DNA of 64,000 bases from Nitrospinales bacterium (GTDB taxonomy: Bacteria; Nitrospinota; Nitrospinia; Nitrospinales; VA-1). The notes beneath the pieces are model-generated. The model was not told the origin of the DNA. It ran no database searches and saw only the letters and a list, made by a program, of their open reading frames with translations. Location of the stretch: contig OZ252246.1 in NCBI GenBank assembly GCA_965249625.1, positions 2,258,236 through 2,322,235 of the forward strand, given 5' to 3'. This document shows positions 1 to 64,000 of this stretch, one piece after another. How positions within the stretch are numbered: the stretch's first letter is position 1; each line of letters begins with the position of its first letter. Made by a program: the position numbers and the translations under genes.

Positions 1-1
1 C

Positions 2-535
2 TTCCTGACTATCATCATTAAAACGCTGTTTTTCCCGCTGACCCATAAAAGCTTCAAGTCCATGAAGGGGATGCAGAAGGTTCAGCCTTATGTAAAAATC
101 ATCCAGGAAAGAAATAAAGATGACCGGCAGAAAATGAATGAAGAACTGCTGGAACTGTACAAAAAACACAAAGTGAATCCGGTTGGCGGTTGTCTGCCCA
201 TGCTGCTGCAGATTCCCGTATTCATCGCCCTCTACCACGCGCTGTTCTTTTCCATCGAGCTTCGCGGCGCCCCGTTCATCGGCTGGATCACCGACCTTTC
301 CGTCGCCGACCCCTACTACGTTTATCCCGTACTCATGGGCGCTACTATGTTCGTGCAACAAAAGTTGACCCCATCGATGGGCGACCCCATGCAACAGAAA
401 ATCATGATGTTTCTCCCCATCGTGTTCACCTTCCTGTTCATCTCATTCCCATCCGGACTCGTCATCTACTGGACCGTCAACAATATCCTGACCATCTCCC
501 AGCAATACTACATCTACCACGTCGCCAAAGACTAG
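2..535 (+). CDS. yidC: Membrane protein insertase YidC, C-terminal part (5' end outside window)
   Basis: ORF 62..535 remains open in the same frame back to nt 2; YidC/Oxa1 core motifs [20 protein letters not shown] and [19 protein letters not shown]; mnmE follows, a common arrangement. Confidence 0.9.
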
Positions 536-655
536 CGGCCAGCGTAACGCTGGAGTCAGTGTGCAATGGCTGTCTTTGGCTAACGAAAAGTTATCTCGGC
601 TTAATCAAGCCTGTGCTAATTGCCTCACCTGCTAAGGGGTGTTAAGGTCATTGAT

Positions 656-2032
656 ATGAACGATACCATTACAGCTATCGCCACGCCGCCCGGCGAAGGG
701 GGCATCGGCATCATCCGCATAAGCGGGAAGGACGCTTTAGCCATTGCCTCAAACCTGTTTCATCCGGCCATGGGCGAAGCCCTTAAAGAACCTGAGCCCC
801 AGAAGGTTTTGTTTGGCGAGGTGCGCGATCCCGAATCTGAGCAGTGCATCGATCAGGTTCTCCTCACTTTTTTTAAAGGACCCAAAAGTTATACCGCCGA
901 AGATGTCATCGAGATCAGCGCCCACGGTGGGACATGGATCACCTCACGAATCCTCGAACTAGTTTTGGGGCAAGGGGCACGGTTGGCAGAACCGGGGGAA
1001 TTCACCCGCCGCGCGTTCACCAACGGCAAACTCGACCTGACCCAGGCCGAAGCCGTCGCTGATGTCATCGACTCCGCCTCCGACAAAGCTTTAAGTTCCG
1101 CACTGGCACAACTCAAAGGCGGACTCTCCCGCAGACTCAACACCCTGCACGAAACCCTGCTCAACGCCCAGGCTCAACTGGAAGCGGCAATAGATTTCTC
1201 AGAAGACGGCCTCACCTTCCAGTCACGCGAAGCCACACAAAACCAAATTCTAACAGTTGAAAACGAATTAAGAACACTGGTTCATTCTTTTCGGCAGGGA
1301 CGGATTTATCGGGAAGGAATGCGCGTCGCTCTGGCCGGCAAACCCAATGTCGGGAAATCCAGCCTGCTCAACGCGCTTTTGCGGGAAGATCGCGCCATTG
1401 TCACCGCCTACGCGGGAACCACCCGCGACACCCTCGAAGAACGCGCCCGCATCAAAGACATCCATATCATTATCATCGACTCCGCCGGACTGCGCGACAA
1501 CCCGGAAGTGATCGAAGAAGAAGGCATCGAAAGAACCCGGCTGGCTCTAGAAAAAGCCGACCTCGTACTGGTCGTGTTCGACCAATCCGAACCCCTTGAC
1601 GATAACGACAAACTGCTGATGAATGAAGTGGGAGAAAAACCCCGGCTTGTGGTGCTCAACAAATCTGACCTCCCGGCCTCCTGGACACCGGAACAACTCA
1701 AAGAATTTTTCGCAGAAGAAAAACCGATTGCTCTATCCGCCAAAACTCTTGAGGGATTCGATTCTTTAGAAGAAGCGCTCTACCAGAAAGCCACCGGAGG
1801 AGAACGCACTACAGAATCCATCGTCATCACCCGCGAACGCCATCGCGATCACCTGCAACAAGCCGCCGAAGCCCTGCAACAAGCCAGCGAAAGCCTCACC
1901 GACGGACTCTCCGAAGAACTCATCGCCGTCGATGTCACTCTGGCAATGGAACACCTGGGCTCCGTGCTCGGTAAAACCTTTGAAGAAGACCTACTCGATA
2001 AAATCTTCGGTCAATTTTGTATCGGCAAATAG
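656..2032 (+). CDS. mnmE: tRNA uridine-5-carboxymethylaminomethyl modification GTPase MnmE (TrmE)
   Basis: N-terminus MNDTITAIATPPGEGGIGIIRISG, G-domain GKPNVGKSSLLNAL, DSAGLR, and C-terminal FCIGK are MnmE hallmarks; ATG at 656 preferred over the TTG at 620. Confidence 0.92.
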   Translation: MNDTITAIATPPGEGGIGIIRISGKDALAIASNLFHPAMGEALKEPEPQKVLFGEVRDPESEQCIDQVLLTFFKGPKSYTAEDVIEISAHGGTWITSRILELVLGQGARLAEPGEFTRRAFTNGKLDLTQAEAVADVIDSASDKALSSALAQLKGGLSRRLNTLHETLLNAQAQLEAAIDFSEDGLTFQSREATQNQILTVENELRTLVHSFRQGRIYREGMRVALAGKPNVGKSSLLNALLREDRAIVTAYAGTTRDTLEERARIKDIHIIIIDSAGLRDNPEVIEEEGIERTRLALEKADLVLVVFDQSEPLDDNDKLLMNEVGEKPRLVVLNKSDLPASWTPEQLKEFFAEEKPIALSAKTLEGFDSLEEALYQKATGGERTTESIVITRERHRDHLQQAAEALQQASESLTDGLSEELIAVDVTLAMEHLGSVLGKTFEEDLLDKIFGQFCIGK

Positions 2033-2106
2033 CGGCTAGGCGCAGGGCCAGTGAGAAACCAGCGAGCCGCCGCGGGTAAATAACCCCATAGCAGGTAGAA
2101 TACAAA

Positions 2107-2141
2107 GCCTGGGAACCGAGGTGGTTCCCAGGCTTTTGTTT
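2107..2141. terminator. Rho-independent terminator between convergent mnmE and EF-hand gene
   Basis: Perfect 11-bp stem GCCTGGGAACC (2107-2117) / GGTTCCCAGGC (2123-2133), 5-nt loop, followed by TTTTGTTT. Confidence 0.6.
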
Positions 2142-2143
2142 GA

Positions 2144-2614
2144 TCAAACAGTCTCGTTGATATTTTTATAATAAGATGCAATTTCTCGAAAGCTAAGTTC
2201 CCCGCTATCGTCCTGATCTATTTCGGCAAAGTTTTCCAACAGCTTTGCGCCACGCCCCGTTCTGTCTATCAAGGCCTGTAATTCATCGGTGTCCACCCCT
2301 CCACTGTCGTTCTGGTCGACCTTGTTGAACAATCGATGCGCCGAATGATCCTGGTTATGCAATGCTTTAAGTTCCCTGAAACTGATTTCCCCACTTCCAT
2401 CCTTATCCACTCTGTCAAAGTTTTCCAATAACTTTGTGCCTCGCCCTGTTTTGTCGATCAAGGCTTGGATTTCATCAGGGTCCAATCCCCCACTGTCGTT
2501 CTGATCAATTCGATTGAACAACACATGTGCCGGTTTGTGATTCTCTCTGTCAAGTGAGATGTCTCGAGTTTGCGCAAAGCTCTGTGGATTAAAACCACCA
2601 AGGCCTTCAATCAT
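2144..2614 (-). CDS. EF-hand calcium-binding protein (4 EF-hand loops, internal duplication)
   Basis: Four DxDxSG loops (DQNDSGGLDPDE, DKDGSGEISFRE, DQNDSGGVDTDE, DQDDSGELSFRE); ATG at 2614 has a GGAGG 5 nt upstream, preferred over the GTG at 2653. Confidence 0.8.
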   Translation of the reverse strand: MIEGLGGFNPQSFAQTRDISLDRENHKPAHVLFNRIDQNDSGGLDPDEIQALIDKTGRGTKLLENFDRVDKDGSGEISFRELKALHNQDHSAHRLFNKVDQNDSGGVDTDELQALIDRTGRGAKLLENFAEIDQDDSGELSFREIASYYKNINETV

Positions 2615-3291
2615 TTTAACCTCCTGTCTTAAGTTGGGATTCGGGTCCCCCACTGCCCCATAAATCCTTAATTATTAACAGTGGTCTGATCGGCAGGTTA
2701 AGCAGAAAAATAATGGGGGCTTGGCTGAAAGGAATATTGGGAAATGGCTGAATTTCCGCCTCCCCCGGTGCCCCAAAAAAATCCAGCCAGGGAAAAATTT
2801 TCACCCCTCCTTTACCCATAACGGCCCATGCTTTACCCATTATGGCCCACCAAAAATTAATCTCCCCACGACAGCACGCGAGGCACCCGCGAAAAACATT
2901 GATTTTTAAAGACTAATCAGGGCATTGCCCAGATCGATTTTTTTGGCATTCATATTGCTCTAAATATCCGTATTCCCGCCACAGGGCGCGGGTTTCAAGG
3001 TGGGAGCTCAGCCGAATTCCTAGGTGGATTTCAGCAGAACTCCTGTTTGTTTGAAGTGGGCCGCATATATTCAAAAATCTTTTGTTTTCAGGTCAACCTT
3101 TTTGTCTCTGCTGCGTTTTAAATAGTGAAAGGAGGAATTTGTTTTGAATTCTTTTAACAACAATGCAAACGAATCTGACACCTCCACTGGAAACACTGGT
3201 GATATTCCAATCGAGGAAAAGAAAGATTCGACCAAAAACAATAGCGAGTTGATGGCAGAGTTTTTTGGAATCACTCCAGGTGGAGACGAGG

Positions 3292-4002
3292 ATGACAGTG
3301 AAGAATCTTAACCAGATGGTGACGAAAATAAATTTAGTGCTACCCAAAACCATAAAAATTATTATTGCGGATAACCGCACCATTATCAGAAGTTGCATTT
3401 CTCATTTATTGAAAAACGGTGGCATGAACATCGAGGTCGCAGGGGAAACCTCGGATGGCTGGCAATTACTCAAACTGGTTGCCACTACTGAATGCGACCT
3501 GGTTCTGATAGATCCCATGATGCCCGGCCCCAGCACGCTCGACATTATTAAAAATATGAAAATTGAGTTTAAAAATGTTTCCGTATTGGTTTCAACCAGC
3601 TATTCGGAGATGGATTTTATCATTCGATGTTTTAAGGCAGGCGCAAAAGGCTATTTTTTAAATACCGGTTCGATTGAACATTTGATAGATGTCATTAAAA
3701 GAATTTACCGGGGCGAAACAGTCATCCCTCCTGATGTATCAAAAAGAATGGCCATGACCAACCTGGGCCATAAACCTCAAATGCAATTGGCCCACGAGAT
3801 CTTATCCGACCGCGAACTCGAAGTCATGTGCCTGATGGCATCGGGAAAAGGTCTGACCGACGTAGCTCAAGTTCTGAGCTTAAGCCCTAAAACAATCAGC
3901 ACTCACAGGAACAACGTCATGAAAAAAATGGGCTGGCAGAACAACGCAGAAATGATGTTCTATGCGATTCGAAAAGGCCTGATAAAAGAAGAACTGCTGT
4001 AA
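3292..4002 (+). CDS. NarL/FixJ (LuxR-type) response regulator
   Basis: Receiver domain (KIIIADN, LVLIDPMMPG, KAGAKGY) plus C-terminal LuxR HTH (LSDRELEVMCLMASGKGLTDVAQVLSLSPKTISTHRNNVMKKMG); start uncertain (TTG 3265 or ATG 3292). Confidence 0.85.
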   Translation: MTVKNLNQMVTKINLVLPKTIKIIIADNRTIIRSCISHLLKNGGMNIEVAGETSDGWQLLKLVATTECDLVLIDPMMPGPSTLDIIKNMKIEFKNVSVLVSTSYSEMDFIIRCFKAGAKGYFLNTGSIEHLIDVIKRIYRGETVIPPDVSKRMAMTNLGHKPQMQLAHEILSDRELEVMCLMASGKGLTDVAQVLSLSPKTISTHRNNVMKKMGWQNNAEMMFYAIRKGLIKEELL

Positions 4003-4216
4003 CACCCCACCTGAAATCTCCACCAATTCTGCATCGACCAATAGCGGCGAGCCGCCCACTCGGCGTGGGGCCGATGAAAATGATGTGCGGAAATTAACCT
4101 TAAAAGCCCCTCTTTCAAAAGAAAAATTCGGAAAAACCTTGCTTTTTCTTAATCGGAATCTTATTTACACTCCAAGGCCAACTTCTATAAAATCCTAAAC
4201 GAGCAGCAATCTAAAA

Positions 4217-4417
4217 ATGAAAAAAGACACAAATTCAAGCGTTTCACCAACCGTCTCACAAGTAATTGACCAGTTCATTACGGCCATGCGCGCAGATGAT
4301 GGAATTGAAAACGGCTCTATTGACAGACTTGAGGAAATTTTGCGAAAAAATACCGTCCCTAAACCTGATGAAATTAGCACAGCGTTATTCGATCCCTCAA
4401 CCGGGAGTGAGGCATGA
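4217..4417 (+). CDS. Small acidic hypothetical protein (66 aa), translationally coupled to the downstream ATPase
   Basis: ORF stop overlaps the ATPase start in ATGA (4414-4417); no recognisable domain and no clear SD, so coding status is tentative. Confidence 0.4.
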   Translation: MKKDTNSSVSPTVSQVIDQFITAMRADDGIENGSIDRLEEILRKNTVPKPDEISTALFDPSTGSEA

Positions 4418-6885
4418 TCCGCGTCAAGGCCATCCATATAGAGGAGTTTCGCGGCATCCGCAGCCTTGACCTAGAACTGGGTGCCAAAAATTTTGGAATC
4501 TGTGGCCCCAATGGAACTGGAAAGAGCGGAGTTGTAGATGCCATAGAATTCTGCATCACAGGCGATGTAACTCGCTTGTCGGGAGAGGGAAGCTTAGGCC
4601 TCAGCGTTAAAGCCCACGCTCCGCATGTTGACCAGAGCAGCCATCCCGAACTATCGAGTGTCACGATTACAGCAGACATTCCTTCACTTGGAAAATTGGT
4701 AAAGATTCATCGATCAGTGAAGAACCCCCGGAAGTTTGAAGTCACTCCCAATGATGCAGACGTTAAGGCCATTATTGAAGAACTGCAAACGCATCCTGAG
4801 TTTGCACTGTCTCGCCGCGAAATCATCAAGTACATCATCACCCCTCCCGGCAAACGATCCGAGGAAGTTCAAACCCTCCTGCGCCTCGAACATATCGAGA
4901 AGCTGCGAAAATCACTAACTACCTTTTGCAATAACCAGAAAGGTGAAGCAGAGGAAGCTGACCGTGCGTTCTCAATGGCCGAAGCAGAATTAAAAAATGC
5001 ATTCCAAATCGACGAGCTTACAGACACCATACTTCTAAAAAAGGTTAATGAAAAACGTGAGATTTTAGGCCTACAAACTCTTTCAGAGTTGTGCAAGGAC
5101 ACTTCATTTAAAACTGGAGTAACTGAATCTCAGGGGGTACCGAAAAAACCAATATTAAAAAAGGTCGAGGCTCTTGCCGACCTTTCAGCTTTACATTCAG
5201 CGATTAATAAAGAAGAACCTTCTGACCTTGTTAAGAACCGACAATTTGCTAAAACTGCCTTGGAAAAACTAAAGAGCGATGAAAAAGCTTTAATGCTGGC
5301 TCGGCAGCAGGGATTCATAAAAATGGGTCTTGATCTCATAACAGAAAACAATTGCCCTCTTTGCGATAGCGAATGGGATGCAGATAAGCTGCGTGAGCAT
5401 TTGCGGGAGAAGCTGCTTAGTGCAAAGGAAATCGAGGAACTTATGAGGCAACTTCAAGACAATATTAATGGCCTCCTTCAACCATTGTCCGAACGCATAC
5501 AAGCAGTTGAGCGAGCGATAAAGTACAGCCAAAGCCTTCAACCCCCTATTGATAAAACCGAACTTTCAAATTATCTCAATGCACTCAAAAAGTTGGAAAC
5601 AGAGCTCACCAACTTTTTGAAAGACCGGATACAGATCAAAACTGCCATTGAAGCTGTCTCAAATTCGTGGTGGTTGCCAAAGACTGAACAAAATAGCCAA
5701 ATTGAGGAATGCCTAAAGGCCGTTAAAGCTTTGCCAGATACGTCAGCCGAGGACAAAGCTCAAGATATTCTAATCGTCGCGCAGGAGCGCTACGAAAAGC
5801 TTTTAAGCAACAAAACAACTGCAGATAAAAAGAAAGACTGCAGGCTGATAGCACAAAATGTACTTGATCACTACAATAAAAGTCGCACCAGTGTATTAGA
5901 AGGTATCTACGATAAAGTAACCACAGATTTTATAAACTACTATCGCGTCATCAACAGCGATGACGAACAAAAGTTTATTGGCAAGCTCACGTCAGAACCT
6001 GCGAAACTGAGTTTTGATGTGGATTTTTATGGTCGTGGCCTCTTTCCACCAGGTGCGTATCATAGTGAAGGCCATCAAGACGGCATGGGCCTTTGCCTCT
6101 ATTTGGCACTAATGAAACATACCCTTGGAAATAATTTCACATTTGCAGTTCTCGATGATGTACTTATGTCGATCGACACTGGTCACCGCCGAGATGTCTG
6201 CCGCCTATTGAAATCAGAATTTCCAAATACACAATTCATTCTCACGACTCACGACCGTGTTTGGCTCCAGTATATGAAAACTGAGGGCCTCATTAACCAG
6301 AGCAAATCATTTGGTGGATGGACAGTCGATACAGGCCCAAGAGTTTGGGATGATAAAGATATTTGGACAGAGATTCAAAGCGAGCTCGGCAAGAATGATG
6401 TTGCCAAGGCAGCCTGGTTATTACGACGTTACCTTGAATTCTCAGCTAACATCCTTGCTGATAATCTTCGAGCCAAAATAGAGTTCAGAGGCGATGGCAA
6501 TTACGACCTTGGAGACCTATTACCAAACGTTCTTAAGGAATGGCAGGCGTGGCTTTTGAAAGGGGAAAAATCTGCCGAATATTGGGATCGAAAAGAGGAA
6601 AAGGAATTAATTGCCAAGAAGCGTGCCACAACAAAGGAATTAATTGCAAAAGCAAGTGTAGAACAATGGGCCATTAACCCGTCTGTTCATTTCAATGAAT
6701 GGGCGAATCTCCAGTGCCATGAGATGCAGGAGGTTGTTGACGCATTCAGGAACCTACTTGAGCAAATGCGCTGCCAGAACTCGAACTGTAAATCGCACCT
6801 TCACATTTTGCCACGCAAAAACGATGCCGAATTAATGTGCTGCAATTGTGGTGAAACCAGTATCAATTTAAAAACAAGTAAATAA
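4414..6885 (+). CDS. Rad50/SMC-like ABC ATPase with coiled-coil CxxC zinc hook and C-terminal zinc ribbon (RloC/PrrC-like)
   Basis: Walker A GPNGTGKSG; long helical insert with CPLC (nt 5353-5364); signature-like HSEGHQDG; Walker B FAVLDDVLMSID; H-loop ILTTHD; C-terminal LRRYLE ... NPSVHFNEW and CQNSNC...CCNCG; GAGG SD before the ATG. Confidence 0.8.
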   Translation: MIRVKAIHIEEFRGIRSLDLELGAKNFGICGPNGTGKSGVVDAIEFCITGDVTRLSGEGSLGLSVKAHAPHVDQSSHPELSSVTITADIPSLGKLVKIHRSVKNPRKFEVTPNDADVKAIIEELQTHPEFALSRREIIKYIITPPGKRSEEVQTLLRLEHIEKLRKSLTTFCNNQKGEAEEADRAFSMAEAELKNAFQIDELTDTILLKKVNEKREILGLQTLSELCKDTSFKTGVTESQGVPKKPILKKVEALADLSALHSAINKEEPSDLVKNRQFAKTALEKLKSDEKALMLARQQGFIKMGLDLITENNCPLCDSEWDADKLREHLREKLLSAKEIEELMRQLQDNINGLLQPLSERIQAVERAIKYSQSLQPPIDKTELSNYLNALKKLETELTNFLKDRIQIKTAIEAVSNSWWLPKTEQNSQIEECLKAVKALPDTSAEDKAQDILIVAQERYEKLLSNKTTADKKKDCRLIAQNVLDHYNKSRTSVLEGIYDKVTTDFINYYRVINSDDEQKFIGKLTSEPAKLSFDVDFYGRGLFPPGAYHSEGHQDGMGLCLYLALMKHTLGNNFTFAVLDDVLMSIDTGHRRDVCRLLKSEFPNTQFILTTHDRVWLQYMKTEGLINQSKSFGGWTVDTGPRVWDDKDIWTEIQSELGKNDVAKAAWLLRRYLEFSANILADNLRAKIEFRGDGNYDLGDLLPNVLKEWQAWLLKGEKSAEYWDRKEEKELIAKKRATTKELIAKASVEQWAINPSVHFNEWANLQCHEMQEVVDAFRNLLEQMRCQNSNCKSHLHILPRKNDAELMCCNCGETSINLKTSK

Positions 6886-6950
6886 CTTGAATAGAAATAA
6901 AAAATTTATGGCTAGTCGGCCCCACGCCTAGTGGGCGGCCACGTGGCCGC

Positions 6951-8762
6951 TCAGACCATGCCGATGGCGGTGTGTTGCATTTGTTGGCGTTGTTCTTCGG
7001 TGACTTCGAGTTGCGGTAGGTGGTTGGACCCATATTTGTCGATGTAGAGGAAGATGTATTCGCGGACACAGGTTCTCAGGTCCCATTTTGTGTTGTGGTT
7101 GCGCTCGAACTCATCAAACACATTCAGCGCATCTTGAATGCTGAGTCCACCTTTGGTGGTGAAGTAGTAGTCGAGGGCCAGATCCCATTCCGGATTTTTG
7201 TAAAAGGTGATGCCGTATTTTTCCGGCTCAAACGCAACGGGACTGTACTTGCCTAAAACGAAGGTCATGAATCCGAGTGAGTGGATGTGGGCCGAGTTTT
7301 TCTCGACGAAGGCTTTACTGTCATCGGCTTCTTCCGAGGTTTCACCGGGGAAACCGAAGAACCCCATCAGGTGATTCCAGATGCCTGCTTCGGATGACAT
7401 GCGGAGATTAGTTTCGATGGCGTCCAGATTGGTGGCTTTATCCATGAGCTTTAAAACCCGCTGGTTGCCGGACTCGTAACCGAAGTGCAGATATTTGCAA
7501 CCCGATTCGGCAACATCTTTCCAGACTTGTTCATCCAATAGGGATTCTTCAAACCGCATATGCGTGGTCCAGGCGATATCGAGTTTATCGTCGATCAAGC
7601 GGCGCGAAAGTTTCTGGAACAGTGCCGGGGGATAGGACTCATCGGTGAAATGGAAAAACCGGGTGCCGTATTTTTCTTTGAGGTGCTTGATTTCATCGGT
7701 GATCTGGTCGACCTGCTTGGTGCGGAACCCTTCGACGTAACCTTGAAAATGGTCGCAGAAAGTGCAACGCCCCCAATAACACCCCCTTGTCGCGAGGTAG
7801 GGCAGGATGAGATGCGGCACGAAATACTTTCCCAGCGGTAAACCATCAAAGTCCGGTGGCGGCAACTCGGCCAAATTTTCGGCACAGACTTCTTTGTTCG
7901 TGTGAATGCCACTATCGTCTTTGTAGATCAGGTTGGGGAGTTGGGAAAAATCGCCGCCCTCTTTCACCGTTTCGGTCAGTTTCAGATAGGCTGACTCGCC
8001 TTCATAAACCACCGCCGTGTCGAACCATTCCCATAGCCCTTGCATTTCCGGCAGGGTGTCGCGGATGCGGGTGATGATGTTTCCACCCAGGGTGATATGC
8101 GTTCCGGGAAACTCTTCCTTAATCATTTTGCAGAAGGTGAAGGTGGCGATAAGTTGTTTCTGTTGCACCACAGAAATGCCGACCATTGCCGGACGCTCGC
8201 GTTCCATCACCGGACGGATCAGCATGCGATAAACATCGCGGTAAATATTGATCTGGTCGTCATCGACCGCTTCCAGAATTTCTGAGGACATGAACGGTTT
8301 GTAAACGATGTCGGTCTCAATGGGTGGAAAACAGATTTGCGCCGGATAATAGCCAAGCGAAACCGCTGCCATAACCTGATGCAGGCAATTCGTCGCCCAC
8401 TCCAACTGGTCGATATCGTAAAACGCCTTGCCGCGCAGGATGCCCTTGGCCCTTTCGACATCCGTGGAAAATTGTTGAAACAGTTCCGGGGTGCAGGTGA
8501 TGAGCTTTTGCATCAACTCCTGCTCTTCCTCATCGAGGTTGCCTTCTTTTTCCTTGTCCTGGAGACAGCTGAGTTCGCTGGCAATGCGTTGCGCGACATG
8601 TTCCAAAAACCGGGAACTGAAAAACAGGTCATACATCTCGACGTTGACATCCAGCTGCGAAACGTCGTGACCTGCCGGGCGCAGAACTGAAGCCAGTGAC
8701 GGCAGGCTCAGGTAGGGCTCGGAAGGTAACCAGTCAGGGGGGAATATGAGTAATGTTTTCAT
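6951..8762 (-). CDS. B12-binding domain-containing radical SAM protein (paralog 1)
   Basis: N-terminal B12-binding-like MKTLLIFPPDWLPSEPYLSLPSL; cluster motif RGCYWGRCTFC; 603 aa; paralogous to the neighbouring gene. Confidence 0.85.
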   Translation of the reverse strand: MKTLLIFPPDWLPSEPYLSLPSLASVLRPAGHDVSQLDVNVEMYDLFFSSRFLEHVAQRIASELSCLQDKEKEGNLDEEEQELMQKLITCTPELFQQFSTDVERAKGILRGKAFYDIDQLEWATNCLHQVMAAVSLGYYPAQICFPPIETDIVYKPFMSSEILEAVDDDQINIYRDVYRMLIRPVMERERPAMVGISVVQQKQLIATFTFCKMIKEEFPGTHITLGGNIITRIRDTLPEMQGLWEWFDTAVVYEGESAYLKLTETVKEGGDFSQLPNLIYKDDSGIHTNKEVCAENLAELPPPDFDGLPLGKYFVPHLILPYLATRGCYWGRCTFCDHFQGYVEGFRTKQVDQITDEIKHLKEKYGTRFFHFTDESYPPALFQKLSRRLIDDKLDIAWTTHMRFEESLLDEQVWKDVAESGCKYLHFGYESGNQRVLKLMDKATNLDAIETNLRMSSEAGIWNHLMGFFGFPGETSEEADDSKAFVEKNSAHIHSLGFMTFVLGKYSPVAFEPEKYGITFYKNPEWDLALDYYFTTKGGLSIQDALNVFDEFERNHNTKWDLRTCVREYIFLYIDKYGSNHLPQLEVTEEQRQQMQHTAIGMV

Positions 8763-8870
8763 TTTTTAAGCACTGTCTTAATTCATCCAAAACTTTTCTT
8801 AAAGGCAATTCGCTGTCCCTGTTTTAAAAACAGGGCCGCTCATGGCCAAAATTAATTTTTCAAGGCACAT

Positions 8871-10673
8871 TTAGGCCCGGCAAAGGATCTTCTCCTCTTC
8901 TTCCGCCGGCGGTTGTTTACCACTCAGCGACTCTTTGCCAAACTTATCGAGATACAGCAGAAAATGTTCGCGTGGCAACGTTCCCCACAATTGCAGGGAC
9001 TTGAACAACTCTTCCGCCATGCTGATGCATTCGCTGTTCATTTCCACGGCCTCATCGCGGGACATCCCCTTTTTAGCAACAAAATCCAGGTTCATGGCAA
9101 TGTTTCTATCCGGGTCTTCGATAATTCGTTCGATGGAAAACTTTTCCGGATACTGGTAGCAACTTGAATCCCGGTTCAGCAGGAACACTCCGGGGCCGAA
9201 TGAATGGATGGAATCAATGTTGTCGCGCAGAAAGTCGATGGTCTCCTGAGCCTCGGGCCGGGTTTCGGTGGGGAACCCGAAAAACAGGAACGAATGGTTC
9301 CAGATACCCGCCTTATGGCTCTTCATCAAAACGTCTCGTTCCACTTCCTTCGTCGTTCCTTTATCGATGAGTGCCAGCACCCGGTCGTTGGCACTTTCCA
9401 ATCCGAACATCAGGAAAACGAATCCGGCCTTTTTCATTTTCGCGAACAACTGATCGTCCATGACCTTTTCAAACTTCAGCAATGCCAGGGAGCGGATTTC
9501 CACCCCGCGTTCGATCATCAATTCCGAAACATCGTTGAGGGCGTGCGGCGAAACCGCTTCATCGGAAAAAGTGAAATACTTCGTGTTGTATTTTTTCATC
9601 AGTGCTTCCAGTTCATCGACCATGGCATGGGTTTTCTGTTTGCCGTAGCGGTGTCCATAAACAAAACTATGCGTGCAGAAGGTGCACTTGCCCCAGTAAC
9701 AACCCCGGCTCTGTAAAACGGGGATGATCGGGTATGGCGACAAATAGCTATGCATCGGCAGGCCGTCGAAGGTCGGACCGGGAATATCTTCAAACCTCAG
9801 TTCCACACGTTCCTTGTTCTGCACCACTTCCCGTCCATCCAGATGAATCAGGTTGGGCACGGTCGATAACGCATCCCCGGCCTTGAGCGCGGTGAGCAAT
9901 CTATGCAGGGGTTCTTCGCCTTCGAAGGTCACGATACTATGGCAAAAATCATCAAAAAATTCCGGATGACCGATCAACTGCCCGGCGTTGACGCTGAATA
10001 TCGGACCACCTAGAGTGATATGTAGATGCGGAAATTTTTCCTTGAGTAACCTGGCTAAAGTTAGCCCGGGAATGATCTGCGAGATGCCGACAATAGAGAT
10101 GCCGACCACGTCATAGTCTGACCAGTTTTCACCGGGAATCAAAATGCTCTCATATAAATGAATGAAGGGATTAGTCTCTTTGTCGCGGCTGGCTTCATGC
10201 GCTCTCTGGGTGGACTCTTCAGCGCGAGTACCGCTTTCAAAAGTCGACAGACTGAAAACCGCCGGAGCGTGCGCGTCGGAAACCAGTTTTAGAGCGGACT
10301 TGATCACCATATCCGCCTGCTGATACGAGGGAAAATCGAAAAACTGTTCTGGAGTTCTGAGAACCGACTTTGCCTCCTTGATGCCGGCAATGATGCGGTC
10401 GGAAAATTTTAACCCCATCGCCAAAACATCCAGATGAGATTTTTCCTTGATCGACAGAGAACTCTGACTTTTGAGCGATTCCAAACGCTGAGCCATCAGG
10501 TTTTCAGCATTTTGCAAAAGGGGTGCCGACAAAAAATGCTCGTAGGACGCTATATTAAAATCTCTTTGTTCCACCTCCCAACCTTTGGCGCGTAAATAGG
10601 CCGTCAGATAGGGCGTGCTCAAATACGGCTGCGTGGGGTACCACTGTGCCGGAAAAATCAACAAGGTTTTCAT
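8871..10673 (-). CDS. B12-binding domain-containing radical SAM protein (paralog 2)
   Basis: MKTLLIFPAQWYPTQPYLSTPYL; RGCYWGKCTFC; 600 aa; same architecture as 6951..8762. Confidence 0.85.
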   Translation of the reverse strand: MKTLLIFPAQWYPTQPYLSTPYLTAYLRAKGWEVEQRDFNIASYEHFLSAPLLQNAENLMAQRLESLKSQSSLSIKEKSHLDVLAMGLKFSDRIIAGIKEAKSVLRTPEQFFDFPSYQQADMVIKSALKLVSDAHAPAVFSLSTFESGTRAEESTQRAHEASRDKETNPFIHLYESILIPGENWSDYDVVGISIVGISQIIPGLTLARLLKEKFPHLHITLGGPIFSVNAGQLIGHPEFFDDFCHSIVTFEGEEPLHRLLTALKAGDALSTVPNLIHLDGREVVQNKERVELRFEDIPGPTFDGLPMHSYLSPYPIIPVLQSRGCYWGKCTFCTHSFVYGHRYGKQKTHAMVDELEALMKKYNTKYFTFSDEAVSPHALNDVSELMIERGVEIRSLALLKFEKVMDDQLFAKMKKAGFVFLMFGLESANDRVLALIDKGTTKEVERDVLMKSHKAGIWNHSFLFFGFPTETRPEAQETIDFLRDNIDSIHSFGPGVFLLNRDSSCYQYPEKFSIERIIEDPDRNIAMNLDFVAKKGMSRDEAVEMNSECISMAEELFKSLQLWGTLPREHFLLYLDKFGKESLSGKQPPAEEEEKILCRA

Positions 10674-10948
10674 GATGGGTTAATGATAGCATTTTTACGA
10701 TCTCAAGCCCAACGAGATAATATTTGACATCAATTTCCTGCAAAGTATAATTGCCTGCTTATACGATACATAAAGCTTTCTGCCCCGCCGACACAGTGAT
10801 CCGGCAGGGTGAAGCCATCCTGAAACCGGGTTTTCCCCCATAGCAAAAAGGGCATTAATTCCAATTCCTCTCATATTATTTTTTGCGGATTATTTGGGGC
10901 GAAAATGGGATTTTCCTGGCGTTTTCCGTCCATAAATGAGGTTTGAAC

Positions 10949-13117
10949 ATGAAAAATCTTAAAGTTTTGATCGCTCTGAATATTTTGTTATGGGTGGCAC
11001 TGTCTGCCATCCCTGTGTTGGCAAAAACGGTCAAAGCCACTGAAACCGAAATTTCACTGGTCGATGGAATCGCCGTCGATAAAAAAGGCAATATTTTTAT
11101 TGCCATGCGCGATAACAACATCATCAACCGTGTAGACACCCAAGGGAACATGACCCCCTTTGCCGGTACCGGCGAGTCCGGGTTTGACGGGGACGGCGGA
11201 AAGGCCACCGACGCAAAGCTGAAAATACCCGCTGGCTTGACCTTCGATAAAAAAGGCAACCTCTACATAGCCGACCGAGACAACCACCGCATTCGAAAAG
11301 TGGACACACGCGGCACCATCACCACGGTCGCGGGTAATGGCACAGCAGGGTTCAGCGGAGATGGCGGAAAAGCCACTGATGCCATGCTCAATCTGCCTTC
11401 TGGAATCGTCATCGATGATAACGGGAATATTTATATTTCCGACCGCTCCAACGACCGGGTCCGCGTTGTCAACAGCAAAGGAATCATCACCACGATCGCA
11501 GGAAATGGCATGGACGGATATAACGGTGATTCAGGCCCAGCCACCCAGGCGCAACTGTCAAGACCGTTCGGGCTGGCCCTGGACAAAAAAGGCAATCTCT
11601 ATATCGCGGATCGCGGAAACAATCGGGTCCGAAAAGTCAATCCTCAGGGAATCATCACAACTGTCGCCGGCGACGGCAGTTTTTTCTACATGGGGGATAA
11701 CGGCCCCGCCTATCGCGCCAGCATCGCAGGACCCACCGGCGTGGTGGTGGATGATAATGGCATCCTCTACATCGCCGACCGAAATAATAACCGGGTCCGC
11801 GCGGTCGACACCCAGGGAATGATCCGAACCGTGGCAGGAACCGGGCAACAGGATTACAACGGTGATTCTGAAGTGGCCCGCGATACCAATTTGTACCTGC
11901 CTTTCGGGGTTGCTCTCGATCAGGATAACAAACTGCTCATTATTGACCGGTCGCATTATCGCATTCGTCGGGTAGACCCTCGTCGCGGCACTGTCATAAC
12001 TGTTGCCGGGAATGGGGCCAAGATGTTTGCCGGAGATGGCGGCCCGGCTACCGGAGCAAATTTGAGTTTTCCCCACGGCATCATTGTAGATAAAAATGAC
12101 AACCTGCTTATTTCCGATAAAGGGAACTACCGCATTCGCCGGGTTTCACCGGACGGAATCGTCCAGACCATCGCCGGGAACGGGATACGGGGAAACATCG
12201 GTGACGGACTGCCAGCCCTGGAAGCTTCCATCTATGGGGCGACATCCCTGAAGCTGAACAATAAGGGAGAAATGTTCATCGTCAGCCCCAGCGGGTTTAC
12301 CAGCATTATTCGTAAAATAGATGAAAAGAATATCATGCGCAAAGTTTTGGGAACGGTAGATAAGGACTATCTAGAATCCATTGCCAAGAGCAAATACAAA
12401 GGCAGGGTCCAAACCGGGGAACTGGCGGTCATCACCACTTTTTCAGATATTGCCTTTGACCATAAAGGCAATATGTTTATTTCTGATCGACTCAACCACC
12501 AAATCCGAAAAGTGTCTGCCCAAGGCGAAATTGCCACCATCGCCGGTACCGGAGAGTCGGCCTATTATGGCGATGGCGGCCCGGCGAGTGAAGCCGCGTT
12601 CCGCGACCCCAGCGCTTTGGCCACCGACAAGGAGGGCAATCTATACATCGCCGATGGTGCCAATAACATGATCCGAAAGATAGACACCAAAGGCATTGTC
12701 AGCACCATAGCTGGCAACGGCAATCACGAAAACTCGGGAGATGGCGGCCCGGCATTAAAAGCGGGAATTCGCAATATGGACTACCTGGCTATGAGTCCGG
12801 CTGGCGAACTGCATATTGTCGGCATGAACTCCAGTACCGTAAGAAAAATCACCAAGGACGGGAAAATCGTGACGGTTGCGGGCGGGGGCTATCAAGGCTA
12901 TTTTGGCGACGGCGGCCCGGCCACCAAAGCCATGCTCAAAAGTCCTTCGGCAATCGCTTTCGATTCAAAAGGTAATTTATATATTTCTGATATGGGAAAC
13001 GACCGCATTCGTAAAGTGGACACTAACGGAACCATCTCCACTTTTGCAGGAACAGGAACCTTCGGCTGGGCTCAGGATGGAGAAACAGTAGAAATTTATC
13101 TACAAAACTTCCCCTAA
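10949..13117 (+). CDS. Secreted NHL-repeat (beta-propeller) protein
   Basis: Signal peptide; more than 10 repeats of the form GNLYIADRxNHRIRKVDxxGxIxTVAGxG...GDGGPA; ATG at 10949 with a GAGG upstream. Confidence 0.85.
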   Translation: MKNLKVLIALNILLWVALSAIPVLAKTVKATETEISLVDGIAVDKKGNIFIAMRDNNIINRVDTQGNMTPFAGTGESGFDGDGGKATDAKLKIPAGLTFDKKGNLYIADRDNHRIRKVDTRGTITTVAGNGTAGFSGDGGKATDAMLNLPSGIVIDDNGNIYISDRSNDRVRVVNSKGIITTIAGNGMDGYNGDSGPATQAQLSRPFGLALDKKGNLYIADRGNNRVRKVNPQGIITTVAGDGSFFYMGDNGPAYRASIAGPTGVVVDDNGILYIADRNNNRVRAVDTQGMIRTVAGTGQQDYNGDSEVARDTNLYLPFGVALDQDNKLLIIDRSHYRIRRVDPRRGTVITVAGNGAKMFAGDGGPATGANLSFPHGIIVDKNDNLLISDKGNYRIRRVSPDGIVQTIAGNGIRGNIGDGLPALEASIYGATSLKLNNKGEMFIVSPSGFTSIIRKIDEKNIMRKVLGTVDKDYLESIAKSKYKGRVQTGELAVITTFSDIAFDHKGNMFISDRLNHQIRKVSAQGEIATIAGTGESAYYGDGGPASEAAFRDPSALATDKEGNLYIADGANNMIRKIDTKGIVSTIAGNGNHENSGDGGPALKAGIRNMDYLAMSPAGELHIVGMNSSTVRKITKDGKIVTVAGGGYQGYFGDGGPATKAMLKSPSAIAFDSKGNLYISDMGNDRIRKVDTNGTISTFAGTGTFGWAQDGETVEIYLQNFP

Positions 13118-13343
13118 ACCTCTGACGAGGTAGGCAATGGGGCGGTAGCACTACCGCGACCGCCAAAAGCGTGGGGCTGTGATATCCCCTCCCATAAATT
13201 CCATGCCCTCGAGGGGTACAACTAGCACGAGCTCCCGAAACCAAGAGAATCGTTGCTAGCGATAAGCCATTATTCATTGCTGGCGGAGGTACTCCGCTGG
13301 AGGCTTAAGAAACTATAGCAATTTATTGTTTGGAGATTTTTAA

Positions 13344-13850
13344 ATGCAAAAATGCAGCATCGTAGCAGGATTAATTTTAATGCTTTCCCTGGTATTCAGC
13401 AGTCAGGCTTTCGCGGCCGAAACCGATGGACTTGCCGACATTCTCAAAAAAATTGACGGGCTCACCTGCACCCAACCCGAAAAGCTTCCGCAGTTTTACG
13501 CTAAAAACCTGGTGATCATGGTGGATGATAAACGTACCTTGCTGGAGAACAGGGTTAAGGACTATCGCCAAATGATGTCTGATTTCAGGGATATGAAATG
13601 CGAAACCCAGCGTCAGGTCCTCAGCGGAACAGTCGGCAAAGATGTCAGCTATGTTTTGGTCGATGAAATTATCAGCATCACCTCCAAATCAACCGATACC
13701 GATGAGAGGCAACACAGCGTCTGCAGTTATATGTTTACCCGGGAAGGCTCACAATGGAAGATATCGCTTGAACATTGCTCTAGTCTGCCTGATTACAGCA
13801 TAAATCCCGGAGACGATGCCCTGTACTATTTCCACAACCCAGTCTACTGA
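13344..13850 (+). CDS. Secreted hypothetical protein, possibly NTF2/SnoaL-like fold
   Basis: Signal peptide MQKCSIVAGLILMLSLVFSSQAFA; C-terminal FTREGSQWKISLEHCS resembles DUF4440/SnoaL-type proteins (weak, from memory). Confidence 0.55.
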   Translation: MQKCSIVAGLILMLSLVFSSQAFAAETDGLADILKKIDGLTCTQPEKLPQFYAKNLVIMVDDKRTLLENRVKDYRQMMSDFRDMKCETQRQVLSGTVGKDVSYVLVDEIISITSKSTDTDERQHSVCSYMFTREGSQWKISLEHCSSLPDYSINPGDDALYYFHNPVY

Positions 13851-13868
13851 CCCGGACCACGCCTGGAG

Positions 13869-13919
13869 GAGACCTTTGCATAACCCCGAGATTACCCCTG
13901 CGGGGCACGAAGTTTCAGG
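13869..13919. mobile_element. Solo terminal fragment of the GAGACCTTTGCATAAC MITE family
   Basis: GAGACCTTTGCATAACCCCGAGATTACCCCTGCGGGGCACGAAGTTTCAGG matches one end of the full copies at 22664 and 31935; no second end is present. Confidence 0.65.
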
Positions 13920-13926
13920 AGCACTC

Positions 13927-14237
13927 ATGAAAAAACCGGCAAAAAAAATCATCGCCCATGTTGACCCGACCTCAGCAACTTGATACCCGGTTATCTGCAA
14001 AACCGCCAGAAAGATATAAAAGCTATTAACAAGGCACTCAAGACCTCTGATTTTGGTAAAATCTGCGTACTGGGCCACTCCATGTGAGGATCCGGAGGCG
14101 GCTATGGTTTCATACCGATCAGCAAAATCGGCGAAACCAGCGAAGAAGCTGCAAGAATAAAAAACCCCGACCAGATTAAAGACGGGCTGACCGAACTTTC
14201 AGACTTTCTTAAACGGGTAACTCTGGTTTATGATTGA
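13927..14237 (+). pseudogene. Histidine phosphotransfer (Hpt) domain gene, disrupted
   Basis: MKKPAKKIIAHVDP in one frame continues as DLSNLIPGYLQNRQKDI...VLGHSM*GSGGGYGF...LKRVTLVYD in another; in-frame TGA (14085-14087) falls where HxxKG has its Lys. Confidence 0.6.
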
Positions 14238-14295
14238 TCCGGTCATGTTGACGACTATTTATAACTTCACGCTCAATTCCCTCACCCATTAGACC

Positions 14296-16596
14296 GTGTT
14301 GAAATTTTTCAAGGGACTCGCAGTTTTTTTTCTGGCCTTTTCAGGGGTCTGTTCCGTTTTCGCCCAGGAAAAGGACTGGACTTTTTGGCAGGAGCGTTTT
14401 CTGCAATCGCTTTCTTCCTCTGAAGCATTTCAGGAGCCGCATGTTAAAGAGGTTCGTGTCACCGCAGCATTGCCGGACTACCCATGGATCAAGGTTTCCG
14501 GATACCGGAACCGGCCGGTGGAACGGTGCATCACCTGCCACGATGGCATCGCCAGTATCAGCCCTTCCCATCCTCCCGAGTTTGGCTGTTCCGTCTGCCA
14601 CGGCGGCGAACCTGAATCGGTGGACAAGAATCAGGCGCACGCGACATTGATTTATGATCCCGAGGCAGGGACCGGGAAGCGCAATCCTTCCAGCCTGAGT
14701 GTGGTGGAACAATCCTGCGGACAATTATATTGCCATGCGGGTCACACAGATGAAGATAGAAACCATGTCGACCGTGTTAAAAAATCCATGATGAACACGA
14801 TGGCGGGTGTGATCTCGGGTTTGAGATACCAATGGGCGGGACAGAGCCGGAAAACCGCACGTTATGGCACCCTTTCCATTGCCGATTCCGATGGGTCCGT
14901 TCCCAAAAATCAGGGCGCTTTGGAAAAACTGGAACGGCTGCCATTCTTTTCTTCCACAACAATTCCCCAACCTGCTTTGAAAAAAGAGATGTCGGTTCCT
15001 GTATCCCGGCACCCGGCAGATCACCTGCTACGAAAAAAATGTTTCCAATGCCATCTCGATTCACCACCTGCCAAAGGCCAGTACCGTTCACAAGGTTGTG
15101 CCGCCTGTCATTTTGAATATTCTTCCAGCGGACTCTACGAGGGCAACGATCCGACGATCTCGCACGCCAAACCGGGCCACGCCCGGTTCCATAAAATCCG
15201 CGCCATTCCCTCACGTGCCACCTGCGTTCAGTGCCATCGGGCATTTGAATTGCAAACCCTGGGCACCAAGCCTCACGAAGAACCGGATGTCTTGGAAGAA
15301 ATCAAAGCGGAAGAAAACACCGCCCCTGTTGACAACTCTGAGGTGGTTGACAATTCAATCAACCCCGCACCATCAACCATCCTCGACCCTAAAAAAATAG
15401 AAGATGCAACGGTCGAAGCACCCGAGGAGGACGACCCCGTTAAAGAATTTTCTTTGTTTACCGGAAAAGGCCAGGTCCTGAAAGATGTGCACACGGCTAA
15501 GGGAATGGACTGCACCGATTGCCATACTCAACTTGATATCATGGGGGATGGGAATCTTTATTCCAAACAACATGAAGCGGTAGAAATTCGCTGCGAGACC
15601 TGTCATGGAGACAGCCTGGCTTATCCCTCCATTTCACAAATCACCGAGCCCGGGGATGCGGCGATTCGGGTCAGCAAATATTATCAAGGCGGTTCAAACA
15701 AGGTGGAGGACTGGATGGCAGTTTCGGCACACAGCCGGAAAATGACCAATGTAAAAGTTCAGGATGGACGTATGGTCGCCATTGGCAAGCAGAGCGGCAA
15801 GGTTCATGAAATTCCTCTGGTGAAGGATTTTCTCGATGCCCACTCCATTCCCCAACACCAGTCCCGTCTGGAATGTTCGGCTTGCCACGCGCGCTGGGTA
15901 GTGCGGTGTCCGGGATGCCATCTGGCCATCACGGGCAGTCGGGCCCAAGTGCCCATGCCCACATCCCATCCTCTGGATATCGGGGAACCCGCGTTGATGA
16001 TCGGGCCTCGGGGCAAGGTGGCCCCCATGCTGACCCAGCCGGAAAGGCACCTGACCGTTCTTGATGAGAGAGAAAATCTGATTCCCGTTCTGGGGCGGAT
16101 GGGAAAGAAACAGGGCCATTATCGGCAGTGGGCTTTTACCAATCCGCATGGCACCTCCGGCTCGAATCTGGCCTATGCGCTGAATCCGCATTCCATACAA
16201 AAACAGGCCCGCTCTTGCACCAGTTGCCATTTGTCTCCTGAAACTTTAGGATTAGGGGAAGGCGATCTCAAGATAGGAAAAAATTCCACTGGGAAAAATG
16301 ATTTTGTCGATCCCCTGAACCGTACGGATAAAGTACTGAAGGCATCACAGTTTGATCCGCAAGCCAAAGTGTCAATGCGGGGAGAACCCCTTGCAGGAAC
16401 CCATCAGCCAAAAGCCCGGGCCTTTAACCAAAAAGAAATAATCCGGATTTTAAGAGTTGGCAATTGCATACCCTGCCACGACCGGTATGATGATCCGGTC
16501 TATCAGGACATCAACCAGAGCTATGCCTTTGCACGTACAATGGACCACCGTCGCTTACGGGAAAAAATATTGAGTTTGAGGCGATCCCCTGAATGA
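14296..16596 (+). CDS. Multihaem c-type cytochrome (11 CxxCH + 1 CxxxxCH)
   Basis: Signal peptide; CITCH, CSVCH, CGQLYCH, CFQCH, CAACH, CVQCH, CTDCH, CETCH, CSACH, CPGCH, CTSCH, CIPCH counted in the translation. Confidence 0.85.
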   Translation: MLKFFKGLAVFFLAFSGVCSVFAQEKDWTFWQERFLQSLSSSEAFQEPHVKEVRVTAALPDYPWIKVSGYRNRPVERCITCHDGIASISPSHPPEFGCSVCHGGEPESVDKNQAHATLIYDPEAGTGKRNPSSLSVVEQSCGQLYCHAGHTDEDRNHVDRVKKSMMNTMAGVISGLRYQWAGQSRKTARYGTLSIADSDGSVPKNQGALEKLERLPFFSSTTIPQPALKKEMSVPVSRHPADHLLRKKCFQCHLDSPPAKGQYRSQGCAACHFEYSSSGLYEGNDPTISHAKPGHARFHKIRAIPSRATCVQCHRAFELQTLGTKPHEEPDVLEEIKAEENTAPVDNSEVVDNSINPAPSTILDPKKIEDATVEAPEEDDPVKEFSLFTGKGQVLKDVHTAKGMDCTDCHTQLDIMGDGNLYSKQHEAVEIRCETCHGDSLAYPSISQITEPGDAAIRVSKYYQGGSNKVEDWMAVSAHSRKMTNVKVQDGRMVAIGKQSGKVHEIPLVKDFLDAHSIPQHQSRLECSACHARWVVRCPGCHLAITGSRAQVPMPTSHPLDIGEPALMIGPRGKVAPMLTQPERHLTVLDERENLIPVLGRMGKKQGHYRQWAFTNPHGTSGSNLAYALNPHSIQKQARSCTSCHLSPETLGLGEGDLKIGKNSTGKNDFVDPLNRTDKVLKASQFDPQAKVSMRGEPLAGTHQPKARAFNQKEIIRILRVGNCIPCHDRYDDPVYQDINQSYAFARTMDHRRLREKILSLRRSPE

Positions 16597-19310
16597 ACCG
16601 CTTCTTTAAAATTTCAACTCTGCTGGTTTTGGCAGGAAGTTTTTGGTCCTTTCCTTTTCTGTCTTCAGGGCAGGATTTGGAAATCAAAAATCCATTCGAG
16701 TTTCCAGGCAGTGATGAATGGGAAAAGCCCCCTCCATCCCCTGCACCTGAGAAAAACCTCTCAGGACTACTCGATCTTTTCATTCAACCTGACGGCGATG
16801 CCCAGCCTGAATCCGAAGAAATTTTTGAACCGGATGTTGGCAGTGGCAGTACGTCCGCTATTGAATCTAAGAGTATGGTTAAGATTCCAAAATCGGTCTC
16901 GAAAAAAGATTTTGACGCCGCTGATTTCAACGATCCTTTTTACCGGGTTCGGGGTTTTCAGGAAAATTCAGAAAAAATTTTGCAACCGGGGACCACTTTG
17001 GATGGAGTCCAGTTTCAGAACTACGGAGAGTCCGGAAAATTCGTTGAGCGGTTTTATCGCGAATCAGGATTCTCTATAGATGCAGTTTTCGGTAAAATTA
17101 AATACTTGGAAAAAAGAGGCGGGTGCTACACCTGCCATCAGGGCATCGAAGAACTCAGCCCTAACCACAAGATGGCCTGCGTTCGGTGCCATGGCGGAAA
17201 CCGCCGGGCCAAGTCCCTGCCAAAAGCCCATAAAGGACTGGTGCCAAATCCCTCTTCCATGGAGAACGCTCCCAGGTTTTGCGGCAAATGCCATGAGAGC
17301 CATGTCAATAAAATCGGCCGCTCGGTGATGGCCACCGCCAAACGCATGATCAATATCACCCGTTTTGGATGGGGCGCACAACCCGCCGATGAACTGCCCT
17401 ATTCCCTGTATCCCGGAGAACAGGAGCAACCCTACCCTCCATCGGGAGCCAGGCACGCGGTAGACGGGTTTCTCAAAACCAAATGCCTGAGATGTCATCT
17501 CGGTGCGCCCGGCCCGCACCGGCCAGGGGATTACCGTGCAACCGGATGCTCGGCCTGCCATATGGTCTACACCAATGACGGCATTTCTCTGTCGCACGAC
17601 CGGGCTATTCAGGCTTTGCAGGAAAAGGAAAAAACACAAAACCGGTTTGAACGAAAATTCGCCGGTAAATCTCTGAGCAATCGCCGGGGCTACCCCCTGC
17701 TTCACAAATTCACCACCGCCATACCCAGCGTCCAATGCGAACATTGCCATAACAATAATGGCGTGGGGCAAGAGTTTGAAGGCTTGTTTGCCATACCTGC
17801 CCGGCCTCAAGCCGCTCCAAAATCCATCAACGATGAACAACCGGTTTTGTACGGAAAGGAACATAAGTTCCTGGTTCCCGATATTCACCGTGAAAAGGGC
17901 ATGCATTGCATCGACTGTCACATCGGCGATGAAATGAAACCGGAAATCGAACCGGAAGGCCTGCGTTCGGCAGTTCAAATACACTGTACTGATTGCCACG
18001 GCACCCGTTCGAAACCACCCGAAGGATTGCTGTTGATTGAATCGGATCCCAGAACCAAACAATTATTAAAGAGTGCTGACTTGAATCCTAACCTGAAAAG
18101 GAAAATCCGCGCGGGAGATACGGTGCTGGTGAATTCCAACTTCTCACCCATGACACACATCAAGCAGGAGAAGGACAAGTGGATTTTGATTTCCAAAGTA
18201 ACGGGAAAGAAACACACTATTCCTCTTCTAAAAGATATTCGACCGCCTATCGCCCATCAGATTCCAAAACATATGGAGGAGGTAGAGTGTTCGGCCTGCC
18301 ATGCCAGATGGTCGGCAGGAGAATGGGGAATGCATCTCATTCGCGAAAACACGTTCGCCCCGGAAAAGTGGAAGGGCTGGAACCTAGCTGACCCGGACCT
18401 GCAGGAGCAACTCTCAACAAATGTATCTGGCCAACCGGGAATGATCAACTGGCTCACTGCAAAATCCCGCCCTGACAATATTGAAGGAGACCGTTTGCAG
18501 GGATACTGGTGGTCCGTGTTTACTGAGACCGGATGGTCGGACCTGATATTGGGGAAAAATGATCGCGGGAAATATTCGATATTAAAACCTCGCTACCAAT
18601 ATTTTATCACCGACCAAACCAGTCCGCTGGGTCTTCTGACCAAACGTGCCGAACCGCCATTGACTCTGGATGGAGGAGCAGGCCTGATCTGGACCACCTA
18701 TTCCCCGCATACGATTCGCAAGACCGTCCGCAGTTGTGAGTCCTGCCATCAAAACGAATTGTCCGCCGGGTTAGGCGACCCCCTACGGCAGAACATTAAA
18801 AACGCAACTTCGTTTTTTGATGAATTGCGATCCAACAACCAGGTTCTGCCGCGGTTCCAACTCAAGCAGGGGGTGACGCAAAACGGGGAACCCCTGCAAA
18901 CGGCTTTTCCCGGCGATGAGATCCGTTTTCTAAACGCGGAAGAAATCTCTGCCTTGCAGGAAACGACAGACCGCTACCGTTCGTTCCGCTTCCTGAGCTT
19001 ACGCGAATTGAGTTTCCCGCGCCTGCTTTCGCGGCAGGAATTCCCCTATGACGCCCGACACCGTGCGCAGGAAAATAGTATGGGTCCACCGCCCTTAAAG
19101 GATGACCTTTATTATAATGTGGAAAAAAACCAGTTTGTGAAAGTCGAACCAAAAATTCCTGCCGCAAAAATCCCGTCAACACTGCAGGAACCTGGAACCT
19201 CGGAACCCGCCCAGCAAAAGAAAATCATAGAGTTTTTATACGATCTCTTCCAGGACGACGAAACACTTGATAATGGGAATGACCAGTCACCCCTTGAACC
19301 TGGACCATGA
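16593..19310 (+). CDS. Multihaem c-type cytochrome (10 CxxCH), paralog of the upstream gene
   Basis: Signal peptide; CYTCH, CVRCH, CGKCH, CLRCH, CSACH, CEHCH, CIDCH, CTDCH, CSACH, CESCH; shares ECSACHARW with 14296..16596; start overlaps the upstream stop (ATGA). Confidence 0.85.
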   Translation: MNRFFKISTLLVLAGSFWSFPFLSSGQDLEIKNPFEFPGSDEWEKPPPSPAPEKNLSGLLDLFIQPDGDAQPESEEIFEPDVGSGSTSAIESKSMVKIPKSVSKKDFDAADFNDPFYRVRGFQENSEKILQPGTTLDGVQFQNYGESGKFVERFYRESGFSIDAVFGKIKYLEKRGGCYTCHQGIEELSPNHKMACVRCHGGNRRAKSLPKAHKGLVPNPSSMENAPRFCGKCHESHVNKIGRSVMATAKRMINITRFGWGAQPADELPYSLYPGEQEQPYPPSGARHAVDGFLKTKCLRCHLGAPGPHRPGDYRATGCSACHMVYTNDGISLSHDRAIQALQEKEKTQNRFERKFAGKSLSNRRGYPLLHKFTTAIPSVQCEHCHNNNGVGQEFEGLFAIPARPQAAPKSINDEQPVLYGKEHKFLVPDIHREKGMHCIDCHIGDEMKPEIEPEGLRSAVQIHCTDCHGTRSKPPEGLLLIESDPRTKQLLKSADLNPNLKRKIRAGDTVLVNSNFSPMTHIKQEKDKWILISKVTGKKHTIPLLKDIRPPIAHQIPKHMEEVECSACHARWSAGEWGMHLIRENTFAPEKWKGWNLADPDLQEQLSTNVSGQPGMINWLTAKSRPDNIEGDRLQGYWWSVFTETGWSDLILGKNDRGKYSILKPRYQYFITDQTSPLGLLTKRAEPPLTLDGGAGLIWTTYSPHTIRKTVRSCESCHQNELSAGLGDPLRQNIKNATSFFDELRSNNQVLPRFQLKQGVTQNGEPLQTAFPGDEIRFLNAEEISALQETTDRYRSFRFLSLRELSFPRLLSRQEFPYDARHRAQENSMGPPPLKDDLYYNVEKNQFVKVEPKIPAAKIPSTLQEPGTSEPAQQKKIIEFLYDLFQDDETLDNGNDQSPLEPGP

Positions 19311-20059
19311 AAACTTTCGCAATTTTTATATTCAGCGGATTTTTTATACTCCGCCCACTTGCCGTGGAGGCAGATAGCAATAGCCTAACAAACCACCAGG
19401 CACCCTTGAGCACGAAGAAAAACCAGATTCAGTTGCCAGCGGAGGCACTCCGCCTTGCCGACGCAGGGATCCTGGAAAATAAAAATTGCGGCTCCTGCCA
19501 CCGGTTGAATGCTGAAGAGACCGAAAAAAGTTTTACCGGGCCGGACCTGCATTATGCCGGCAGCAAATTCCAACCAAAATGGTTGATCAAATTTCTGAAA
19601 AACCCTGAGATCATCCGGCCTGGCAGATTCATCACCGCTCCCGGGTTTTTAAAGGGGATCTCCGAAAACCCGCCGCCGCATCCTTCATTTCCTGAAGAAG
19701 AGGCCAATGCCATGGCGGCAGAGCTAATAGGTTTAAAAATTCCCAGGCAAACGTCGGTCACTCCCGAGCCTCTGTCAAAGGGGCAACGCGCCAAAATCAA
19801 ATATCAGTTTGAGCGAACATTCAGTTGCATCTCCTGCCATCAAAGTTTGAACCTGGCTGGGAAAGTCCGTGGCGGCATATCCGGTCCATCGCTGGTCAAC
19901 GCAGGAAACCGACTGCAGGCCAACTGGGTAGCCGACTGGCTGAGTACACCGGAAGCTTACACGGGAAAGGGGCGAATGCCGCGCTACAAAATGGATCCCG
20001 CCACCCTGATCCAGTTCACCCGGTTTCTCATGATGCTAAAAAAAGAAAACATTAAATAA
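19307..20059 (+). CDS. Dihaem c-type cytochrome
   Basis: Signal peptide; CGSCH and CISCH; 4-nt overlap with the upstream gene. Confidence 0.8.
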   Translation: MKTFAIFIFSGFFILRPLAVEADSNSLTNHQAPLSTKKNQIQLPAEALRLADAGILENKNCGSCHRLNAEETEKSFTGPDLHYAGSKFQPKWLIKFLKNPEIIRPGRFITAPGFLKGISENPPPHPSFPEEEANAMAAELIGLKIPRQTSVTPEPLSKGQRAKIKYQFERTFSCISCHQSLNLAGKVRGGISGPSLVNAGNRLQANWVADWLSTPEAYTGKGRMPRYKMDPATLIQFTRFLMMLKKENIK

Positions 20060-20063
20060 GGCC

Positions 20064-20519
20064 ATGACAATAAATCAAAAAAATTCACTCGCCGGAATAA
20101 TGACCCTGACGCTATGGGTCACCGGCTGCGGACAAAGTGAACAGACCGCCCCTGCCATCAAACCTCCCACACAGCAGGAGGTCGGGAAAACCATTTCGCA
20201 AACTCCACAATCTGCGCTGGTTCAGGTCACGGAAAAAACCCGGCAGACTTATCAATGGTATTGCACCCAATGCCATGGCATGAAAGGAAAGGGCGACGGC
20301 ATCAACGCCAAATTCCTCACGGTCCCACCCCGCAACCACACCAAAGCCGAATATCTCGAAACCCGGACCGATGAGCAACTTTTTGAAGCCATCAAATTCG
20401 GCGGACTTTCTGTAGGCCGGGCTCCCTGTATGCCAGCCTGGGGCCACACTCTCGATGAGGATACCATCCACTCTCTGGTCCAATACATCCGCGATCTGTG
20501 CCAGTGCCGGGCCCTCTAG
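20064..20519 (+). CDS. Monohaem class I cytochrome c lipoprotein
   Basis: Lipobox LWVTGC; CTQCHGMKGKGDG; C-terminal CMPAWG (Met ligand region) typical of small soluble c-type cytochromes. Confidence 0.8.
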   Translation: MTINQKNSLAGIMTLTLWVTGCGQSEQTAPAIKPPTQQEVGKTISQTPQSALVQVTEKTRQTYQWYCTQCHGMKGKGDGINAKFLTVPPRNHTKAEYLETRTDEQLFEAIKFGGLSVGRAPCMPAWGHTLDEDTIHSLVQYIRDLCQCRAL

Positions 20520-20749
20520 TACCCCTTACGGGACATGAAAGCTGTGGAAGAATCTCTCACGAGGGGGCGCAACTGGCAAGAACTCTTTCAGCCGAGGAAA
20601 GTTCTTGCTCGCCAACAAAAGCTATTGCAATTTGCCACCGGTGGCTCGCCGGTTGGCCCCGCGCCGAGTGGTTTGCTATAATCATTCTCTGAGATAAAAA
20701 CAAGTCCCTCCTTAACCCGCACAACTTATAAAAAAAGTGAGGCCTCATA

Positions 20750-22045
20750 ATGATTGAAGTGAAACCGTTCCATGGCCTGCTGTACAACACCAAAGTCACC
20801 GGACCTCTCAAAGAGGTCACCGCTCCGCCATATGATGTGATTTCTCCCGCTCTTCAGGAATCTCTGTACCAGAAAAATCCGCATAATGTCGTGCGCCTGA
20901 TTTTAGGCAAGGAGTTTTCCACCGACTCGGAAATGGACAACCGCTATAGCCGTTCCGCAGACACATTCCGACAATGGCTGGCAGAGGAGGCACTTGTTCG
21001 CGATTCGCAACCGGGATTTTATTTATATAGTCAGGAGTATGAATTCGAGGGAGAAAAATTTTGCCGTACGGGTTTTTTCGCACGCGTCAAAACGGAAGCG
21101 TTCAGCGAAGGCAATATCCTTCCGCATGAGTTCACGCTTTCCAAGGCCAAGACTGACCGCACCCATTTGCTCAATGCCTGCCACGCCAATTTTAGTCCAA
21201 TTTTTGGGCTGTATTCCGACCCCGAAGGCAAAATCGATGCTCTACTCAATGACGAAGGCAATCTGGAACCTTTGTCTGTGATTGATGACGGCAGTGTTGT
21301 GCATCGCATCTGGCGCTTGACCAATTCCGCCACCTGCCGGAAACTCTCTGACCAGATTGGTGACAAAAAAATATATATCGCCGATGGGCACCACCGTTAT
21401 GAAACCGCTCTGGCTTTCGCGGAAGCTAATCAAGGCAAAGTAGAAGATTGCGCCCATGTCATGATGTTCCTGACCAATATGGATTCGGACTCCATGTCGA
21501 TCTTTCCCATTCATCGAGTGGTGAAAAGTCCGGAACCGTTTGACCGCAAGTCGTTCCTTAAAAAAGCCGGAAAATATTTTGACATCACCCCCTGGTCTGG
21601 CCCGCTAAATGGAGCAGAAGTAAAATCCAAACTACAAGAACTGGGGAACGCGCAAATCACTTTCTGCGCTTATATGGGGAAAGACCACACCTTCATTTTG
21701 AAAGTTAAAGACCCCAAAAACGTTGTACCCCTTTTGGACCACGACGAACCCGAGGACATGCAGGTTCTTGATGTCGCTCAACTCCACGCCCTTCTTTTTA
21801 GACACATTCTCAAGATCGATACCCGGGAGAAGACCGGCCAACAATATGTTTCCTACAAGGTGAATTCTGGGGAAGCGATGGGAATGGTAGATAGCGGCGA
21901 ATACGATGTGGCATTTTTCATGAACCCCACTCTCATAGAACATGTGCGACGGTTGGCGGAAAAAGGCGTGCGCCTGCCGCAGAAAGCCACCTTTTTCTAT
22001 CCTAAACTTTTATCGGGACTGGTCATCAATAAATTTGGACCATGA
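20750..22045 (+). CDS. DUF1015 domain-containing protein
   Basis: MIEVKPFHGLLYN...VTAPPYDVIS...IADGHHRYETA are characteristic DUF1015 motifs. Confidence 0.85.
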   Translation: MIEVKPFHGLLYNTKVTGPLKEVTAPPYDVISPALQESLYQKNPHNVVRLILGKEFSTDSEMDNRYSRSADTFRQWLAEEALVRDSQPGFYLYSQEYEFEGEKFCRTGFFARVKTEAFSEGNILPHEFTLSKAKTDRTHLLNACHANFSPIFGLYSDPEGKIDALLNDEGNLEPLSVIDDGSVVHRIWRLTNSATCRKLSDQIGDKKIYIADGHHRYETALAFAEANQGKVEDCAHVMMFLTNMDSDSMSIFPIHRVVKSPEPFDRKSFLKKAGKYFDITPWSGPLNGAEVKSKLQELGNAQITFCAYMGKDHTFILKVKDPKNVVPLLDHDEPEDMQVLDVAQLHALLFRHILKIDTREKTGQQYVSYKVNSGEAMGMVDSGEYDVAFFMNPTLIEHVRRLAEKGVRLPQKATFFYPKLLSGLVINKFGP

Positions 22046-22629
22046 AAATCATATCCACAGAGTTTATAACCGGGGCCGTTTCGGCCAGGCAATACCCAAA
22101 AGGAGTGCTTCCTGAATTCGCGTTTGTTGGCCGTTCCAATGTGGGCAAGTCCTCTCTCATCAAGTCCTTACTCAACCGGAAAAAACTGGTGCGCATCAGT
22201 TCTTCTCCCGGCAAAACCCGAGAAATTAATTTTTTCAACATCAATGATGCAATGATGTTTGCCGACCTTCCAGGCTATGGGTTTGCCAGAGTCCCCCCGG
22301 CCCTGCAGAGGCAGTGGAAAAAAATGATCAAGGAATACCTGACCCAGCGCGAACCTCTCACCGCCATCGTATTCATCGTTGATGTTCGGCGCAAACCAAC
22401 TGAGTTGGATTTGACCTTGAAAGAATGGCTGGAGGAATTGGATAGAGACTATATTCTGGCGATCACCAAGGCCGACAAACTCTCCGCCTCGGAGCGTAGT
22501 AAACAGGTAAAAATAATTAAATCCGCATTCATGGGTAAAAACGCTCTGGACTTCACGGTCTACTCCAGCAAAAACCATACGGGGAGAAAAGAACTCTGGG
22601 CCCAACTACAAAAGCTTGCACACCACTAA
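22042..22629 (+). CDS. engB: Ribosome biogenesis GTP-binding protein YihA/YsxC (EngB)
   Basis: PEFAFVGRSNVGKSSLIKSLLNRK, DLPGYGFA, TKADKL; 4-nt overlap with DUF1015. Confidence 0.9.
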   Translation: MKIISTEFITGAVSARQYPKGVLPEFAFVGRSNVGKSSLIKSLLNRKKLVRISSSPGKTREINFFNINDAMMFADLPGYGFARVPPALQRQWKKMIKEYLTQREPLTAIVFIVDVRRKPTELDLTLKEWLEELDRDYILAITKADKLSASERSKQVKIIKSAFMGKNALDFTVYSSKNHTGRKELWAQLQKLAHH

Positions 22630-22663
22630 CAGGGTGCTGGAAAACTCGTATAGCTGTGTTAGG

Positions 22664-22814
22664 GAGACCTTTGCATAACCCCGGATTCTTCGTCACCTTG
22701 TTCCTCAGAATGACAAATAGCCTTGTATTGTCATTCTGAACGCAGTGAAGACGTGATATTTTTCCTTAAACTTTGTGCCCCGCAGGGGTAATCTCGGGGT
22801 TATGCAAAGGTCTC
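22664..22814. mobile_element. MITE (151 bp) with GAGACCTTTGCATAACCCCG terminal inverted repeats
   Basis: Starts GAGACCTTTGCATAACCCCGG and ends CCGGGGTTATGCAAAGGTCTC; internal sequence nearly identical to the copies at 31935 and 60907; no ORF. Confidence 0.75.
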
Positions 22815-23016
22815 GTTTTAAAAGAGTGGTTAAATTTAAAGCAAGATATAAACTTTTCCGGATGCTCCGGCGGAGCTTCTTCCAAAGACAAAAATGGCGG
22901 GCACTGATATGGTCTCATCCGCTTACCAATCCTGGCTCCGGGAACAACGTTAAGGGTCAAAAGCTCATTAAAATCGGGCACCCAATGCATGAATCGGAAC
23001 AAGCCGACATCTGGAA

Positions 23017-23051
23017 AATAAAAAACCCCTTCCCCGAAAAAGGGAAGGGGT
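23017..23051 (-). terminator. Rho-independent terminator of the ferredoxin gene
   Basis: CCCCTTCCC (23027-23035) / GGGAAGGGG (23043-23051) stem; on the minus strand it is followed by TTTTTTATTTT. Confidence 0.7.
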
Positions 23052-23116
23052 AATAATTGGGTGCCAGTTCTGCCTTATTGCTTCGCCCAAAAAGTTTTAC
23101 CTTCGGCCGCTGGTCG

Positions 23117-23443
23117 TTATCCCCAAAGTTCGTCCGGGACTTCCAGGCGGTCTATCTTTTTACCTTGGGCAATGTGCTGGTCAAGAATTTCATCCACATC
23201 CTCCGGCTGGACCTTCTGGTACCAGACACCATCCGGGTAAACGACAACGACAGGGCCTACTCCACAAGGGCCAAGGCATCCGGTATTTGCAACCATGCAT
23301 TTGCCCAACAACCCTTTTTGCTCCACCCCCATTGCTATCTTTTCAAAAATGGCATTGGAACCCGTTTCTCCGCAGGAGCCTCTAGGGTGCCCGGGCGGGC
23401 GGCTGTTGGTACACACTAAAATATGATAACTTGGTTTCGGCAT
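23117..23443 (-). CDS. Thioredoxin-like [2Fe-2S] ferredoxin
   Basis: YHILVCTNSRPPGHPRGSCG...CLGPCGVGPVVVVYPDGVWY matches the Cys pattern of thioredoxin-like 2Fe-2S ferredoxins. Confidence 0.85.
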   Translation of the reverse strand: MPKPSYHILVCTNSRPPGHPRGSCGETGSNAIFEKIAMGVEQKGLLGKCMVANTGCLGPCGVGPVVVVYPDGVWYQKVQPEDVDEILDQHIAQGKKIDRLEVPDELWG

Positions 23444-23520
23444 CAGTAAATCTCCGTTCAGGTTTATTGAAAAACAGAATGCTACATTAGATGTTTGATA
23501 AAGGAAATAGTTTTTTTTAA

Positions 23521-24624
23521 ATGAAAGTTTTCAACACAAAACCGGATAAGAAAGATGGCTCCCCAGAAGGACAGTTTGACGAGGACTATTTAAAATCCCG
23601 ACTGGAACCTCTCATCAAGGAACCTATTTCCCGCTTTGAGTTTTTCGCGCTGAAGGGCGATGCGTCCGACCGAAGTTATTTCCGCGTCAACTACTGCGTG
23701 AAAAGTCTTCCGACACAAGGGTCATCGATCATCGTCATGCAATTGAAGGAACCGGGCTCTGAAAATGAACCGGACTTCAACCGCACGCAAAAGTTTCTGG
23801 CACATCTTGATATACCGGTTCCTGAAATTTTATATTACGATGCCGACAGAGGACTGCTTTTCCTTGAAGATGGTGGCGACAAGCATTTGGAGGATCTGGC
23901 CCACAATTCCCTCGGGGATATTATTTTCTGGTACCAGAAAGCCATAGAAATTATTGTAGCCATGCAGACCCGCGTCACCCAGAACATACAACCTGATTGC
24001 CCTGCCTTTGCGCTGAAGTTTGATGTTGAAAAACTGATGTGGGAAATGGACTTCATGATAAAACATTATATTCAGGGATTCCTGAAGCGTGGGCTAAATC
24101 AGGACGAAGAGTCGAAAGTCCGGACAGCCCTGCTTGGACTCTGCGAAACCCTGGCCGAAGAGGAAAGGGTTTTTGTTCACCGGGATTTTCATTCAAGAAA
24201 TTTGATGATCCTGAAAGACGACCTTCTACTCCTTGATTTTCAGGATGCCCGGATGGGACCACGCCAATATGATCTGGTATCCCTTTTGAAAGATTCGTAT
24301 GTTGTCCTGAAAGAAGAAACCCGCAATGAATTGTTGAGCTATTACCTTCAGCGTATGGAGCAGGAGGAAAACCGACAAATCCCCCATTCTCCTTTCCTGA
24401 AAATTTTTGACTGGATGTCGATCCAGCGAAACCTGAAAGCCATCGGCACCTTCGCGTTTCAATACATCGAACATAAGAATGAACGATACCTGGAATACCT
24501 TGACCCTACTTTGCAGTACATCCGGGACACCATCCATTCCCGGCCAGACCTGGAACCGCTCGGCCAGGTTTTAAAACAGGCGATTCCCAGGCTCAACGCA
24601 GATACCGGAATTGACAGACCATGA
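23521..24624 (+). CDS. Aminoglycoside phosphotransferase (APH) family kinase, AmgK-like
   Basis: GDASDRSYFRV nucleotide-binding region, catalytic HRDFHSRNLM, LLDFQDA; substrate not assignable from sequence. Confidence 0.75.
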   Translation: MKVFNTKPDKKDGSPEGQFDEDYLKSRLEPLIKEPISRFEFFALKGDASDRSYFRVNYCVKSLPTQGSSIIVMQLKEPGSENEPDFNRTQKFLAHLDIPVPEILYYDADRGLLFLEDGGDKHLEDLAHNSLGDIIFWYQKAIEIIVAMQTRVTQNIQPDCPAFALKFDVEKLMWEMDFMIKHYIQGFLKRGLNQDEESKVRTALLGLCETLAEEERVFVHRDFHSRNLMILKDDLLLLDFQDARMGPRQYDLVSLLKDSYVVLKEETRNELLSYYLQRMEQEENRQIPHSPFLKIFDWMSIQRNLKAIGTFAFQYIEHKNERYLEYLDPTLQYIRDTIHSRPDLEPLGQVLKQAIPRLNADTGIDRP

Positions 24625-25721
24625 TGATCCTCAAAAAATATGTATTGTTCACGTTCCTAAAAGTCTATCTGTTAACCGTGGGTGGTTTGATTGGGATTTA
24701 TTTGATCATTGATTTTTTCGAGCGGGTGGATGAGTTCATGGTAAAAGACGCTCCACTTATTGATCTTGTTTCTTATTATGTTTACAAAATACCTTTTATT
24801 GCCGGCTATATGGCACCCCAGAGCGTACTTTTGGCAACTGTCATCACACTCGCCTCGCTGGCAAGGCAAAATGAGTTCACCGCCATGAAGGCCTGCGGCA
24901 TCAGTGTCACAGGAATCACATTCCCGATCATCGGCGCATCGGTTGTTATTGCTCTTCTGGTATTAGCCTGTAGCGAATATCTTGCCCCCATCACCAACCA
25001 AAAAATGAATTATATTTTTTATAGCAAGGTTCGGGGAAAGGTAACCTATGGGAAAATAGCAAAAAAGAATCTATGGTTCAAAGCTAAGGATCATGCTGTT
25101 TGGAGCGTTGACTCCTTTGACCCGGAAAAATCCGTCCTCCAGGGGGTCATCATTTTGATGCCGGATGAAGACTTTGGAATCAGACAGAGAATCGATGCCC
25201 GGAGTGCTATCTGGTCGGTGAACAAATGGTATTTCAATGATGGCTACATTCGTCAATTTAACAAGGAAGGCCTGGTGTCCACAGAATTCTTCGAGAGCCG
25301 GTCGTTCCCGGTTTCTGAAATCCCGAAAGATTTTGCCAAGATAATAAAAAGACCGGAAGAACTGAGCCTTCGGGAAATGTACGCAACCATTCAGTTGCAT
25401 GCTCAGGAGGGCAAGGACACCTCCCAAGAATGGATCGATCTGCATCGCAACCTGTCTTATCCTTTCATCAGCGTTGTTCTAGCCTTGCTGGCGATTCCCT
25501 TGTCATTGAGGTCCAGCAGGCATGGGGGCCTGCTGTTTTGTGTGGGGGTGAACCTGGCAATGGGTTTTGCTTTCTCTTTCCTCTATGCCCTCAGCATATC
25601 TCTGGGCCGCGGGGGAACCTTTGATCCGATTCTGGCCGCATGGGGTCCCAACCTGCTGTTCACATCTCTTGGATTTTATTTATTGCTCACCATCGACAGT
25701 GAAAAGGCTTTCCCGATTTAA
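24621..25721 (+). CDS. LptF/LptG family LPS export permease
   Basis: 366-aa polytopic protein with the YjgP/YjgQ layout (N-terminal TM bundle, periplasmic beta-jellyroll region, C-terminal TMs); overlaps the upstream gene by 4 nt. Confidence 0.8.
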   Translation: MMILKKYVLFTFLKVYLLTVGGLIGIYLIIDFFERVDEFMVKDAPLIDLVSYYVYKIPFIAGYMAPQSVLLATVITLASLARQNEFTAMKACGISVTGITFPIIGASVVIALLVLACSEYLAPITNQKMNYIFYSKVRGKVTYGKIAKKNLWFKAKDHAVWSVDSFDPEKSVLQGVIILMPDEDFGIRQRIDARSAIWSVNKWYFNDGYIRQFNKEGLVSTEFFESRSFPVSEIPKDFAKIIKRPEELSLREMYATIQLHAQEGKDTSQEWIDLHRNLSYPFISVVLALLAIPLSLRSSRHGGLLFCVGVNLAMGFAFSFLYALSISLGRGGTFDPILAAWGPNLLFTSLGFYLLLTIDSEKAFPI

Positions 25722-25727
25722 CGTTGA

Positions 25728-26660
25728 ATGAAGAAAATCGCTTCCATTGATATTGGTTCCAACACCGTTCGGCTTCTGATTCTGGAATTTGACAAGAACC
25801 GGGATTTCCGTATCCTGGCATCCCGAAGGGTGATCACCCGTCTTGGGGAAGGGATGGACATCCACGGGAAACTGATGGGGCCTCGAATATCTGCAACCCT
25901 CTCAGCTTTGTCTACATTCCGCCAGGACTGCCTGACTCATGGCAACCCTCCCTTACACGCTGTGGCCACCAGTGCCATTCGGGAGGCCTCCAACGGTAAA
26001 GAGTTTGTCCGTCTTGCCCAGGAAGAAACCAGCATCGAAATTAAAATCATCCCTTGGGAAGAAGAAGCCCGCCTCACCCTGGAAGGCGTGTTCTGGAAAA
26101 TACCGCATGAGAACCGCAAGAGTCTCACTCTCGATATCGGCGGCGGCAGTACCGAGTTCATACTCTCTGAAGGAAAAAAAATCGCCGGATTTTGTAGTAG
26201 CTCTTTAGGAGTGGTAAGGCTGACAGAAAAATTTATTCACCAGCATCCGGTGGATAATGCAGAGTACGAAAACCTGACCACCCACTTAAGAAACGAATTG
26301 CAAGCGATCAAGAAAAAACTCTCGGCCTTCATACCGCAGGTATTGATCGGTACAGCGGGGACCGTCACCACATTAGCCGCTTTAAACGAAAATATTTCCC
26401 CTTATGATCCCGAAAAAATTCATGGCGCATTATTGCCCCGGCAGGACATCAAGACCCTGATTCAAGACCTGAAAGGAAAGTCTCTCAACGAACGGTTGGC
26501 GTTAAAACCTCTTGAACGGGGCCGGGAAGATTTGATCATAGCGGGAACAGCAATCGTTCTGGAAACCATGCGGATGTTTCAATGCGATTCCTTGATAGTC
26601 AGCGAATACAGCCTGCGGGAAGGAATCATCCTGAAAGCCTTAGAAGCCGGGGCTCCCTGA
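25728..26660 (+). CDS. Ppx/GppA family phosphatase (exopolyphosphatase-like)
   Basis: IASIDIGSNTVRLLI, LDIGGGSTEF, IGTAGTVTTLA are ASKHA-fold Ppx/GppA motifs. Confidence 0.85.
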   Translation: MKKIASIDIGSNTVRLLILEFDKNRDFRILASRRVITRLGEGMDIHGKLMGPRISATLSALSTFRQDCLTHGNPPLHAVATSAIREASNGKEFVRLAQEETSIEIKIIPWEEEARLTLEGVFWKIPHENRKSLTLDIGGGSTEFILSEGKKIAGFCSSSLGVVRLTEKFIHQHPVDNAEYENLTTHLRNELQAIKKKLSAFIPQVLIGTAGTVTTLAALNENISPYDPEKIHGALLPRQDIKTLIQDLKGKSLNERLALKPLERGREDLIIAGTAIVLETMRMFQCDSLIVSEYSLREGIILKALEAGAP

Positions 26661-26759
26661 CACGGACCTCATATTTCCCATAAAACCCTGACTAAAAAGG
26701 GCTTGGGGATTGATTGAATTTGACTTCAAGGTCCATTTCAGATATGGTTTTCCATCACC

Positions 26760-28559
26760 ATGACTACTAAAAAGAATTCAGCAAAGAAACTAGTTTCCAT
26801 CAAGAGGTCCTCGAAATCTTCAGGGCGCCCCATGAAAGGTCGGGATATTCTGGTTAAAGCTCTCGAGAATGAGGGAGTCAAAGTTATTTTTGGCTATCCT
26901 GGCGGAGCTTCCATGGAAATCCATCAAGGACTGACCCTGACTAAGAAAATACGCATGGTTCTGCCCCGCCACGAACAAGGTGGTTCCTTCGCGGCAGGGG
27001 GCTATGCCCGCGCCACCGGAGAAGTTGGGGTTTGCCTTGCAACATCGGGTCCCGGAGCCACCAACATGATCACCGGCATCATTGATGCCAAGATGGATTC
27101 CATTCCCCTTGTCGCCATCACCGGCCAGGTACCCAGTGCGGTTCTAGGCAGTGACGCGTTTCAGGAAACCGACATCATGGGGGCCACGTTCCCGCTGGTT
27201 AAGCACAGTTATATGATCCAGAATGTCGCGGAAATTCCACGAATCGTTAATGAGGCATTCCATATTGCCCGGACCGGCAGACCCGGACCGGTTCTGATCG
27301 ATATTCCTAAAGATATTCAACAGCAGGAAGGCATCGCTGATTTTGACGTTACGTTCGATTGCCCCAGCTATCGACCCAACGTAAAGCCCTCGATACTGCA
27401 ATGTAAAAAAGCGGCGCACGCTATTCAAACTGCAAAACGTCCACTGATTTACGCGGGGGGCGGCATCATCAGCAGTGGTGCTTCGGAAAACCTGCGGGCC
27501 TTTATTAAAAAAACCGGCATCCCCGTCACCACTACGGTAATGGGTTTGGGGGCAATCCCCTCCAACGATCCACTTTCTTTACGCATGCTGGGAATGCATG
27601 GGGCGGTTTATGCCAATATCGCTATCAACCATGCCGATCTGGTTATCGCCATGGGTGTGCGTTTTGATGACCGGGTCACCGGCAAACTTGCAGAATTCTG
27701 TAAAAACGCACAGTTCATCCATATTGATATCGACCCGACAGAAATCAATAAAAATATTCTGATAGATATCCCCATTCAGGGAGACGTTAAACAGGCGTTA
27801 AAAATTCTTCACGGCTATGTTGAACCCAAGAAAGATATCAAGCCATGGATCAAACAAATACAAGACTGGAAAAAAGAGTTTCCCCTGGGGTTTAAACTTA
27901 AGAAGGGCGAAATTGTTCCGGAATCTGTCGTCGCCGAAGTCAACAAGCTTGCAGCCAAGGACGCTATTTTTTCCGTCGGGGTCGGGCAACACCAGATGTG
28001 GGCGGCTCAGTTTCTCGATTTTGATAAACCCAATAACTGGTTGTGTTCATCCGGCTTGGGGGCAATGGGGTATGGACTGCCCGCCGCCATGGGAGCTCAG
28101 GTTGCGTTTCCCGACCGGCAGGTGATCAACATTGAAGGGGATGGAAGTTTTCTGATGAATATTCAGGAACTGCAAACCCTGAAAATAGAAAATATCCCGG
28201 TAAAAAATATTGTTCTCAACAACGCTCATTTAGGAATGGTGGCCCAGTGGGAAGACCGCTTTTACAAATCCCTTCGCGGCCATACTTTCATCGGCGATGC
28301 CAACTTTGCCGAGGTCGCGCACGCTTTTGGAATCAAATCTGAAAGTATTACCGATCAGAAAGATGTTGTTCCGGCTTTAAAGCGCATGCTCAAACACAAA
28401 GGGCCTTATGTCCTGGATGTTAAGTATCCTTACAACGACAAAGTCCATGGACATGTCATGCCTATGATTCCGGCGAATCATACTTATCTGGATACCTGTC
28501 TGGACGCTTCCACATCGCTTCGGGATTACTGGAAAAATAAAGGTGTGCTGGAAGAATGA
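26760..28559 (+). CDS. ilvB: Acetolactate synthase large subunit, biosynthetic type
   Basis: VFGYPGGASMEI, SGPGATNMITGI, GLGAMGYGLPAAMGA, EGDGSFLMNIQEL TPP-binding motif; a later start (MKGRDIL, 26832) is possible. Confidence 0.9.
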   Translation: MTTKKNSAKKLVSIKRSSKSSGRPMKGRDILVKALENEGVKVIFGYPGGASMEIHQGLTLTKKIRMVLPRHEQGGSFAAGGYARATGEVGVCLATSGPGATNMITGIIDAKMDSIPLVAITGQVPSAVLGSDAFQETDIMGATFPLVKHSYMIQNVAEIPRIVNEAFHIARTGRPGPVLIDIPKDIQQQEGIADFDVTFDCPSYRPNVKPSILQCKKAAHAIQTAKRPLIYAGGGIISSGASENLRAFIKKTGIPVTTTVMGLGAIPSNDPLSLRMLGMHGAVYANIAINHADLVIAMGVRFDDRVTGKLAEFCKNAQFIHIDIDPTEINKNILIDIPIQGDVKQALKILHGYVEPKKDIKPWIKQIQDWKKEFPLGFKLKKGEIVPESVVAEVNKLAAKDAIFSVGVGQHQMWAAQFLDFDKPNNWLCSSGLGAMGYGLPAAMGAQVAFPDRQVINIEGDGSFLMNIQELQTLKIENIPVKNIVLNNAHLGMVAQWEDRFYKSLRGHTFIGDANFAEVAHAFGIKSESITDQKDVVPALKRMLKHKGPYVLDVKYPYNDKVHGHVMPMIPANHTYLDTCLDASTSLRDYWKNKGVLEE

Positions 28560-28890
28560 AATCGCCCGGCTGGCTGAAAAAATTTCCTGAACAGAAAATT
28601 ATTTTTGAGGTGGATGCGGCTTTTGAAACCTGTCAATTCATAAGAAAACCCTGACCCTTTTAATTGGAACACTTTTTGCCGCTCACTGAACCGATAAAAC
28701 ATAAACTCGATACGTTGATCCGGTTTGTGATCTGGATAGACCTCACCATCCTGCTGTTGTATTTTTTGAGTAGCCAGTTTGGTGTTTCCTTCCCTTTTCC
28801 CCTTCCAGGAAAAAAGCTGAATAATCCACTGGCCCTGCTTTTACTGCTATTTTCCATAGCACTCCTCATCGATTTTATTTTTTCGCTTTT

Positions 28891-29502
28891 TTGATCGTTG
28901 TGGAATTCGCACTTCAAATTATGTGGTTTACCTACCCCGATGACTTTCGCTGGAGTTTGGATGCCGAACAGGGTTACGGCACCCATTTTTCTACCATACA
29001 GCTTTATATTCTGGGTCTGGTTGTAATGATGGCGGCTTGGGCCGATTACGGCAAGAAAGCCGGTTGGAAAGAAAAACTGCCATGGTATTTGGTCGCCAGT
29101 GTTTATTTTTATATCGGCCTGGATGATTGTATCGGCATCCACGACAATATTTCATGGAGCCGGAGCCTGTTCCCCGAGTCAACGGTCTTTCACTTTATTT
29201 ACGAATGGTTGTGGTTCTATGCCCCTATTATTGTGGTTGTGGTCATTTTTCTCAGCCGCTTCTTTTTAAAAAAATTCCGCTATTCACCGGGAATCCTTGC
29301 CACAATGTTTGCGGCCTTAACTTTCTGGATATCGGTTCTTCTGCTTGAAGGACTGGCCAAAAATATTGTGTACCCGATGGGATTAGATTACAAACGATTG
29401 TTAATCAGTATTGAGGAGGGGTCTGAAATGTTAGGGGCGACCCTCTTTATGCTGGGATTCAGCAAGCATCTTAAAAATATCACGGAGAACCTCCGCAGGT
29501 GA
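28891..29502 (+). CDS. Integral membrane protein, unknown function
   Basis: 203-aa ORF with several hydrophobic segments; start overlaps a small upstream membrane ORF (28664..28894) by 4 nt; no recognised domain. Confidence 0.5.
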   Translation: MIVVEFALQIMWFTYPDDFRWSLDAEQGYGTHFSTIQLYILGLVVMMAAWADYGKKAGWKEKLPWYLVASVYFYIGLDDCIGIHDNISWSRSLFPESTVFHFIYEWLWFYAPIIVVVVIFLSRFFLKKFRYSPGILATMFAALTFWISVLLLEGLAKNIVYPMGLDYKRLLISIEEGSEMLGATLFMLGFSKHLKNITENLRR

Positions 29503-29530
29503 ATTGCAATAGCTTTTTACCCCTCCAGGG

Positions 29531-30433
29531 CTAGTGGTTCAAACTGTATTCCAGATAAGCGCGTTGAATATTCGCGTCCAGCCAGTCCAGGTTTTTCCAG
29601 CCTTTATATTTTTCCATTAAAACCGGCCGGACCGCATCCTGAGTTTCCTTGAGGGACTTGCCTTCTCCCAACTGTTTGAGGACCATTGTTTTAAGATTAA
29701 TCAGGTAATGCTTCATCGCCAGAAACACCGGCTTGCCGCCCGGTTCGCCGTGGCCCGGGATATAAATTTCCGCATCCAGATCACCCAACTTATTCATGGC
29801 AGAAAGCCAATCCTCTATATAAGCGTCTCCCATGTACGGAATTTTTCCGTTAAAAACCAGGTCGCCGGTAATCAGGGTCTTCAGTTCCTCAATATAAATG
29901 AACAAGTCCCCATCCGTGTGCCCCCGCACATGAATCAACTGTAAATTATACCCGCCGACAAAGATTTCCATTCTTTCCTTAAAAATCATATTTGGCGGAG
30001 TGATGACCGTCTCATCCATTCCGGGAATATTCATGGTCTTGAAAAAATCCAGATGCCCCTTGCCGGAAGAACCCATCAGGCTCTTGCGAACATTTTCATG
30101 GGCAATGATGGCTCGACTGTCTTTAAATATCTGGTTACCAAAAGTGTGATCCCCGTGATAATGCGTGTTGATCGTATAAAGGATGGGGAGATCCGTTTGC
30201 TTACGAATTTCTGCCAGCACTTTTTCTGCTTCCTTCGGGGTCACCCGGGTATCCACCACAACGACTCCGTCACGGGTGATGAGAAAGGTGGTGTTCGAAT
30301 CTACCCCCTCTCCATTCACAACCGTGAAAAGGTTCTTCCACACCTCAACGGTTTTAGAACCTTCCGCGCTGCAGACCCCGCCCAGAACGCTGACAAACAA
30401 CCCCACGCCGATCAGCCATCTTAATCCCACCAT
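29531..30433 (-). CDS. Secreted MBL-fold metallo-hydrolase
   Basis: Signal peptide; INTHYHGDHTFGN (HxHxDH), HVRGHTDGD, PGHGEPG. Confidence 0.85.
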   Translation of the reverse strand: MVGLRWLIGVGLFVSVLGGVCSAEGSKTVEVWKNLFTVVNGEGVDSNTTFLITRDGVVVVDTRVTPKEAEKVLAEIRKQTDLPILYTINTHYHGDHTFGNQIFKDSRAIIAHENVRKSLMGSSGKGHLDFFKTMNIPGMDETVITPPNMIFKERMEIFVGGYNLQLIHVRGHTDGDLFIYIEELKTLITGDLVFNGKIPYMGDAYIEDWLSAMNKLGDLDAEIYIPGHGEPGGKPVFLAMKHYLINLKTMVLKQLGEGKSLKETQDAVRPVLMEKYKGWKNLDWLDANIQRAYLEYSLNH

Positions 30434-30612
30434 ATCAATCCCCTGAAAAACGGTTTATACCCATTGGTTATGGAAATGAGGCAACATGGTAGCATTTCCC
30501 CCCTTGCCAGGCAACCACTAGCCCACTCGCCGTGGGGGCAAATTGCAATATCTTTTTCTGGCTAGCAACGATGTTCTCGGCTCGCTCAAGCCCCTGCTAA
30601 TTCCCTCCCACG

Positions 30613-30743
30613 GAGACCTTTGCGTAAGTCGTCATTGCGAAAGCAGGAATTTCCCCTCCCTTCATAGGGAGGGGTTAGGGGAGGGTTGGATTATGGATCG
30701 TCAAAAACAATCCACACCCCTCCGCAGCTACGCCTTGCCTCCC
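30613..30743. repeat. Degenerate one-ended MITE-like element
   Basis: Begins GAGACCTTTGCGTAAGTCG (same as the B-type MITE end at 60907 and 32100) but lacks a matching second end; contains the hairpin CCCCTCCCTTCATAGGGAGGGG. Confidence 0.45.
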
Positions 30744-30752
30744 CTCTCATGA

Positions 30753-31925
30753 GAGACCTTTGCATAAGTATAGCATTTGGAGACAGGTTATAATGCGTTG
30801 AGGTATTTTTTTAACGATTGCTGGAGGAATGGGAATGCAAAAGCAACTGGGTCAGTTAAGCTTCGCGGATGATTTGGTGAACGGGGCAACGAATTTTCTT
30901 TCAGAAGTGGATAAGGTTTTGGACTTCAGCCTTCTGGAAAAGGAGTTGTCAGGGATTTATAGCTGCAATACGGGCCGCCCGTCTTATCCGCTGGTTCTTT
31001 TATTCAAAACCCTTTTGCTGCAACAATGGTACAACCTTTCCGATCCTGGCATGGAAGAAGCGTTGTCGGACCGGATCAGCTTTCGCCGTTTTGCGGGTTT
31101 GAGTTTGTCCGATGCGGTTCCCGATCATTCGACGATCAGCCGGTTTCGTTCTCAACTGGGAGACCGTTACGACAAGTTATTGTCCTCGTTAAATACCCAG
31201 TTTGAATCGCAGGGCTTTGTGATCAAACAGGGAACGATGCTGGACGCATCGTTTGTTCGCTCTTCCAGTCCGAAAAAAGCGGTAGACCCTGAGGCGGGGA
31301 CTTATGGTTCCCGCAAAAAAGACAATGTCTGCGGTTACAAGATGCATACGGCAGTAGATCGGAAGTCTGGATTGGTTCGCCGTGTGATCATCACCCCGGC
31401 CAATGTCAATGACACGACACCGGCCGATGACCTGGTGATGGGTGATGAGAAAGCGGTTTACGCGGACAAGGCTTATGACAAACACTCCCGGCGCAAGGAA
31501 CTTCAGGAACGCGGTATTTTTGTTGGCATCATGCATCGGCCCAATCAGTATCATCCCCTGAAACCTGCTCAGACCGCATTCAACAAACGCATGACTAAAT
31601 TACGCGCTCCCGTAGAACATGTCTTCGGTATCCTTAAGAACCATTACCGGTTGCGCAGGGCACGCTATATCGGGTTGACGCGGACAGCGGTTCAAATCAC
31701 CCTGGTTTGCATGGCCATGAATATAAAACGATGTCTTGTTTTAGCGCGAACACGGGAAACTCTGGCTTGAGAGAGGAAAGCGCCGGGGGAACATGGAAAA
31801 CGGCAAAGCGAATAGCAATAAAAACTATATGCCTCAAAGAAGATTACTCAAACAATAGCGTTTCACTCTCAACTTCAACACCGTTTAATAAAAATTACTG
31901 AAATACCCTCTTATGCAAAGGTCTC
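30753..31925 (+). mobile_element. IS5-family insertion sequence (1173 bp)
   Basis: Perfect 16-bp terminal inverted repeats GAGACCTTTGCATAAG; flanked by the direct repeat CTCTCATGA (30744-30752 and 31926-31934); single DDE transposase ORF. Confidence 0.85.
30829..31770 (+). CDS. IS5-family DDE transposase
   Basis: Collinear with IS5 InsH from memory: QLSFAD, RPSYPLVLLFKTLLLQQWYNLSDPGMEEAL, VPDHSTISRFR, GYKMHTAVD, YADKAYD, RAPVEHVFGILK. Confidence 0.9.
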   Translation: MGMQKQLGQLSFADDLVNGATNFLSEVDKVLDFSLLEKELSGIYSCNTGRPSYPLVLLFKTLLLQQWYNLSDPGMEEALSDRISFRRFAGLSLSDAVPDHSTISRFRSQLGDRYDKLLSSLNTQFESQGFVIKQGTMLDASFVRSSSPKKAVDPEAGTYGSRKKDNVCGYKMHTAVDRKSGLVRRVIITPANVNDTTPADDLVMGDEKAVYADKAYDKHSRRKELQERGIFVGIMHRPNQYHPLKPAQTAFNKRMTKLRAPVEHVFGILKNHYRLRRARYIGLTRTAVQITLVCMAMNIKRCLVLARTRETLA

Positions 31926-31934
31926 CTCTCATGA

Positions 31935-32100
31935 GAGACCTTTGCATAACCCCGGATTCTTCGTCACCTTGTTCCTCAAGAATGACAAATAGCCTTGTAT
32001 TGTCATTCTGAACGCAGTGAAGACGTGATATTTTTCCTTAACCTTCGTGCCCCGAAGGGGTAATCTCGCTTTTCTGTTTTTTTCGACTTACGCAGCTCTC
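31935..32100. mobile_element. MITE (166 bp), A-type end GAGACCTTTGCATAAC / B-type end CTTACGCAGCTCTC
   Basis: Flanked by CTCTCATGA on both sides (31926-31934, 32101-32109); reverse complement is collinear with the copy at 60907. Confidence 0.75.
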
Positions 32101-32110
32101 CTCTCATGAG

Positions 32111-32239
32111 GAGACCTTTGCATAACCCTGGATTCTTCGTCGCTAACGCTCCTCCAGAATGACAAACCTGCGTTTCTTGTCATTCTGAACGGAGTGAAGA
32201 ATCTCGCCTTTACGCTTTTTCGACTTATGCAAAGGTCTC
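32111..32239. mobile_element. MITE (129 bp), divergent member of the same family
   Basis: GAGACCTTTGCATAACCCTGG ... CGACTTATGCAAAGGTCTC; flanked by TCTCATGAG on both sides (32102-32110, 32240-32248). Confidence 0.7.
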
Positions 32240-32323
32240 TCTCATGAGGGGAGGATCAATGAGAGTCTCGGCTTACACAAAGCCCTCCTTTAACCCTTTG
32301 AACAATTATGCTAATTTATTACC

Positions 32324-32779
32324 ATGGGTGCCTTGAGCAAAAAGAAATATGATTTTCTTTTGTATCTATTGGAAGAAGGCGATGCCATGGTTTGCCTCGA
32401 CGCCCGGCACCAGGAAGTGGATGTTCCAGCGGACCAAAAAAATAATTCATCGCTGAACCTGATATTCAACCTTAATTTCGGGCACCCGCTTGAAATAACA
32501 GAGGAAGGGATTTTTGCCACGCTGGCCTTCGACGGCAGACCCTATAAATGCTCCCTTCCCTATGACGCGGTATGGGCCATATACGACCCCAAAATGAAGA
32601 ACGGTCAGGTGTGGGAAGAAAGCATCCCCGAAGATATGAACCTGACAGATCAAGTGATGGGTGACCAGCCAGAAAAATCCCTGTCAAAACTGAAATCAGT
32701 GAAATCAAGCAGCAAACCTTCCAAGGACACCAAACCCGAAGGTAAGCGCGACCGCAGCCACCTTCGAGTCATCAAATAA
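32324..32779 (+). CDS. sspB: SspB-like ClpXP adaptor protein
   Basis: Core LNLIFNLNFGHPLEITEEGIFATLAFDGRPYKCSLPYDAVWAIYD aligns with E. coli SspB (from memory); disordered Ser/Lys-rich tail ending LRVIK (ClpX-binding LRVVK-type motif). Confidence 0.75.
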   Translation: MGALSKKKYDFLLYLLEEGDAMVCLDARHQEVDVPADQKNNSSLNLIFNLNFGHPLEITEEGIFATLAFDGRPYKCSLPYDAVWAIYDPKMKNGQVWEESIPEDMNLTDQVMGDQPEKSLSKLKSVKSSSKPSKDTKPEGKRDRSHLRVIK

Positions 32780-32869
32780 TTGTTCAGGACCGTTACCATA
32801 TCCTTTACAAAGGTTTGAGGATAGATTACACTCTGCCTCTGCTGAATCGAGTCTAAATAGAAAAATAAT

Positions 32870-32946
32870 GGTGGGCGTAGCTCAGTTGGTAGAGCTCTCG
32901 GTTGTGGTCCGAGTGGTCGCGGGTTCAAGCCCCGTCGCTCACCCCA
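32870..32946 (+). tRNA. tRNA-His (GUG), CCA encoded
   Basis: Cloverleaf by hand: G-1, acceptor GTGGGCG/CGCTCAC, anticodon arm CTCGG-TTGTGGT-CCGAG, T arm GCGGG-TTCAAGC-CCCGT, CCCA end. Confidence 0.9.
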
Positions 32947-32967
32947 TTTTTTGGCTATTATAGCCTT

Positions 32968-33133
32968 GTGATATCCTCTTCCCTAGCCTTCATGCCATTG
33001 GCTTCTGCCCTATAGAGTATGATGATATCTCCCACTTAAGCTTTCGTGAGCGTGTGATATCCCCAACCTTAACCTCATGCCCTATAGGGGTATGTTATAA
33101 CCCCTCCTATAACTTCATGCCCGGGACGGGTAG
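32968..33133. repeat. Tandem REP-like hairpin units directly after tRNA-His
   Basis: Three to four units of GTGATATCC..(C)TTCATGCCC-N-GGG(TA); related copies at 13179-13218 and, inverted, at 37201-37265; the hairpin core resembles the TTCGTGCCCCGAAGGGGTA inside the MITEs. Confidence 0.55.
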
Positions 33134-33236
33134 AAAGGGTAAACCCTTTTTAAATTATAGAAATCTTTCTGCGGTAATTTTGATGAAATTGGGAAGGCCT
33201 ATCATAAAAAATAATCAGAAAGGTGGGTCAAGAATC

Positions 33237-34655
33237 TTAATTGAAAGCGCGTAACTTGGTTTTTAAATATTCCTTAATTTCAGTACGCTTACTAATGTCA
33301 CTTTCTTTAAAAAGAATATAAAAGCGAATTGAAGTGAATTTTTTCATACCAATTACGTTCATTAAGGAACCTTTGGTTTCAGTAATCGGTTTAGAATCTG
33401 AACCATTATCATTAGCTATTTTAATTAACTGCTCATATTTGTCTTGGTCTTCAGAATTATGTTCACTTAATTTAGAAGCAAGCATATGGGAACCGAATGC
33501 TGTAATAGGGTTTTTAATTCTAGTCCACAAGTAAATCCGTTCTTGTTCAATTGAAAATCTCTTAGATACTTCGACAACTTCTTTATTAGCAAGTGCTACA
33601 GCATCTTCAATATTTTTATCATCTCTATCGACAAATTCTTCAGAATCTCCAACTAATCTGGGAGGGTTTCTTTCGAGAATTGAATCTATTTTTAAATTCA
33701 AGATTTCTTCCGTTGAATTCTTTTTCAATTCCCTTATTTTACTTAAAACAAAAGAATCATCAAAATATGACCACTCTTGGTTCCTCAAACTCTCTCTTAG
33801 TTTTTCCTTTGAGCAATCAATAATTTCTTTGTCAAGTAGAGCTTGAATAATATCTTTTAATACCAGCTCTAAAGCAACAACCGTTTTGTGGTAAGCAACC
33901 TGTAAACGATCAAAATGACGGCAAAGCAGGAAATGATCTGCTGCTCTCAAAGCCTTTTTGGAAAGACATAATTTATTATTCTTATCTACCAGCATTTGCG
34001 TGATTAGATAATCAATATCTACATTTCCAAATGGAAGACCGGTATGACAGGCAGTCCTTATTAGGAAGTCAATTCGATCTGCATCTAAATCTGAGCTAAT
34101 TAAATTTTGAAACTGGTGCCCCCCCTCTCTCCGAATAATAGAAGCAATCTCTTTAGGTTCAAAGCCAGCATCCCTAAGAATTTTGTTAATTTCAGGGTCT
34201 AGTTCAAGAATTCTTTTTCCCAATACCTCGTGAGAATAAAAATCTTTAGCCTGATCTTCACCTTCCCCTTTTGGATCAGAAATTTTTGGTTCATAAATCG
34301 TTTGTGTGTAAAAATTCCCAATTGCTTCTTCCATTGCATGTGAAAAGGGATAATGCCCAACATCGTGCAAAAGAGCTGCCAGACGATATTTTTGCATTTC
34401 TTCAGGGGAAAGTTGGGTGGATTGTTTTCCAATTAATTCATTCAAAATCCTTCCAGTAATGTGGCAAACCCCCAACGAGTGAGAAAATCTAGAAAAATCG
34501 GTCCCTGGGTAGACATAATGCGCTAATCCCAATTGCTTAACATTTCTAAGCCTTTGGAAAATTTTGGTTTGAATGATACTGCCTTCTAAATTGGATAGCT
34601 TGATCGTCTTATGAACGAGATCGGTAATATTTAATGGCAGGAGGAGGTTTGGCAC
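33237..34655 (-). CDS. SAMHD1/YwfO-like HD-domain phosphohydrolase (putative dNTP triphosphohydrolase)
   Basis: FSRFSHSLGVCH, LAALLHDVGHYPFSHAME, SSDLDADRIDFLIRT give the H..HD..D metal site of COG1078-type HD proteins; 472 aa with a long helical C-terminal region. Confidence 0.85.
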   Translation of the reverse strand: MPNLLLPLNITDLVHKTIKLSNLEGSIIQTKIFQRLRNVKQLGLAHYVYPGTDFSRFSHSLGVCHITGRILNELIGKQSTQLSPEEMQKYRLAALLHDVGHYPFSHAMEEAIGNFYTQTIYEPKISDPKGEGEDQAKDFYSHEVLGKRILELDPEINKILRDAGFEPKEIASIIRREGGHQFQNLISSDLDADRIDFLIRTACHTGLPFGNVDIDYLITQMLVDKNNKLCLSKKALRAADHFLLCRHFDRLQVAYHKTVVALELVLKDIIQALLDKEIIDCSKEKLRESLRNQEWSYFDDSFVLSKIRELKKNSTEEILNLKIDSILERNPPRLVGDSEEFVDRDDKNIEDAVALANKEVVEVSKRFSIEQERIYLWTRIKNPITAFGSHMLASKLSEHNSEDQDKYEQLIKIANDNGSDSKPITETKGSLMNVIGMKKFTSIRFYILFKESDISKRTEIKEYLKTKLRAFN

Positions 34656-34663
34656 GTAAAGAG

Positions 34664-35149
34664 CTAATTTAATAAACCAGCTTCTGACAATCGGGTGTCT
34701 GCTAACTCAAGGGAATCAATAAGGTGGGGTTTTTCTTCTTTCAGTGTATCTTGAGCTTCATTTTTGTTACAACCTCTCACTCCAATTAGGTAATGATAGG
34801 AAGCAACAAGTTCAAGCCATTCCTCATCTGCCAAAGAAGAAGCCTCTGGTTTTTCTAGTAAAGGATAAATATTATCAAGTTTTTCTCTAATCGAGGTTTT
34901 AAGCTTCATTTTCTCAAAATCGTCTTCCCCAAGATTAATAGCTTCTTCTAATTCATAATAGTCTTTGGTCAATTTGGAACAGTAGGGGCCTTTTAAATAC
35001 CAACTAAATCTATAACCAAAATCAATGCCAGATAGTTGCCCCAGATAAACGGCTTTTTGAACTCGAACCCTATCCTCCAAGGAATTAATCTCTGAAGAAA
35101 CTCCGAGCTGATCCAAAAAAAGCTGTAAAGCAATCAATCTAGGTTTCAT
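34664..35149 (-). CDS. YwgA / Panacea (SocA, DUF4065)-like protein
   Basis: RVRVQKAVYLGQLSGIDFGYRFSWYLKGPYCSKL fits the xxQKxxYL...F.YxFxxYxxGPYSxxL pattern I recall for B. subtilis YwgA and DUF4065 proteins; only 8 nt upstream of the HD gene. Confidence 0.6.
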   Translation of the reverse strand: MKPRLIALQLFLDQLGVSSEINSLEDRVRVQKAVYLGQLSGIDFGYRFSWYLKGPYCSKLTKDYYELEEAINLGEDDFEKMKLKTSIREKLDNIYPLLEKPEASSLADEEWLELVASYHYLIGVRGCNKNEAQDTLKEEKPHLIDSLELADTRLSEAGLLN

Positions 35150-35388
35150 GCAAAAATAATCCTCAAATTTTACTGATTAAAAAAGGCTAAAATCTATTAA
35201 TTATCAATATGTTATAACTTCAAGGCCTGCTGTCCAGCGAACTCAGGTGGGAGAATGAAATGTTAATTTGTACTTGCTGTCCTTAAAAGCTTTAATTTTT
35301 TACCCCATTTCCACCATAGTGTCAACAGATTAAATATAATGGCACTTAGCCTATTTTACAAACTGCTTAGAGATAAAATTGCTTGAAA

Positions 35389-35406
35389 CATGTATAATTA
35401 TACATG
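35389..35406 (+). promoter_or_regulatory. Perfect 18-bp palindrome (candidate XRE operator) overlapping TATAAT and the XRE start codon
   Basis: CATGTATAATTATACATG is its own reverse complement; contains TATAAT (35393-35398) 5 nt before the ATG at 35404, implying a leaderless or very short-leader mRNA. Confidence 0.5.
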
Positions 35407-35649
35407 CCAAAAAAGCCAATTGATAGCTATACCCGCCAAAGAGGCCTTCTTTTTTCGCAAACCCTAAAAAAGGAAAGAAAGGCACAAAACCACACTCAAG
35501 ACCAACTAGCAAAAATGGCTAACGTTTCTCTCGATACTCTTTGATCTATAGAAAATGGTCGCACATCAAACCCAGGGTTATTTATTGCAGCAAACCTTGT
35601 TGAAGTTCTTAAGGGAGATTTGACAGAATGGGTCAACCGAGCCAAATAA
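35404..35649 (+). pseudogene. XRE-family HTH regulator interrupted by an in-frame TGA
   Basis: MPKKPIDSYTRQRGLLFSQTLKKERKAQNHTQDQLAKMANVSLDTL*SIENGRTSNPGLFIAANLVEVLKGDLTEW is a complete HTH_XRE domain; the TGA lies at 35542-35544. Confidence 0.6.
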
Positions 35650-36014
35650 GCATTAATTCCTATGCCCAAAAAACTAACTATTCACCACAAGATGACAAAG
35701 ATACATTTATCCGGATATTATGCGAGGATTATTTAAAAAAATCGAATAAAACCGAATTTATAAAATTATCAAACTCTAATTTAATACTAAAATTTAAATG
35801 GGGAAATCCTTTAGTTTTTGGAACACCTTCTTATTGGATTATTCAAACCCAATTAGTTTTATGGAATAAAAATTATTTTTCCTATGCTTTAGGCAAAAAC
35901 CTTTTCGAAGAAACTATAGCTTGTTTGTTGGGGGGTTATGGGATCCCAGCGGAAGTAGGATTAAAGGCTTTTGAAGAATTAAAATATCAAGGCCTGACTA
36001 CCTTCCCTTGCTGA
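35628..36014 (+). CDS. Hypothetical protein (128 aa), possibly a truncated OGG/HhH-fold protein
   Basis: C-terminal LFEETIACLLGGYGIPAEVGLKAFEELKYQGL resembles the start of HhH-GPD/OGG-fold proteins (weak, from memory); ORF overlaps the XRE 3' end and the RT 3' end. Confidence 0.35.
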   Translation: MGQPSQISINSYAQKTNYSPQDDKDTFIRILCEDYLKKSNKTEFIKLSNSNLILKFKWGNPLVFGTPSYWIIQTQLVLWNKNYFSYALGKNLFEETIACLLGGYGIPAEVGLKAFEELKYQGLTTFPC

Positions 36015-36745
36015 GGGCAAACACTTTTCACATAACCTATTATCGCCTCCGATCTTTTCGGATTTTCCAAGGAAACCGCATTCAAAAACTTATTGAAGCG
36101 ATCATGTTCAATTGCTCTTTTATATTGAGTTATGCTTATATTAAATGCACTTGATTTAAGCTGAAGAGGGTGCGACTTGTTTTGATTTAAAAGCAAACCA
36201 GCCTTTTCTATTGCTGCAACCAAATTTTCATAAGTCTTTGAAAGAGATGCCTCGTCGTTCGACGATATTATAAAATCATCAACATAAACAGAAATTGCAA
36301 CGTTTGGAAGGACACCTTTTCTCAAAAAATTTCCAATTGGTGATTTATCCATGCATAAGGTTGATAATATTTGAGATTGGACGAAACCAAATGGAAGAAT
36401 TCGCTTCGACGGATCTTCCTTTGAAACGACACAACTCCATTCAACAATATTTAATCTATGTTTATAAGAAAGATGAAAGGATCTTAAAACCCTAAGAACT
36501 CTACTTCTTAAAATACTTGAGAAAAAATTTTTAATATCTACCTTAGCAAAATAACGATTATCTTTATGGTCTAAGATTGCTGCAATATGCCCACCAGCTT
36601 TAAAATGATAACAGTAATCGGGGGGAGCCCAATATTTCAGGATGGTTTTAACAATCTCTTTGCCTTTTAAGCGGCAATTATCGCTTGGAACAAAAATCCA
36701 TCGTTTTTGAGGGGTCTTAAAGCAAAGATCGTAATTATGTTGCAT
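35987..36745 (-). CDS. Stand-alone reverse transcriptase (252 aa, RT core only)
   Basis: KRWIFVPSDNCRLKGKEIV (motifs 1-2), FAKVDIKNFFSSI (A), LPFGFVQSQILSTL (B), YVDDFIISS (C, nt 36275-36286), LLLNQNKS (D/E); no additional domains. Confidence 0.85.
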   Translation of the reverse strand: MQHNYDLCFKTPQKRWIFVPSDNCRLKGKEIVKTILKYWAPPDYCYHFKAGGHIAAILDHKDNRYFAKVDIKNFFSSILRSRVLRVLRSFHLSYKHRLNIVEWSCVVSKEDPSKRILPFGFVQSQILSTLCMDKSPIGNFLRKGVLPNVAISVYVDDFIISSNDEASLSKTYENLVAAIEKAGLLLNQNKSHPLQLKSSAFNISITQYKRAIEHDRFNKFLNAVSLENPKRSEAIIGYVKSVCPQQGKVVRP

Positions 36746-37169
36746 GAGATCTTTTTAAGGTAGTCGTTAGCCGAGCACGCTAACTCAATCAGTTTCCACA
36801 AGATTAATAAAAATCTTGTGGCTTTCATGAGGTCACGTGCCCAGCAAGGTATAATATTATTTTTCATAATACTATTCTCCTGCAATCCCCCTGGCGACCT
36901 TAATAATATGTAAAACATATCATCATTCTGGCCTAACGACCAAGAAGGCTAACACTGGACATCCATTGGATATTCAAGGCTAAACCTAAAGGCAGGCTGA
37001 ATATTGATATCAATGTGATAACAATAGACAAGCTGCATGGAGAACCCTTTCACCAGAAGGTGTAGCCATAATATCAATATGGCTGAAAGGAATCAACCTT
37101 ACCATATGCCTTTAAACCCCTAAATTTGCCCATCAGCTAACCCCTTAAAATTCAACAACCAGATAACCA

Positions 37170-37201
37170 CTGAATCCCAGCTCCAGTGGTCGCGGGTTCT
37201 A
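37170..37201 (+). repeat. Degenerate partial tRNA-His copy (att-like remnant)
   Basis: CTGAATCCCAGCTCCAGTGGTCGCGGGTTCTA: AGTGGTCGCGGGTTC (37185-37199) is identical to tRNA-His 32911-32925; it shares TCCAG..GGTCGCGGGTTCTA with the copy at 42271. Confidence 0.55.
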
Positions 37202-37299
37202 CCCCTCCGGGGCATGAACTTACGGAAGAGGATATCGCAGGCTCACGAAGTTAATGTTGGGAGCATTTAAAAGTTTTCAGATACTAGTCGAATACGAAA

Positions 37300-37515
37300 T
37301 TAAAGCGACGAACGTGGAGTTATGATTGGCCCGCCTCCTAACCCCTTCCACATTAAAACGAACAGAGTAATCACCAAAACTATAAAAACAGCCAAAATAA
37401 CCTTGGCTGTTTTACTCATGGCTGGTTCCTGTTTAACTTCATTTTGAGGAGACTCAACTTTTTTATCTTGTTGCATATCGTTGCAGTCCATTTCTGAGAA
37501 GGAGATGGGAAACAA
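37300..37515 (-). CDS. Small single-pass membrane protein (hypothetical)
   Basis: ORF with one strongly hydrophobic segment (AKVILAVFIVLVITLFVLMW); start uncertain; no homology recognised. Confidence 0.35.
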   Translation of the reverse strand: MFPISFSEMDCNDMQQDKKVESPQNEVKQEPAMSKTAKVILAVFIVLVITLFVLMWKGLGGGPIITPRSSL

Positions 37516-37731
37516 AATTGCTTATGAGGCCAAAGTTATAATTCACCTTTTTACTCGGCACCCAACGCCCACGATACAATGTAGCACTATTCATGGTAGT
37601 GTGTCTGCAGTGAATGGGAGTGACACAAATAGTTAAAAAAATAATTAGGTACTAGTCATGGTCATTTTAAATTTAGTATTAAATTTTGCGGCAAAGTTGG
37701 GAGAAACCAGGTGGTAAAGCCAACTGAGACG

Positions 37732-39213
37732 ATGGCCGACCCTACCCGCCCGCACTTCAACTTCGATAACAGCTTCGCCCGCAGCCTTGAAGGCTTTTTC
37801 AAGTTCTGCCAGGCAGAACCTGCGGCCGCCCCGAAACTGCTGCAGTTCAACCATGCCCTGGCCGAGGAGCTCGGCCTTGATCCCGTCGCGCTCGATTCGG
37901 AAGCAGGTTTGGCGATTTTTTCTGGCAATGCAACACCCGAGGGCTCGGAACCGCTAGCCCAGGCTTATGCCGGGCACCAGTTTGGCGGGTTCGCACCGCA
38001 GCTGGGGGATGGACGCGCGCTTCTTCTCGGTGAGGTGATCGACACCCAACAACGACGCCGCGATATCCAGCTAAAAGGATCGGGCCGCACCCCGTTCTCT
38101 CGCGGCGGAGATGGCAAGGCGGCTATTGGCCCAGTGTTGCGCGAATACCTGATCGGGGAGAGCATGCATGCGCTCGGCATCCCGACTACACGCGCCCTGG
38201 CGGCCGTTACCACCGGGGAGGCCGTCTATCGGGAATTCCCTCTACCCGGTGCTATTCTCACCCGGGTTGCGGCTAGCCACATCCGCGTCGGGACCTTCGA
38301 GTTTGGTGCTGCACACGGTGACGTCGACAAAGTCCGTGCACTTGCCGATTATGCCATTCAGCGACACTACCCCGAAATAGCCGATGCGGAAAACCCATAT
38401 CTGTCATTCTTCGCGGCCGTCACCGATGCCCAGGCCGCCCTGGTGGCGCGCTGGATGAATATCGGTTTCATCCACGGGGTGATGAACACCGACAACATGA
38501 CGATCTCCGGCGAGACCATCGACTACGGGCCCTGCGCTTTTATGGACAGCTATGCGCCGGGCACGGTGTTCAGCTCGATCGACCACCACGGCCGCTATGC
38601 CTATGCTAACCAGCCGGTGATCCTGGCCTGGAACCTGACCCGATTGGCGGAAACGCTGGTCCGGTTTGTCGATCCCGACAAGGACCGGGCCATCGAATTG
38701 CTGACCGAAACGATCGAGCGTATTCAGCCACTCTATGAGACTTACTGGCTGGCCGGAATGCGGTCCAAGATCGGTTTGTCGACGGAAGATCCTCTCGACC
38801 TGGAACTGATCAACGATCTGCTATCGGTGATGGAAGACGGACATGCAGATTTCACCCTCGTCTTCCGCCGTCTCTCCCAAGCCTTGCGCGGTGATAGCGA
38901 CGCGGTACGACACTTGTTCAAAGAACCTGCTGCCTTCGATGTCTGGGCGCAGCGTTGGCGAAAGCGCCTGGAACGGGATGGAATTGCAGCGGAGACTGGC
39001 GCTAAGGCGATGGACCGGGTCAATCCGATTTATATCCCGCGAAACCATAAGGTCGAAGAAGCCCTTGCCGCCGCCAATCGGGATGACATGATGCCCTTCT
39101 CGGAGCTGCTGGCCGTTTTAAGCCATCCCTTCGACGAGGTCGCGGGCAACGAAGCTTATGCCGCGCCGGCGCCGGTTACGGACAGACCCTACAAGACGTT
39201 CTGCGGGACCTGA
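37732..39213 (+). CDS. selO: Protein adenylyltransferase SelO (YdiU family)
   Basis: FNFDNSFARSL, AYAGHQFGGFAPQLGDGRA, KGSGRTPFSRGGDGKA, HGVMNTDNMTISGETIDYGP are SelO hallmarks; start at the ATG 37732 or the GTG 37711. Confidence 0.9.
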   Translation: MADPTRPHFNFDNSFARSLEGFFKFCQAEPAAAPKLLQFNHALAEELGLDPVALDSEAGLAIFSGNATPEGSEPLAQAYAGHQFGGFAPQLGDGRALLLGEVIDTQQRRRDIQLKGSGRTPFSRGGDGKAAIGPVLREYLIGESMHALGIPTTRALAAVTTGEAVYREFPLPGAILTRVAASHIRVGTFEFGAAHGDVDKVRALADYAIQRHYPEIADAENPYLSFFAAVTDAQAALVARWMNIGFIHGVMNTDNMTISGETIDYGPCAFMDSYAPGTVFSSIDHHGRYAYANQPVILAWNLTRLAETLVRFVDPDKDRAIELLTETIERIQPLYETYWLAGMRSKIGLSTEDPLDLELINDLLSVMEDGHADFTLVFRRLSQALRGDSDAVRHLFKEPAAFDVWAQRWRKRLERDGIAAETGAKAMDRVNPIYIPRNHKVEEALAAANRDDMMPFSELLAVLSHPFDEVAGNEAYAAPAPVTDRPYKTFCGT

Positions 39214-39264
39214 TGGTGATAGTAATCGTCCCAAACTAGTGCAACTTATGCGGGAAGATCATTT

Positions 39265-41046
39265 ATGAACCAGGAACAGGTTGCGATTTTTTCAATTCTT
39301 GCCGGTGTTCTTGCTCTGTTCGCGTGGGGAAGAATCCGTTATGACGTGGTCGCTTTCATAGCGCTCATCCTGTGCGTTTTTCTACACCTGGTTCCTGCTC
39401 AGGATGCCTTTTCCGGTTTTTCCCATCCAGCGACGATCACCGTCGCAGTGGTACTTATCCTCAGTCGGGGTCTGGCCAATTCCGGCGCGGTGGACTTGCT
39501 CGTGAAAACTGTGATGTTCACTGTCAAGCGAGTTTCTCTTCATGTGGCTGTGCTTTCCGGGGTCTCGGCGTTATTTTCCATGGTGATGAACAATGTCGGC
39601 GCTTTGGCCCTTTTGATGCCGGTGGGGATTGAATCTTCCAAGAAAACCAAACGATCGCCTGCAGTGATTCTGATGCCGATGTCCTTTGCATCCATCCTGG
39701 GTGGTCTTGTTACTCTCATTGGAACCCCGCCAAACATCATCATCGCCAACTTTCGCGCGGATGTGAAAGGAGAGCCATTTACAATGTTCGATTTCTCGCC
39801 CGTGGGCGGGGTAGTGGCGATCACGGGAGTGGCCTACATCGCATTGGCAGGCTGGAGGATGATTCCCAAAAAACGGCGGGCACGAATCGCCGATGAGGAA
39901 TTGATCGCCATCGATGATTATATTTCCGAAATTCGCGTACCAAAAGATTCAGAATTGATCGGCGTGGCGATGCGGGAACTCGACCAACAGGCGGAAAAGC
40001 TGGATGTCGAGATCGTGGGACTGGTACGGGATAAACGCCGTATCCTGGCCGCGCTTCGTCATGAAGAAATCAACAGCGGAAATATCCTGGTTGTCGAAGC
40101 CGGACCCCAGGAACTTGACAAGTTCGTGACCGAGACCAAACTCGAGTTGGTGACGGGAGACAAAGGGAAAGCTTCCCTCTTGCGCTCAGAAGATACCACG
40201 ACGATGGAAGTCGTCGTGCAGTCGAGTTCACGAATGGAGGGACGAACATTTACCTCGCTTCGACTCAAGAACCGTTACGGTATTCATCTGCTCGGAGTAT
40301 CCCGCCAGGGGACGCCGGTCCACAGACATCTTCCACAAGTGCGGTTTCGTGGTGGTGACGTCCTGCTACTTCAAGGTGATTCCGAAAGTCTTGCAGAGTT
40401 GGTCTCGTCATTAGGCTGTCTCCCGTTGGCCACACGCAGGCTTAATTTAGGAGCCGGAAAAAAGGCTGGGCTTGCAGTAAGTATTTTTGCAGTGGCCATC
40501 GTTGCCGCGACAATGGGGTTGGCCTCACTTCCGATAGCCCTTTCAGCCGCCGCCATTGCAATGGTGCTCTTCAATATCGTACCCGTCCGTGATGTTTACC
40601 GTGAGATCGACTGGCCCGTCGTCGTTCTGCTGGGAGCAATGATTCCAATAGGTGGGGCTCTGGAATCTACCGGAGGGACGGAACGGATCGCCGAAGCGAT
40701 TCTGAGCCTGGGTGCAAATCTGGCTCCCGCCTTCATCCTAGCCCTGATTTTGATCGTTACCATGACCTTGTCCGATGTGATGAACAACGCGGCAACCGCC
40801 GTGGTGATGGCTCCGGTAGCAGTCAGCATTGCCGGACAACTCGGTGTCAACATCGATCCGTTCCTCATGGCCGTCGCCGTGGGTGCCTCGTGCGCCTTTC
40901 TCACCCCCATTGGACATCAGAACAACACATTGATCATGGGCCCAGCGGGATACAAGTTCGGCGATTACTGGCGCATGGGATTGCCGCTGGAAATTTTAAT
41001 TACAGTCCTTGCCGTTCCCATGATCCTCATTGTCTGGCCTCTCTGA
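39265..41046 (+). CDS. SLC13/DASS-family permease with two internal TrkA-C (RCK_C) domains
   Basis: Polytopic N- and C-terminal halves (NNVGALALLMPV, SDVMNNAATAVVMAPV) separated by about 200 aa of soluble repeat (YISEIRVPKDSELIG..., MEVVVQSSSRMEGRT...). Confidence 0.85.
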   Translation: MNQEQVAIFSILAGVLALFAWGRIRYDVVAFIALILCVFLHLVPAQDAFSGFSHPATITVAVVLILSRGLANSGAVDLLVKTVMFTVKRVSLHVAVLSGVSALFSMVMNNVGALALLMPVGIESSKKTKRSPAVILMPMSFASILGGLVTLIGTPPNIIIANFRADVKGEPFTMFDFSPVGGVVAITGVAYIALAGWRMIPKKRRARIADEELIAIDDYISEIRVPKDSELIGVAMRELDQQAEKLDVEIVGLVRDKRRILAALRHEEINSGNILVVEAGPQELDKFVTETKLELVTGDKGKASLLRSEDTTTMEVVVQSSSRMEGRTFTSLRLKNRYGIHLLGVSRQGTPVHRHLPQVRFRGGDVLLLQGDSESLAELVSSLGCLPLATRRLNLGAGKKAGLAVSIFAVAIVAATMGLASLPIALSAAAIAMVLFNIVPVRDVYREIDWPVVVLLGAMIPIGGALESTGGTERIAEAILSLGANLAPAFILALILIVTMTLSDVMNNAATAVVMAPVAVSIAGQLGVNIDPFLMAVAVGASCAFLTPIGHQNNTLIMGPAGYKFGDYWRMGLPLEILITVLAVPMILIVWPL

Positions 41047-41184
41047 ATTTTTCGCACTTTAAAAAATTCCTTTTCAATTTATTTTTTTTCTTCCTGGCTA
41101 GTTACCAATCCTTTCCTTTCCAAAACATTTTTCAAGGCTTCAAGCAGTTTTCACATACATCAATTGGAAACAGATTCAAAAGCC

Positions 41185-42078
41185 TCATATTTCCAAAGCA
41201 AGGTCAAGAGCTCGTTGCTTAATTTTGGCATTCGAACCAAACCAAGCCTGCCGCAGGCGATAGTCTTTAGTAGATCCGAGTTGGTGATCGATAATGTAGA
41301 TAACCGCATTCAATAACCCCCAAGCGGTCATTTCAGCAGATTCAAGATCCTGTCCCGGTGCCTGGGAGAAAGCCTCAATCGCTAACTTTGTGTTTTTCTC
41401 CGCAAGTTCATCCAATTCTTTCTCACCGATTACAGAAACGCCTTCAAGGGTATCCGGCTGAAAAACTTCAAACAGATACCTCCAGGCTATTGGTTCATCC
41501 AGCTTTTTATCTGACAGGTCCCGAGCAACATTTGCAAAAGCAGTAATCGCCTCGCGCCCTGGAACGATGATGTCATTTACTTTTTGCTTCATCTTATCAT
41601 CGAATTTTTGTGGCTTCTCGTTCTTAAATGGAAAGGCAGGTTTAAACGTACTTCTGAAAATATTTTTCATGTGGGATTTGGCATTGGAAACAATCTTTAA
41701 CATACTATGACAACTTTCCCGCACGGTGAGAAACTGAATTTCAATCCTTTCCCTACCATCATTCCGCGAGGCCAACAAGACGTAACCCTTTACCTTGTCT
41801 CCTCCCCGCAAAGTGAAATCTTCATTCAAACAGGCAAGGCTCCAAAGTATTCTTGCATTATCAAGGCCGCCTACAGTTTCGATTTTGGCCTTGGCAACCT
41901 CAAAAAAGGCTTTGAAGAACCTAATCGTTTCCTGATTGCCGTAGGATATTGGCCGCTGAGAAGGAACTCTTTTAACCTCCCAATCGAGCTTAGCCTTGTA
42001 CAACATTTCAGCAGCGGAATCGTTTTTGTCGACATCCGCACCGATACCATGCCAGGGTTTTTGATTCGATACTTCCAT
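41185..42078 (-). CDS. DUF932 domain-containing protein (phage/plasmid/ICE-associated family)
   Basis: NQKPWHGIGADVDKNDSAAEMLYKAKLDWEVKRVP matches the DUF932 N-terminal pattern; start uncertain (ATG 42078 or GTG 42153; no clear SD for either). Confidence 0.7.
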   Translation of the reverse strand: MEVSNQKPWHGIGADVDKNDSAAEMLYKAKLDWEVKRVPSQRPISYGNQETIRFFKAFFEVAKAKIETVGGLDNARILWSLACLNEDFTLRGGDKVKGYVLLASRNDGRERIEIQFLTVRESCHSMLKIVSNAKSHMKNIFRSTFKPAFPFKNEKPQKFDDKMKQKVNDIIVPGREAITAFANVARDLSDKKLDEPIAWRYLFEVFQPDTLEGVSVIGEKELDELAEKNTKLAIEAFSQAPGQDLESAEMTAWGLLNAVIYIIDHQLGSTKDYRLRQAWFGSNAKIKQRALDLALEI

Positions 42079-42270
42079 ATTTATAATCCACAGAAATAAG
42101 AAGGCCGCAGTAGGACAAGCAGGAATAGAAAGAAAAGTTTCTTCACTAGCCACCTCGTTGTATTTGGAATACCAATGCTATTTCAGCAGGAGAATATTGT
42201 CAATCTGGGGAGATTTTAGAACAAAATTAGGGGGATTAAAACTTCAAAAGAATCAATGGTCGAACCCTTA

Positions 42271-42317
42271 CTGGATTGTGGCTCCAGGGGTCGCGGGTTC
42301 TAGGCCCGTCGCTCTGA
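42271..42317 (+). repeat. Partial tRNA-His copy (anticodon arm to 3' end), att-like island boundary
   Basis: CTGGA-TTGTGGC-TCCAG GGGTC GCGGG-TTCTAGG-CCCGT CGCTCTG A aligns with tRNA-His 32896-32943; the anticodon stem differs by compensatory changes; no D arm or 5' acceptor. Confidence 0.65.
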
Positions 42318-42612
42318 CAATGGGCCAGAGTTTACAGCAAAAGCTGTCAGGTACTGGTTGGAACGATTGGGCGTTCAAACACTGTTTATCGAACCAGGAA
42401 GTCCCTGGGAGAATGGTTATAATGAATCGTTCAATGGAAAACTTAGAGATGAGTCGTTAAATGGAGAAATCTTCACAACTTTGCTGGAAGCTCAGATACT
42501 GATTGAAAACTGGAGGGAGGAATATAACCAATTTCGACCACATAGCTCACTGAATTATCGGCCTCCAGCACCAGAGGCTATACAGCCCGTGAAGGTGGAA
42601 ATACTAACTTAA
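42313..42612 (+). pseudogene. 3' fragment of an rve-domain (IS3-like) DDE transposase
   Basis: SDNGPEFTAKAVRYWLERLGVQTLFIEPGSPWENGYNESFNGKLRDESLNGEIF...RPHSSLNYRPPAPE; the N-terminal two-thirds are missing; the fragment starts at the tRNA-His remnant. Confidence 0.75.
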
Positions 42613-42701
42613 AAAGTGGTACAACTAACTGGGGCAGGTCAATGGATGGTCTAATTATAGCAAAATCGGGATATTCGGAAGGCTGAAAATTCATAAGTGG
42701 T

Positions 42702-43046
42702 GTGAGTAAAGGAGAAGTCATGATGCGAATGCTAATAATAGGATTTATCAGTGTCTTAGGTATTTTTTTTATAGGGTTAGAATCAACTGCCTTTGCCCTT
42801 AAGGAAAAAGGGACGATTACCAGAGAATTTGTTGGTTGTCTAACAGAATCTGATCTGGATGAATTCATAAACTACACTTCTAGAAAGGATTTTGATGGAA
42901 TGCGAGCATTGTTGGGGAAAGTTTGCTTCTCACTTAATGGTAAAAGATATTCGGTGATAGACCTAGGTTTCATCAGAGTTAAATTAAGAGTTTATATGGG
43001 AGGAGACTCTATAGCATTGTGGACTGTCACAGAGGCAATTAAATAG
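42702..43046 (+). CDS. Small secreted hypothetical protein
   Basis: 114-aa ORF with an N-terminal hydrophobic signal-like segment (MRMLIIGFISVLGIFFIGLESTAFA); no domain recognised. Confidence 0.4.
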   Translation: MSKGEVMMRMLIIGFISVLGIFFIGLESTAFALKEKGTITREFVGCLTESDLDEFINYTSRKDFDGMRALLGKVCFSLNGKRYSVIDLGFIRVKLRVYMGGDSIALWTVTEAIK

Positions 43047-43356
43047 AAGTAGACGCCCGCATTGTAGAACTCCGACCCGAACCAAACAGAAAATCGTTTA
43101 GCTTTCGTGCTGGTTTTTATTCAAGATGATTTAATGTCAAATTAAAGGAGACAAAATGGACGATGCAGTGTCAATTGCTATAAATGCGATGATTGGGTAT
43201 GGTTTTTTGCTGTGATTATTGCGGCGGTAACAGGAATTGTTATTGGCAAAGATGCAAGTAGCAGAGGAATGAGTGGTCTTGGGTGGGGAATATTCACATT
43301 CGCCCTTTGCATAGTGGCTCTTCCCTTGTATCTGGTTGTCAGAAAGCCCAGACTAG

Positions 43357-43734
43357 ATGAGAAAGTCGACTAACCAACAGAAGCCTCACTTGATGTGGAG
43401 ACTTCTCCTAGTTTTCGGATTAGTAGGCTTTGCTCTTATTGAAAATAACCCAATTGTAAAAATAGAAGCATTTATAGGGCTATCCCCTTCACCCATAGAA
43501 CGTATCTTGGGAGTGAAAAGCCTATTTAGCGGTATGACTGCAGGGGTGCATCATTTTGTTAAATTAAACTTAATATCTTCAGTTAAAGCCAATGTATTTG
43601 CACCGTTAGTAATCCCTATCGTAATATATTATCTGTTATCCTGGAACGTTCCTAAAATTGATTCCAGGGAAAAGGAAATCATATTCTTTTCGGTCTTTGT
43701 TGGGCTTTCGGTGATTGTCAATATTGCTAATTGA
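43357..43734 (+). CDS. Hypothetical membrane protein
   Basis: 125-aa ORF with three or four hydrophobic segments; 4-nt overlap with the next ORF. Confidence 0.45.
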   Translation: MRKSTNQQKPHLMWRLLLVFGLVGFALIENNPIVKIEAFIGLSPSPIERILGVKSLFSGMTAGVHHFVKLNLISSVKANVFAPLVIPIVIYYLLSWNVPKIDSREKEIIFFSVFVGLSVIVNIAN

Positions 43735-43826
43735 AAGCATGTCATCGAAGCATTAAGAATATGTACCTATTTTTCACTTTCCACTTAGAACTGAATCTAA
43801 ACAGATCAATGATTCATGGGTTTAAA

Positions 43827-44195
43827 ATGATTAATATTATTTCAGGTTTAGTTTTTGCTTTATTTTTCGCATTAGGCATTATCGCTTTACCGTCATCACC
43901 TGATGCAGAAGAACAGCATGCCTTTGGGAGATGGTGCGATTCAATATTACCTAATACAAATAAAATGAATCGTGTCATCACTATTGTCCTGCCTGAAGAA
44001 GGTATGCCACGGGCAAAAGTAGAATACTTTGATGGCTCTGTAGGTGACGAGCAATTGACAGATTTAGGAAACGGCATTTTCAAAATCAACGGCAGACCTT
44101 CAGGGGATAAATATCGAATTGCGCCAAACATAGACTTCTTGAGTTCAAGTTGTAAGTGCAACTTTGATGGTCGATTAAGAGGCAAGCTGGGATAA
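43827..44195 (+). CDS. Hypothetical secreted protein whose 3' end runs into the IS30 left repeat
   Basis: Signal-like MINIISGLVFALFFALGIIALPSSPDA; the last 17 codons (from 44144) lie inside the IS30 element, so the native C-terminus is probably lost. Confidence 0.35.
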   Translation: MINIISGLVFALFFALGIIALPSSPDAEEQHAFGRWCDSILPNTNKMNRVITIVLPEEGMPRAKVEYFDGSVGDEQLTDLGNGIFKINGRPSGDKYRIAPNIDFLSSSCKCNFDGRLRGKLG

Positions 44196-45213
44196 ACTCC
44201 ACAGCGTTTCTCAAATCGCCAAATCAAAGGAGCGCGGATGAGAGTTTATGCCCAACTTACCCAAGGACAACGATACCAGATTGAAGCACTCTTAAAAACG
44301 GGTCATAACCAAACAATGATAGCCAAAGTACTTGCCGTCCATAAATCAACGATCAGCCGTGAGATCAGACGTAATCGAGGTCTCCGTGGTTACCGGCCAA
44401 AACAAGCCCAGGAGAGGACTATGATGCGCCGTTTAATTAAATCCGTACCCCGCATCGGTTTTTCTACCTGGACCCTGGTAGACTCCCTGATCAAACAAGA
44501 CTGGAGCCCGGAACAGGTCTCAGGCCGTTTGTTCAAAGAACAAGGCATTTCGATCAGCCACGAGTGGATTTACCTCCATATTTACCAGAATAAACGACAA
44601 GGCGGTGATCTTCATAATCACCTGCGTTGCCAGAAAAAACGCCGCAAACGTTACCGCAAACAAGACCGCCGGGGGCGCATTCCCAACCGCATCAGCATTG
44701 ATAAACGCCCGGCTATCGTTAACAATAAATCCAGGACCGGCGACTGGGAAGGCGATCTCATCATTGGACACGGACACCGGGGTGTCATCGCCACTCTGGT
44801 AGAACGCAAAACCAAATATACGGTTTTGGCCAAATCAAGCACCAAACAAGCCCGGTCGGTACGCCAAACCATCGAACAAGGACTTATGCCTCATAGAAAC
44901 AGGGTTCACACAATCACCTATGACAACGGGCTGGAGTTTGCCGAACACCAGAAAATGGCGCAATCCCTGTCCGCTAATATCTACTTTGCCCATCCTTATT
45001 CTTCTTGGGAACGGGGCCTGAACGAAAACACCAATGGACTCATTCGACAATATTTACCGAAATCACAGCCCCTGAATAACATCACCCAAAAGAAACTGGG
45101 CACCATCATGCATCAACTCAATCACCGACCCAGAAAAACACTCGACTTTAAAACACCCTATGAACTATTCTTCAAAAAATAAACTTTACTAACTGTTGCA
45201 CTTACTAGTTGAA
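44144..45213 (+). mobile_element. IS30-family insertion sequence (1070 bp)
   Basis: Imperfect 19-bp inverted repeats TTCAAGTTGTAAGTGCAAC (44144-44162) / GTTGCACTTACTAGTTGAA (45195-45213), 17/19 matched; one transposase ORF. Confidence 0.75.
44238..45182 (+). CDS. IS30-family transposase
   Basis: N-terminal HTH (LTQGQRYQIEALLKTGHNQTMIAKVLAVHKSTISREIRRN) and DDE core (GDWEGDLI, ITYDNGLEFAEH, SWERGLNENTNGLIRQYLPK). Confidence 0.9.
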   Translation: MRVYAQLTQGQRYQIEALLKTGHNQTMIAKVLAVHKSTISREIRRNRGLRGYRPKQAQERTMMRRLIKSVPRIGFSTWTLVDSLIKQDWSPEQVSGRLFKEQGISISHEWIYLHIYQNKRQGGDLHNHLRCQKKRRKRYRKQDRRGRIPNRISIDKRPAIVNNKSRTGDWEGDLIIGHGHRGVIATLVERKTKYTVLAKSSTKQARSVRQTIEQGLMPHRNRVHTITYDNGLEFAEHQKMAQSLSANIYFAHPYSSWERGLNENTNGLIRQYLPKSQPLNNITQKKLGTIMHQLNHRPRKTLDFKTPYELFFKK

Positions 45214-45431
45214 TCCACCCTTTATAGATTGATGACTTGCTGGCATTTACAGTTGCCTTGGTGTTCCATGCATAAAAATTATTCCTCGGTGGTTCACTTA
45301 TCCTTCTTATCCTTGGGGGGTGGAAAATTTTTGGAAGAACCAAAACATTTACCCACATTGAACAACAACCCCAACAACAGGAAAACGAATAAAATTCCAT
45401 ACAGCATATAATTTTCATCAGTGGGTTGCAT

Positions 45432-46103
45432 TTATCTTGCCTCAATCAGAACAATATTATTTCTCGATTTTGAAATGAACGCATCTCTCGAAAGGTTCTC
45501 AACCGGATGAGAGACTTCATCAATTCTACCCGCCTTCATGGCTTTTTCCAACAACAATGCCGGGATAGCAAAATGATGCGAAGCCTCCACTGGAAACGCG
45601 GCTTTGGCATGTGCCTCCAACAACACCATTCCCACCACCTCATGCTGGGAGTTGAACAATGGACTCCCACTATGCACCGGGTCAAGGGCCATATTTAATC
45701 CGATCAGCATAGATGAGGTATCGGTGGATCCTTCGATTAAAACATGCTGGTCTTCCAGCGTGTTGGTCCACGGGTATCCCAATGTGAATACCGGCTCGCT
45801 TCGCGGCCCCAATCCTTTTGCGTTCACCACTAGAGGCAGGCGCTTTACCTTCGGCATTTCATTCAATCTCAATATCGCCAAGTTGCTGGCAGGATCGAGA
45901 AACATTACCTCCGCTTGAATATCATCTTCGTTGGGGAATTTGACATTCAGAACTCCCGCTTCTTTCACCAGATCATGATAGGTGAATACATGCATCCCAT
46001 CACCAACGAGGAACCCTGAGCCCAACCGGGTCACAGGCGTGGTGAAGGTCAGAAAGACCAACAGAAACCCAAGAAGAACTAACGCACCCATTGCCTTGAT
46101 CAT
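45432..46103 (-). CDS. Trypsin-like serine protease (membrane-anchored or secreted)
   Basis: GSGFLVGDGMHVFTYHDLV (His region) and DPVHSGSPLFN (GDSGGP-like Ser region); ATG at 46103 has a GAGGA SD, preferred over the TTG at 46130. Confidence 0.7.
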   Translation of the reverse strand: MIKAMGALVLLGFLLVFLTFTTPVTRLGSGFLVGDGMHVFTYHDLVKEAGVLNVKFPNEDDIQAEVMFLDPASNLAILRLNEMPKVKRLPLVVNAKGLGPRSEPVFTLGYPWTNTLEDQHVLIEGSTDTSSMLIGLNMALDPVHSGSPLFNSQHEVVGMVLLEAHAKAAFPVEASHHFAIPALLLEKAMKAGRIDEVSHPVENLSRDAFISKSRNNIVLIEAR

Positions 46104-46357
46104 TTTTTCCTCAATTTCCCACTGACACAATAGTTGTGGAATCCACCCGGAATGCTATCCCGAAGCTCATAGAATCCAAAAATTATTTAAAATTTTCTTG
46201 TTCCCTTATTTTGCAATACCATATAGAATGTCTTTCTTTAGCAAAATATAAAGGAAATATCCATACGTTTCCCATTACATAGAGCCTTATAATACATTGT
46301 CTTGTGGCTCCCGTGGCGGTGGGTTAAAAACCTGCCGATCACCCCAACTGTTTATAT

Positions 46358-46434
<77 letters not shown>

Positions 46435-46568
46435 TTACCAAGGGTAGGGCCAGTTGTGAAGCACGGCTTTACCTGCATTAAACTGGCAACTGCCCTGTTG
46501 GGCTATCGTAAAAGGTTCAGGCTAAAAAATGATTTGCCTTGGGCGACCCAAAAAGTAAGGAGAGGATT

Positions 46569-47348
46569 ATGTTTAATCTAAAAATAAGATACCTGATCAT
46601 TCTGACTGCAACAGCAACTCTGTTCTTCAGTCAAAACACTCTGGCGGCAACCGGAATGGACTCCATCGGCACCGGCAGTGCCGGCAGTTATAGTCATGGA
46701 GAGCAAAAAGGTGCGGGCAGTAAAACCAAAACAATGCCCCACCATATTATCGGAAGCAAAGGCCCTCATATATCTGGAAACAGTAGTCATCGTAAAGCGG
46801 AAGGAAGCGGCTCTAAAAAATCCTATTCTTATCGTGGAAAGGAAGGGCACGGCTATAGCCATAAAAAGTCAGAGGGCAGCGGCTCAAAATCCTATTCCCA
46901 TCATAGAAAATCAAAGGGACATAGCTACAAAAAGTCCGAAGGAAGTTCGCACCATGCCCGATCCGGTCACGGTTATAAAAAAAGTTCACATGGAAGCCAT
47001 GGCGGTCACACCAGCAAATGCCCGTTCACCCATTTACTACGCTTCAAGGGTAAACTGGGCCTGACCAAAGCCCAGGTGGCGGAAGTCAAGAGACTGCGAT
47101 TTGAATACCGGAAGAAAAGCATTCGCAACAAGGCCGATCACAAAATTGCGCATATGGAGTTTAACAGACTGGTCCATGCTGAGAAGGTAAATGCCCAAGC
47201 CATCCGATCAGCGGCTGGGAAAATTGCCGCGACCAAAACTCAAATGATAATGGCCACGGCAGAAGCAAAAATCGCTTTGCTCAACCTGCTGACTGAAGAA
47301 CAGCGGAAAAAAACTCACGCCATGCATTCGGCTCATTCCTCTCGCTGA
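46569..47348 (+). CDS. Periplasmic Spy/CpxP-family (LTxxQ) protein with a His/Ser/Gly/Lys-rich repeat region
   Basis: AAGGAG SD, signal peptide, LTKAQVAEVKRL and LTEEQRKK motifs in the helical C-terminal half; the N-terminal half has degenerate repeats GSGSK(K)SYS..K..GH.Y.KKSEG. Confidence 0.7.
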   Translation: MFNLKIRYLIILTATATLFFSQNTLAATGMDSIGTGSAGSYSHGEQKGAGSKTKTMPHHIIGSKGPHISGNSSHRKAEGSGSKKSYSYRGKEGHGYSHKKSEGSGSKSYSHHRKSKGHSYKKSEGSSHHARSGHGYKKSSHGSHGGHTSKCPFTHLLRFKGKLGLTKAQVAEVKRLRFEYRKKSIRNKADHKIAHMEFNRLVHAEKVNAQAIRSAAGKIAATKTQMIMATAEAKIALLNLLTEEQRKKTHAMHSAHSSR

Positions 47349-47376
47349 AAACAAGGAATGTATTAAAAGAATTTTT

Positions 47377-47454
<78 letters not shown>

Positions 47455-47765
47455 TTACTCACCGTAGGGGCAACGGGCAACACCTCGTTTTACTTCATAC
47501 AGTGACGGCACAGCAAAAAGCTAAAAATTTTGCCTGCCATGTAATGGCCGTGCCGTTGGACCCAATAAGAAACATCTTCATTGGGTTCAGCGGTTTTTCT
47601 TCATACTCTCCTCCGGGCGTGGTCCTGTCGCAGGTGGGATTTTGTAAAAAAAATTTCCCGCACCCTAAAGTTCCGTAAAAACTTCTGTACAAATTCCCGC
47701 TTCAAAAACAGGGTCCCTGGTTTCTTGGGCTGAGACAATTTTTTGCTAGCCTTCTATAGCTATTG

Positions 47766-48212
47766 TTAGTTAGCTCCACGCTGAGTGGTGACAGATTCGC
47801 AAAGCGGGATGCTTTGGGTGGGCTCGTTCAGAATCAAGGCAACGGTCGAAGTGCGAAATAGTTCTTCTATCATGTCAATCGAATCATTGACCCGTTTATG
47901 CAGTCGGCAAAGATGGGTGCCATGGGTTTTCAGTTTCAAGGGACAACTCTTTATATGTTTGATGGGGTCCACCGCGTTGATAACATTCAGCAATGGTAGG
48001 TCTTCAGGGTCGTGCGCCAGCACATAACCCCCATGCAGACCTTTCTTGGAAAAAACCACCTCGTGCTTGGCCAGAGCCAGCAAAACCTTGGACAAATAAT
48101 GCTCGGGAACCTTGGTCCACTTGGCAATTTCCGCTGTGGTGTGAGGCTTATCCGGATTCTGGGCCAGACAAACCACGGCCCGCAAAGCATATTCTGAAGT
48201 CTGGGAAATCAT
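47766..48212 (-). CDS. Rrf2-family transcriptional regulator (NsrR-like), divergent from nirK
   Basis: MISQTSEYALRAVVCLA...TTAEIAKWTKVPEHYLSKVLLALAK; three Cys in the C-terminal half (CPLKLKTHGTHLC plus a later C-terminal CES Cys) as in Fe-S Rrf2 regulators. Confidence 0.85.
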   Translation of the reverse strand: MISQTSEYALRAVVCLAQNPDKPHTTAEIAKWTKVPEHYLSKVLLALAKHEVVFSKKGLHGGYVLAHDPEDLPLLNVINAVDPIKHIKSCPLKLKTHGTHLCRLHKRVNDSIDMIEELFRTSTVALILNEPTQSIPLCESVTTQRGAN

Positions 48213-48226
48213 AGTGCCTCTTTAAT

Positions 48227-48240
48227 AGATAAATTTATCT
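48227..48240. promoter_or_regulatory. 14-bp perfect palindrome, candidate Rrf2/NsrR operator
   Basis: AGATAAATTTATCT abuts or overlaps a TTGACA box; a second related inverted repeat AAAGATAAA-N7-TTTTATCTT lies at 48280-48304. Confidence 0.45.
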
Positions 48241-48268
48241 TGACACCTACTTTAACATATCATATCTT
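48240..48268 (+). promoter_or_regulatory. Candidate sigma-70 promoter of nirK
   Basis: TTGACA (48240-48245), 17-nt spacer, TATCTT (48263-48268). Confidence 0.4.
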
Positions 48269-48437
48269 GGTCTTAAATAAAAGATAAACATATCCTTTTA
48301 TCTTATATATGGCTTTTTGTCCGGATCCGGTTCTTTTTCAAGCCTTGGGTCGGCCACAGAAGATTTCGGGATACGCAGAGATTTTTTAATCCACACCAAC
48401 CTATTTCAGTAACTGGATTTTTAACACTTTAGGAGGA

Positions 48438-49421
48438 TTGCAAATGAAAAAACTAACAAGTGCTTTAGTCGCGTTTGCCCTGGTTGCCGGGTTCGGTGCC
48501 ACTGCGGCTTTCGCCGGAGTCATGGCGATACTGACCCACGCCCCCAACGTTCCGCCCGCCACAAAGCGCGGAGCCGATACCGTTGTGATCCATTTAGAAG
48601 CCAAAGAATATGTAGGTGATCTGGCTGATGGCGTGAAATATAGTTTCTGGAGTTTTGGCGGAACCGTTCCAGGTCCCATGGCACGACTCCGCGTGGGTGA
48701 CAGCATTGAGTTCCACTTGTCCAACGCCAAAGGTAACACCCAACCTCACAACATCGACATCCACGCTGTCAACGGACCCGGCGGTGGTGCTGATTTCACT
48801 ACGGTGGACCCCGGAGAAGAGAAAGTTTTTACCTTCAAGGCCAAGGCAGCCGGACTTTTTATCTACCATTGCGCGGCCGGTTCCATTGTCGACCATATCT
48901 CCAACGGTATGTATGGCCTGATTCTGGTCGAGCCGGAAAGCGGGCTTTCAAAGGTTGACCGGGAATATTATGTTATGGAAAGTGAGTTTTTCACCGGAGA
49001 ACCGGAAAATGGCGTCGCTCCATTTGATATTCAAAAGGGACTTGACGAACACCCCACCTATGTCGTCTTTAACGGCAAAGAAGGCGGATTGCTCGGCGAC
49101 AATGCTCTGAAAGCCAAAGTTGGTGAAACAGTGAGAATCTATTTTGGCAACATTGGACCCAACGGCATTTCTTCTTTTCATATCATTGGAGAAATCTTCG
49201 ACAAGGTCTACAAAGAAGGAGGAATTGGTGGTCCGAGCAGCAAGAACATTCAAACCACTCTGGTGCCTTCTGCCGGCGCAACAATTGTCGAGTTCAAAGT
49301 CGATACACCGGGAACTTATGCTCTGGTTGACCACAGCATCTATCGGGTCGCCAAAGGCGCCATCGGACATCTGGTGGTAGAAGGAGACCAGAACCTGGAA
49401 GTCGCCCGCCAGGGAAAATAA
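48438..49421 (+). CDS. nirK: Copper-containing nitrite reductase NirK
   Basis: Signal peptide; two cupredoxin domains with HNIDIHAVNGPGGGA, FIYHCAAGSIVDHISNGMYG (type-1/type-2 Cu ligand regions), ALVDHS. Confidence 0.85.
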   Translation: MQMKKLTSALVAFALVAGFGATAAFAGVMAILTHAPNVPPATKRGADTVVIHLEAKEYVGDLADGVKYSFWSFGGTVPGPMARLRVGDSIEFHLSNAKGNTQPHNIDIHAVNGPGGGADFTTVDPGEEKVFTFKAKAAGLFIYHCAAGSIVDHISNGMYGLILVEPESGLSKVDREYYVMESEFFTGEPENGVAPFDIQKGLDEHPTYVVFNGKEGGLLGDNALKAKVGETVRIYFGNIGPNGISSFHIIGEIFDKVYKEGGIGGPSSKNIQTTLVPSAGATIVEFKVDTPGTYALVDHSIYRVAKGAIGHLVVEGDQNLEVARQGK

Positions 49422-49450
49422 GCAAGCGTTACCTTCCTGAAAAAAAACCG

Positions 49451-49485
49451 GGGCGGAAGCAGGATGCTTCCGCCCTTCTGGTTTT
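49451..49485 (+). terminator. Rho-independent terminator after nirK
   Basis: GGGCGGAAGC (49451-49460) / GCTTCCGCCC (49466-49475) perfect 10-bp stem followed by TTCTGGTTTT. Confidence 0.7.
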
Positions 49486-49638
49486 CCCTCATCACGCATT
49501 ATTTATAATTCCAATGCCTTCGCAAATTTCCTTTGTAAGGAAACTACTAATCGATAGACATTGCACATAAGTGCGTTATGCAGTAAATTCTACTCTAAGA
49601 TTCTCATAAGCCCTGATTCTGAAACTAGAGGTTCGTTC

Positions 49639-51279
49639 ATGAAAGCATCTGACCTTTTTATCCGTTCCCTCGAACAAGAGGGTGTGGAGTATATTTTTGG
49701 CATTCCCGGAGAGGAGAATCTTGATTTTCTCGAATCGATGAGAGGTTCCAAAATCAAACTGATTCTCACCCGCCACGAGCAGGGTGCCGGGTTCATGGCC
49801 GCCACTTATGGAAGGCTGACCGGAAAAGTTGGAGTCTGTCTTTCTACATTAGGACCCGGAGTGACCAATTTTGTAACATCAGGTGCTTACGCACAATTGG
49901 GGGCCATGCCTATTCTCATGATATCCGGTCAGAAGCCCATTAAAAAAAGTAAGCAGGGGCGTTTCCAGATCATCGACGTTGTGGAAATGATGCGGCCCCT
50001 CACCAAGTTCACCAAACAGATCGTGCATGGAAACAATATCCCCGTGCTGATTCATGAAGCCATGCGCATAGCCCGGGAAGAAAGGCCGGGCGCGGTGCAT
50101 TTAGAGTTGCCGGAAGATATCGCCGCCGAAGAGTGCTCTACCGTTCCTTTCGAAACCGTTACCACCCGAAGACCGCAGTCTGATGAAAAGGCGCTTGATA
50201 AAGCGGTAGAAATGATCGGCGCAGCAAAACATCCACTTTTGCTCATTGGTGCCGGGGCTAACCGCAACCGCACCTGCGGTGCCTTGACTAAACTCATCAA
50301 GAAGACCGGCATATACTGCTTCAACACCCAGATGGGTAAAGGCGTAGTGGATGAAAGCCACCCCCGCTTTCTCGGCACCGCCGCGCTTTCCAGCAAGGAC
50401 TACCTGCACTGCGCCATCGACCACGCCGACCTGATCATCAATGTCGGACACGATGTCATTGAAAAACCACCCTTCTTTATGTCCGCAGGCGGAGCCAAGG
50501 TGGTTCACATCAATTATTTTTCTTCCAATGTCGATGAAGTTTATTTCCCGCAACTGGATGTCGTCGGCGACATCGCCGGAAGCATTGACAGGCTGGCCGA
50601 CAAACTGGAAAAATGTGCGGACTGGGACTTCAGCTATTTCAAGCGGGTCAAAACCGAAGTTGAGTTACATTTAAAAGAGAGAAGTGAAGATGCCCGTTTC
50701 CCAGTCATTCCCCAGCATCTTGTCGCGCAAGTTCGGCAGGCCATGCCAGATGATGGCACCATTGCTCTCGATAACGGTGTCTACAAAATCTGGTTCGCCC
50801 GCAATTATAAAGCCTACCGGCCTAATACCGTTTTGCTGGATAATGCCCTGGCCACTATGGGAGCCGGCCTGCCATCGGCGATAGGGGCTAAAATTGTTCA
50901 TCCTGATAGAAAAGTGATGGCGATTTGCGGTGATGGCGGCTTCATGATGAATTCTCAGGAAATGGAAACCGCTGTTCGACTGGGGTTAAATCTTGTCGTG
51001 ATGATCCTCCGCGACGACGCCTATGGAATGATCAAATGGAAACAGGCCGGAATGGGTTTCCCAAATTTTGGTTTGGACTATGGCAATCCTGATTTTGTTA
51101 AGTACGCCGAGTCCTACGGTGCCCAAGGGCACCGCCTGAAAGCCACCGACCAATTGCCGACGCTTCTCAACGAGTGCCTCAATGCCAAAGGGGTGCAACT
51201 GATCGAAGTTCCGATAGACTATTCGGAAAATGAAAAGGTATTGATTGACGAACTGAACGCAAGAACCTGCATTCTGTAA
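49639..51279 (+). CDS. Thiamine-pyrophosphate enzyme, acetolactate synthase (AlsS)-like
   Basis: IFGIPGEENLDFL, TLGPGVTNFVT, LATMGAGLPSAIGA, CGDGGFMMNSQEMET; ATG at 49639 with an AGAGG SD. Confidence 0.85.
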   Translation: MKASDLFIRSLEQEGVEYIFGIPGEENLDFLESMRGSKIKLILTRHEQGAGFMAATYGRLTGKVGVCLSTLGPGVTNFVTSGAYAQLGAMPILMISGQKPIKKSKQGRFQIIDVVEMMRPLTKFTKQIVHGNNIPVLIHEAMRIAREERPGAVHLELPEDIAAEECSTVPFETVTTRRPQSDEKALDKAVEMIGAAKHPLLLIGAGANRNRTCGALTKLIKKTGIYCFNTQMGKGVVDESHPRFLGTAALSSKDYLHCAIDHADLIINVGHDVIEKPPFFMSAGGAKVVHINYFSSNVDEVYFPQLDVVGDIAGSIDRLADKLEKCADWDFSYFKRVKTEVELHLKERSEDARFPVIPQHLVAQVRQAMPDDGTIALDNGVYKIWFARNYKAYRPNTVLLDNALATMGAGLPSAIGAKIVHPDRKVMAICGDGGFMMNSQEMETAVRLGLNLVVMILRDDAYGMIKWKQAGMGFPNFGLDYGNPDFVKYAESYGAQGHRLKATDQLPTLLNECLNAKGVQLIEVPIDYSENEKVLIDELNARTCIL

Positions 51280-51379
51280 GCTCGGCGTAGCTGACAATGT
51301 GATGCTAACAACCCCTCCGGGATACGAAGGATATCGCGCAGGCAGAAAAACAAATTCCTCCTACCCTTTTCGTAGAAAG

Positions 51380-51724
51380 ATGAGCTTCAATAAAGCAAAA
51401 AATATAGATATGAACTACAACGAAAACATAGAAGATTCATTTCCCTTGATGGTTATGGAAAGCTCCGAACATTCCTCTAACCAGTGCGTGTTTCGTGATG
51501 ATGAAGCAGGGGCCTGGTTATATCAATCAAATTGTCTGGAGTTTATGAATAAGCTGATCGACAAATATCCAAATGGGAAATTTGACATGATCTTCGCAGA
51601 TCCGCCTTACTTTCTTTCAAATGGAGGCATAAGCTGTCATGCAGGGAAAATGGTTAAGGTTGATAAAGGGCAGTGGGTTACGGAAACTAGCAGCCTTTCC
51701 AAAACAGGGCGGAACACAAGATAA
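51380..51724 (+). pseudogene. N-terminal fragment of an N4/N6 DNA methyltransferase (DPPY class)
   Basis: FDMIFADPPYFLSNGGISCHAGKMVKVDKGQW is catalytic motif IV of beta-class MTases; the ORF ends about 20 codons later without an AdoMet-binding FxGxG region; start uncertain. Confidence 0.6.
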
Positions 51725-52440
51725 TGAAACAACATGAACAACTGATTGAGGTGATGACAAGTCTCGGTGGTTTCGCCACTTTTGGACAATTATATCAGCA
51801 CACGGATGTTACAAATTGGAAAACGAAAACGCCTTACGCCTCCATAAGAAGAATCGTTCAGGATGAAAGGTTCTTTTTCAGTATAAAACCCGGATTGTGG
51901 GGACTACGGTCTCACAAGAACAAATTGCCCGACCATGTTAATTTCAAAGACGATATTAGTAATAAACAGCGTGAGGAGTATGACCACTATTATTATCAAG
52001 GACTGTTATTGCAAATTGGAAACCTTACCAATTACGGCACATTTGCTCCTCACCAGGACAAGAATAAAAAATTTCTGAGCAGTACGATTGGCAAAATCAG
52101 GACGATGCCCGAGATTTACCAGTTCGGCTACCCTAATTTCGTCAACCACATGAAAACTATTGATGTTTCGTGGTTCAATTCGCGAGAAATGCCCGTGTGC
52201 TTATTCGAGGTTGAACATTCAACGTCAATGGACAGGTCTCTCATAAAATTCAATGAGTTGGCGGATTTCAATGTACATTGCTTTATCGTTGCCGATAAAT
52301 CAAGAAAGAAAGAGTTCGACTCCAAAATGGAGTTACATACATTTGAAGAATTAGAGAACAGGGTTGTATTTTATGACTATGAAAGACTGTCAAAATGGCA
52401 TGCAAGTTGCTCTGAGATCAAAGCGGTTGCCGCGCTTTGA
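51724..52440 (+). CDS. Putative PD-(D/E)xK restriction-endonuclease-like protein with an N-terminal winged-helix region
   Basis: HYYYQGLLLQIGNLTNYG ... IDVSWFNSREMPVCLFEVEHSTSMDRSLIKF ... FIVADKSRKKEF resembles the D...EVE..K core of nuclease partners of MTases (from memory); the start codon (51724) lies inside the MTase fragment's stop (ATAATGA). Confidence 0.5.
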   Translation: MKQHEQLIEVMTSLGGFATFGQLYQHTDVTNWKTKTPYASIRRIVQDERFFFSIKPGLWGLRSHKNKLPDHVNFKDDISNKQREEYDHYYYQGLLLQIGNLTNYGTFAPHQDKNKKFLSSTIGKIRTMPEIYQFGYPNFVNHMKTIDVSWFNSREMPVCLFEVEHSTSMDRSLIKFNELADFNVHCFIVADKSRKKEFDSKMELHTFEELENRVVFYDYERLSKWHASCSEIKAVAAL

Positions 52441-52980
52441 TCTTTTCCATTTTCCCGTACCCCGCTCTAAGCCAGAAACCAGTAATAGACGACAAAATTG
52501 TGTGTCAAATGAAAATGAAATGGGAGCGAGATTATGAAAGAAATTATATTTACCGACAAAGAGATGAACAGCCTTTTTCTGATGGTGAGCTATCTGACAG
52601 ATAGTGAACAAAAAAATTATATGGAAAGCATGATATGTTACGGTGAAGATCATCACAACGAAGACGACCTTGACCATATTTATATACATACGAAGCAAAT
52701 AGAACAAGTGCTAATAAAACAAACCGCAAACCTGTGATTTCAAGCGAAAACAATATCTCAAACTAGTATCTCCATTGGGACTAAAAGTTGAATATGTCTT
52801 GAACGACTGGTTCAAAGACCCATGATATAAAGATGTCTAGACTACACTCACAGCGTGAATTGTCACTACAAGTTTAATGAATTGCCATTAGCATGGCTTG
52901 GGTTACCGGCTGATTAGCCTGAAATGATAATATCAACCCGCATTAATCCGCATAGACCCAATTCTAATGGGAAAGACTCC

Positions 52981-54375
52981 ATGACAAAACGCTTGAAGGT
53001 AAACTCGCCTTACGACGGCCATTTGATTGCTGAAATTAATCTGGATGACGCAACTCGAGTCGAGAGTGCTCTGAAAACCGCTTATCAATTGGCACAGGAC
53101 TCGGACAAAATCCTTCCCGCTCCCCGGCGCATCGAGATACTGGAAAAAACCGCAGATATTGTTCAGTCCAAAGCCGAGAAGTTTGCCTGCCAGTCGTCGG
53201 AAGAGGGCGGCAAGCCGTTGATCGATTCCCGCATCGAGCTTGATCGTGCGGTTCAGGGCATCCGTGAAGCAGCACAGTCTATCAGTCAGTTGACCGGGCA
53301 TGAAATCCCCATGAACCTGACCGCTTCATCCATGAACAGGATGGCCCTGACCACCAGGGAACCGATCGGTGTGGTTGCCGCCATCAGCGCGTTCAACCAC
53401 CCCTTCAATTTAATTGTTCATCAGGTGATTCCGGCAGTAGCGGTGGGGTGCCCGGTCATCGTAAAACCTGCGCGCGCAACCCCTCTTTCCTGTCTCAACC
53501 TCGTTAAATGTTTGTATGAGGCGGGACTACCCGAAGAGTGGTGTCAGACACTCGTTTGCGAAAGTTCTCTGGCAGAAAAACTCGTAACCGATCCTCGCGT
53601 GGCGTTTTTCTCATTCATCGGTTCGGGAGAGGTCGGATGGAAGCTCCGGTCCAAGCTGGCCCCGGGCACTCGCTGTGCCTTAGAGCATGGCGGTGCGGCC
53701 CCGGTGATCGTCGATCATGATGCGGACCTGAAAGATGCCCTGCCCTTGCTTGCCAAAGGTGGTTTTTACCATGCCGGGCAGGTTTGCGTTTCCGTGCAAA
53801 AAGTATTTGTGCATGAAAAGCTTGTCGACAAATTTTCAAAAGGACTGGTCAAGCTGGCTAAAAAACTTGTGGTTGGTGACCCCACTGATGAAAAAACGGA
53901 AGTCGGTCCGTTGATTCAGGAAAAAGAAGTGGACCGTGTCGATCAATGGGTGAAAGAAGCGAAAAAGAATGGTGCAAAAATCCTGGCCGGAGGAAAAAAA
54001 ATCGGCACCACCTGTTACGCCCCCACAGTCATCCTCAATCCTTCCGACAAGGACAAGGTCTCTTCCCAGGAAATATTCGGGCCTGTCGTCATTATTTACT
54101 CCTTTAAAGACCGTTCGAAAGCGATCAAAAGAGCCAATCAAACACCCTTTTCTTTTCAAGCCGCGGTGTTCACCCAAAATATCGACACCGCTCTGGACAC
54201 CGCCAAAAGGATCAACGCCGCGGCTGTCATGATCAACGACCACACCGCGTTCCGGGTCGATTGGATGCCGTTCTATGGCCGCAAAACTTCCGGGTCAGGC
54301 GTTGGAGGAATTCTTCCCACCATGATGGAAATGACAGAAGAGAAGCTGTTAGTGTTCCGATCAAAACTGATTTAG
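52981..54375 (+). CDS. NAD(P)-dependent aldehyde dehydrogenase family protein
   Basis: FNHPFNLIVHQV, KPARATP, ALEHGGAAP (catalytic Glu region), GQVCVSVQKVFV (catalytic Cys), EIFGPV. Confidence 0.9.
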   Translation: MTKRLKVNSPYDGHLIAEINLDDATRVESALKTAYQLAQDSDKILPAPRRIEILEKTADIVQSKAEKFACQSSEEGGKPLIDSRIELDRAVQGIREAAQSISQLTGHEIPMNLTASSMNRMALTTREPIGVVAAISAFNHPFNLIVHQVIPAVAVGCPVIVKPARATPLSCLNLVKCLYEAGLPEEWCQTLVCESSLAEKLVTDPRVAFFSFIGSGEVGWKLRSKLAPGTRCALEHGGAAPVIVDHDADLKDALPLLAKGGFYHAGQVCVSVQKVFVHEKLVDKFSKGLVKLAKKLVVGDPTDEKTEVGPLIQEKEVDRVDQWVKEAKKNGAKILAGGKKIGTTCYAPTVILNPSDKDKVSSQEIFGPVVIIYSFKDRSKAIKRANQTPFSFQAAVFTQNIDTALDTAKRINAAAVMINDHTAFRVDWMPFYGRKTSGSGVGGILPTMMEMTEEKLLVFRSKLI

Positions 54376-54390
54376 CGAAACAGGCCACCC

Positions 54391-55176
54391 ATGCATTTCA
54401 CATCAATTGTCTTTATCGTCTTTGCACTTTCCAGCTTTCCCCGGCAAAGTTGGAGCGAAGAGGCCATGATCCGCATTCCTGCGGGGAATTATAAAATTGG
54501 TTTCAAAACGGATAAGGCATTATCGGAATGCGTCAAGCATAGTTACCCCTGCAAAAGAAAGTGGTTTGAGGACGAAGAGCCTATCCACACTGTTTATCTC
54601 GATTCCTTTTTAATCGATAAATTTGAAATCACCCAGGAAGAGTTCGCCTGGAAAATGGGGAACAACCCATCCGAGTTCAAAGGCAAGAGTTTGCCTGTGG
54701 AAAAGGTGACATGGGAGGAAGCCCTGCAATATTGCAAGTCAGCGGACAAACGCCTGCCGACAGAAGCGGAGTGGGAAATCGCCGCCAAAGGAGGAGAAGA
54801 AAATATTTATTTCTGGGGAAATGAAGTTCAGTCAGGCAAAGCTAATTTTTGCGACCTTCATTGTGACAAAAGATGGAAAGCAAAACAGTTCAAGGATGGA
54901 TTTGAAACCACCGCTCCGGTAGGGAGCTTTTCCCCGAATGGATATGGTTTGTATGACATGGGCGGCAATGTTTATGAATGGGTGTCCGATTGGTATGGAA
55001 AAGAATATTACGGAAAATCGCCGGCAAAAAACCCCAAAGGCCCTTTGAAAGGTAAGCGCAAGGTCATGCGTGGAGGCTCGTGGATCAATTACGCCGTCGG
55101 AACGCGGCCCTCTGACCGTACCGACGCCAAACCTGGCAAACGATTAAACTTTGCCGGTTTTCGTTGCGCAAAATAA
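54391..55176 (+). CDS. Formylglycine-generating enzyme (SUMF1/FGE-sulfatase) family protein
   Basis: Signal peptide; KFEITQEEF, VTWEEALQYCK, RLPTEAEWEIAAKGG, NGYGLYDMGGNVYEWVSDWY, RGGSW, GFRCAK. Confidence 0.85.
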   Translation: MHFTSIVFIVFALSSFPRQSWSEEAMIRIPAGNYKIGFKTDKALSECVKHSYPCKRKWFEDEEPIHTVYLDSFLIDKFEITQEEFAWKMGNNPSEFKGKSLPVEKVTWEEALQYCKSADKRLPTEAEWEIAAKGGEENIYFWGNEVQSGKANFCDLHCDKRWKAKQFKDGFETTAPVGSFSPNGYGLYDMGGNVYEWVSDWYGKEYYGKSPAKNPKGPLKGKRKVMRGGSWINYAVGTRPSDRTDAKPGKRLNFAGFRCAK

Positions 55177-56496
55177 TCAGGGCTTTATATCCCCGGCACA
55201 CCTGAATCCATTTCCATCTGCCTTAAGCTGGAAGTGTGCGGCCTTGCGGTTGGCCGATCGCATGGCTGGAATACCCTGGTTCCACGCCCCACCCCTATAA
55301 ATCTTATAGGTGATGGAAATTGACCCGACGCAATTCGCCCCGCTACAGGCGTTTAGTTCTGGTCGTGACCCAGGCGGGTCTTTCTCCGGGCTCATCTTAT
55401 AATAGTTCACATCGACAGGCATCCAGTCCTGCACCCACTCGCTGACATTTCCTGACATATCAAAAAGGCCAAAAGCGTTGGGGGGAAAAGACCCCACCGG
55501 AGCAGAATTTTTAAAACCATCCGTCAAATCGGGAACCCGGTTATTGAGACCGCAGTTGCTATCACAGAAGTTCGCCTCCTTACCGGTAATAGTTTCCCCC
55601 CAATAAAATTCTCCCTGCGTTCCTGCTCGGGCCGCATACTCCCATTCCGCTTCTGTCGGCAGTCGCAGGCCCAGTTTTTTGCAATAGTCTCTGGACCCTT
55701 CCCAAGACACCGTGTCGACCGGAAGATCTCCGCCCACGTACTGGGAAGGGTTATAGCCCATAACAGTTTGGAAAAATTTTTGCCTCACTTCATATTTCGC
55801 CACCTTAAAAGCAGAGATACAAACCTTATGAACGGGTTGTTCATCCGGGTCACCCACCCGGCTCCCCATTTGAAAACATCCACCGGGGATATCAACCAGT
55901 TCCAACTCCGGTTTCGCATGGCTGGCCGAAATAGATTCTTTCATCACATAGGCCTTCAGAACTTCAATTTTTTCACGGGTGGCTGCAGGAATTCCAGAAT
56001 ACTGGATTCGGGTTCGACTTTTTCGAAAGAGTTTCATTTTCCCGGCTTTTTTGAGAAACACCCGGTAGTGCGGGACGGGTCCCTCATGATCTTTTTTCAG
56101 AAACTGGCTGAACGCGTCGTCACTTTCTCCGGACTCATCCACGACCATCACAGTTTCATCTACCAGTTCGGCCTCAAGAGCACCCTCTCTGGTATGTACC
56201 AGAACGTCCCGCCCAGTAGATACCGGCATGGCGAGAATTTTATCCAGCAGTTTTTCCGCTTCGGCAAATTTTTTCAGCTTTATCTTGGTGTTGGCCTGGG
56301 CTCTCAGCAAAATAAAATTATCCGGTTCTTTTTCCAGAAGGACGCTGAAAATATTTTCGGCTTTATCGTACTCCCCCAGAAAAAATGCCTTTTCACCATC
56401 TGCCATGGAACCGGGATTTTCCTGGGCCAAGACAAGGTTTGCGCCCCCCACAGTCATCAGGATAACCAGAGTTATTACTCGGATAGTGTTAGACAT
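55177..56496 (-). CDS. TPR plus FGE-sulfatase domain protein
   Basis: Signal peptide, N-terminal TPR-like helices, C-terminal RLPTEAEWEYAARAG, NAFGLFDMSGNVSEWVQDW, RGGAW, GFRCAG. Confidence 0.85.
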   Translation of the reverse strand: MSNTIRVITLVILMTVGGANLVLAQENPGSMADGEKAFFLGEYDKAENIFSVLLEKEPDNFILLRAQANTKIKLKKFAEAEKLLDKILAMPVSTGRDVLVHTREGALEAELVDETVMVVDESGESDDAFSQFLKKDHEGPVPHYRVFLKKAGKMKLFRKSRTRIQYSGIPAATREKIEVLKAYVMKESISASHAKPELELVDIPGGCFQMGSRVGDPDEQPVHKVCISAFKVAKYEVRQKFFQTVMGYNPSQYVGGDLPVDTVSWEGSRDYCKKLGLRLPTEAEWEYAARAGTQGEFYWGETITGKEANFCDSNCGLNNRVPDLTDGFKNSAPVGSFPPNAFGLFDMSGNVSEWVQDWMPVDVNYYKMSPEKDPPGSRPELNACSGANCVGSISITYKIYRGGAWNQGIPAMRSANRKAAHFQLKADGNGFRCAGDIKP

Positions 56497-56688
56497 GAGC
56501 CTCTTCGTTAATTTAAAATCAATCGTCCGTAATTATTCCAAATCTTGGAATGCTGAAAGATCATTATACAGACCTACCATTCTGGATTATAGATTTAGAC
56601 TATTTAAATGATTTAATATTTTAACCCGCAATGGTAACCTTTCTGTCACCTGGAATATTGATTTAATTAATCCTGCTGACAAATACCC

Positions 56689-57054
56689 ATGAAAACCTGG
56701 ATTTTCTTAATAACAATAACTTTGGGATTCTCCGGTTGCACCCAAAACCTGGAAGAATCTCCCCTGACTTTACTGCCGGGAGCGGAACCTTCGGCAAAAT
56801 CACGCAACGATCTTGGCATCGAACATTATAAGGCCGGAAGATATTTAGAGGCTTTACTGCAATTCAATCAGGCCAGCTTTGCCGACCCGACCTCGGGTGA
56901 AATCCATTTCAACCTGGGTCTCGCTTATCTTCAGGAAAGAAACAAAGAAAAAGCCATCAAAAACTTTCGCAAGGCCAAAAAGCTGGCCAAAGGTAATCCG
57001 GAAATTCTCGGGGCTCCTGTCTTGAACAAACTTTTGCAGAGAAATCAGGGATAA
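56689..57054 (+). CDS. TPR-repeat lipoprotein
   Basis: Lipobox LGFSGC; TPR-like LGIEHYKAGRYLEALLQFNQA, HFNLGLAYLQERNKEKAIKNF. Confidence 0.6.
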   Translation: MKTWIFLITITLGFSGCTQNLEESPLTLLPGAEPSAKSRNDLGIEHYKAGRYLEALLQFNQASFADPTSGEIHFNLGLAYLQERNKEKAIKNFRKAKKLAKGNPEILGAPVLNKLLQRNQG

Positions 57055-58499
57055 TGAGGCTTTCTCAACTGTAACTTTTTCATTCTGGACAGCAGAGTTG
57101 TGGGAGGGGCACCCAATAATTGGGCGGCACCGTCCTTGCCGAAAATTTTCCAACCGGTTTCTGCAAGTGCTTTTAGAATATTTTCCTGATCCAACATTTT
57201 GATTTCCGCAAAAGTTAAAATCTCTTGATCTTCCTTTTTATCCCAATCCGTATCAACAGTCATTTTTTTATCGGCTACGCTTCTTGGCAAATCAAATTTT
57301 AATTTACCTTTTTGAGAAATAATTACAGAACGTTCGATCACATTTTGCAACTCTCTCACGTTTCCCGGCCAGTCATAGTTCATCAACTGTAGCACATTGG
57401 CTTGAGTCAACTGGGGTTCGTTTTTTTTGAATTTTTTTGCAGCAAGCCCTAAAAAATGTGCGGCCAACAATGGGATGTCCTCTTTTCTTTTCCTGAGCGG
57501 TGGCACCTCTATGGGAAAAACATTTAAACGGTAAAAAAGATCTTCCCGAAAATTTCCCCGTTCCACCTCAATCTTTAAATCGCGATTACTGGCAGCAATA
57601 ATTCGCACATCCACGTTACGGGTTTTTTCATCCCCCACCCTCTCGAAAGTGCCTTCCTGCAGGACCCTGAGCAGTTTACTTTGGAGATCCAATGGGATTT
57701 CACCAATTTCATCGAGGAACAAGGTTCCCTGATTAGCCAGTTCAAACCGACCTACCCTGTCCCGAACCGCGCCGGTAAAAGCTCCTTTTATATGACCAAA
57801 AAACTCACTTTCATAAAGTTCTCGTGGAATGGACGCGCAATTGACCCGAACCATTGCATGCTTGTTTCGAGAACTCCGGCTATGAATCTCATGCGCAATC
57901 AACTCTTTTCCGGTTCCAGACTCCCCCGCAATGAGGGAACTTGCATCCGTTGGAGCGACCATTTCAATTTGACTCAATATCGCCTGCAAAGCTGGACTCT
58001 TTCCAACAATATCCCCGAAAGCCTGAAGATCAACCACTTCCTCCTGCAAATATTCATTTTGCAGTTCCAATTCTCTCTTCAGTTTTTCGATTTCACGAAG
58101 AGCACAGGCTCTTTCCTCTTCATTTCGCTTTCTTTCTGAGATATCCCTCGAAATGCCTACAGCAAATTCCTGACCCTTGAATTCAATAAAGTTGGCAGTG
58201 ACCTCTGTGAGAATAGCCGTGCCATCTTTTTTCGTATGGGAATCTTCAAATTGCAGAACTTTTTCTTTTCGCAATTGCTTCCAGAACTTTGCCCATGATT
58301 TTTTATTGGAATCCGGGTTGATATCCTGAATGGTCCGTTCCAGTAACTCGTCCCTGGAATATCCTAGAAGTTTACAGGCTGCCCCATTGACCCGTTTGAT
58401 ATTTGCCGTACAATCGTGCCAGATAATCGAATCCGCAGATCGTTCGATGGTAAATTGCGCCAATTCCTGATCCGTTTCGATATCCATTTTTTTTTGCAT
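57045..58499 (-). CDS. Sigma-54-dependent transcriptional activator (PAS - AAA+ - Fis HTH)
   Basis: PAS region, GESGTGKE Walker A, GAFTGA, ELFYRLNV-type (DLFYRLNV), C-terminal [22 protein letters not shown]; ATG at 58499 has an AGGGG SD (the ORF is open to 58535). Confidence 0.88.
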
Positions 58500-58646
58500 A
58501 ACGCCCCTGCTTCTTTGATTCCGAATCCCACCCAATACTACTTAATATCCTCTTTATACTACCATAATTCATATAAAACGAAATCAAGTAGTTTTTAGAT
58601 AACACATAAACCCTTTAAAAATAAAAGGTTTTCTGAGATTTAGAAA

Positions 58647-58661
58647 TGGCACGATCCCTGC
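58647..58661 (+). promoter_or_regulatory. Candidate sigma-54 (-24/-12) promoter for the VOC-membrane-MBL genes
   Basis: TGGCACGATCCCTGC fits TGGCACG-N4-TTGC with one mismatch (CTGC); about 55 nt upstream of the ATG at 58716; divergent from the sigma-54 activator. Confidence 0.55.
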
Positions 58662-58715
58662 CTTCTAGTGGGTATTAACAAATTTAGAGGCCCATTCAGA
58701 TTAAGGGAGAGCGAC

Positions 58716-59135
58716 ATGACACTGAAAACTAAAGTCACAAAAATTCAACTTGAAGGCCTGCACCATTTTGCCTTGAACGTAAAGAATATGAAACGATCAG
58801 AAAAATTTTATCACCAAGTACTGGGATTTCCTGTGGTTAACAGGACCGAGACCCGTTCGGGCATTAAGCATTTTGAAATAGATGTCGGCAATGTTGTGCT
58901 GGCTTTATTCGAATCCCCTGATTTGGATTTCGACTCAGCACAAAAGGTTATGACTAATGATGGGTTCCTGCATTTTGCTTTTGCAGCCAAGCCGAAGCAA
59001 TATGAAGATATTATCCAAAACCTTAAAGATCATAATGTAGAAATGGATGGGGAACCCAGGAACCATCCGGGTGGAAAGTCCATCTACTTTTTTGATCCGG
59101 ATGGTCACCAGCTGGAAATTCATTTTGCAGATTAG
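58716..59135 (+). CDS. VOC (glyoxalase/bleomycin resistance/dioxygenase) family protein
   Basis: LHHFALNVKNMKRSEKFYHQVLGF, LHFAF, YFFDPDGHQLEIH; GGGAGAG SD before the ATG at 58716. Confidence 0.8.
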   Translation: MTLKTKVTKIQLEGLHHFALNVKNMKRSEKFYHQVLGFPVVNRTETRSGIKHFEIDVGNVVLALFESPDLDFDSAQKVMTNDGFLHFAFAAKPKQYEDIIQNLKDHNVEMDGEPRNHPGGKSIYFFDPDGHQLEIHFAD

Positions 59136-59162
59136 CACCAAATAATTTCAAGATACAAAATC

Positions 59163-59549
59163 ATGAATACGAACGCAGCAAAAATCGGATCCATCATGTA
59201 TTTCATTTGGGGACTGCTTCATTTAAAAGCGGCTTACAGCGTTTATCAGCTGGGGGTCTCTTTGGATGTGGGAATGGTTCAAGGCAGGGTTTTTCAAGAT
59301 GCCTGGAGTTTGCTGTTCTTCGCAGTGGTGGGAATGGTGGTGGCGATAAGATTTAATTGGCAAAACAGCCGCCTTGGGTATTGGATCAATTTGATAACCA
59401 TCAGCGTCACCGACATTGGATTCATTGCTTTTGTTTTGATGCCTGAATATCTTCCGATATTTCCTGGAATCTTAGGCCCCATATTTTGGATATTAGGTGT
59501 TGTGTTCAGCACAACAGGACTGCTTGGCTTTAAAAACTCAAAACCATAA
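59163..59549 (+). CDS. Integral membrane protein, unknown function
   Basis: 128-aa ORF with four hydrophobic segments, between the VOC and MBL genes on the same strand. Confidence 0.5.
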   Translation: MNTNAAKIGSIMYFIWGLLHLKAAYSVYQLGVSLDVGMVQGRVFQDAWSLLFFAVVGMVVAIRFNWQNSRLGYWINLITISVTDIGFIAFVLMPEYLPIFPGILGPIFWILGVVFSTTGLLGFKNSKP

Positions 59550-59577
59550 ATCCCTTTGATATTTAAGGAATATAACA

Positions 59578-60594
59578 ATGAAAAAAACAAAATTTTTTGG
59601 TTCTAAATTTTCAGCTACTTTAATCGCTTTCACTTGTTTTGTGACTGTTTTCGGCTTTAGTCAGGCAGAAGAGAAAGCGAAAGAAAAAAAGGAAAACCTG
59701 ATTTGGGATGCAGGAACCGTTCAACTTGAACTTGAAAAATTAGGGGCGGGTGTATATGCATTTTACCCCACTGACGCTAGAGAAAAAAACCCGAAAGGGT
59801 ATCCGGTTGCCACATCCGGCGGTTTTGTTGTCGGGGATAATGAAGTACTCGTTGTCGAGTCAATGGTTAACAAGCGCCTGGCAGAACAAGTTATGGGCTT
59901 TGTCAAGAAGGTGACAGACAAGCCCATCCGTTATGTTGTCAACACTAGCTACCATGGAGATCATGCTTACGGGAACTACGCGTTCCCCAAAACAACAAAA
60001 ATCATCCAGCACAGCAAAACTAAAGCCTTTATGGACAACAAGGAGGCCTTTGAGGTAGATAAAAAGTTCATGATCCAATATTTTGGGGCAAACCGAGGGA
60101 TTGAGGATGTTGTGTCCCGCACGGCTGACATAATTGTCGATGACAAAAAAATCATCAATCTTGGAAATAAAGTAGTGGAAATCATGCACCTTGGTTTTGC
60201 TCAAACAGATGGAGATTTGTTTGTATGGTCGCCTGATAATAAAGTTTTCTGGACAGGGAATCCTGTGGTTGCGCAACCCCCTGCCCTGCCCTGGTTACTG
60301 GATAGCAGACATGAAGAAGTTCTGACTACGATGAAAAAAGTTCGTTCTTTTCTTCCTGATGACGCGATTGTTGTTCCGGGCCACGGCATTCCGATTAAGC
60401 CTCAAGCCATTGACTTCACCATTAGATATCTGGAAATCCTGCATAAAAACGTTAAGGGAGCGGTAGAAAAAGGCATGACTTTGGAACAGGCCCAAAAGAG
60501 CATCACCATGAAAGATTTCCAGGGTTATGCCTTGTGGGATTGGGTTCATTCAGGAGTCAATCTAACAAACACATACAAGGAACTTTCTAAATGA
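59578..60594 (+). CDS. Secreted MBL-fold metallo-hydrolase
   Basis: Signal peptide; NTSYHGDHAYGN (HxHxDH variant), AQTDGDLFVW, VPGHG. Confidence 0.85.
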   Translation: MKKTKFFGSKFSATLIAFTCFVTVFGFSQAEEKAKEKKENLIWDAGTVQLELEKLGAGVYAFYPTDAREKNPKGYPVATSGGFVVGDNEVLVVESMVNKRLAEQVMGFVKKVTDKPIRYVVNTSYHGDHAYGNYAFPKTTKIIQHSKTKAFMDNKEAFEVDKKFMIQYFGANRGIEDVVSRTADIIVDDKKIINLGNKVVEIMHLGFAQTDGDLFVWSPDNKVFWTGNPVVAQPPALPWLLDSRHEEVLTTMKKVRSFLPDDAIVVPGHGIPIKPQAIDFTIRYLEILHKNVKGAVEKGMTLEQAQKSITMKDFQGYALWDWVHSGVNLTNTYKELSK

Positions 60595-60658
60595 CAAGCT
60601 CAACTATTCAATTCATTTTTCAAACTAAAATCAAACAATCAACAGAAAGGTTTTTATC

Positions 60659-61307
60659 ATGTCCAATAAACTATCCGTACTCATCATGGGAGCGACGGGA
60701 AACCAAGGTGGCACCGTCGTCCGGCACCTTTTGCCCAAGGGGCATCGTATTCGCACATTCACACGCAACGTCGATTCCGCCAAAGCAAAGCAACTTAAAG
60801 AAATGGGAGTAGAAGTGGTGGAAGGTGATTTCACCGATCCTGGTTCCCTGGCCCAGGCCATACTAAGGAATGGACACAGTGTTTGCCATGACTACGCCGT
60901 TCGAGGGAGAGCTTTGCGTAAGTCGAAAAAAAACAGAAAAGCGAGATTACCCCTTCGGGGCACGAGGGCTTGAGTTAAACATCACGTCTTCACTGCGTTC
61001 AGCATGACAATACAAGGCTATTTGTCATTCTGAGGAACAAGGTGACGAAGACGTGGTATTTTTCCTTAAACTTCGTGCCCCGAAGGGGTAATCCGGGGTT
61101 ATGCAAAGGTCTCCATTCGAGGCAGGGGTTGAGGCGGAGACCCAACAGGGAATCACTCTGGCCGATGCGGCTAAGCAAGCCGGAGTGGGGCATTTTGTTT
61201 TCAGCTCGGTGGACATATCAGGATTACACCGGGATTTTCCAGAGGTTGAATGGGAAAATTACGAGAAATGGGCCAAGCAACAGGATTGGAAGGTAATCAG
61301 CAATTAA
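60659..61307 (+). pseudogene. NmrA-like NAD(P)-binding protein gene, split by a MITE and frameshifted
   Basis: LIMGATGNQGGTVVRHLL...EGDFTDPGSLAQA (frame 2), then GMDTVFAMTTPFEG (frame 0), a 207-bp MITE, then PFEAGVEAETQQGITLADAAKQAGVGHFVFSS (frame 0). Confidence 0.8.
60907..61113. mobile_element. MITE (207 bp) inserted in the NmrA-like gene
   Basis: GAGAGCTTTGCGTAAGTCG ... GGGGTTATGCAAAGGTCTC; flanked by 9-bp direct repeats CGTTCGAGG (60898-60906) / CATTCGAGG (61114-61122). Confidence 0.8.
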
Positions 61308-61385
61308 GGTTGCGTTGAGATTTCTTTCAAAGAAGCTGGAAGTTCATTTTTTAGATTAAACCTGAATTTTTTCAAGGTAAAAATC

Positions 61386-62180
61386 ATGATTAAAAATAAA
61401 ACCGAACTGGATATTAAAATTTATCCTCCAGAATCACAGGGGGTGGGCCAGTTTGACGGCGGCCGTATCACCGAAATCAAGCCCATTGGGTTTCCCCATG
61501 AAGGCCCAGAGATAAAAAACCTCGGCCCGCTGTTTTACTGGGCCTGGGCCACGGCAAAAGGGTATGGCAAAATCGCCTTGCACCCTCACCAGGCATTTGA
61601 GATCATGAGCTATGCTCTGGAAGGAGAAATTGGACATTACGATACTTTGAATAACCGCAGTCGGGTCAAAGCAGGAGGAGCTCAGGTTATGCAAACGGGT
61701 TCAGGAGTTTCCCATGAAGAAGAGACGGTGGGCGACCGTACCGATTTTTTTCAAATCTGGTTTGATCCCAATATCAAGAAAACAATCCATAATGAACCCG
61801 TTTATAATGAGTATACGAATGAGGACTTCCCCAGCGAATCGAAGGACGGCGTTACCTTCAAAACCGTCATTGGAAAGGGCTCACCGGTCACTCTGGTTGC
61901 GGATGTGATCATGAAAGATGTCTCCATCGAAAAAGACCGGCAATTTCAATACCCGCTCGGCCAAGGGAAAACCCTGGCACTGGTGGTTATTTCCGGCAAA
62001 GGGTTATTGTTTGACATACAGACCGGGACGAAGCACCATGTCAACAGGCAGGACTTCGTTTTGATTCATGCGCAAGAGCGCGGAGAGTTTTCAATGCATG
62101 CCGACTCCGGTTCTCCTTTGCGCGTGGCAACGATTGAAGTTCCAGCGCAGGTGGACTATCCCCTGTATCGAAATCGATAG
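61386..62180 (+). CDS. Pirin family protein
   Basis: Bicupin with HPHQAFEIMSYALEGEIGHYD and MQTGSGVSHEE (pirin N-terminal metal-site pattern). Confidence 0.85.
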   Translation: MIKNKTELDIKIYPPESQGVGQFDGGRITEIKPIGFPHEGPEIKNLGPLFYWAWATAKGYGKIALHPHQAFEIMSYALEGEIGHYDTLNNRSRVKAGGAQVMQTGSGVSHEEETVGDRTDFFQIWFDPNIKKTIHNEPVYNEYTNEDFPSESKDGVTFKTVIGKGSPVTLVADVIMKDVSIEKDRQFQYPLGQGKTLALVVISGKGLLFDIQTGTKHHVNRQDFVLIHAQERGEFSMHADSGSPLRVATIEVPAQVDYPLYRNR

Positions 62181-62193
62181 AAAGGAAGATCCA

Positions 62194-62667
62194 ATGAAAG
62201 CTTTTTTTCAAACAGATGGAAGCATAAACAATCTTATTATTCGCGTAATACTGGGAATCGTCATGTTCTCCCACGGTGCCCAGAAACTTCTGGGGTGGTT
62301 CGGGGGATATGGGCTTGAAGGTACTCTGGGATTTTTTACCAACCAATTGGGAATTCCAATGGTCGTTGCCATATTGGTGATACTGGGTGAATCTCTAGGG
62401 GCATTGGGGTTGATCACCGGGTTCTTGACCCGTTTTTGCGCGGCAGGGATTCTCATCATCATGACGGGTGCCATCGTCATGTCGCATGCAGCCAATGGCT
62501 TTTTTATGAACTGGTCTGGCAAACAGGGTGGAGAAGGTTTTGAATATCATCTTCTGGCCATTGCCTTATGTCTTCCACTTCTGATCAGTGGCGGAGGCCT
62601 GTTCTCTGCTGATGGCTTTATTGTAAAACGCTTTTCCTTTTTACCAGGCGGGAGAGCTATAAATTAA
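62194..62667 (+). CDS. DoxX family membrane protein
   Basis: LIIRVILGIVMFSHGAQKLLGWFGGYG; four TM segments; ATG at 62194 with an AAGGAAG SD (the upstream part of ORF 62068 overlaps pirin). Confidence 0.8.
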   Translation: MKAFFQTDGSINNLIIRVILGIVMFSHGAQKLLGWFGGYGLEGTLGFFTNQLGIPMVVAILVILGESLGALGLITGFLTRFCAAGILIIMTGAIVMSHAANGFFMNWSGKQGGEGFEYHLLAIALCLPLLISGGGLFSADGFIVKRFSFLPGGRAIN

Positions 62668-62692
62668 AAAATAATTTCTTTAAGGATTCATT

Positions 62693-63313
62693 ATGGAATT
62701 TTCAGAAACTGTTCAACAACGCCGATCTATCAAGTCCTACCAGCCCGGCAGAGAAATCAGCGATGCGGAGTTAAAAGAGTTAATGCAAGAAGTGGTGTTG
62801 AGTCCGAGTTCCTTCAACCTGCAACACTGGTCATTTATCGCCGCTAAGGACACTACCCTTAAAGAAAAAATCAAGGCCGCCGCCTGGGGCCAGGAACAGG
62901 TGGAAACCTGCTCGGTATTGCTGGTCATTTGCGGCAAATTGAATGCCCATGAGGACGCTCCCGAAATTTACCAGGGTGCCGCCCAAGGAATACAGGACAA
63001 GGTTCTTCCTATGATAAAAAATTTCTACGACGGCAAGGACCAGTTGCAAAGGGATGAAGCCATCCGCAGTGCCTCGCTGGCCGCCATGGTGTTAATGCTG
63101 GCGGCTCACAACCGGGGCTGGGCCACCGCGCCGATGATCGGCTTTGATCCTGAAGCGGTTTCTAAACTGGTAAACCTCAAGCCTAATTATATCCCAGTCA
63201 TGTTAATGGCCGTGGGATTTAAGAAAGAGGAGCCCCGGCCCAGGGACTATCGCCGGCCCATCAAGGAAGTGGTCAAAATGAACACGCTGGATGGCCCCGG
63301 TTTGATGGGATAG
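62693..63313 (+). CDS. Nitroreductase family protein
   Basis: RRSIKSY, LSPSSFNLQHWSF, LAAHNRGWATAPMIGFD. Confidence 0.85.
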   Translation: MEFSETVQQRRSIKSYQPGREISDAELKELMQEVVLSPSSFNLQHWSFIAAKDTTLKEKIKAAAWGQEQVETCSVLLVICGKLNAHEDAPEIYQGAAQGIQDKVLPMIKNFYDGKDQLQRDEAIRSASLAAMVLMLAAHNRGWATAPMIGFDPEAVSKLVNLKPNYIPVMLMAVGFKKEEPRPRDYRRPIKEVVKMNTLDGPGLMG

Positions 63314-63372
63314 AGCAGTTCATGAATTTTTTGATATACCGGTTTTTCATAACATCTTAAGAAAGGTGTGCA

Positions 63373-64000
63373 ATGATCATCGTCATGGCCCCGGATGCAA
63401 CCCCGGAGCAGGTAGAAAAGGTAGAAGACACCATCCGGGAACTCGGTTACACCCCGCATGAAATTGTCGGTGTGGAACGTAAAGTAATAGGGGCCGTGGG
63501 TGATGAGCGCGGTAAAGACCGCCTGCAATCTATAGAAACCATGGGTGGAGTCGAAAGCGTATTCCCCATTCTCAAACCCTACAAGCTTGCCAGCCGGGAA
63601 GTGAAATCCACTCCATCTGTAATTCGGGTCGGGGAGGTTGATATCGGCGGGCCTGCGATCGCCATTATCGCGGGACCCTGTTCGGTGGAAAGCAAAGAAC
63701 AGATATGCACCACTGCGAATCTGGTTAAAGATGCCGGAGCCAATTTTCTTCGAGGAGGTGCCTACAAACCTCGAACTTCCCCTTACAGTTTTCAGGGAAT
63801 GGAAGAGGACGGACTCAAACTGCTGGCCTCTGCCAAAGAGGCTTCCGGCTTGCCCATTGTCACCGAAGTGATGAATCCGCGCGAGATTGATCTGGTCGCA
63901 AAATATGCCGACGTCATTCAAGTCGGAGCCCGGAATATGCAGAATTTTTCATTATTGAAAGAACTGGGAAAGATCGACAAACCCATTCTTTTGAAACGAG
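63373..64000 (+). CDS. aroF: 3-deoxy-7-phosphoheptulonate (DAHP) synthase, type I-beta with N-terminal ferredoxin-like domain (3' end outside window)
   Basis: Hand translation MIIVMAPDATPEQVEKVEDTIRELGY...IAGPCSVES...LRGGAYKPRTSPYSFQG...IQVGARNMQNF...KPILLKR is collinear with Thermotoga-type DAHPS (from memory); absent from the ORF track because it has no stop in the window. Confidence 0.85.
   Translation, partial: MIIVMAPDATPEQVEKVEDTIRELGYTPHEIVGVERKVIGAVGDERGKDRLQSIETMGGVESVFPILKPYKLASREVKSTPSVIRVGEVDIGGPAIAIIAGPCSVESKEQICTTANLVKDAGANFLRGGAYKPRTSPYSFQGMEEDGLKLLASAKEASGLPIVTEVMNPREIDLVAKYADVIQVGARNMQNFSLLKELGKIDKPILLKR

Follow-up and report, generated by a model that had tools for sequence, protein, structure and literature searches.

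A two-gene cassette at positions 4217–6885 of the window (the whole 64,000-nucleotide stretch analysed) is a horizontally transferred, mobile and self-contained module, and the pair probably represents an anti-phage system not described before, which resembles RloC and Lamassu in build and is a member of neither. The first gene (4217–4417; + strand, as are all features below unless noted) encodes a small acidic partner protein of 66 aa. The product of the second (4414–6885), 823 aa long, is an SMC/Rad50-like ABC ATPase to which a further C-terminal domain is fused, as judged from Pfam, PADLOC, PDB and Foldseek comparisons. The best explanation, to which we assign a probability of about 0.5, is a conflict module of the zinc-hook SMC class directed against phages or other mobile genetic elements and acting by the mechanism proposed below. 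The first-pass annotation had offered an RloC-like or 'otherwise novel single-ATPase abortive-infection system', and it is the second description that best fits the evidence, with abortive infection as the putative outcome. No experiments on any family member were found in the literature searched.

The two reading frames meet at GGCATGATCC, where the ATG of one and the TGA of the other share the sequence ATGA, and the coupling of an acidic 66-aa ORF to the large gene (4217–4417 overlapping 4414–6885) is as originally described. A putative promoter-like site, TTTACA-18-TAAAAT (4164–4193), lies 24 nt 5′ of the small ORF and was recognised by consensus match only, with 10 of 12 consensus positions matched. 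From 4122 onward, including this site, about 86% nucleotide identity is kept with a related locus, L086. The cassette had also been described as more AT-rich than its radical-SAM neighbours. This is true, with a GC content of 0.439 for the cassette as compared with 0.470 for the window and 0.513 and 0.499 for the two radical-SAM genes, but the difference is modest, and the response-regulator gene upstream of the cassette is equally low (0.428).

Within the window the cassette is a 2.9-kb insertion, and close relatives have an empty site; presence or absence of the pair varies at this hotspot among them. The insertion is bounded by two REP-like palindromes that lie outside the system, at 4051–4074 on the left and at 6916–6939 (− strand) on the right. 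These form a 24-nt inverted repeat that is 96% complementary and are the sole two copies in the window. The same REP-like element is found at several intergenic sites of related contigs and is absent beside the cassette in L086, an 88%-identical relative.

More than 90 independent loci, in which ATPase identity falls as low as 41%, carry the two genes in the same arrangement, which is thus more than chance. The pair is carried by 360 of 185,579 GTDB species (0.2%), distributed sporadically over many phyla, including Nitrospirota, Firmicutes, Chloroflexota, Proteobacteria, Acidobacteriota, Bacteroidota and CPR, and is also present in a Euryarchaeota MAG. There are 23 full-length copies on plasmids, and the family is essentially absent from the phage genomes searched. 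No third gene is conserved within 6 kb on either side in 80 loci, the largest cluster of neighbours being present in eight. The pair behaves as a mobile accessory module. Several copies lie in defence islands, and some are placed inside type I restriction-modification (R-M) loci in the manner of rlo and prrC genes. In L093/L094 and L096 the pair is within type I R-M loci along with AbiEi/Eii, Fic, HEPN_AbiU2 and DarT-Macro, and in L001 it directly follows hsdS-hsdM-hsdS-hsdR-YgjP on an element with Tra genes. Elsewhere it adjoins integrases (L089, L095), type III R-M genes (L045/L046) or TPR-PIN (L006). Conserved placement beside housekeeping genes had been named in the first-pass annotation as counting against its proposal, and many copies do lie among ordinary metabolic or housekeeping genes (for example L002 and L090).

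The 823-aa protein is a zinc-hook ABC ATPase of the SMC/Rad50 type, as had been proposed, with an ABC head, an antiparallel coiled coil with an apical CxxC and an extra C-terminal domain evident from Pfam, the AF2 model and the family alignment. Pfam matches it to SMC_N (1.6e-16; 60.9 bits against a cut-off of 40, across aa 4–622) and AAA_23 (4.8e-12), showing that a split ABC head is present, and PDB sequence searches return the heads of Rad50, SMC and PtuA. Using the full model, Foldseek matches the Smc head 5xei (2.5e-8) and the LmuB chain 9hqx_B (1.9e-7), as well as Rad50. All of the motifs listed earlier for this protein are located where they had been placed, and those of the ABC head are conserved. 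In the Walker A motif or P-loop, GPNGTGKSG (aa 31–39; 4504–4530), residues G31, N33 and G34–G39 are kept in at least 97% of 80 family members. The signature-like motif HSEGHQDG (aa 550–557; 6061–6084) aligns with the signature region of Rad50 and SMC heads in the PDB sequence search, and the block P545–D556 is kept entire in at least 97% of members. It is followed by VLDDVLMSID (aa 579–588; 6148–6177), which contains a variant Walker B, VLDD (D581–D582), and a D-loop, SID, with L580, D581, D582, V583, S586 and D588 near-invariant. An hhhhDD Walker B is the reported consensus of 'long Lamassu' LmuB, whereas the short LmuB has D[Q/S/T/E] (PMC12663957); variant Walker B motifs in LmuB have been linked to slow hydrolysis. 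The H-loop is TTHD (aa 611–614; 6244–6255), and T611, T612, H613 and D614 are near-invariant among the 80 members.

Between the lobes of the head, the AF2 model has an ascending coiled-coil arm (aa 147–307; 4852–5334; helices 147–197, 204–217, 250–265, 270–288 and 290–307) and a descending arm (aa 323–513; 5380–5952; helices 323–374, 382–404, 408–416, 424–438 and 444–513). Together these give about 365 aa, rather than the helical insert of about 500 aa estimated at first. The ascending arm is the least conserved region, with a mean column identity of 0.46 in the family alignment. The zinc hook CPLC (aa 314–317; 5353–5364) is at the apex, in the loop joining helices 290–307 and 323–374, and its C314, P315 and C317 are kept in at least 97% of the 80 members. 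The Pfam Rad50_zn_hook profile stays below threshold with both the window protein (E 0.021) and the relative P0088 (0.0095). Other members of the zinc-hook ('CxxC') SMC class are Rad50/SbcC, LmuB of Lamassu, RloC and DndD.

The C-terminal domain comprises about 195 aa, and is modelled by AF2 as a helical bundle followed by a four-Cys zinc ribbon. The H-loop is followed by 209 aa, somewhat fewer than the roughly 230 first given. AF2 predicts aa 625–823 with a pLDDT of 88.4 and a pTM of 0.83, as two short strands and then helices; the β-hairpin and bundle (aa 628–785; 6295–6768) match no family. Among polar residues, R671, E675, N755 and H759 alone are invariant, and they make up two pairs, each i/i+4 on a helix. 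R671 and E675, one turn apart on the same helix, form the R-x3-E of LRRYLE (aa 670–675; 6421–6438) and are invariant in 78–80 members spanning 41–100% ATPase identity. The N-x3-H is part of NPSVHFNEW (aa 755–763; 6676–6702), which begins a short helix; N755, H759 and W763 are kept in at least 97% of members and N761 in 85–97%. A distance of about 95 aa between the two motifs had been quoted, and this becomes 88 residues from R671 to H759, with 83 between E675 and H759. Six tryptophans are also invariant (W636, W645, W651, W724, W752 and W763). The zinc ribbon (6769–6882) had been written as CQNSNC-x17-CCNCG, and both motifs are present (aa 787–792 and 809–813), but C809 is not conserved; the family cysteines are C787, C792, C810 and C812, kept in at least 97% of members, and AF2 predicts three short strands for the ribbon.

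This domain is almost confined to the ~820-aa architecture (638 clusters at 50% identity), and comparison with Pfam, PADLOC, PHROGs, PDB and BFVD revealed nothing related to it. The C-terminal domains of 78 members matched no Pfam or PADLOC family, and Foldseek of the C-terminal model found no significant fold (best E 0.48 in PDB and 0.30 in BFVD), the closest hint in the PDB being 2q00 at a probability of 0.30. For the ribbon there were weak, sub-threshold zinc-ribbon or IBR-like matches only. HEPN families are absent among the Pfam matches, and hhalign against two HEPN proteins gave a probability below 1%. Classical HEPN domains have a contiguous R-x4-6-H and a four-helix up-down core, whereas the domain described here is a helical bundle with N-x3-H and without R-x4-6-H; the residue before N755 is I, V or M and not R, and the invariant Arg is on another helix. 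Judging from its conserved residues (R-x3-E ... N-x3-H), the domain may act as a nuclease. Since it has no similarity to any nuclease fold, an outcome that the first-pass annotation had itself set against its proposal, 'RloC-like nuclease' is an analogy and not a finding.

The small protein has a pI of 4.4, with 12 D+E and 7 K+R. Its homologues lie directly upstream of the ATPase gene in essentially all of the ~90 loci examined, usually with the same 4-nt ATGA overlap, so that the suspected conserved, translationally coupled partnership is upheld; they are 62–70 aa long with a median pI of 4.6. This conserved pairing of a small and a large gene with an ATGA overlap resembles a type II toxin-antitoxin layout. 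The family shares the pattern V..(V/I)F..F..L / RL...L / ALF and has no conserved polar residues. A profile of the small protein collected 203 database proteins, each of them short and the majority without a name or annotated as 'hypothetical'; a spurious JGI 'TctC' label is borne by four. No match was found in the Pfam, PADLOC or PHROGs families.

From this architecture we infer a mechanism that would involve dimerisation, DNA sensing, nuclease activity, control by the small protein and abortive infection. The 823-aa protein would dimerise via its CPxC zinc hook, and the paired ABC heads with ~20-nm coiled coils would sense DNA that is aberrant or foreign, for example its ends or intermediates of replication. 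With DD in place of DE in its Walker B, the ATPase may be slow and switch-like. ATP- and DNA-dependent head engagement could then be relayed to the fused helical-bundle/zinc-ribbon domain as the output, most likely a nucleic-acid-cleaving effector, in which R-x3-E and N-x3-H may make up an RNase-like site that needs no metal, while the substrate may be held by the zinc ribbon. The co-translated 66-aa acidic helical protein would be a stoichiometric regulatory subunit, acting either as an inhibitor or antitoxin-like lock or as an adaptor with an LmuC-like role, such that the effector would stay silent until the sensor fires. In its most specific form, that of a new defence family in which a Rad50-like zinc-hook DNA sensor gates a fused R/E/N/H effector of new fold, locked by the 66-aa protein, as a third solution beside RloC and Lamassu, the proposal is tentative.

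Lamassu, RloC and eukaryotic Rad50 are the examples so far of what is emerging as a general class of foreign-DNA sensors, the zinc-hook SMC proteins, and this family would add a compact two-gene version that spans many bacterial phyla, candidate-phyla-radiation lineages, archaea and plasmids. Since nothing related to the output domain is known, it could reveal a nuclease or effector fold not seen before, and since a single chain holds both sensor and output, with just one tiny regulator, the pair may be a tractable model of how head engagement leads to effector activation. Neither gene has a name in Pfam, NCBIfam or PADLOC, and defence annotation consequently misses several hundred to a few thousand loci.

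Two other explanations concern the role of the system. In one, the C-terminal domain is a non-enzymatic DNA- or protein-binding module, with the system clamping or occluding foreign DNA or recruiting a host nuclease, and the small protein serving as a loader or adaptor. Consistent with this, Foldseek detects no catalytic fold in PDB or BFVD, nucleic acids are commonly bound by zinc ribbons and by helical bundles rich in Trp, of which six are invariant here, and SMC-family proteins are able to act by topology alone (PMC10586767). However, four polar residues that are invariant over 41–100% identity and arranged as two i/i+4 pairs are more typical of an active site than of a binding surface, and in each of the SMC-like defence systems reviewed (Wadjet, Lamassu, RloC, Septu and retron I-A) a dedicated effector is either carried or recruited; we regard a purely binding role as unlikely. 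The other, that the pair is not a defence system but either an accessory factor with which mobile elements repair or maintain DNA, in the way of SbcC or RecN, or simply a toxin-antitoxin addiction module, is highly improbable. An Mre11/SbcD-like partner is absent, only 0.2% of species carry the pair, copies are repeatedly found within type I R-M loci with Abi and TA defence genes around them, and presence varies at a hotspot among close relatives, albeit that the ATPase head is nearest Rad50 by sequence, that plasmids and an element with Tra genes carry members of the family, that many contexts are outside defence, and that antitoxin-toxin pairs classically have this layout, in which a small acidic gene lies upstream and overlaps the next by 4 nt.

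The remaining two would place the pair within a described family. There is little chance that the protein is a true, divergent member of RloC/PrrC, its C-terminal domain being a PrrC-type tRNA anticodon nuclease that has gained a helical hairpin and a zinc ribbon. The two share an overall plan and are close in size (706–804 aa in RloC and 823 aa here), the R-x3-E at aa 671–675 compares with R692/E696 of Geobacillus RloC, the later invariant His has a Ser or Ala two residues earlier, and linkage to type I or III R-M loci is seen for a minority of copies, as it is for 8 of 72 RloC. The PrrC/RloC triad is R-x3-E-x36-52-H (PMC2610378), and judging from the AF2 model, removal of the hairpin at about aa 699–747 would bring the spacing into this range. 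Against this, Pfam AAA_13, the family of RloC and PrrC, gives no match to the window protein at E≤1, and in six relatives it scores 24–31 bits, under the 36-bit cut-off, matching the coiled coil or ATPase C-lobe only and never reaching profile positions 580–713. The PADLOC PrrC model covers only aa 560–621 in the ATPase C-lobe (E 0.025), with nothing beyond PrrC position 221, and none of the 78 C-terminal domains match a PADLOC or Pfam family. The RloC/PrrC homology suggested at first is thus not sustained, whereas it was correctly remarked that RloC is not characterised by a small partner, a zinc ribbon or so long an R/E-to-H spacing (83 rather than 36–52). It is also very unlikely that the pair is a reduced Lamassu, with the ATPase as LmuB and the C-terminal domain and small protein replacing LmuA and LmuC. 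The top match in the defence library is indeed the PADLOC LmuB model PDLC03859 (82.8 bits, 7.9e-24, aa 2–623 against profile positions 3–594 of 611), Foldseek matches the LmuB chains 9hqu_A, 9ux7_A and 9uxh_F in addition to 9hqx_B, the protein has a zinc hook and short coiled coils, its variant Walker B is of the long-LmuB type, and LmuC loss is reported for some Lamassu clades. However, a score of 83 bits over 620 residues is as expected from a shared SMC head, no LmuA-like gene was found among the neighbours of 80 loci within 6 kb on either side, nor is any third gene conserved there, the small protein matches no PADLOC model, and the C-terminal model matches no LmuA or LmuC chain, even though Lamassu complexes are in the PDB searched.

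Compared with Rad50-Mre11 and SbcCD, the pair has an ATPase head closest to that of Rad50 and zinc-hook dimerisation is expected, but it lacks an Mre11/SbcD nuclease partner, has a much shorter coiled coil and an extra C-terminal domain, and is distributed sporadically as a mobile unit, not as core genes. ABC head lobes are likewise common to PtuA of Septu and retron I-A, AriA of PARIS and MAD3 of MADS, and PADLOC matches the large protein to PtuA (4.6e-14), mad3 (1.2e-17) and AriA (2.3e-6); these proteins are without a long zinc-hook coiled coil, and are paired with HNH or TOPRIM nucleases that are absent beside the window ATPase. In Lamassu (LmuA-LmuB-LmuC; ABC-3C / DdmABC), LmuB resembles the ATPase in profile and fold and shares its zinc hook and short (~20 nm) coiled coil, and the long LmuB has the same hhhhDD Walker B, but here both an LmuA effector gene and LmuC are missing, the ATPase carries the output as a fusion at its C-terminus, and the 66-aa partner is unlike LmuC. 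RloC differs in that homology of the C-terminal domain is undetected by Pfam AAA_13 and PADLOC, in its shorter E-to-H spacing (36–52, against 83 from E675 to H759), and in having neither the four-Cys zinc ribbon, nor the obligatory acidic partner, nor the DD Walker B. What RloC and the window ATPase share is a single chain of ~800 aa with an ABC head, a CxxC zinc-hook insert and an all-helical C-terminal output domain, a conserved R-x3-E ... H residue set, and lateral transfer with occasional embedding in type I or III R-M loci.

The cassette consists of a small acidic ORF (4217–4417, forward strand, 66 aa) and a large ATPase ORF (4414–6885, forward strand, 823 aa) that are joined through an ATGA overlap, exactly as described in the first-pass annotation, and all nine of the motifs quoted there lie at the positions given for them, such as CPLC at nt 5353–5364. 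The AT-richness reported for the cassette is borne out to a modest degree, with a GC content of 0.439 relative to 0.470 for the window and 0.50–0.51 for the adjacent radical-SAM genes. Upstream of the cassette, the gene for a LuxR-type response regulator (3265–4002) has an equally low GC content of 0.43; it is variably present among relatives and thus may also be accessory.

The N-terminal 625 residues of the large protein are an SMC/Rad50-type ABC ATPase. Pfam searches match SMC_N (1.6e-16, aa 4–622) as well as AAA_23, and the top PADLOC model is Lamassu LmuB (7.9e-24, profile positions 3–594 of 611), followed by MAD3, PtuA, GajA and AriA, which align mainly or solely to the head lobes; sequence searches of the PDB return the heads of Rad50, SMC and PtuA. 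An AF2 model of the full-length protein (pLDDT 72.9) has a split head and two long helical arms (residues 147–307 and 323–513), with C314-P-L-C317 in the loop that joins them. The predicted helical insert is therefore about 365 aa, shorter than the roughly 500 aa initially claimed. Foldseek matches the full model to the head and coiled coil of Smc (5xei, 2.5e-8) and to LmuB (9hqx_B, 1.9e-7), and also to Rad50 and cohesin. Ranked third in this search is 9a6c_A, an integrative model of Bacillus subtilis YydD-YydB; YydD may be a further coiled-coil ABC ATPase that has received little study and merits comparison.

Alignment of 80 family members spanning 41–100% identity shows that the P-loop, signature block, Walker B, D-loop, H-loop and hook C-P-x-C are conserved in at least 97% of them, and that the coiled coil is the most variable region. 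The Walker B motif has the form hhhhDD and is invariant; this is the consensus of the 'long Lamassu' LmuB proteins according to Haudiquet et al. (PMC12663957), and slow ATP turnover is associated with a variant Walker B in LmuB (PMC12663957; bioRxiv 2025.03.14.643221).

The C-terminal domain was modelled separately using 63 diverse database fragments gathered by profile search, giving a confident prediction (pLDDT 88.4, pTM 0.83) of a beta-hairpin, five or six bundled helices, and a zinc ribbon with three strands and four cysteines. In this ribbon, which was noted from the sequence, the cysteines conserved across the 80 members are C787, C792, C810 and C812. Together with these four cysteines and six tryptophans, the sole invariant polar residues of the domain are R671 and E675 (in LRRYLE) and N755 and H759 (in NPSVH), the members of each pair being separated by one helical turn. 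R671 and H759 are 88 residues apart, and not about 95 as first estimated.

Foldseek searches with the C-terminal model gave no significant neighbour, the best being generic helical bundles with E-values of 0.48 (PDB) and 0.30 (BFVD), and neither single sequences nor profiles of the domain matched any PDB entry by sequence. There were no Pfam or PADLOC family matches among 78 C-terminal domains, and no PHROGs family match for the window's own domain; when both proteins, the 78 C-terminal domains and 48 small proteins were searched against Pfam, NCBIfam, PADLOC and PHROGs, the ATPase part alone was matched. A relationship to HEPN was considered, and hhalign comparison with two HEPN proteins from one of the comparison loci (L093) returned nothing. 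Searched exhaustively with HMMER, a set of 1.84 billion cluster representatives yielded 638 proteins at E≤1e-3; of the 150 matches listed, all of the full-length proteins have the ~820-aa architecture and the shorter ones resemble fragments.

A homologue of the small ORF accompanies the ATPase gene in essentially all of the loci inspected, which comprise 80 in GTDB genomes, about 15 on metagenome contigs and one on an IMG/VR contig. It is 62–70 aa long and lies directly upstream of the ATPase gene, almost always with the same 4-nt overlap. The small proteins are acidic (median pI 4.6) and have in common a pattern of hydrophobic residues as expected for two or three helices, with a conserved A-L-F at the end; they have no family in Pfam, PADLOC or PHROGs. 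A profile built from them retrieves 203 short database proteins that are mostly unnamed or 'hypothetical', and the three chosen for examination on long contigs each precede an 818-aa ATPase homologue. Four 64-aa homologues (P0398, P0413, P0468 and P0505) are labelled 'tripartite-type tricarboxylate transporter receptor subunit TctC' by JGI, evidently a spurious annotation for small acidic proteins of this length. Across the 80 loci, the 6 kb on either side of the pair hold no conserved third gene, and the largest cluster of neighbours is present in 8 of them.

With the adjacent radical-SAM protein as query, we retrieved about 30 close relatives (85–97% identity) and compared the insertion site; they share the syntenic block NHL-rSAM2-rSAM1-[variable]-mnmE-yidC. 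Apart from the window, just one of these relatives has the cassette (L086 and L159 are a single contig). The site is empty in L104/L167 and L109/L110, four contigs that make up two near-identical pairs, and there the stop codons of the response-regulator gene and rSAM1 are 70–100 bp apart versus 2.95 kb in the window; the remaining relatives have different cargo, or none. In this marine lineage the stretch separating the radical-SAM gene from mnmE (window 2654–6950, compared with L097–L127) is a hotspot for cargo: in close relatives it is empty, or holds a LuxR-type response regulator (alone or together with an EF-hand protein), a 221–306-aa membrane protein, a radical-SAM-like protein of 597 aa, or the ATPase cassette. 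Nearby, going by labels read from the sequences, two paralogous radical-SAM-type proteins of ~600 aa that are 33% identical (6951–8762 and 8871–10673, reverse strand) lie next to an NHL-repeat-like protein of 724 aa whose N-terminus is signal-like (10943–13117, forward strand); the three form a conserved block in all relatives. A 169-aa EF-hand-like protein (2144–2653, reverse strand), in which DQNDSGG.D.DE.QALIDKTGRG.KLLENF occurs twice as an internal duplication, is found in some relatives only (L109 and L110).

A 24-nt inverted repeat flanks the cassette (4051–4074 and 6916–6939). We rejected these as its terminal inverted repeats, because they are missing from other cassette loci and the sequence recurs at other intergenic sites of the lineage; the repeat is a lineage-wide REP-like palindrome and is not cassette-specific. 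The palindrome (GGCCCCACGCCTAGTGGGCGGC and variants) is intergenic, lineage-specific and repeated in relatives of the window's organism, with copies in L102 (1999, 8812, 10242 and 14181), L104 (4832), L105 (1883 and 11613) and L167 (2539). Inverted copies lie on both sides of the variable segment that separates rSAM1 from mnmE, in the window as in L102.

Relatives of the cassette are present in 360 of 185,579 GTDB species representatives, from Nitrospirota, Firmicutes, Desulfobacterota, Chloroflexota, Alpha-, Beta- and Gammaproteobacteria, Acidobacteriota, Bacteroidota, Verrucomicrobiota, Deinococcota and several CPR lineages. A protein from a Euryarchaeota MAG is 67% identical to the window ATPase, and sequence identities of 65–75% across phyla indicate horizontal transfer. 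PLSDB plasmids carry 23 full-length copies, annotated just as 'AAA family ATPase | hypothetical protein'. Phage genomes are essentially without the family, with no matches in INPHARED and one in IMG/VR, at the edge of a predicted provirus.

Several copies lie unmistakably within defence islands. The gene order at L093/L094 is hsdR-AbiEii-AbiEi-Fic-pair-HEPN_AbiU2-HEPN-Macro-DarT-hsdS, at L096 it is hsdR-AbiEii-AbiEi-pair-x-hsdS-x-hsdM, and at L001 the pair follows hsdS-hsdM-hsdS-hsdR-YgjP with AbiEi and Tra genes nearby. The pair adjoins integrases at L095 and L089, is in a prophage-like region at L091, and accompanies type III R-M at L045/L046. A BLAST screen found type I R-M genes no more than 10 kb from the pair at L001, L049, L054, L056, L075, L093/94 and L096; other copies (L002 and L090) are amid ordinary genes. 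The defence association is clear in these examples, which come from the sampled loci. L093 and L096 (1–12195 in each) are type I R-M loci invaded by several defence modules together (AbiEi/AbiEii, Fic, the ATPase pair, HEPN_AbiU2, HEPN and DarT-Macro), so that these two R-M operons are compact defence islands. In a Nitrospirota MAG (L006, 1896–5783), a 1296-aa TPR protein lies just upstream of the cassette; its PIN domain is of the type of a predicted TPR-GreAB-C-PIN conflict system.

The observation holds and is well delimited: the cassette is a widespread and uncharacterised two-gene module, probably of the SMC-like defence class, whose output domain has no recognised fold. The analysis establishes the components, their conservation, mobility and genomic settings; the mechanism is proposed by analogy. 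A hook-linked ATPase dimer would sense DNA ends or other aberrant DNA, followed by slow, switch-like and ATP-dependent engagement of the heads that would switch on the fused C-terminal effector. This effector is probably a nuclease that is independent of metal and acts through R671, E675, N755 and H759, the zinc ribbon gripping nucleic acid for it, and the small acidic protein may serve as a lock or an adaptor in a stoichiometric role. The chief rival reading is of a C-terminal domain that binds instead of cutting.

[quoted passage not shown] Eight of 72 RloC genes are linked to R-M loci (PMC2610378), a proportion similar to that among the sampled loci of the cassette family. Membership of the RloC/PrrC family nevertheless fails: the AAA_13 and PrrC profiles score below threshold and never align to the C-terminal domain, the R/E-to-H spacing is 83 residues rather than 36–52, and the zinc ribbon and small partner are foreign to RloC. 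By profile, the ATPase comes closest to LmuB. The defining component of Lamassu is LmuA, which LmuC usually accompanies; neither was found at the cassette loci. The family is therefore best regarded as a distinct branch of the CxxC-SMC sensors, with an output and a regulator of its own. Haudiquet et al. describe 1,320 families of LmuB homologues, including SbcC, RloC and DndD (PMC12663957), and the cassette family is probably among the unnamed ones.

What the first reader, a model, noticed from the sequence alone, without database searches (positions are those of the whole stretch)
35987..37201. Minimal 252-aa orphan reverse transcriptase with a ~400-nt ORF-free, hairpin-rich leader: candidate ncRNA-templated RT system of unassigned type
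**Seen in the protein.** ORF 35987..36745(-) encodes only an RT core.
- Motifs 1-2: KRWIFVPSDNCRLKGKEIV.
- Motif A: FAKVDIKNFFSSI (D70).
- Motif B: LPFGFVQSQILSTL.
- Motif C: YVDDFIISS (nt 36275-36286).
- Motif D/E: LLLNQNKS, followed by about 90 aa of thumb.
- There is no fused effector, maturase, nitrilase or primase-type domain.
- Motif B is G-x3-SQ. I associate that variant with DGR RTs rather than the QGxxxSP of retron and group II RTs.
- No template/variable repeat pair is visible, and the retron VTG thumb motif is absent.

**Seen in the leader.** On the coding strand, 36746-37150 has no credible ORF but several structures.
- A perfect 10-bp-stem hairpin CCACAAGATT/AATCTTGTGG lies at 36796-36821.
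- A 6-bp hairpin lies at 36766-36784, about 20 nt before the ATG.
- A 10-bp pairing ATATTGATAT (37001-37010) / ATATCAATAT (37071-37080) is present.
- Long-range complementarity links TTTTAAGG..GTTAGC (36753-36771) with GCTAAC..CCTTAAAA (37136-37150). This resembles the a1/a2 closure of retron ncRNAs, but it spans a much longer RNA.
- The leader ends at a tRNA-His T-arm-like fragment (37170-37201).

**Inference.** This is a compact ncRNA-dependent, probably defence-related RT that I cannot place in retron, DGR, DRT/UG, Abi or group II classes from sequence alone.
Basis: partly seen in the sequence, partly recalled or inferred. Interest (0 to 1): 0.85.

Follow-up and report, generated by a model that had tools for sequence, protein, structure and literature searches.

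The report
Minimal retron-like RT with riboregulated micro-protein
This is an intact copy of a widespread, unnamed three-part bacterial module, made of a folded RNA, a roughly 40-residue protein whose ribosome site the RNA masks, and a very small reverse transcriptase, that most resembles the recently described type VI retron phage-defence systems but lacks their regulator protein.

Summary
The 252-aa reverse transcriptase (RT) is real and intact, and it belongs to a conserved family of 250-270-aa RTs. The family occurs in at least 165 species-level genomes, on plasmids, in Klebsiella P2-like phages and in 34 of 5,426 E. coli genomes.

The "ORF-free leader" is not ORF-free. It holds:
- a conserved sigma-70 promoter;
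- a structured RNA of about 175 nt closed by a covarying 9-bp stem;
- a Shine-Dalgarno site and start codon that are both masked by covarying pairings;
- a small ORF with a 31-61-codon core that overlaps the RT start, found in 141 of 155 loci.

The small ORF folds into a covarying hairpin, and its 3' end pairs back into the upstream RNA as a pseudoknot.

- the two local hairpins are not conserved in homologues;
- the ATATTGATAT pairing has one arm in the promoter;
- the a1/a2 closure lies upstream of the promoter.

By fold the RT is nearest retron RTs. It reaches no retron-type model threshold, lacks the VTG and NAxxH motifs, and shows no TR/VR pair.

The architecture matches the "hybrid RNA" of type VI retrons (Retron-Vpa2, Retron-Sen3), but there is no HTH gene, the micro-protein is smaller and the RT is shorter.

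Verdict: a new variant of a known kind. A defence function is inferred, not shown.

The parts
37068..37096 (-). Sigma-70-type promoter: -35 TTGATT, 17-nt spacer, TG-extended -10 TATTAT. The predicted transcription start is about 37062.
   Evidence: The consensus scan finds it. A -35/-10 pair sits at the same place, just 5' of the conserved RNA, in the close homologues and in the consensus of the distant group.
36887..37062 (-). Structured 5' RNA domain of about 175 nt, closed by stem P1 (5' arm 37060-37052, 3' arm 36895-36887).
   Evidence: P1 pairs in 100% of cells, with 5 of 9 pairs changed on both sides, in 12 close homologues. In 44 distant homologues it pairs in 96.6% of cells, with 9-17 double changes per pair at four of six pairs. 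The MFE fold recovers P1. No Rfam family matches.
37039..37044 (-). Anti-Shine-Dalgarno segment UUCUCC, inside P1. It pairs with the SD site, which lies outside P1, forming a pseudoknot.
   Evidence: The longest helix between matched anti-SD and SD windows averages 7.85 bp, against 6.29 +/- 0.12 for permuted partners (maximum 6.62 in 200 permutations). The extensions are lineage-specific, for example UCCUUUCU/AGAAAGGA in L167 and UUUCAUCUUG/CAAGAUGGAG in L008.
36945..37035 (-). Two hairpins whose sequence varies but whose structure is kept. They are the candidate reverse-transcription template (msd-like).
   Evidence: The stretch of the alignment that includes them (87 nt in the window) folds with z = -3.2. 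The median z is -3.05 across 12 close homologues, each with two hairpins. The sequence aligns poorly between homologues. The template role is inferred by analogy with SL3 of Retron-Sen3.
36933..36942 (-). Conserved block UGGUCGUUAG, the 5' strand of long-range pseudoknot PK2. With its 5' flank (CCUUCUUGGU) it is a near direct repeat of the P1 5' arm (CCUUCUGGU).
   Evidence: It pairs with 36770-36761 in 99.2% of cells, and 4 pairs change on both sides (185/380 GC:7 AU:5; 186/379 CG:7 UA:3 AU:1 GC:1). In the distant group pair 140/325 is GC:36 AU:8 with no mismatch.
36903..36923 (-). Hairpin Hb, just 5' of the P1 3' arm.
   Evidence: 6 of 7 pairs change on both sides in the close group. An equivalent GCGC-loop-GCGC hairpin occurs in the distant group.
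36851..36880 (-). Translation initiation region of the small ORF: SD GGAGAA 36880-36875, AUG 36867-36865, and a hairpin (36875-36867 with 36859-36851) that encloses the start codon.
   Evidence: Matched upstream and downstream windows give a helix of 6.05 bp, against 5.34 +/- 0.10 for permuted partners (maximum 5.59). Examples are UUUUGC/GCAAAA, UUAAAAAA/UUUUUUAA and UUACGA/UCGUAA. The MFE fold places the AUG in this hairpin.
36667..36867 (-). Small ORF (SP), 66 codons. The conserved core is 36 aa, MKNNIIPCWARDLMKATRFLLILWKLIELACSANDY (36867-36760). The unconserved tail overlaps the RT start.
   Evidence: An SD-preceded, in-frame, stop-free ORF that ends its core at conserved (N/D)Y is found in 141 of 155 loci, giving 122 distinct proteins with cores mostly 33-39 aa. 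Indels in the coding sequence are multiples of three. The N-terminus is basic (median +3) and the body hydrophobic (median 19-aa Kyte-Doolittle hydropathy (KD) 1.74). Gene callers and PGAP already call it in several loci. No Pfam or PHROG family matches.
36768..36847 (-). Long hairpin formed by the SP coding sequence itself (stem 36847-36838 with 36777-36768).
   Evidence: The stem pairs in 96.4% of cells and 6 of 7 pairs change on both sides. The distant group has equivalent basal and apical helices with up to 21 double changes per pair. The apical 10-bp hairpin is not conserved in register in the close group.
36761..36770 (-). 3' strand of PK2 (CUAACGACUA). It overlaps the conserved Asn/Asp-Tyr codons, so it is constrained both as RNA and as protein, and it lies 16 nt upstream of the RT AUG.
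   Evidence: The third position of the Asn codon (C/U) covaries with G/A in the upstream block.
35987..36745 (-). Reverse transcriptase, 252 aa, with fingers, palm and a short thumb and no extra domain. The catalytic motif YVDD is at residues 154-157.
   Evidence: Pfam RVT_1 1.1e-19. The AlphaFold model has mean pLDDT 93.6. The 15 best Foldseek PDB hits are all retron RTs, with query-normalised TM-score (TMq) 0.68-0.77. Family invariants are H47, GGH51-53, A56, H60, D70, FF74-75, PxGFxQS, YxDD, K190 and FN201-202.
37169..37205 (+). Context only: a tRNA-His-like fragment that marks an internal boundary of a low-GC island. It is not part of the module.
   Evidence: It repeats 32912-32932 of tRNA-His. 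A fuller copy of the tRNA-His 3' half lies at about 42265-42320. GC is 31-40% between 33000 and 37200, against 45-63% in the flanks.

Best explanation
A self-contained module of about 1.35 kb (37096 to 35987, minus strand) is transcribed from one promoter as a hybrid RNA.

- **5' domain.** The first 175 nt or so form a multi-hairpin domain closed by stem P1.
- **Masked start.** The ribosome-binding site of a micro-protein gene (SP) lies just outside P1 and is held by an anti-SD segment inside P1. The start codon is enclosed in a second hairpin.
- **Fold-back.** The SP coding sequence folds on itself, and its 3' end pairs back into the 5' domain.
- **RT.** The 252-aa retron-type RT is encoded immediately downstream and overlaps the SP tail.

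Proposed working, by analogy with type VI retrons:
1. The RT binds this RNA and reverse-transcribes part of the 5' domain, probably the variable hairpins and the conserved block next to them.
2. A change in the amount or integrity of that cDNA during phage infection remodels the pseudoknotted riboregulator.
3. The basic, hydrophobic micro-protein is then translated and arrests the cell, giving abortive infection.

**Shown here:** the conserved three-part architecture, the RNA pairings and their covariation, the masking of the SD and AUG, the retron-like RT fold, and the location in mobile and defence contexts.

**Inferred:** cDNA synthesis from this RNA, SP toxicity, the direction of the switch, and phage defence itself.
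For: **Conserved architecture**
- The RT family has a uniform length of 250-270 aa in 165 genome hits and 90 metagenome hits.
- No protein neighbour of 60 aa or more is conserved. The largest neighbour cluster is an integrase, in 14 of 81 loci.
- The leader is conserved. Sequence-only profiles detect it in 126 of 151 loci, ending at the RT start.

**RNA structure**
- In the close group 33 pairs are 95.9% paired, against 52% or less in slid controls. 21 pairs change on both sides, and 0 of 500 shuffles reach this.
- In the distant group 38 pairs are 91.9% paired, against 40% or less in slid controls, again 0 of 500.
- The SD is sequestered and the AUG lies in a hairpin.
- The transcript folds with z = -7.7.

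**Micro-protein and RT**
- SP coding signatures and physicochemistry are given.
- The RT has a retron-type fold.

**Genomic context**
- Members lie next to Hachiman, Schlafen/ResIII and HipA genes and within conjugative-element genes.
- In E. coli and Klebsiella P2-like prophages the module lies between ogr and the prophage end.
- In the window it lies at the edge of a tRNA-His island.

**Precedent**
- In Retron-Sen3 the SP RBS is sequestered in the basal stem, a long-range pairing flanks the SP gene, and base pairs covary within the SP coding sequence.
Against: - No experimental data exist for any member. No paper found in this library describes the family, and the only paper that matched the E. 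coli protein accessions is an unrelated 2015 Salmonella Typhi assay paper.
- There is no HTH gene. In Vpa2 the HTH restrains reverse transcription and in Sen3 it neutralises the SP, so control here must differ.
- The RT scores only 48-68 bits on retron-type models, with no type preferred. It lacks the VTG and NAxxH motifs.
- Neither the priming nucleotide nor the template can be named from sequence. Two helices (P1 and PK2) could each play the a1/a2 role.
- The window's own SP is less hydrophobic than the family median (KD 1.33 against 1.74).
- SP-RT overlap and likely translational coupling would also fit SP being an RT cofactor.
Confidence: 0.55

Rival explanations
1. The parts are the same but the logic is that of a canonical retron toxin-antitoxin system. 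The RT makes cDNA constitutively, and the RT-cDNA-RNA complex, or RNase H cutting of the templated SP mRNA, keeps SP off. Phage interference with the cDNA or the RT then releases SP. In the sharpest version PK2 acts as a1/a2 and the SP coding hairpin itself is the template, so the cDNA is antisense to the toxin message.
For: - The order along the RNA is 5' PK2 strand, hairpin Hb, long SP-coding hairpin, 3' PK2 strand. This matches the canonical order a1, msr hairpins, msd hairpin, a2.
- Retron-Sen3 makes ssDNA constitutively.
- Most characterised retrons use msDNA as the antitoxin.
Against: - P1 fits equally well as the closing inverted repeat, with variable internal hairpins as in Sen3 SL3.
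- No conserved unpaired G sits next to PK2. The base after the block is G or A.
- The heavy masking of the SD and AUG suggests that the default state is already "off" without cDNA.
Confidence: 0.2
2. SP is not a toxin but a small basic accessory subunit of the RT, in the manner of DGR Avd, made in fixed ratio with the RT by translational coupling. The RNA would be template and scaffold of a retroelement whose output is not abortive infection.
For: - The SP stop lies between 3 nt upstream of and 166 nt downstream of the RT start in all 122 distinct cases, so the two are likely coupled.
- The N-terminus is basic.
- No separate antitoxin gene is present.
Against: - There is no similarity to Avd or to any Pfam or PHROG family.
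- A core of 33-39 aa with a hydrophobic helix is typical of small toxins.
- Masking both the SD and the AUG is hard to reconcile with a needed stoichiometric cofactor.
- There is no target gene or TR/VR pair.
Confidence: 0.12
3. The leader is only a cis-regulatory translational operator of an SP-RT operon, for example through RT autoregulation. The RT would act on other templates or without a template, as some Abi/DRT enzymes do.
For: - All conserved long-range pairings touch translation signals or coding sequence.
- Protein-primed, template-independent synthesis is known for AbiK and DRT9-type RTs (established knowledge; DRT9 structures are among the weaker fold matches).
Against: - The 5' domain is far larger than a simple operator needs: four further hairpins, two of them keeping structure while sequence varies.
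- The RT fold is nearest to retron RTs, which copy their own adjacent RNA.
- The RT has no alpha-Rep or priming domain at 252 aa.
Confidence: 0.1
4. It is a decayed remnant of a DGR, group II intron or classical retron that has lost its partners.
For: - The window copy lies in an integrase-less island beside a truncated HTH gene.
- The SQ in motif B recalls DGR RTs.
Against: - The same compact layout recurs in more than 150 loci across Alpha-, Beta- and Gammaproteobacteria, with intact ORFs and covarying RNA.
- No TR/VR pair is present and no intron RNA family is found in Rfam.
- The SQ is not conserved in the family.
Confidence: 0.02

Closest known systems
Type VI retrons: Retron-Vpa2 (bioRxiv 10.1101/2025.10.22.683967) and Retron-Sen3 (bioRxiv 10.64898/2026.04.27.721009)
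   Same: - One transcript joins a structured, inverted-repeat-closed RNA to the coding sequence of a small helical, hydrophobic protein.
- The RBS and start codon are masked by RNA structure.
[quoted passage not shown]
- A long-range pairing ties the SP region back to the upstream RNA.
- A small retron-type RT lies downstream.
- Hosts are proteobacteria, and the setting is prophage or genomic island.
   Different: - There is no Cro/C1 HTH gene. SP overlaps the RT directly, so there is no room for one, and no neighbour is conserved.
- The SP core is 31-61 aa (mostly 33-39), against 55-79 aa.
- The long-range 3' arm lies inside the SP coding sequence (the Asn/Asp-Tyr codons) rather than downstream of the stop codon.
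- The RT is about 250 aa. It aligns to positions 43-244 of the 279-position RT_VI model at only 48 bits, no better than other retron types.
Canonical retrons (for example Ec86/Eco1, Ec78/Eco7, Ec83)
   Same: - These give the best structural matches for the RT (TMq 0.72-0.77) and the best profile matches.
- A structured RNA lies immediately upstream of the RT and is closed by inverted repeats.
   Different: - The VTG and NAxxH motifs are missing; the family has GGHxxAxxxH and AFN instead.
- The NCBIfam retron_St85 score is 70 bits against a cut-off of 235.
- There is no separate enzymatic effector.
- The effector candidate is encoded within the RNA itself.
- msDNA has not been demonstrated.
DRT2 and DRT9 (two-component RT + ncRNA defence systems of the UG/Abi lineage)
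   Same: Both are minimal gene sets consisting of an RT and an adjacent structured RNA. In DRT2 the effector peptide arises from the RNA-templated product.
   Different: - Those RTs are more than 400 aa long and have extra C-terminal domains.
- Profile matches here are weak, at 33-42 bits to the Drt3a, UG17, UG20 and Drt8 models.
- DRT9 is only the 16th-ranked fold match.
- Here the peptide has an ordinary SD and AUG on the primary transcript.
Type I toxin-antitoxin loci (hok/sok, tisB/istR) - established knowledge
   Same: Both have a small basic, hydrophobic peptide whose translation is held off by long-range folding of its own mRNA, including 5'-3' fold-back pairing and a masked SD.
   Different: No antisense RNA gene is evident. 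An RT is co-transcribed, and the presumed trans-acting nucleic acid would be cDNA.
Diversity-generating retroelements
   Same: Both combine a small RT with a small basic accessory protein and an RNA. The close subgroup has a GxxxSQ motif B.
   Different: - There is no TR/VR pair and no target gene.
- The SQ is not conserved.
- The DGR RT is only the 35th-ranked fold match.

Membership tests
Retron (general) | RT with the retron-type fold and sequence affinity | tested here: met
   The top 15 Foldseek PDB hits are all retron RTs. A profile of the family finds retron RTs first in the PDB sequence search. The best PADLOC and NCBIfam hits are retron RT models.
Retron (general) | Score above a curated retron-family threshold, or conserved retron signature motifs (NAxxH, VTG) | tested here: not met
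   NCBIfam retron_St85 scores 70.4 bits against a cut-off of 235. VTG occurs in 0 of 29 members and NAxxH in 1 of 29. For comparison, the lowest reference retron RT scores 114.5 bits on a general retron HMM.
Retron (general) | Structured ncRNA next to the RT, closed by inverted repeats (a1/a2) | tested here: met
Stem P1 closes the RNA with strong covariation in both subgroups.
Retron (general) | Production of branched msDNA from a 2'-OH of a conserved G | not testable with these tools
   This needs cDNA or msDNA extraction. No unambiguous priming G could be named from the alignments.
Type VI retron | Cro/C1-type HTH protein encoded upstream of or overlapping the RT (about 78% of members) | tested here: not met
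   SP overlaps the RT start in nearly all loci. No protein neighbour is conserved in 81 loci. The truncated HTH_3 ORF at 35404-35544(+) in the window lies downstream on the other strand and is not a family feature.
Type VI retron | Small helical SP encoded between the ncRNA and the RT, on one hybrid transcript with its RBS masked | tested here: met
   The SP is smaller here (core 31-61 aa, against 55-79 aa). Co-transcription is inferred from the single conserved promoter.
Type VI retron | RT inside the monophyletic type VI lineage of retron RT clade 3 | tested here: inconclusive
   The RT_VI model scores 48 bits for the window RT, and its best E-value among 29 members is 5.6e-23. This is about the same as II-A, I-B and IX. 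No reference type VI sequences were available for a tree.
DGR | Template/variable repeat pair with adenine-specific differences, a target gene and Avd | tested here: not met
   The leader or RT region has no repeat of 40 nt or more anywhere in the 64-kb window. SP has no Avd or other family match.
UG/Abi (DRT) reverse transcriptases | RT of more than 400 aa with a C-terminal alpha-helical repeat or other fused domain, and a match to a UG/DRT/Abi model | tested here: not met
   The protein is 252 aa with only a three-helix thumb. The Drt3a, UG17, UG20 and Drt8 models score 33-42 bits, and AbiA has E = 0.07.
Group II intron RT | Maturase (X) domain and flanking intron RNA domains | tested here: not met
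   TIGR04416 scores 31.5 bits against a cut-off of 300. Rfam finds no intron family in 32000-38500.

The most novel reading that the evidence does not exclude
This may be the founding example of a minimal, HTH-less retron class. A roughly 250-aa RT, among the smallest bacterial RTs with a complete fingers-palm-thumb fold, would use cDNA made from its own mRNA leader as the only trans-acting switch of a pseudoknotted riboregulator. That riboregulator gates a toxin of about 36 aa. Sensing, regulation and effector would all be encoded in one 1.3-kb transcript. In the sharpest version the toxin's own coding hairpin is the template.
Probability: 0.35. Interest if true: 0.85.

Novelty: new variant of a known kind. 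Interest (0 to 1): 0.72.

Why it matters
- **Extends a new principle.** It would carry the recently proposed [quoted passage not shown] idea beyond type VI retrons. The lineage here is widespread (at least 165 species-level genomes, rhizobial and enterobacterial plasmids, P2-like prophages of E. coli and Klebsiella), and current defence finders and genome annotation label it only "reverse transcriptase domain-containing protein" plus "hypothetical protein".
- **Bears on an open question.** Because it lacks the HTH partner, it offers a simpler system for asking how reverse transcription is coupled to toxin release.
- **Possible tool.** A 250-aa retron-type RT with a compact cognate RNA is an attractive chassis for retron-based DNA production and editing.
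- **Dual coding.** The pseudoknot strand that also encodes the invariant Asn/Asp-Tyr is a clean example of one sequence constrained both as RNA and as protein.

Tried and rejected
Tested in ten homologues and at chance level in all of them. It lies upstream of the conserved promoter.
No covariation in register.
- **Local GGUC-GUUA-GGCC hairpin predicted by RNAalifold.** It shows only one-sided changes, whereas the competing long-range pairing of the same block has compensatory changes. The long-range pairing is preferred.
- **DGR reading.** No TR/VR pair.
- **Conserved protein partner.** None found by all-against-all clustering of neighbouring ORFs. The HD/dGTPase-like and DarG-C/Panacea-like genes beside the RT in the window are not family features.
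- **Rfam.** No family matches the leader.
- **Host identification.** The exact RT sequence is not on record for contig look-up, and the cluster carries no name.
- **Supplement of the 2020 retron classification.** Not held, so I could not check whether any member was in the reference set.
- **Accession search.** WP_000151541 and WP_000380485 turn up no relevant paper.
- **Full-length covariance model.** Not built, because about 330 positions would exceed the time limit. Sequence-only nhmmer profiles were used instead to measure spread.
Full report
**1. What is at the coordinates**

ORF 35987..36745(-) encodes a 252-aa protein that matches Pfam RVT_1 (1.1e-19, residues 13-194).

A homologue search returned 32 proteins. 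Apart from four truncated entries, all are 246-265 aa long. In an alignment of 29 of them, these residues are invariant: H47, GGH51-53, A56, H60, D70, FF74-75, P118-x-GF-x-QS, Y154-x-DD, K190 and F201-N202.

An AlphaFold model built on that alignment is confident (mean pLDDT 93.6, pTM 0.85). It shows fingers, palm and a three-helix thumb, with nothing else attached.

**2. The family is large and its members stand alone**

- Pattern scans found 165 relatives among one-genome-per-species bacterial genomes. The listed hosts are mostly Alpha-, Beta- and Gammaproteobacteria.
- A further 90 relatives came from metagenomes.
- In the 81 loci compared, the RT is 244-292 aa apart from two truncated copies.
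- Clustering of all neighbouring ORFs of 60 aa or more found no conserved partner. The largest cluster, in 14 of 81 loci, is a tyrosine integrase lying just upstream.
- Members also occur on 9 plasmids, including a Pantoea plasmid where the RT sits beside ssb and psiB.
- They occur in 13 Klebsiella P2-like phages, between ogr and the end of the phage genome.
- They occur in 34 of 5,426 complete E. coli genomes. One was examined: there the module lies in a P2-like prophage at ssrA. In the listed genomes the two genes are annotated only as "reverse transcriptase domain-containing protein" and "hypothetical protein".
- Close relatives lie next to Hachiman, Schlafen/ResIII, HipA and conjugation genes.

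**3. The leader is not ORF-free**

Translating the alternative frames upstream of the RT start in 86 loci revealed a small ORF in nearly all of them. It has a basic N-terminus and a hydrophobic helix, and its conserved part ends in (N/D)Y.

I then applied explicit criteria: an ATG preceded by an SD-like site, in frame and stop-free up to the conserved AAY/GAY-UAY codons.
- The ORF is found in 141 of 155 loci and gives 122 distinct proteins.
- The core is 31-61 aa long, most often 33-39.
- The ORF is always out of frame with the RT.
- Its stop lies between 3 nt upstream of and 166 nt downstream of the RT start.
- Indels within it are multiples of three.
- The first 12 residues carry a median net charge of +3.
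- The most hydrophobic 19-residue window has a median Kyte-Doolittle (KD) value of 1.74.
- No Pfam or PHROG family matches it.

In the window the ORF is 36867..36667(-). Its core is MKNNIIPCWARDLMKATRFLLILWKLIELACSANDY.

**4.

A -35/-10 pair sits at a fixed place just 5' of the conserved sequence, in both close and distant homologues. In the window it is TTGATT, a 17-nt spacer, then TG-extended TATTAT at 37096-37068. This puts the transcription start near 37062.

*Close group (12 sequences, alignment A4).* Four helices totalling 33 pairs are 95.9% paired, against 52% or less in slid controls. 21 pairs change on both sides, and 0 of 500 shuffles reach this. The helices are:
- P1, the closing stem (37060-37052 with 36895-36887);
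- hairpin Hb (36923-36903);
- a stem formed by the two ends of the small ORF (36847-36838 with 36777-36768);
- PK2, a pseudoknot between a conserved block inside P1 (36942-36933) and the Asn/Asp-Tyr codons (36770-36761).

*Distant group (44 sequences, alignment A5).* The same architecture holds. 38 pairs are 91.9% paired, against 40% or less in slid controls. One PK2 pair is GC in 36 sequences and AU in 8, with no mismatch.

*Variable region.* Between the anti-SD segment and the conserved block lie two hairpins. Their sequence varies but their structure is kept (median z = -3.05).

*Spread.* Sequence-only profiles detect the leader in 126 of 151 loci. Rfam has no matching family.

- The 10-bp and 6-bp hairpins show no covariation.
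- The proposed a1/a2 closure lies upstream of the promoter. The 8-mer arises in 6% of shuffles, and the best matches at the equivalent place in all ten homologues tested are also at chance level.

**5. Translation of the small ORF is structurally masked**

- A conserved UUCUCC segment lies just after the P1 5' arm and is complementary to the SD site.
- Across 84 distinct loci, the longest helix between each locus's own anti-SD and SD windows averages 7.85 bp. Permuted partners give 6.29 +/- 0.12. The extensions are lineage-specific.
- The bases between the SD and the AUG pair with codons of about 4-9. Matched windows give 6.05 bp and permuted partners 5.34 +/- 0.10.
- The minimum-free-energy fold of the predicted transcript has z = -7.7. 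It recovers P1, the variable hairpins, Hb, the start-codon hairpin and the coding-sequence hairpin.

**6. Classification**

*Fold.* The RT is closest to retron RTs. The 15 best PDB matches are all retron RTs, with query-normalised TM-score (TMq) 0.68-0.77 across the whole protein. DRT9, group II, G2L4, CRISPR-associated and DGR RTs rank lower. A sequence profile of the family gives the same order.

*Profiles.* No model threshold is reached.
- The NCBIfam retron_St85 model scores 70 bits against a cut-off of 235.
- PADLOC retron models for types II-A, VI, I-B and IX score about equally across all 29 members, with best E-values of 1e-21 to 1e-24.

*Motifs and repeats.*
- VTG and NAxxH are absent.
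- No TR/VR pair exists in the window.
- The SQ of motif B is not conserved in the family.

**7. Closest described system**

Two preprints describe type VI retrons.
- *Retron-Vpa2.* A "hybrid RNA" of about 470 nt joins the msr-msd region to the coding sequence of a toxic small protein. The RBS and start codon of that protein sit in stem-loops, and the 3' end of the RNA pairs back. Phage-induced msDNA is needed for its translation.
- *Retron-Sen3.* The SP RBS is sequestered in the basal stem. A long-range pairing flanks the SP gene, and base pairs covary inside the SP coding sequence.

The module here reproduces this logic in smaller form. It differs in four ways:
- it has no HTH protein, which 78% of type VI systems carry;
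- its micro-protein is shorter, with a core of 31-61 aa against 55-79 aa;
- its RT is shorter;
- it shows no specific affinity to the type VI RT model.

I found no paper describing this family in the library searched.

**8. Mechanism**

*Shown computationally:* the promoter, structured RNA, masked micro-ORF and RT arrangement; all the pairings listed above; and the mobile or defence context.

*Inferred by analogy:*
- the RT copies part of the 5' domain;
- the cDNA, or its loss, remodels the riboregulator;
- the micro-protein is the toxic effector;
- the outcome is abortive infection.

The direction of the switch and the identity of the template cannot be decided from sequence. In the close group the conserved block is a near direct repeat of the P1 5' arm (CCUUCUUGGU and CCUUCUGGU). 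A cDNA of one would therefore be complementary to the other. That is the kind of arrangement proposed for Vpa2.

**9. Context in the window**

- The module sits at the right edge of a low-GC segment (31-40% GC, 33000-37200) that begins at tRNA-His (32871-32946).
- A 21-nt repeat of the tRNA lies at 37185-37205.
- A fuller copy of the tRNA-His 3' half, including the anticodon loop, lies at about 42265-42320.
- Together these suggest a composite island of about 9.4 kb. No integrase was found among the ORFs examined.
- The neighbouring HD/dGTPase-like and DarG-C-like genes are not conserved partners of the RT.

**10. Verdict**

This is a real, intact and widespread three-part module that has no name. 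It is best described as a new variant of the retron kind, closest in design to type VI retrons. Its function is inferred, not shown.

Noticed in passing
window 32871-32946, 37169-37205, 42265-42320: An intact tRNA-His is followed by two partial copies. The second copy (about 42265-42320) keeps the anticodon loop, the T-arm and the 3' acceptor strand. This suggests tandem accretion of two islands (32947-37205 and 37206-42320) at tRNA-His. No integrase was found among the ORFs examined in either.
   Followed up: partly
window 33237-34655(-) and 34664-35149(-): A 472-aa HD-domain protein with weak dGTPase/SAMHD1-like matches is followed 8 nt later by a 161-aa protein resembling the C-terminal, toxin-binding part of DarG (Panacea-like). 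They may form an independent two-gene defence or toxin-antitoxin pair in the same island.
   Followed up: partly
window 35404-35544(+) and 35628-36014(+): A 46-aa ORF matches only the first half of an XRE-type HTH_3 domain. It is followed by a 128-aa ORF with no family match that converges on the RT and overlaps its 3' end by 28 nt. It looks like a disrupted regulator gene.
   Followed up: no
window 32967-32989, 33043-33135, 37197-37249: Copies of a repeat of about 40-50 nt (core TGTGATATCC...CATGCCC...GGGGTA) lie just after tRNA-His and, in inverted orientation, just outside the RT module. They look like REP- or MITE-like elements bracketing the low-GC segment.
   Followed up: no
window 37711-39213(+) and 39265-41046(+): A SelO adenylyltransferase gene has 58-63% GC and a CitMHS/TrkA-C transporter gene has 51-57% GC. 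They sit between two tRNA-His fragments in a window whose other regions are about 42-50% GC. A DUF932 gene (41185-42153, minus strand), whose family I recall as typical of conjugative elements, lies next to the outer fragment.
   Followed up: partly
L172 (Pantoea agglomerans plasmid NZ_CP090210.1) 1650-4738: A family member sits about 1 kb downstream of ssb and psiB on a MOBF mobilizable plasmid. That position is the plasmid leading region, which I recall from earlier work as being rich in anti-defence and early-expressed genes.
   Followed up: no
L171 (Klebsiella phage Kp4845-2) 2560-3720; L173 (E. coli C2) 5100-6121: In P2-like prophages the whole module (about 1.2 kb) fills the gap between ogr and the prophage end at ssrA. 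This is not the cos-adjacent hotspot surveyed in the preprint I checked for it.
   Followed up: partly
window 37300-37515(-): A 71-aa ORF with one predicted hydrophobic helix lies just outside the island boundary. A weak, sub-threshold Rfam match (STnc430, 30 bits against a gathering score of 47) overlaps it.
   Followed up: no
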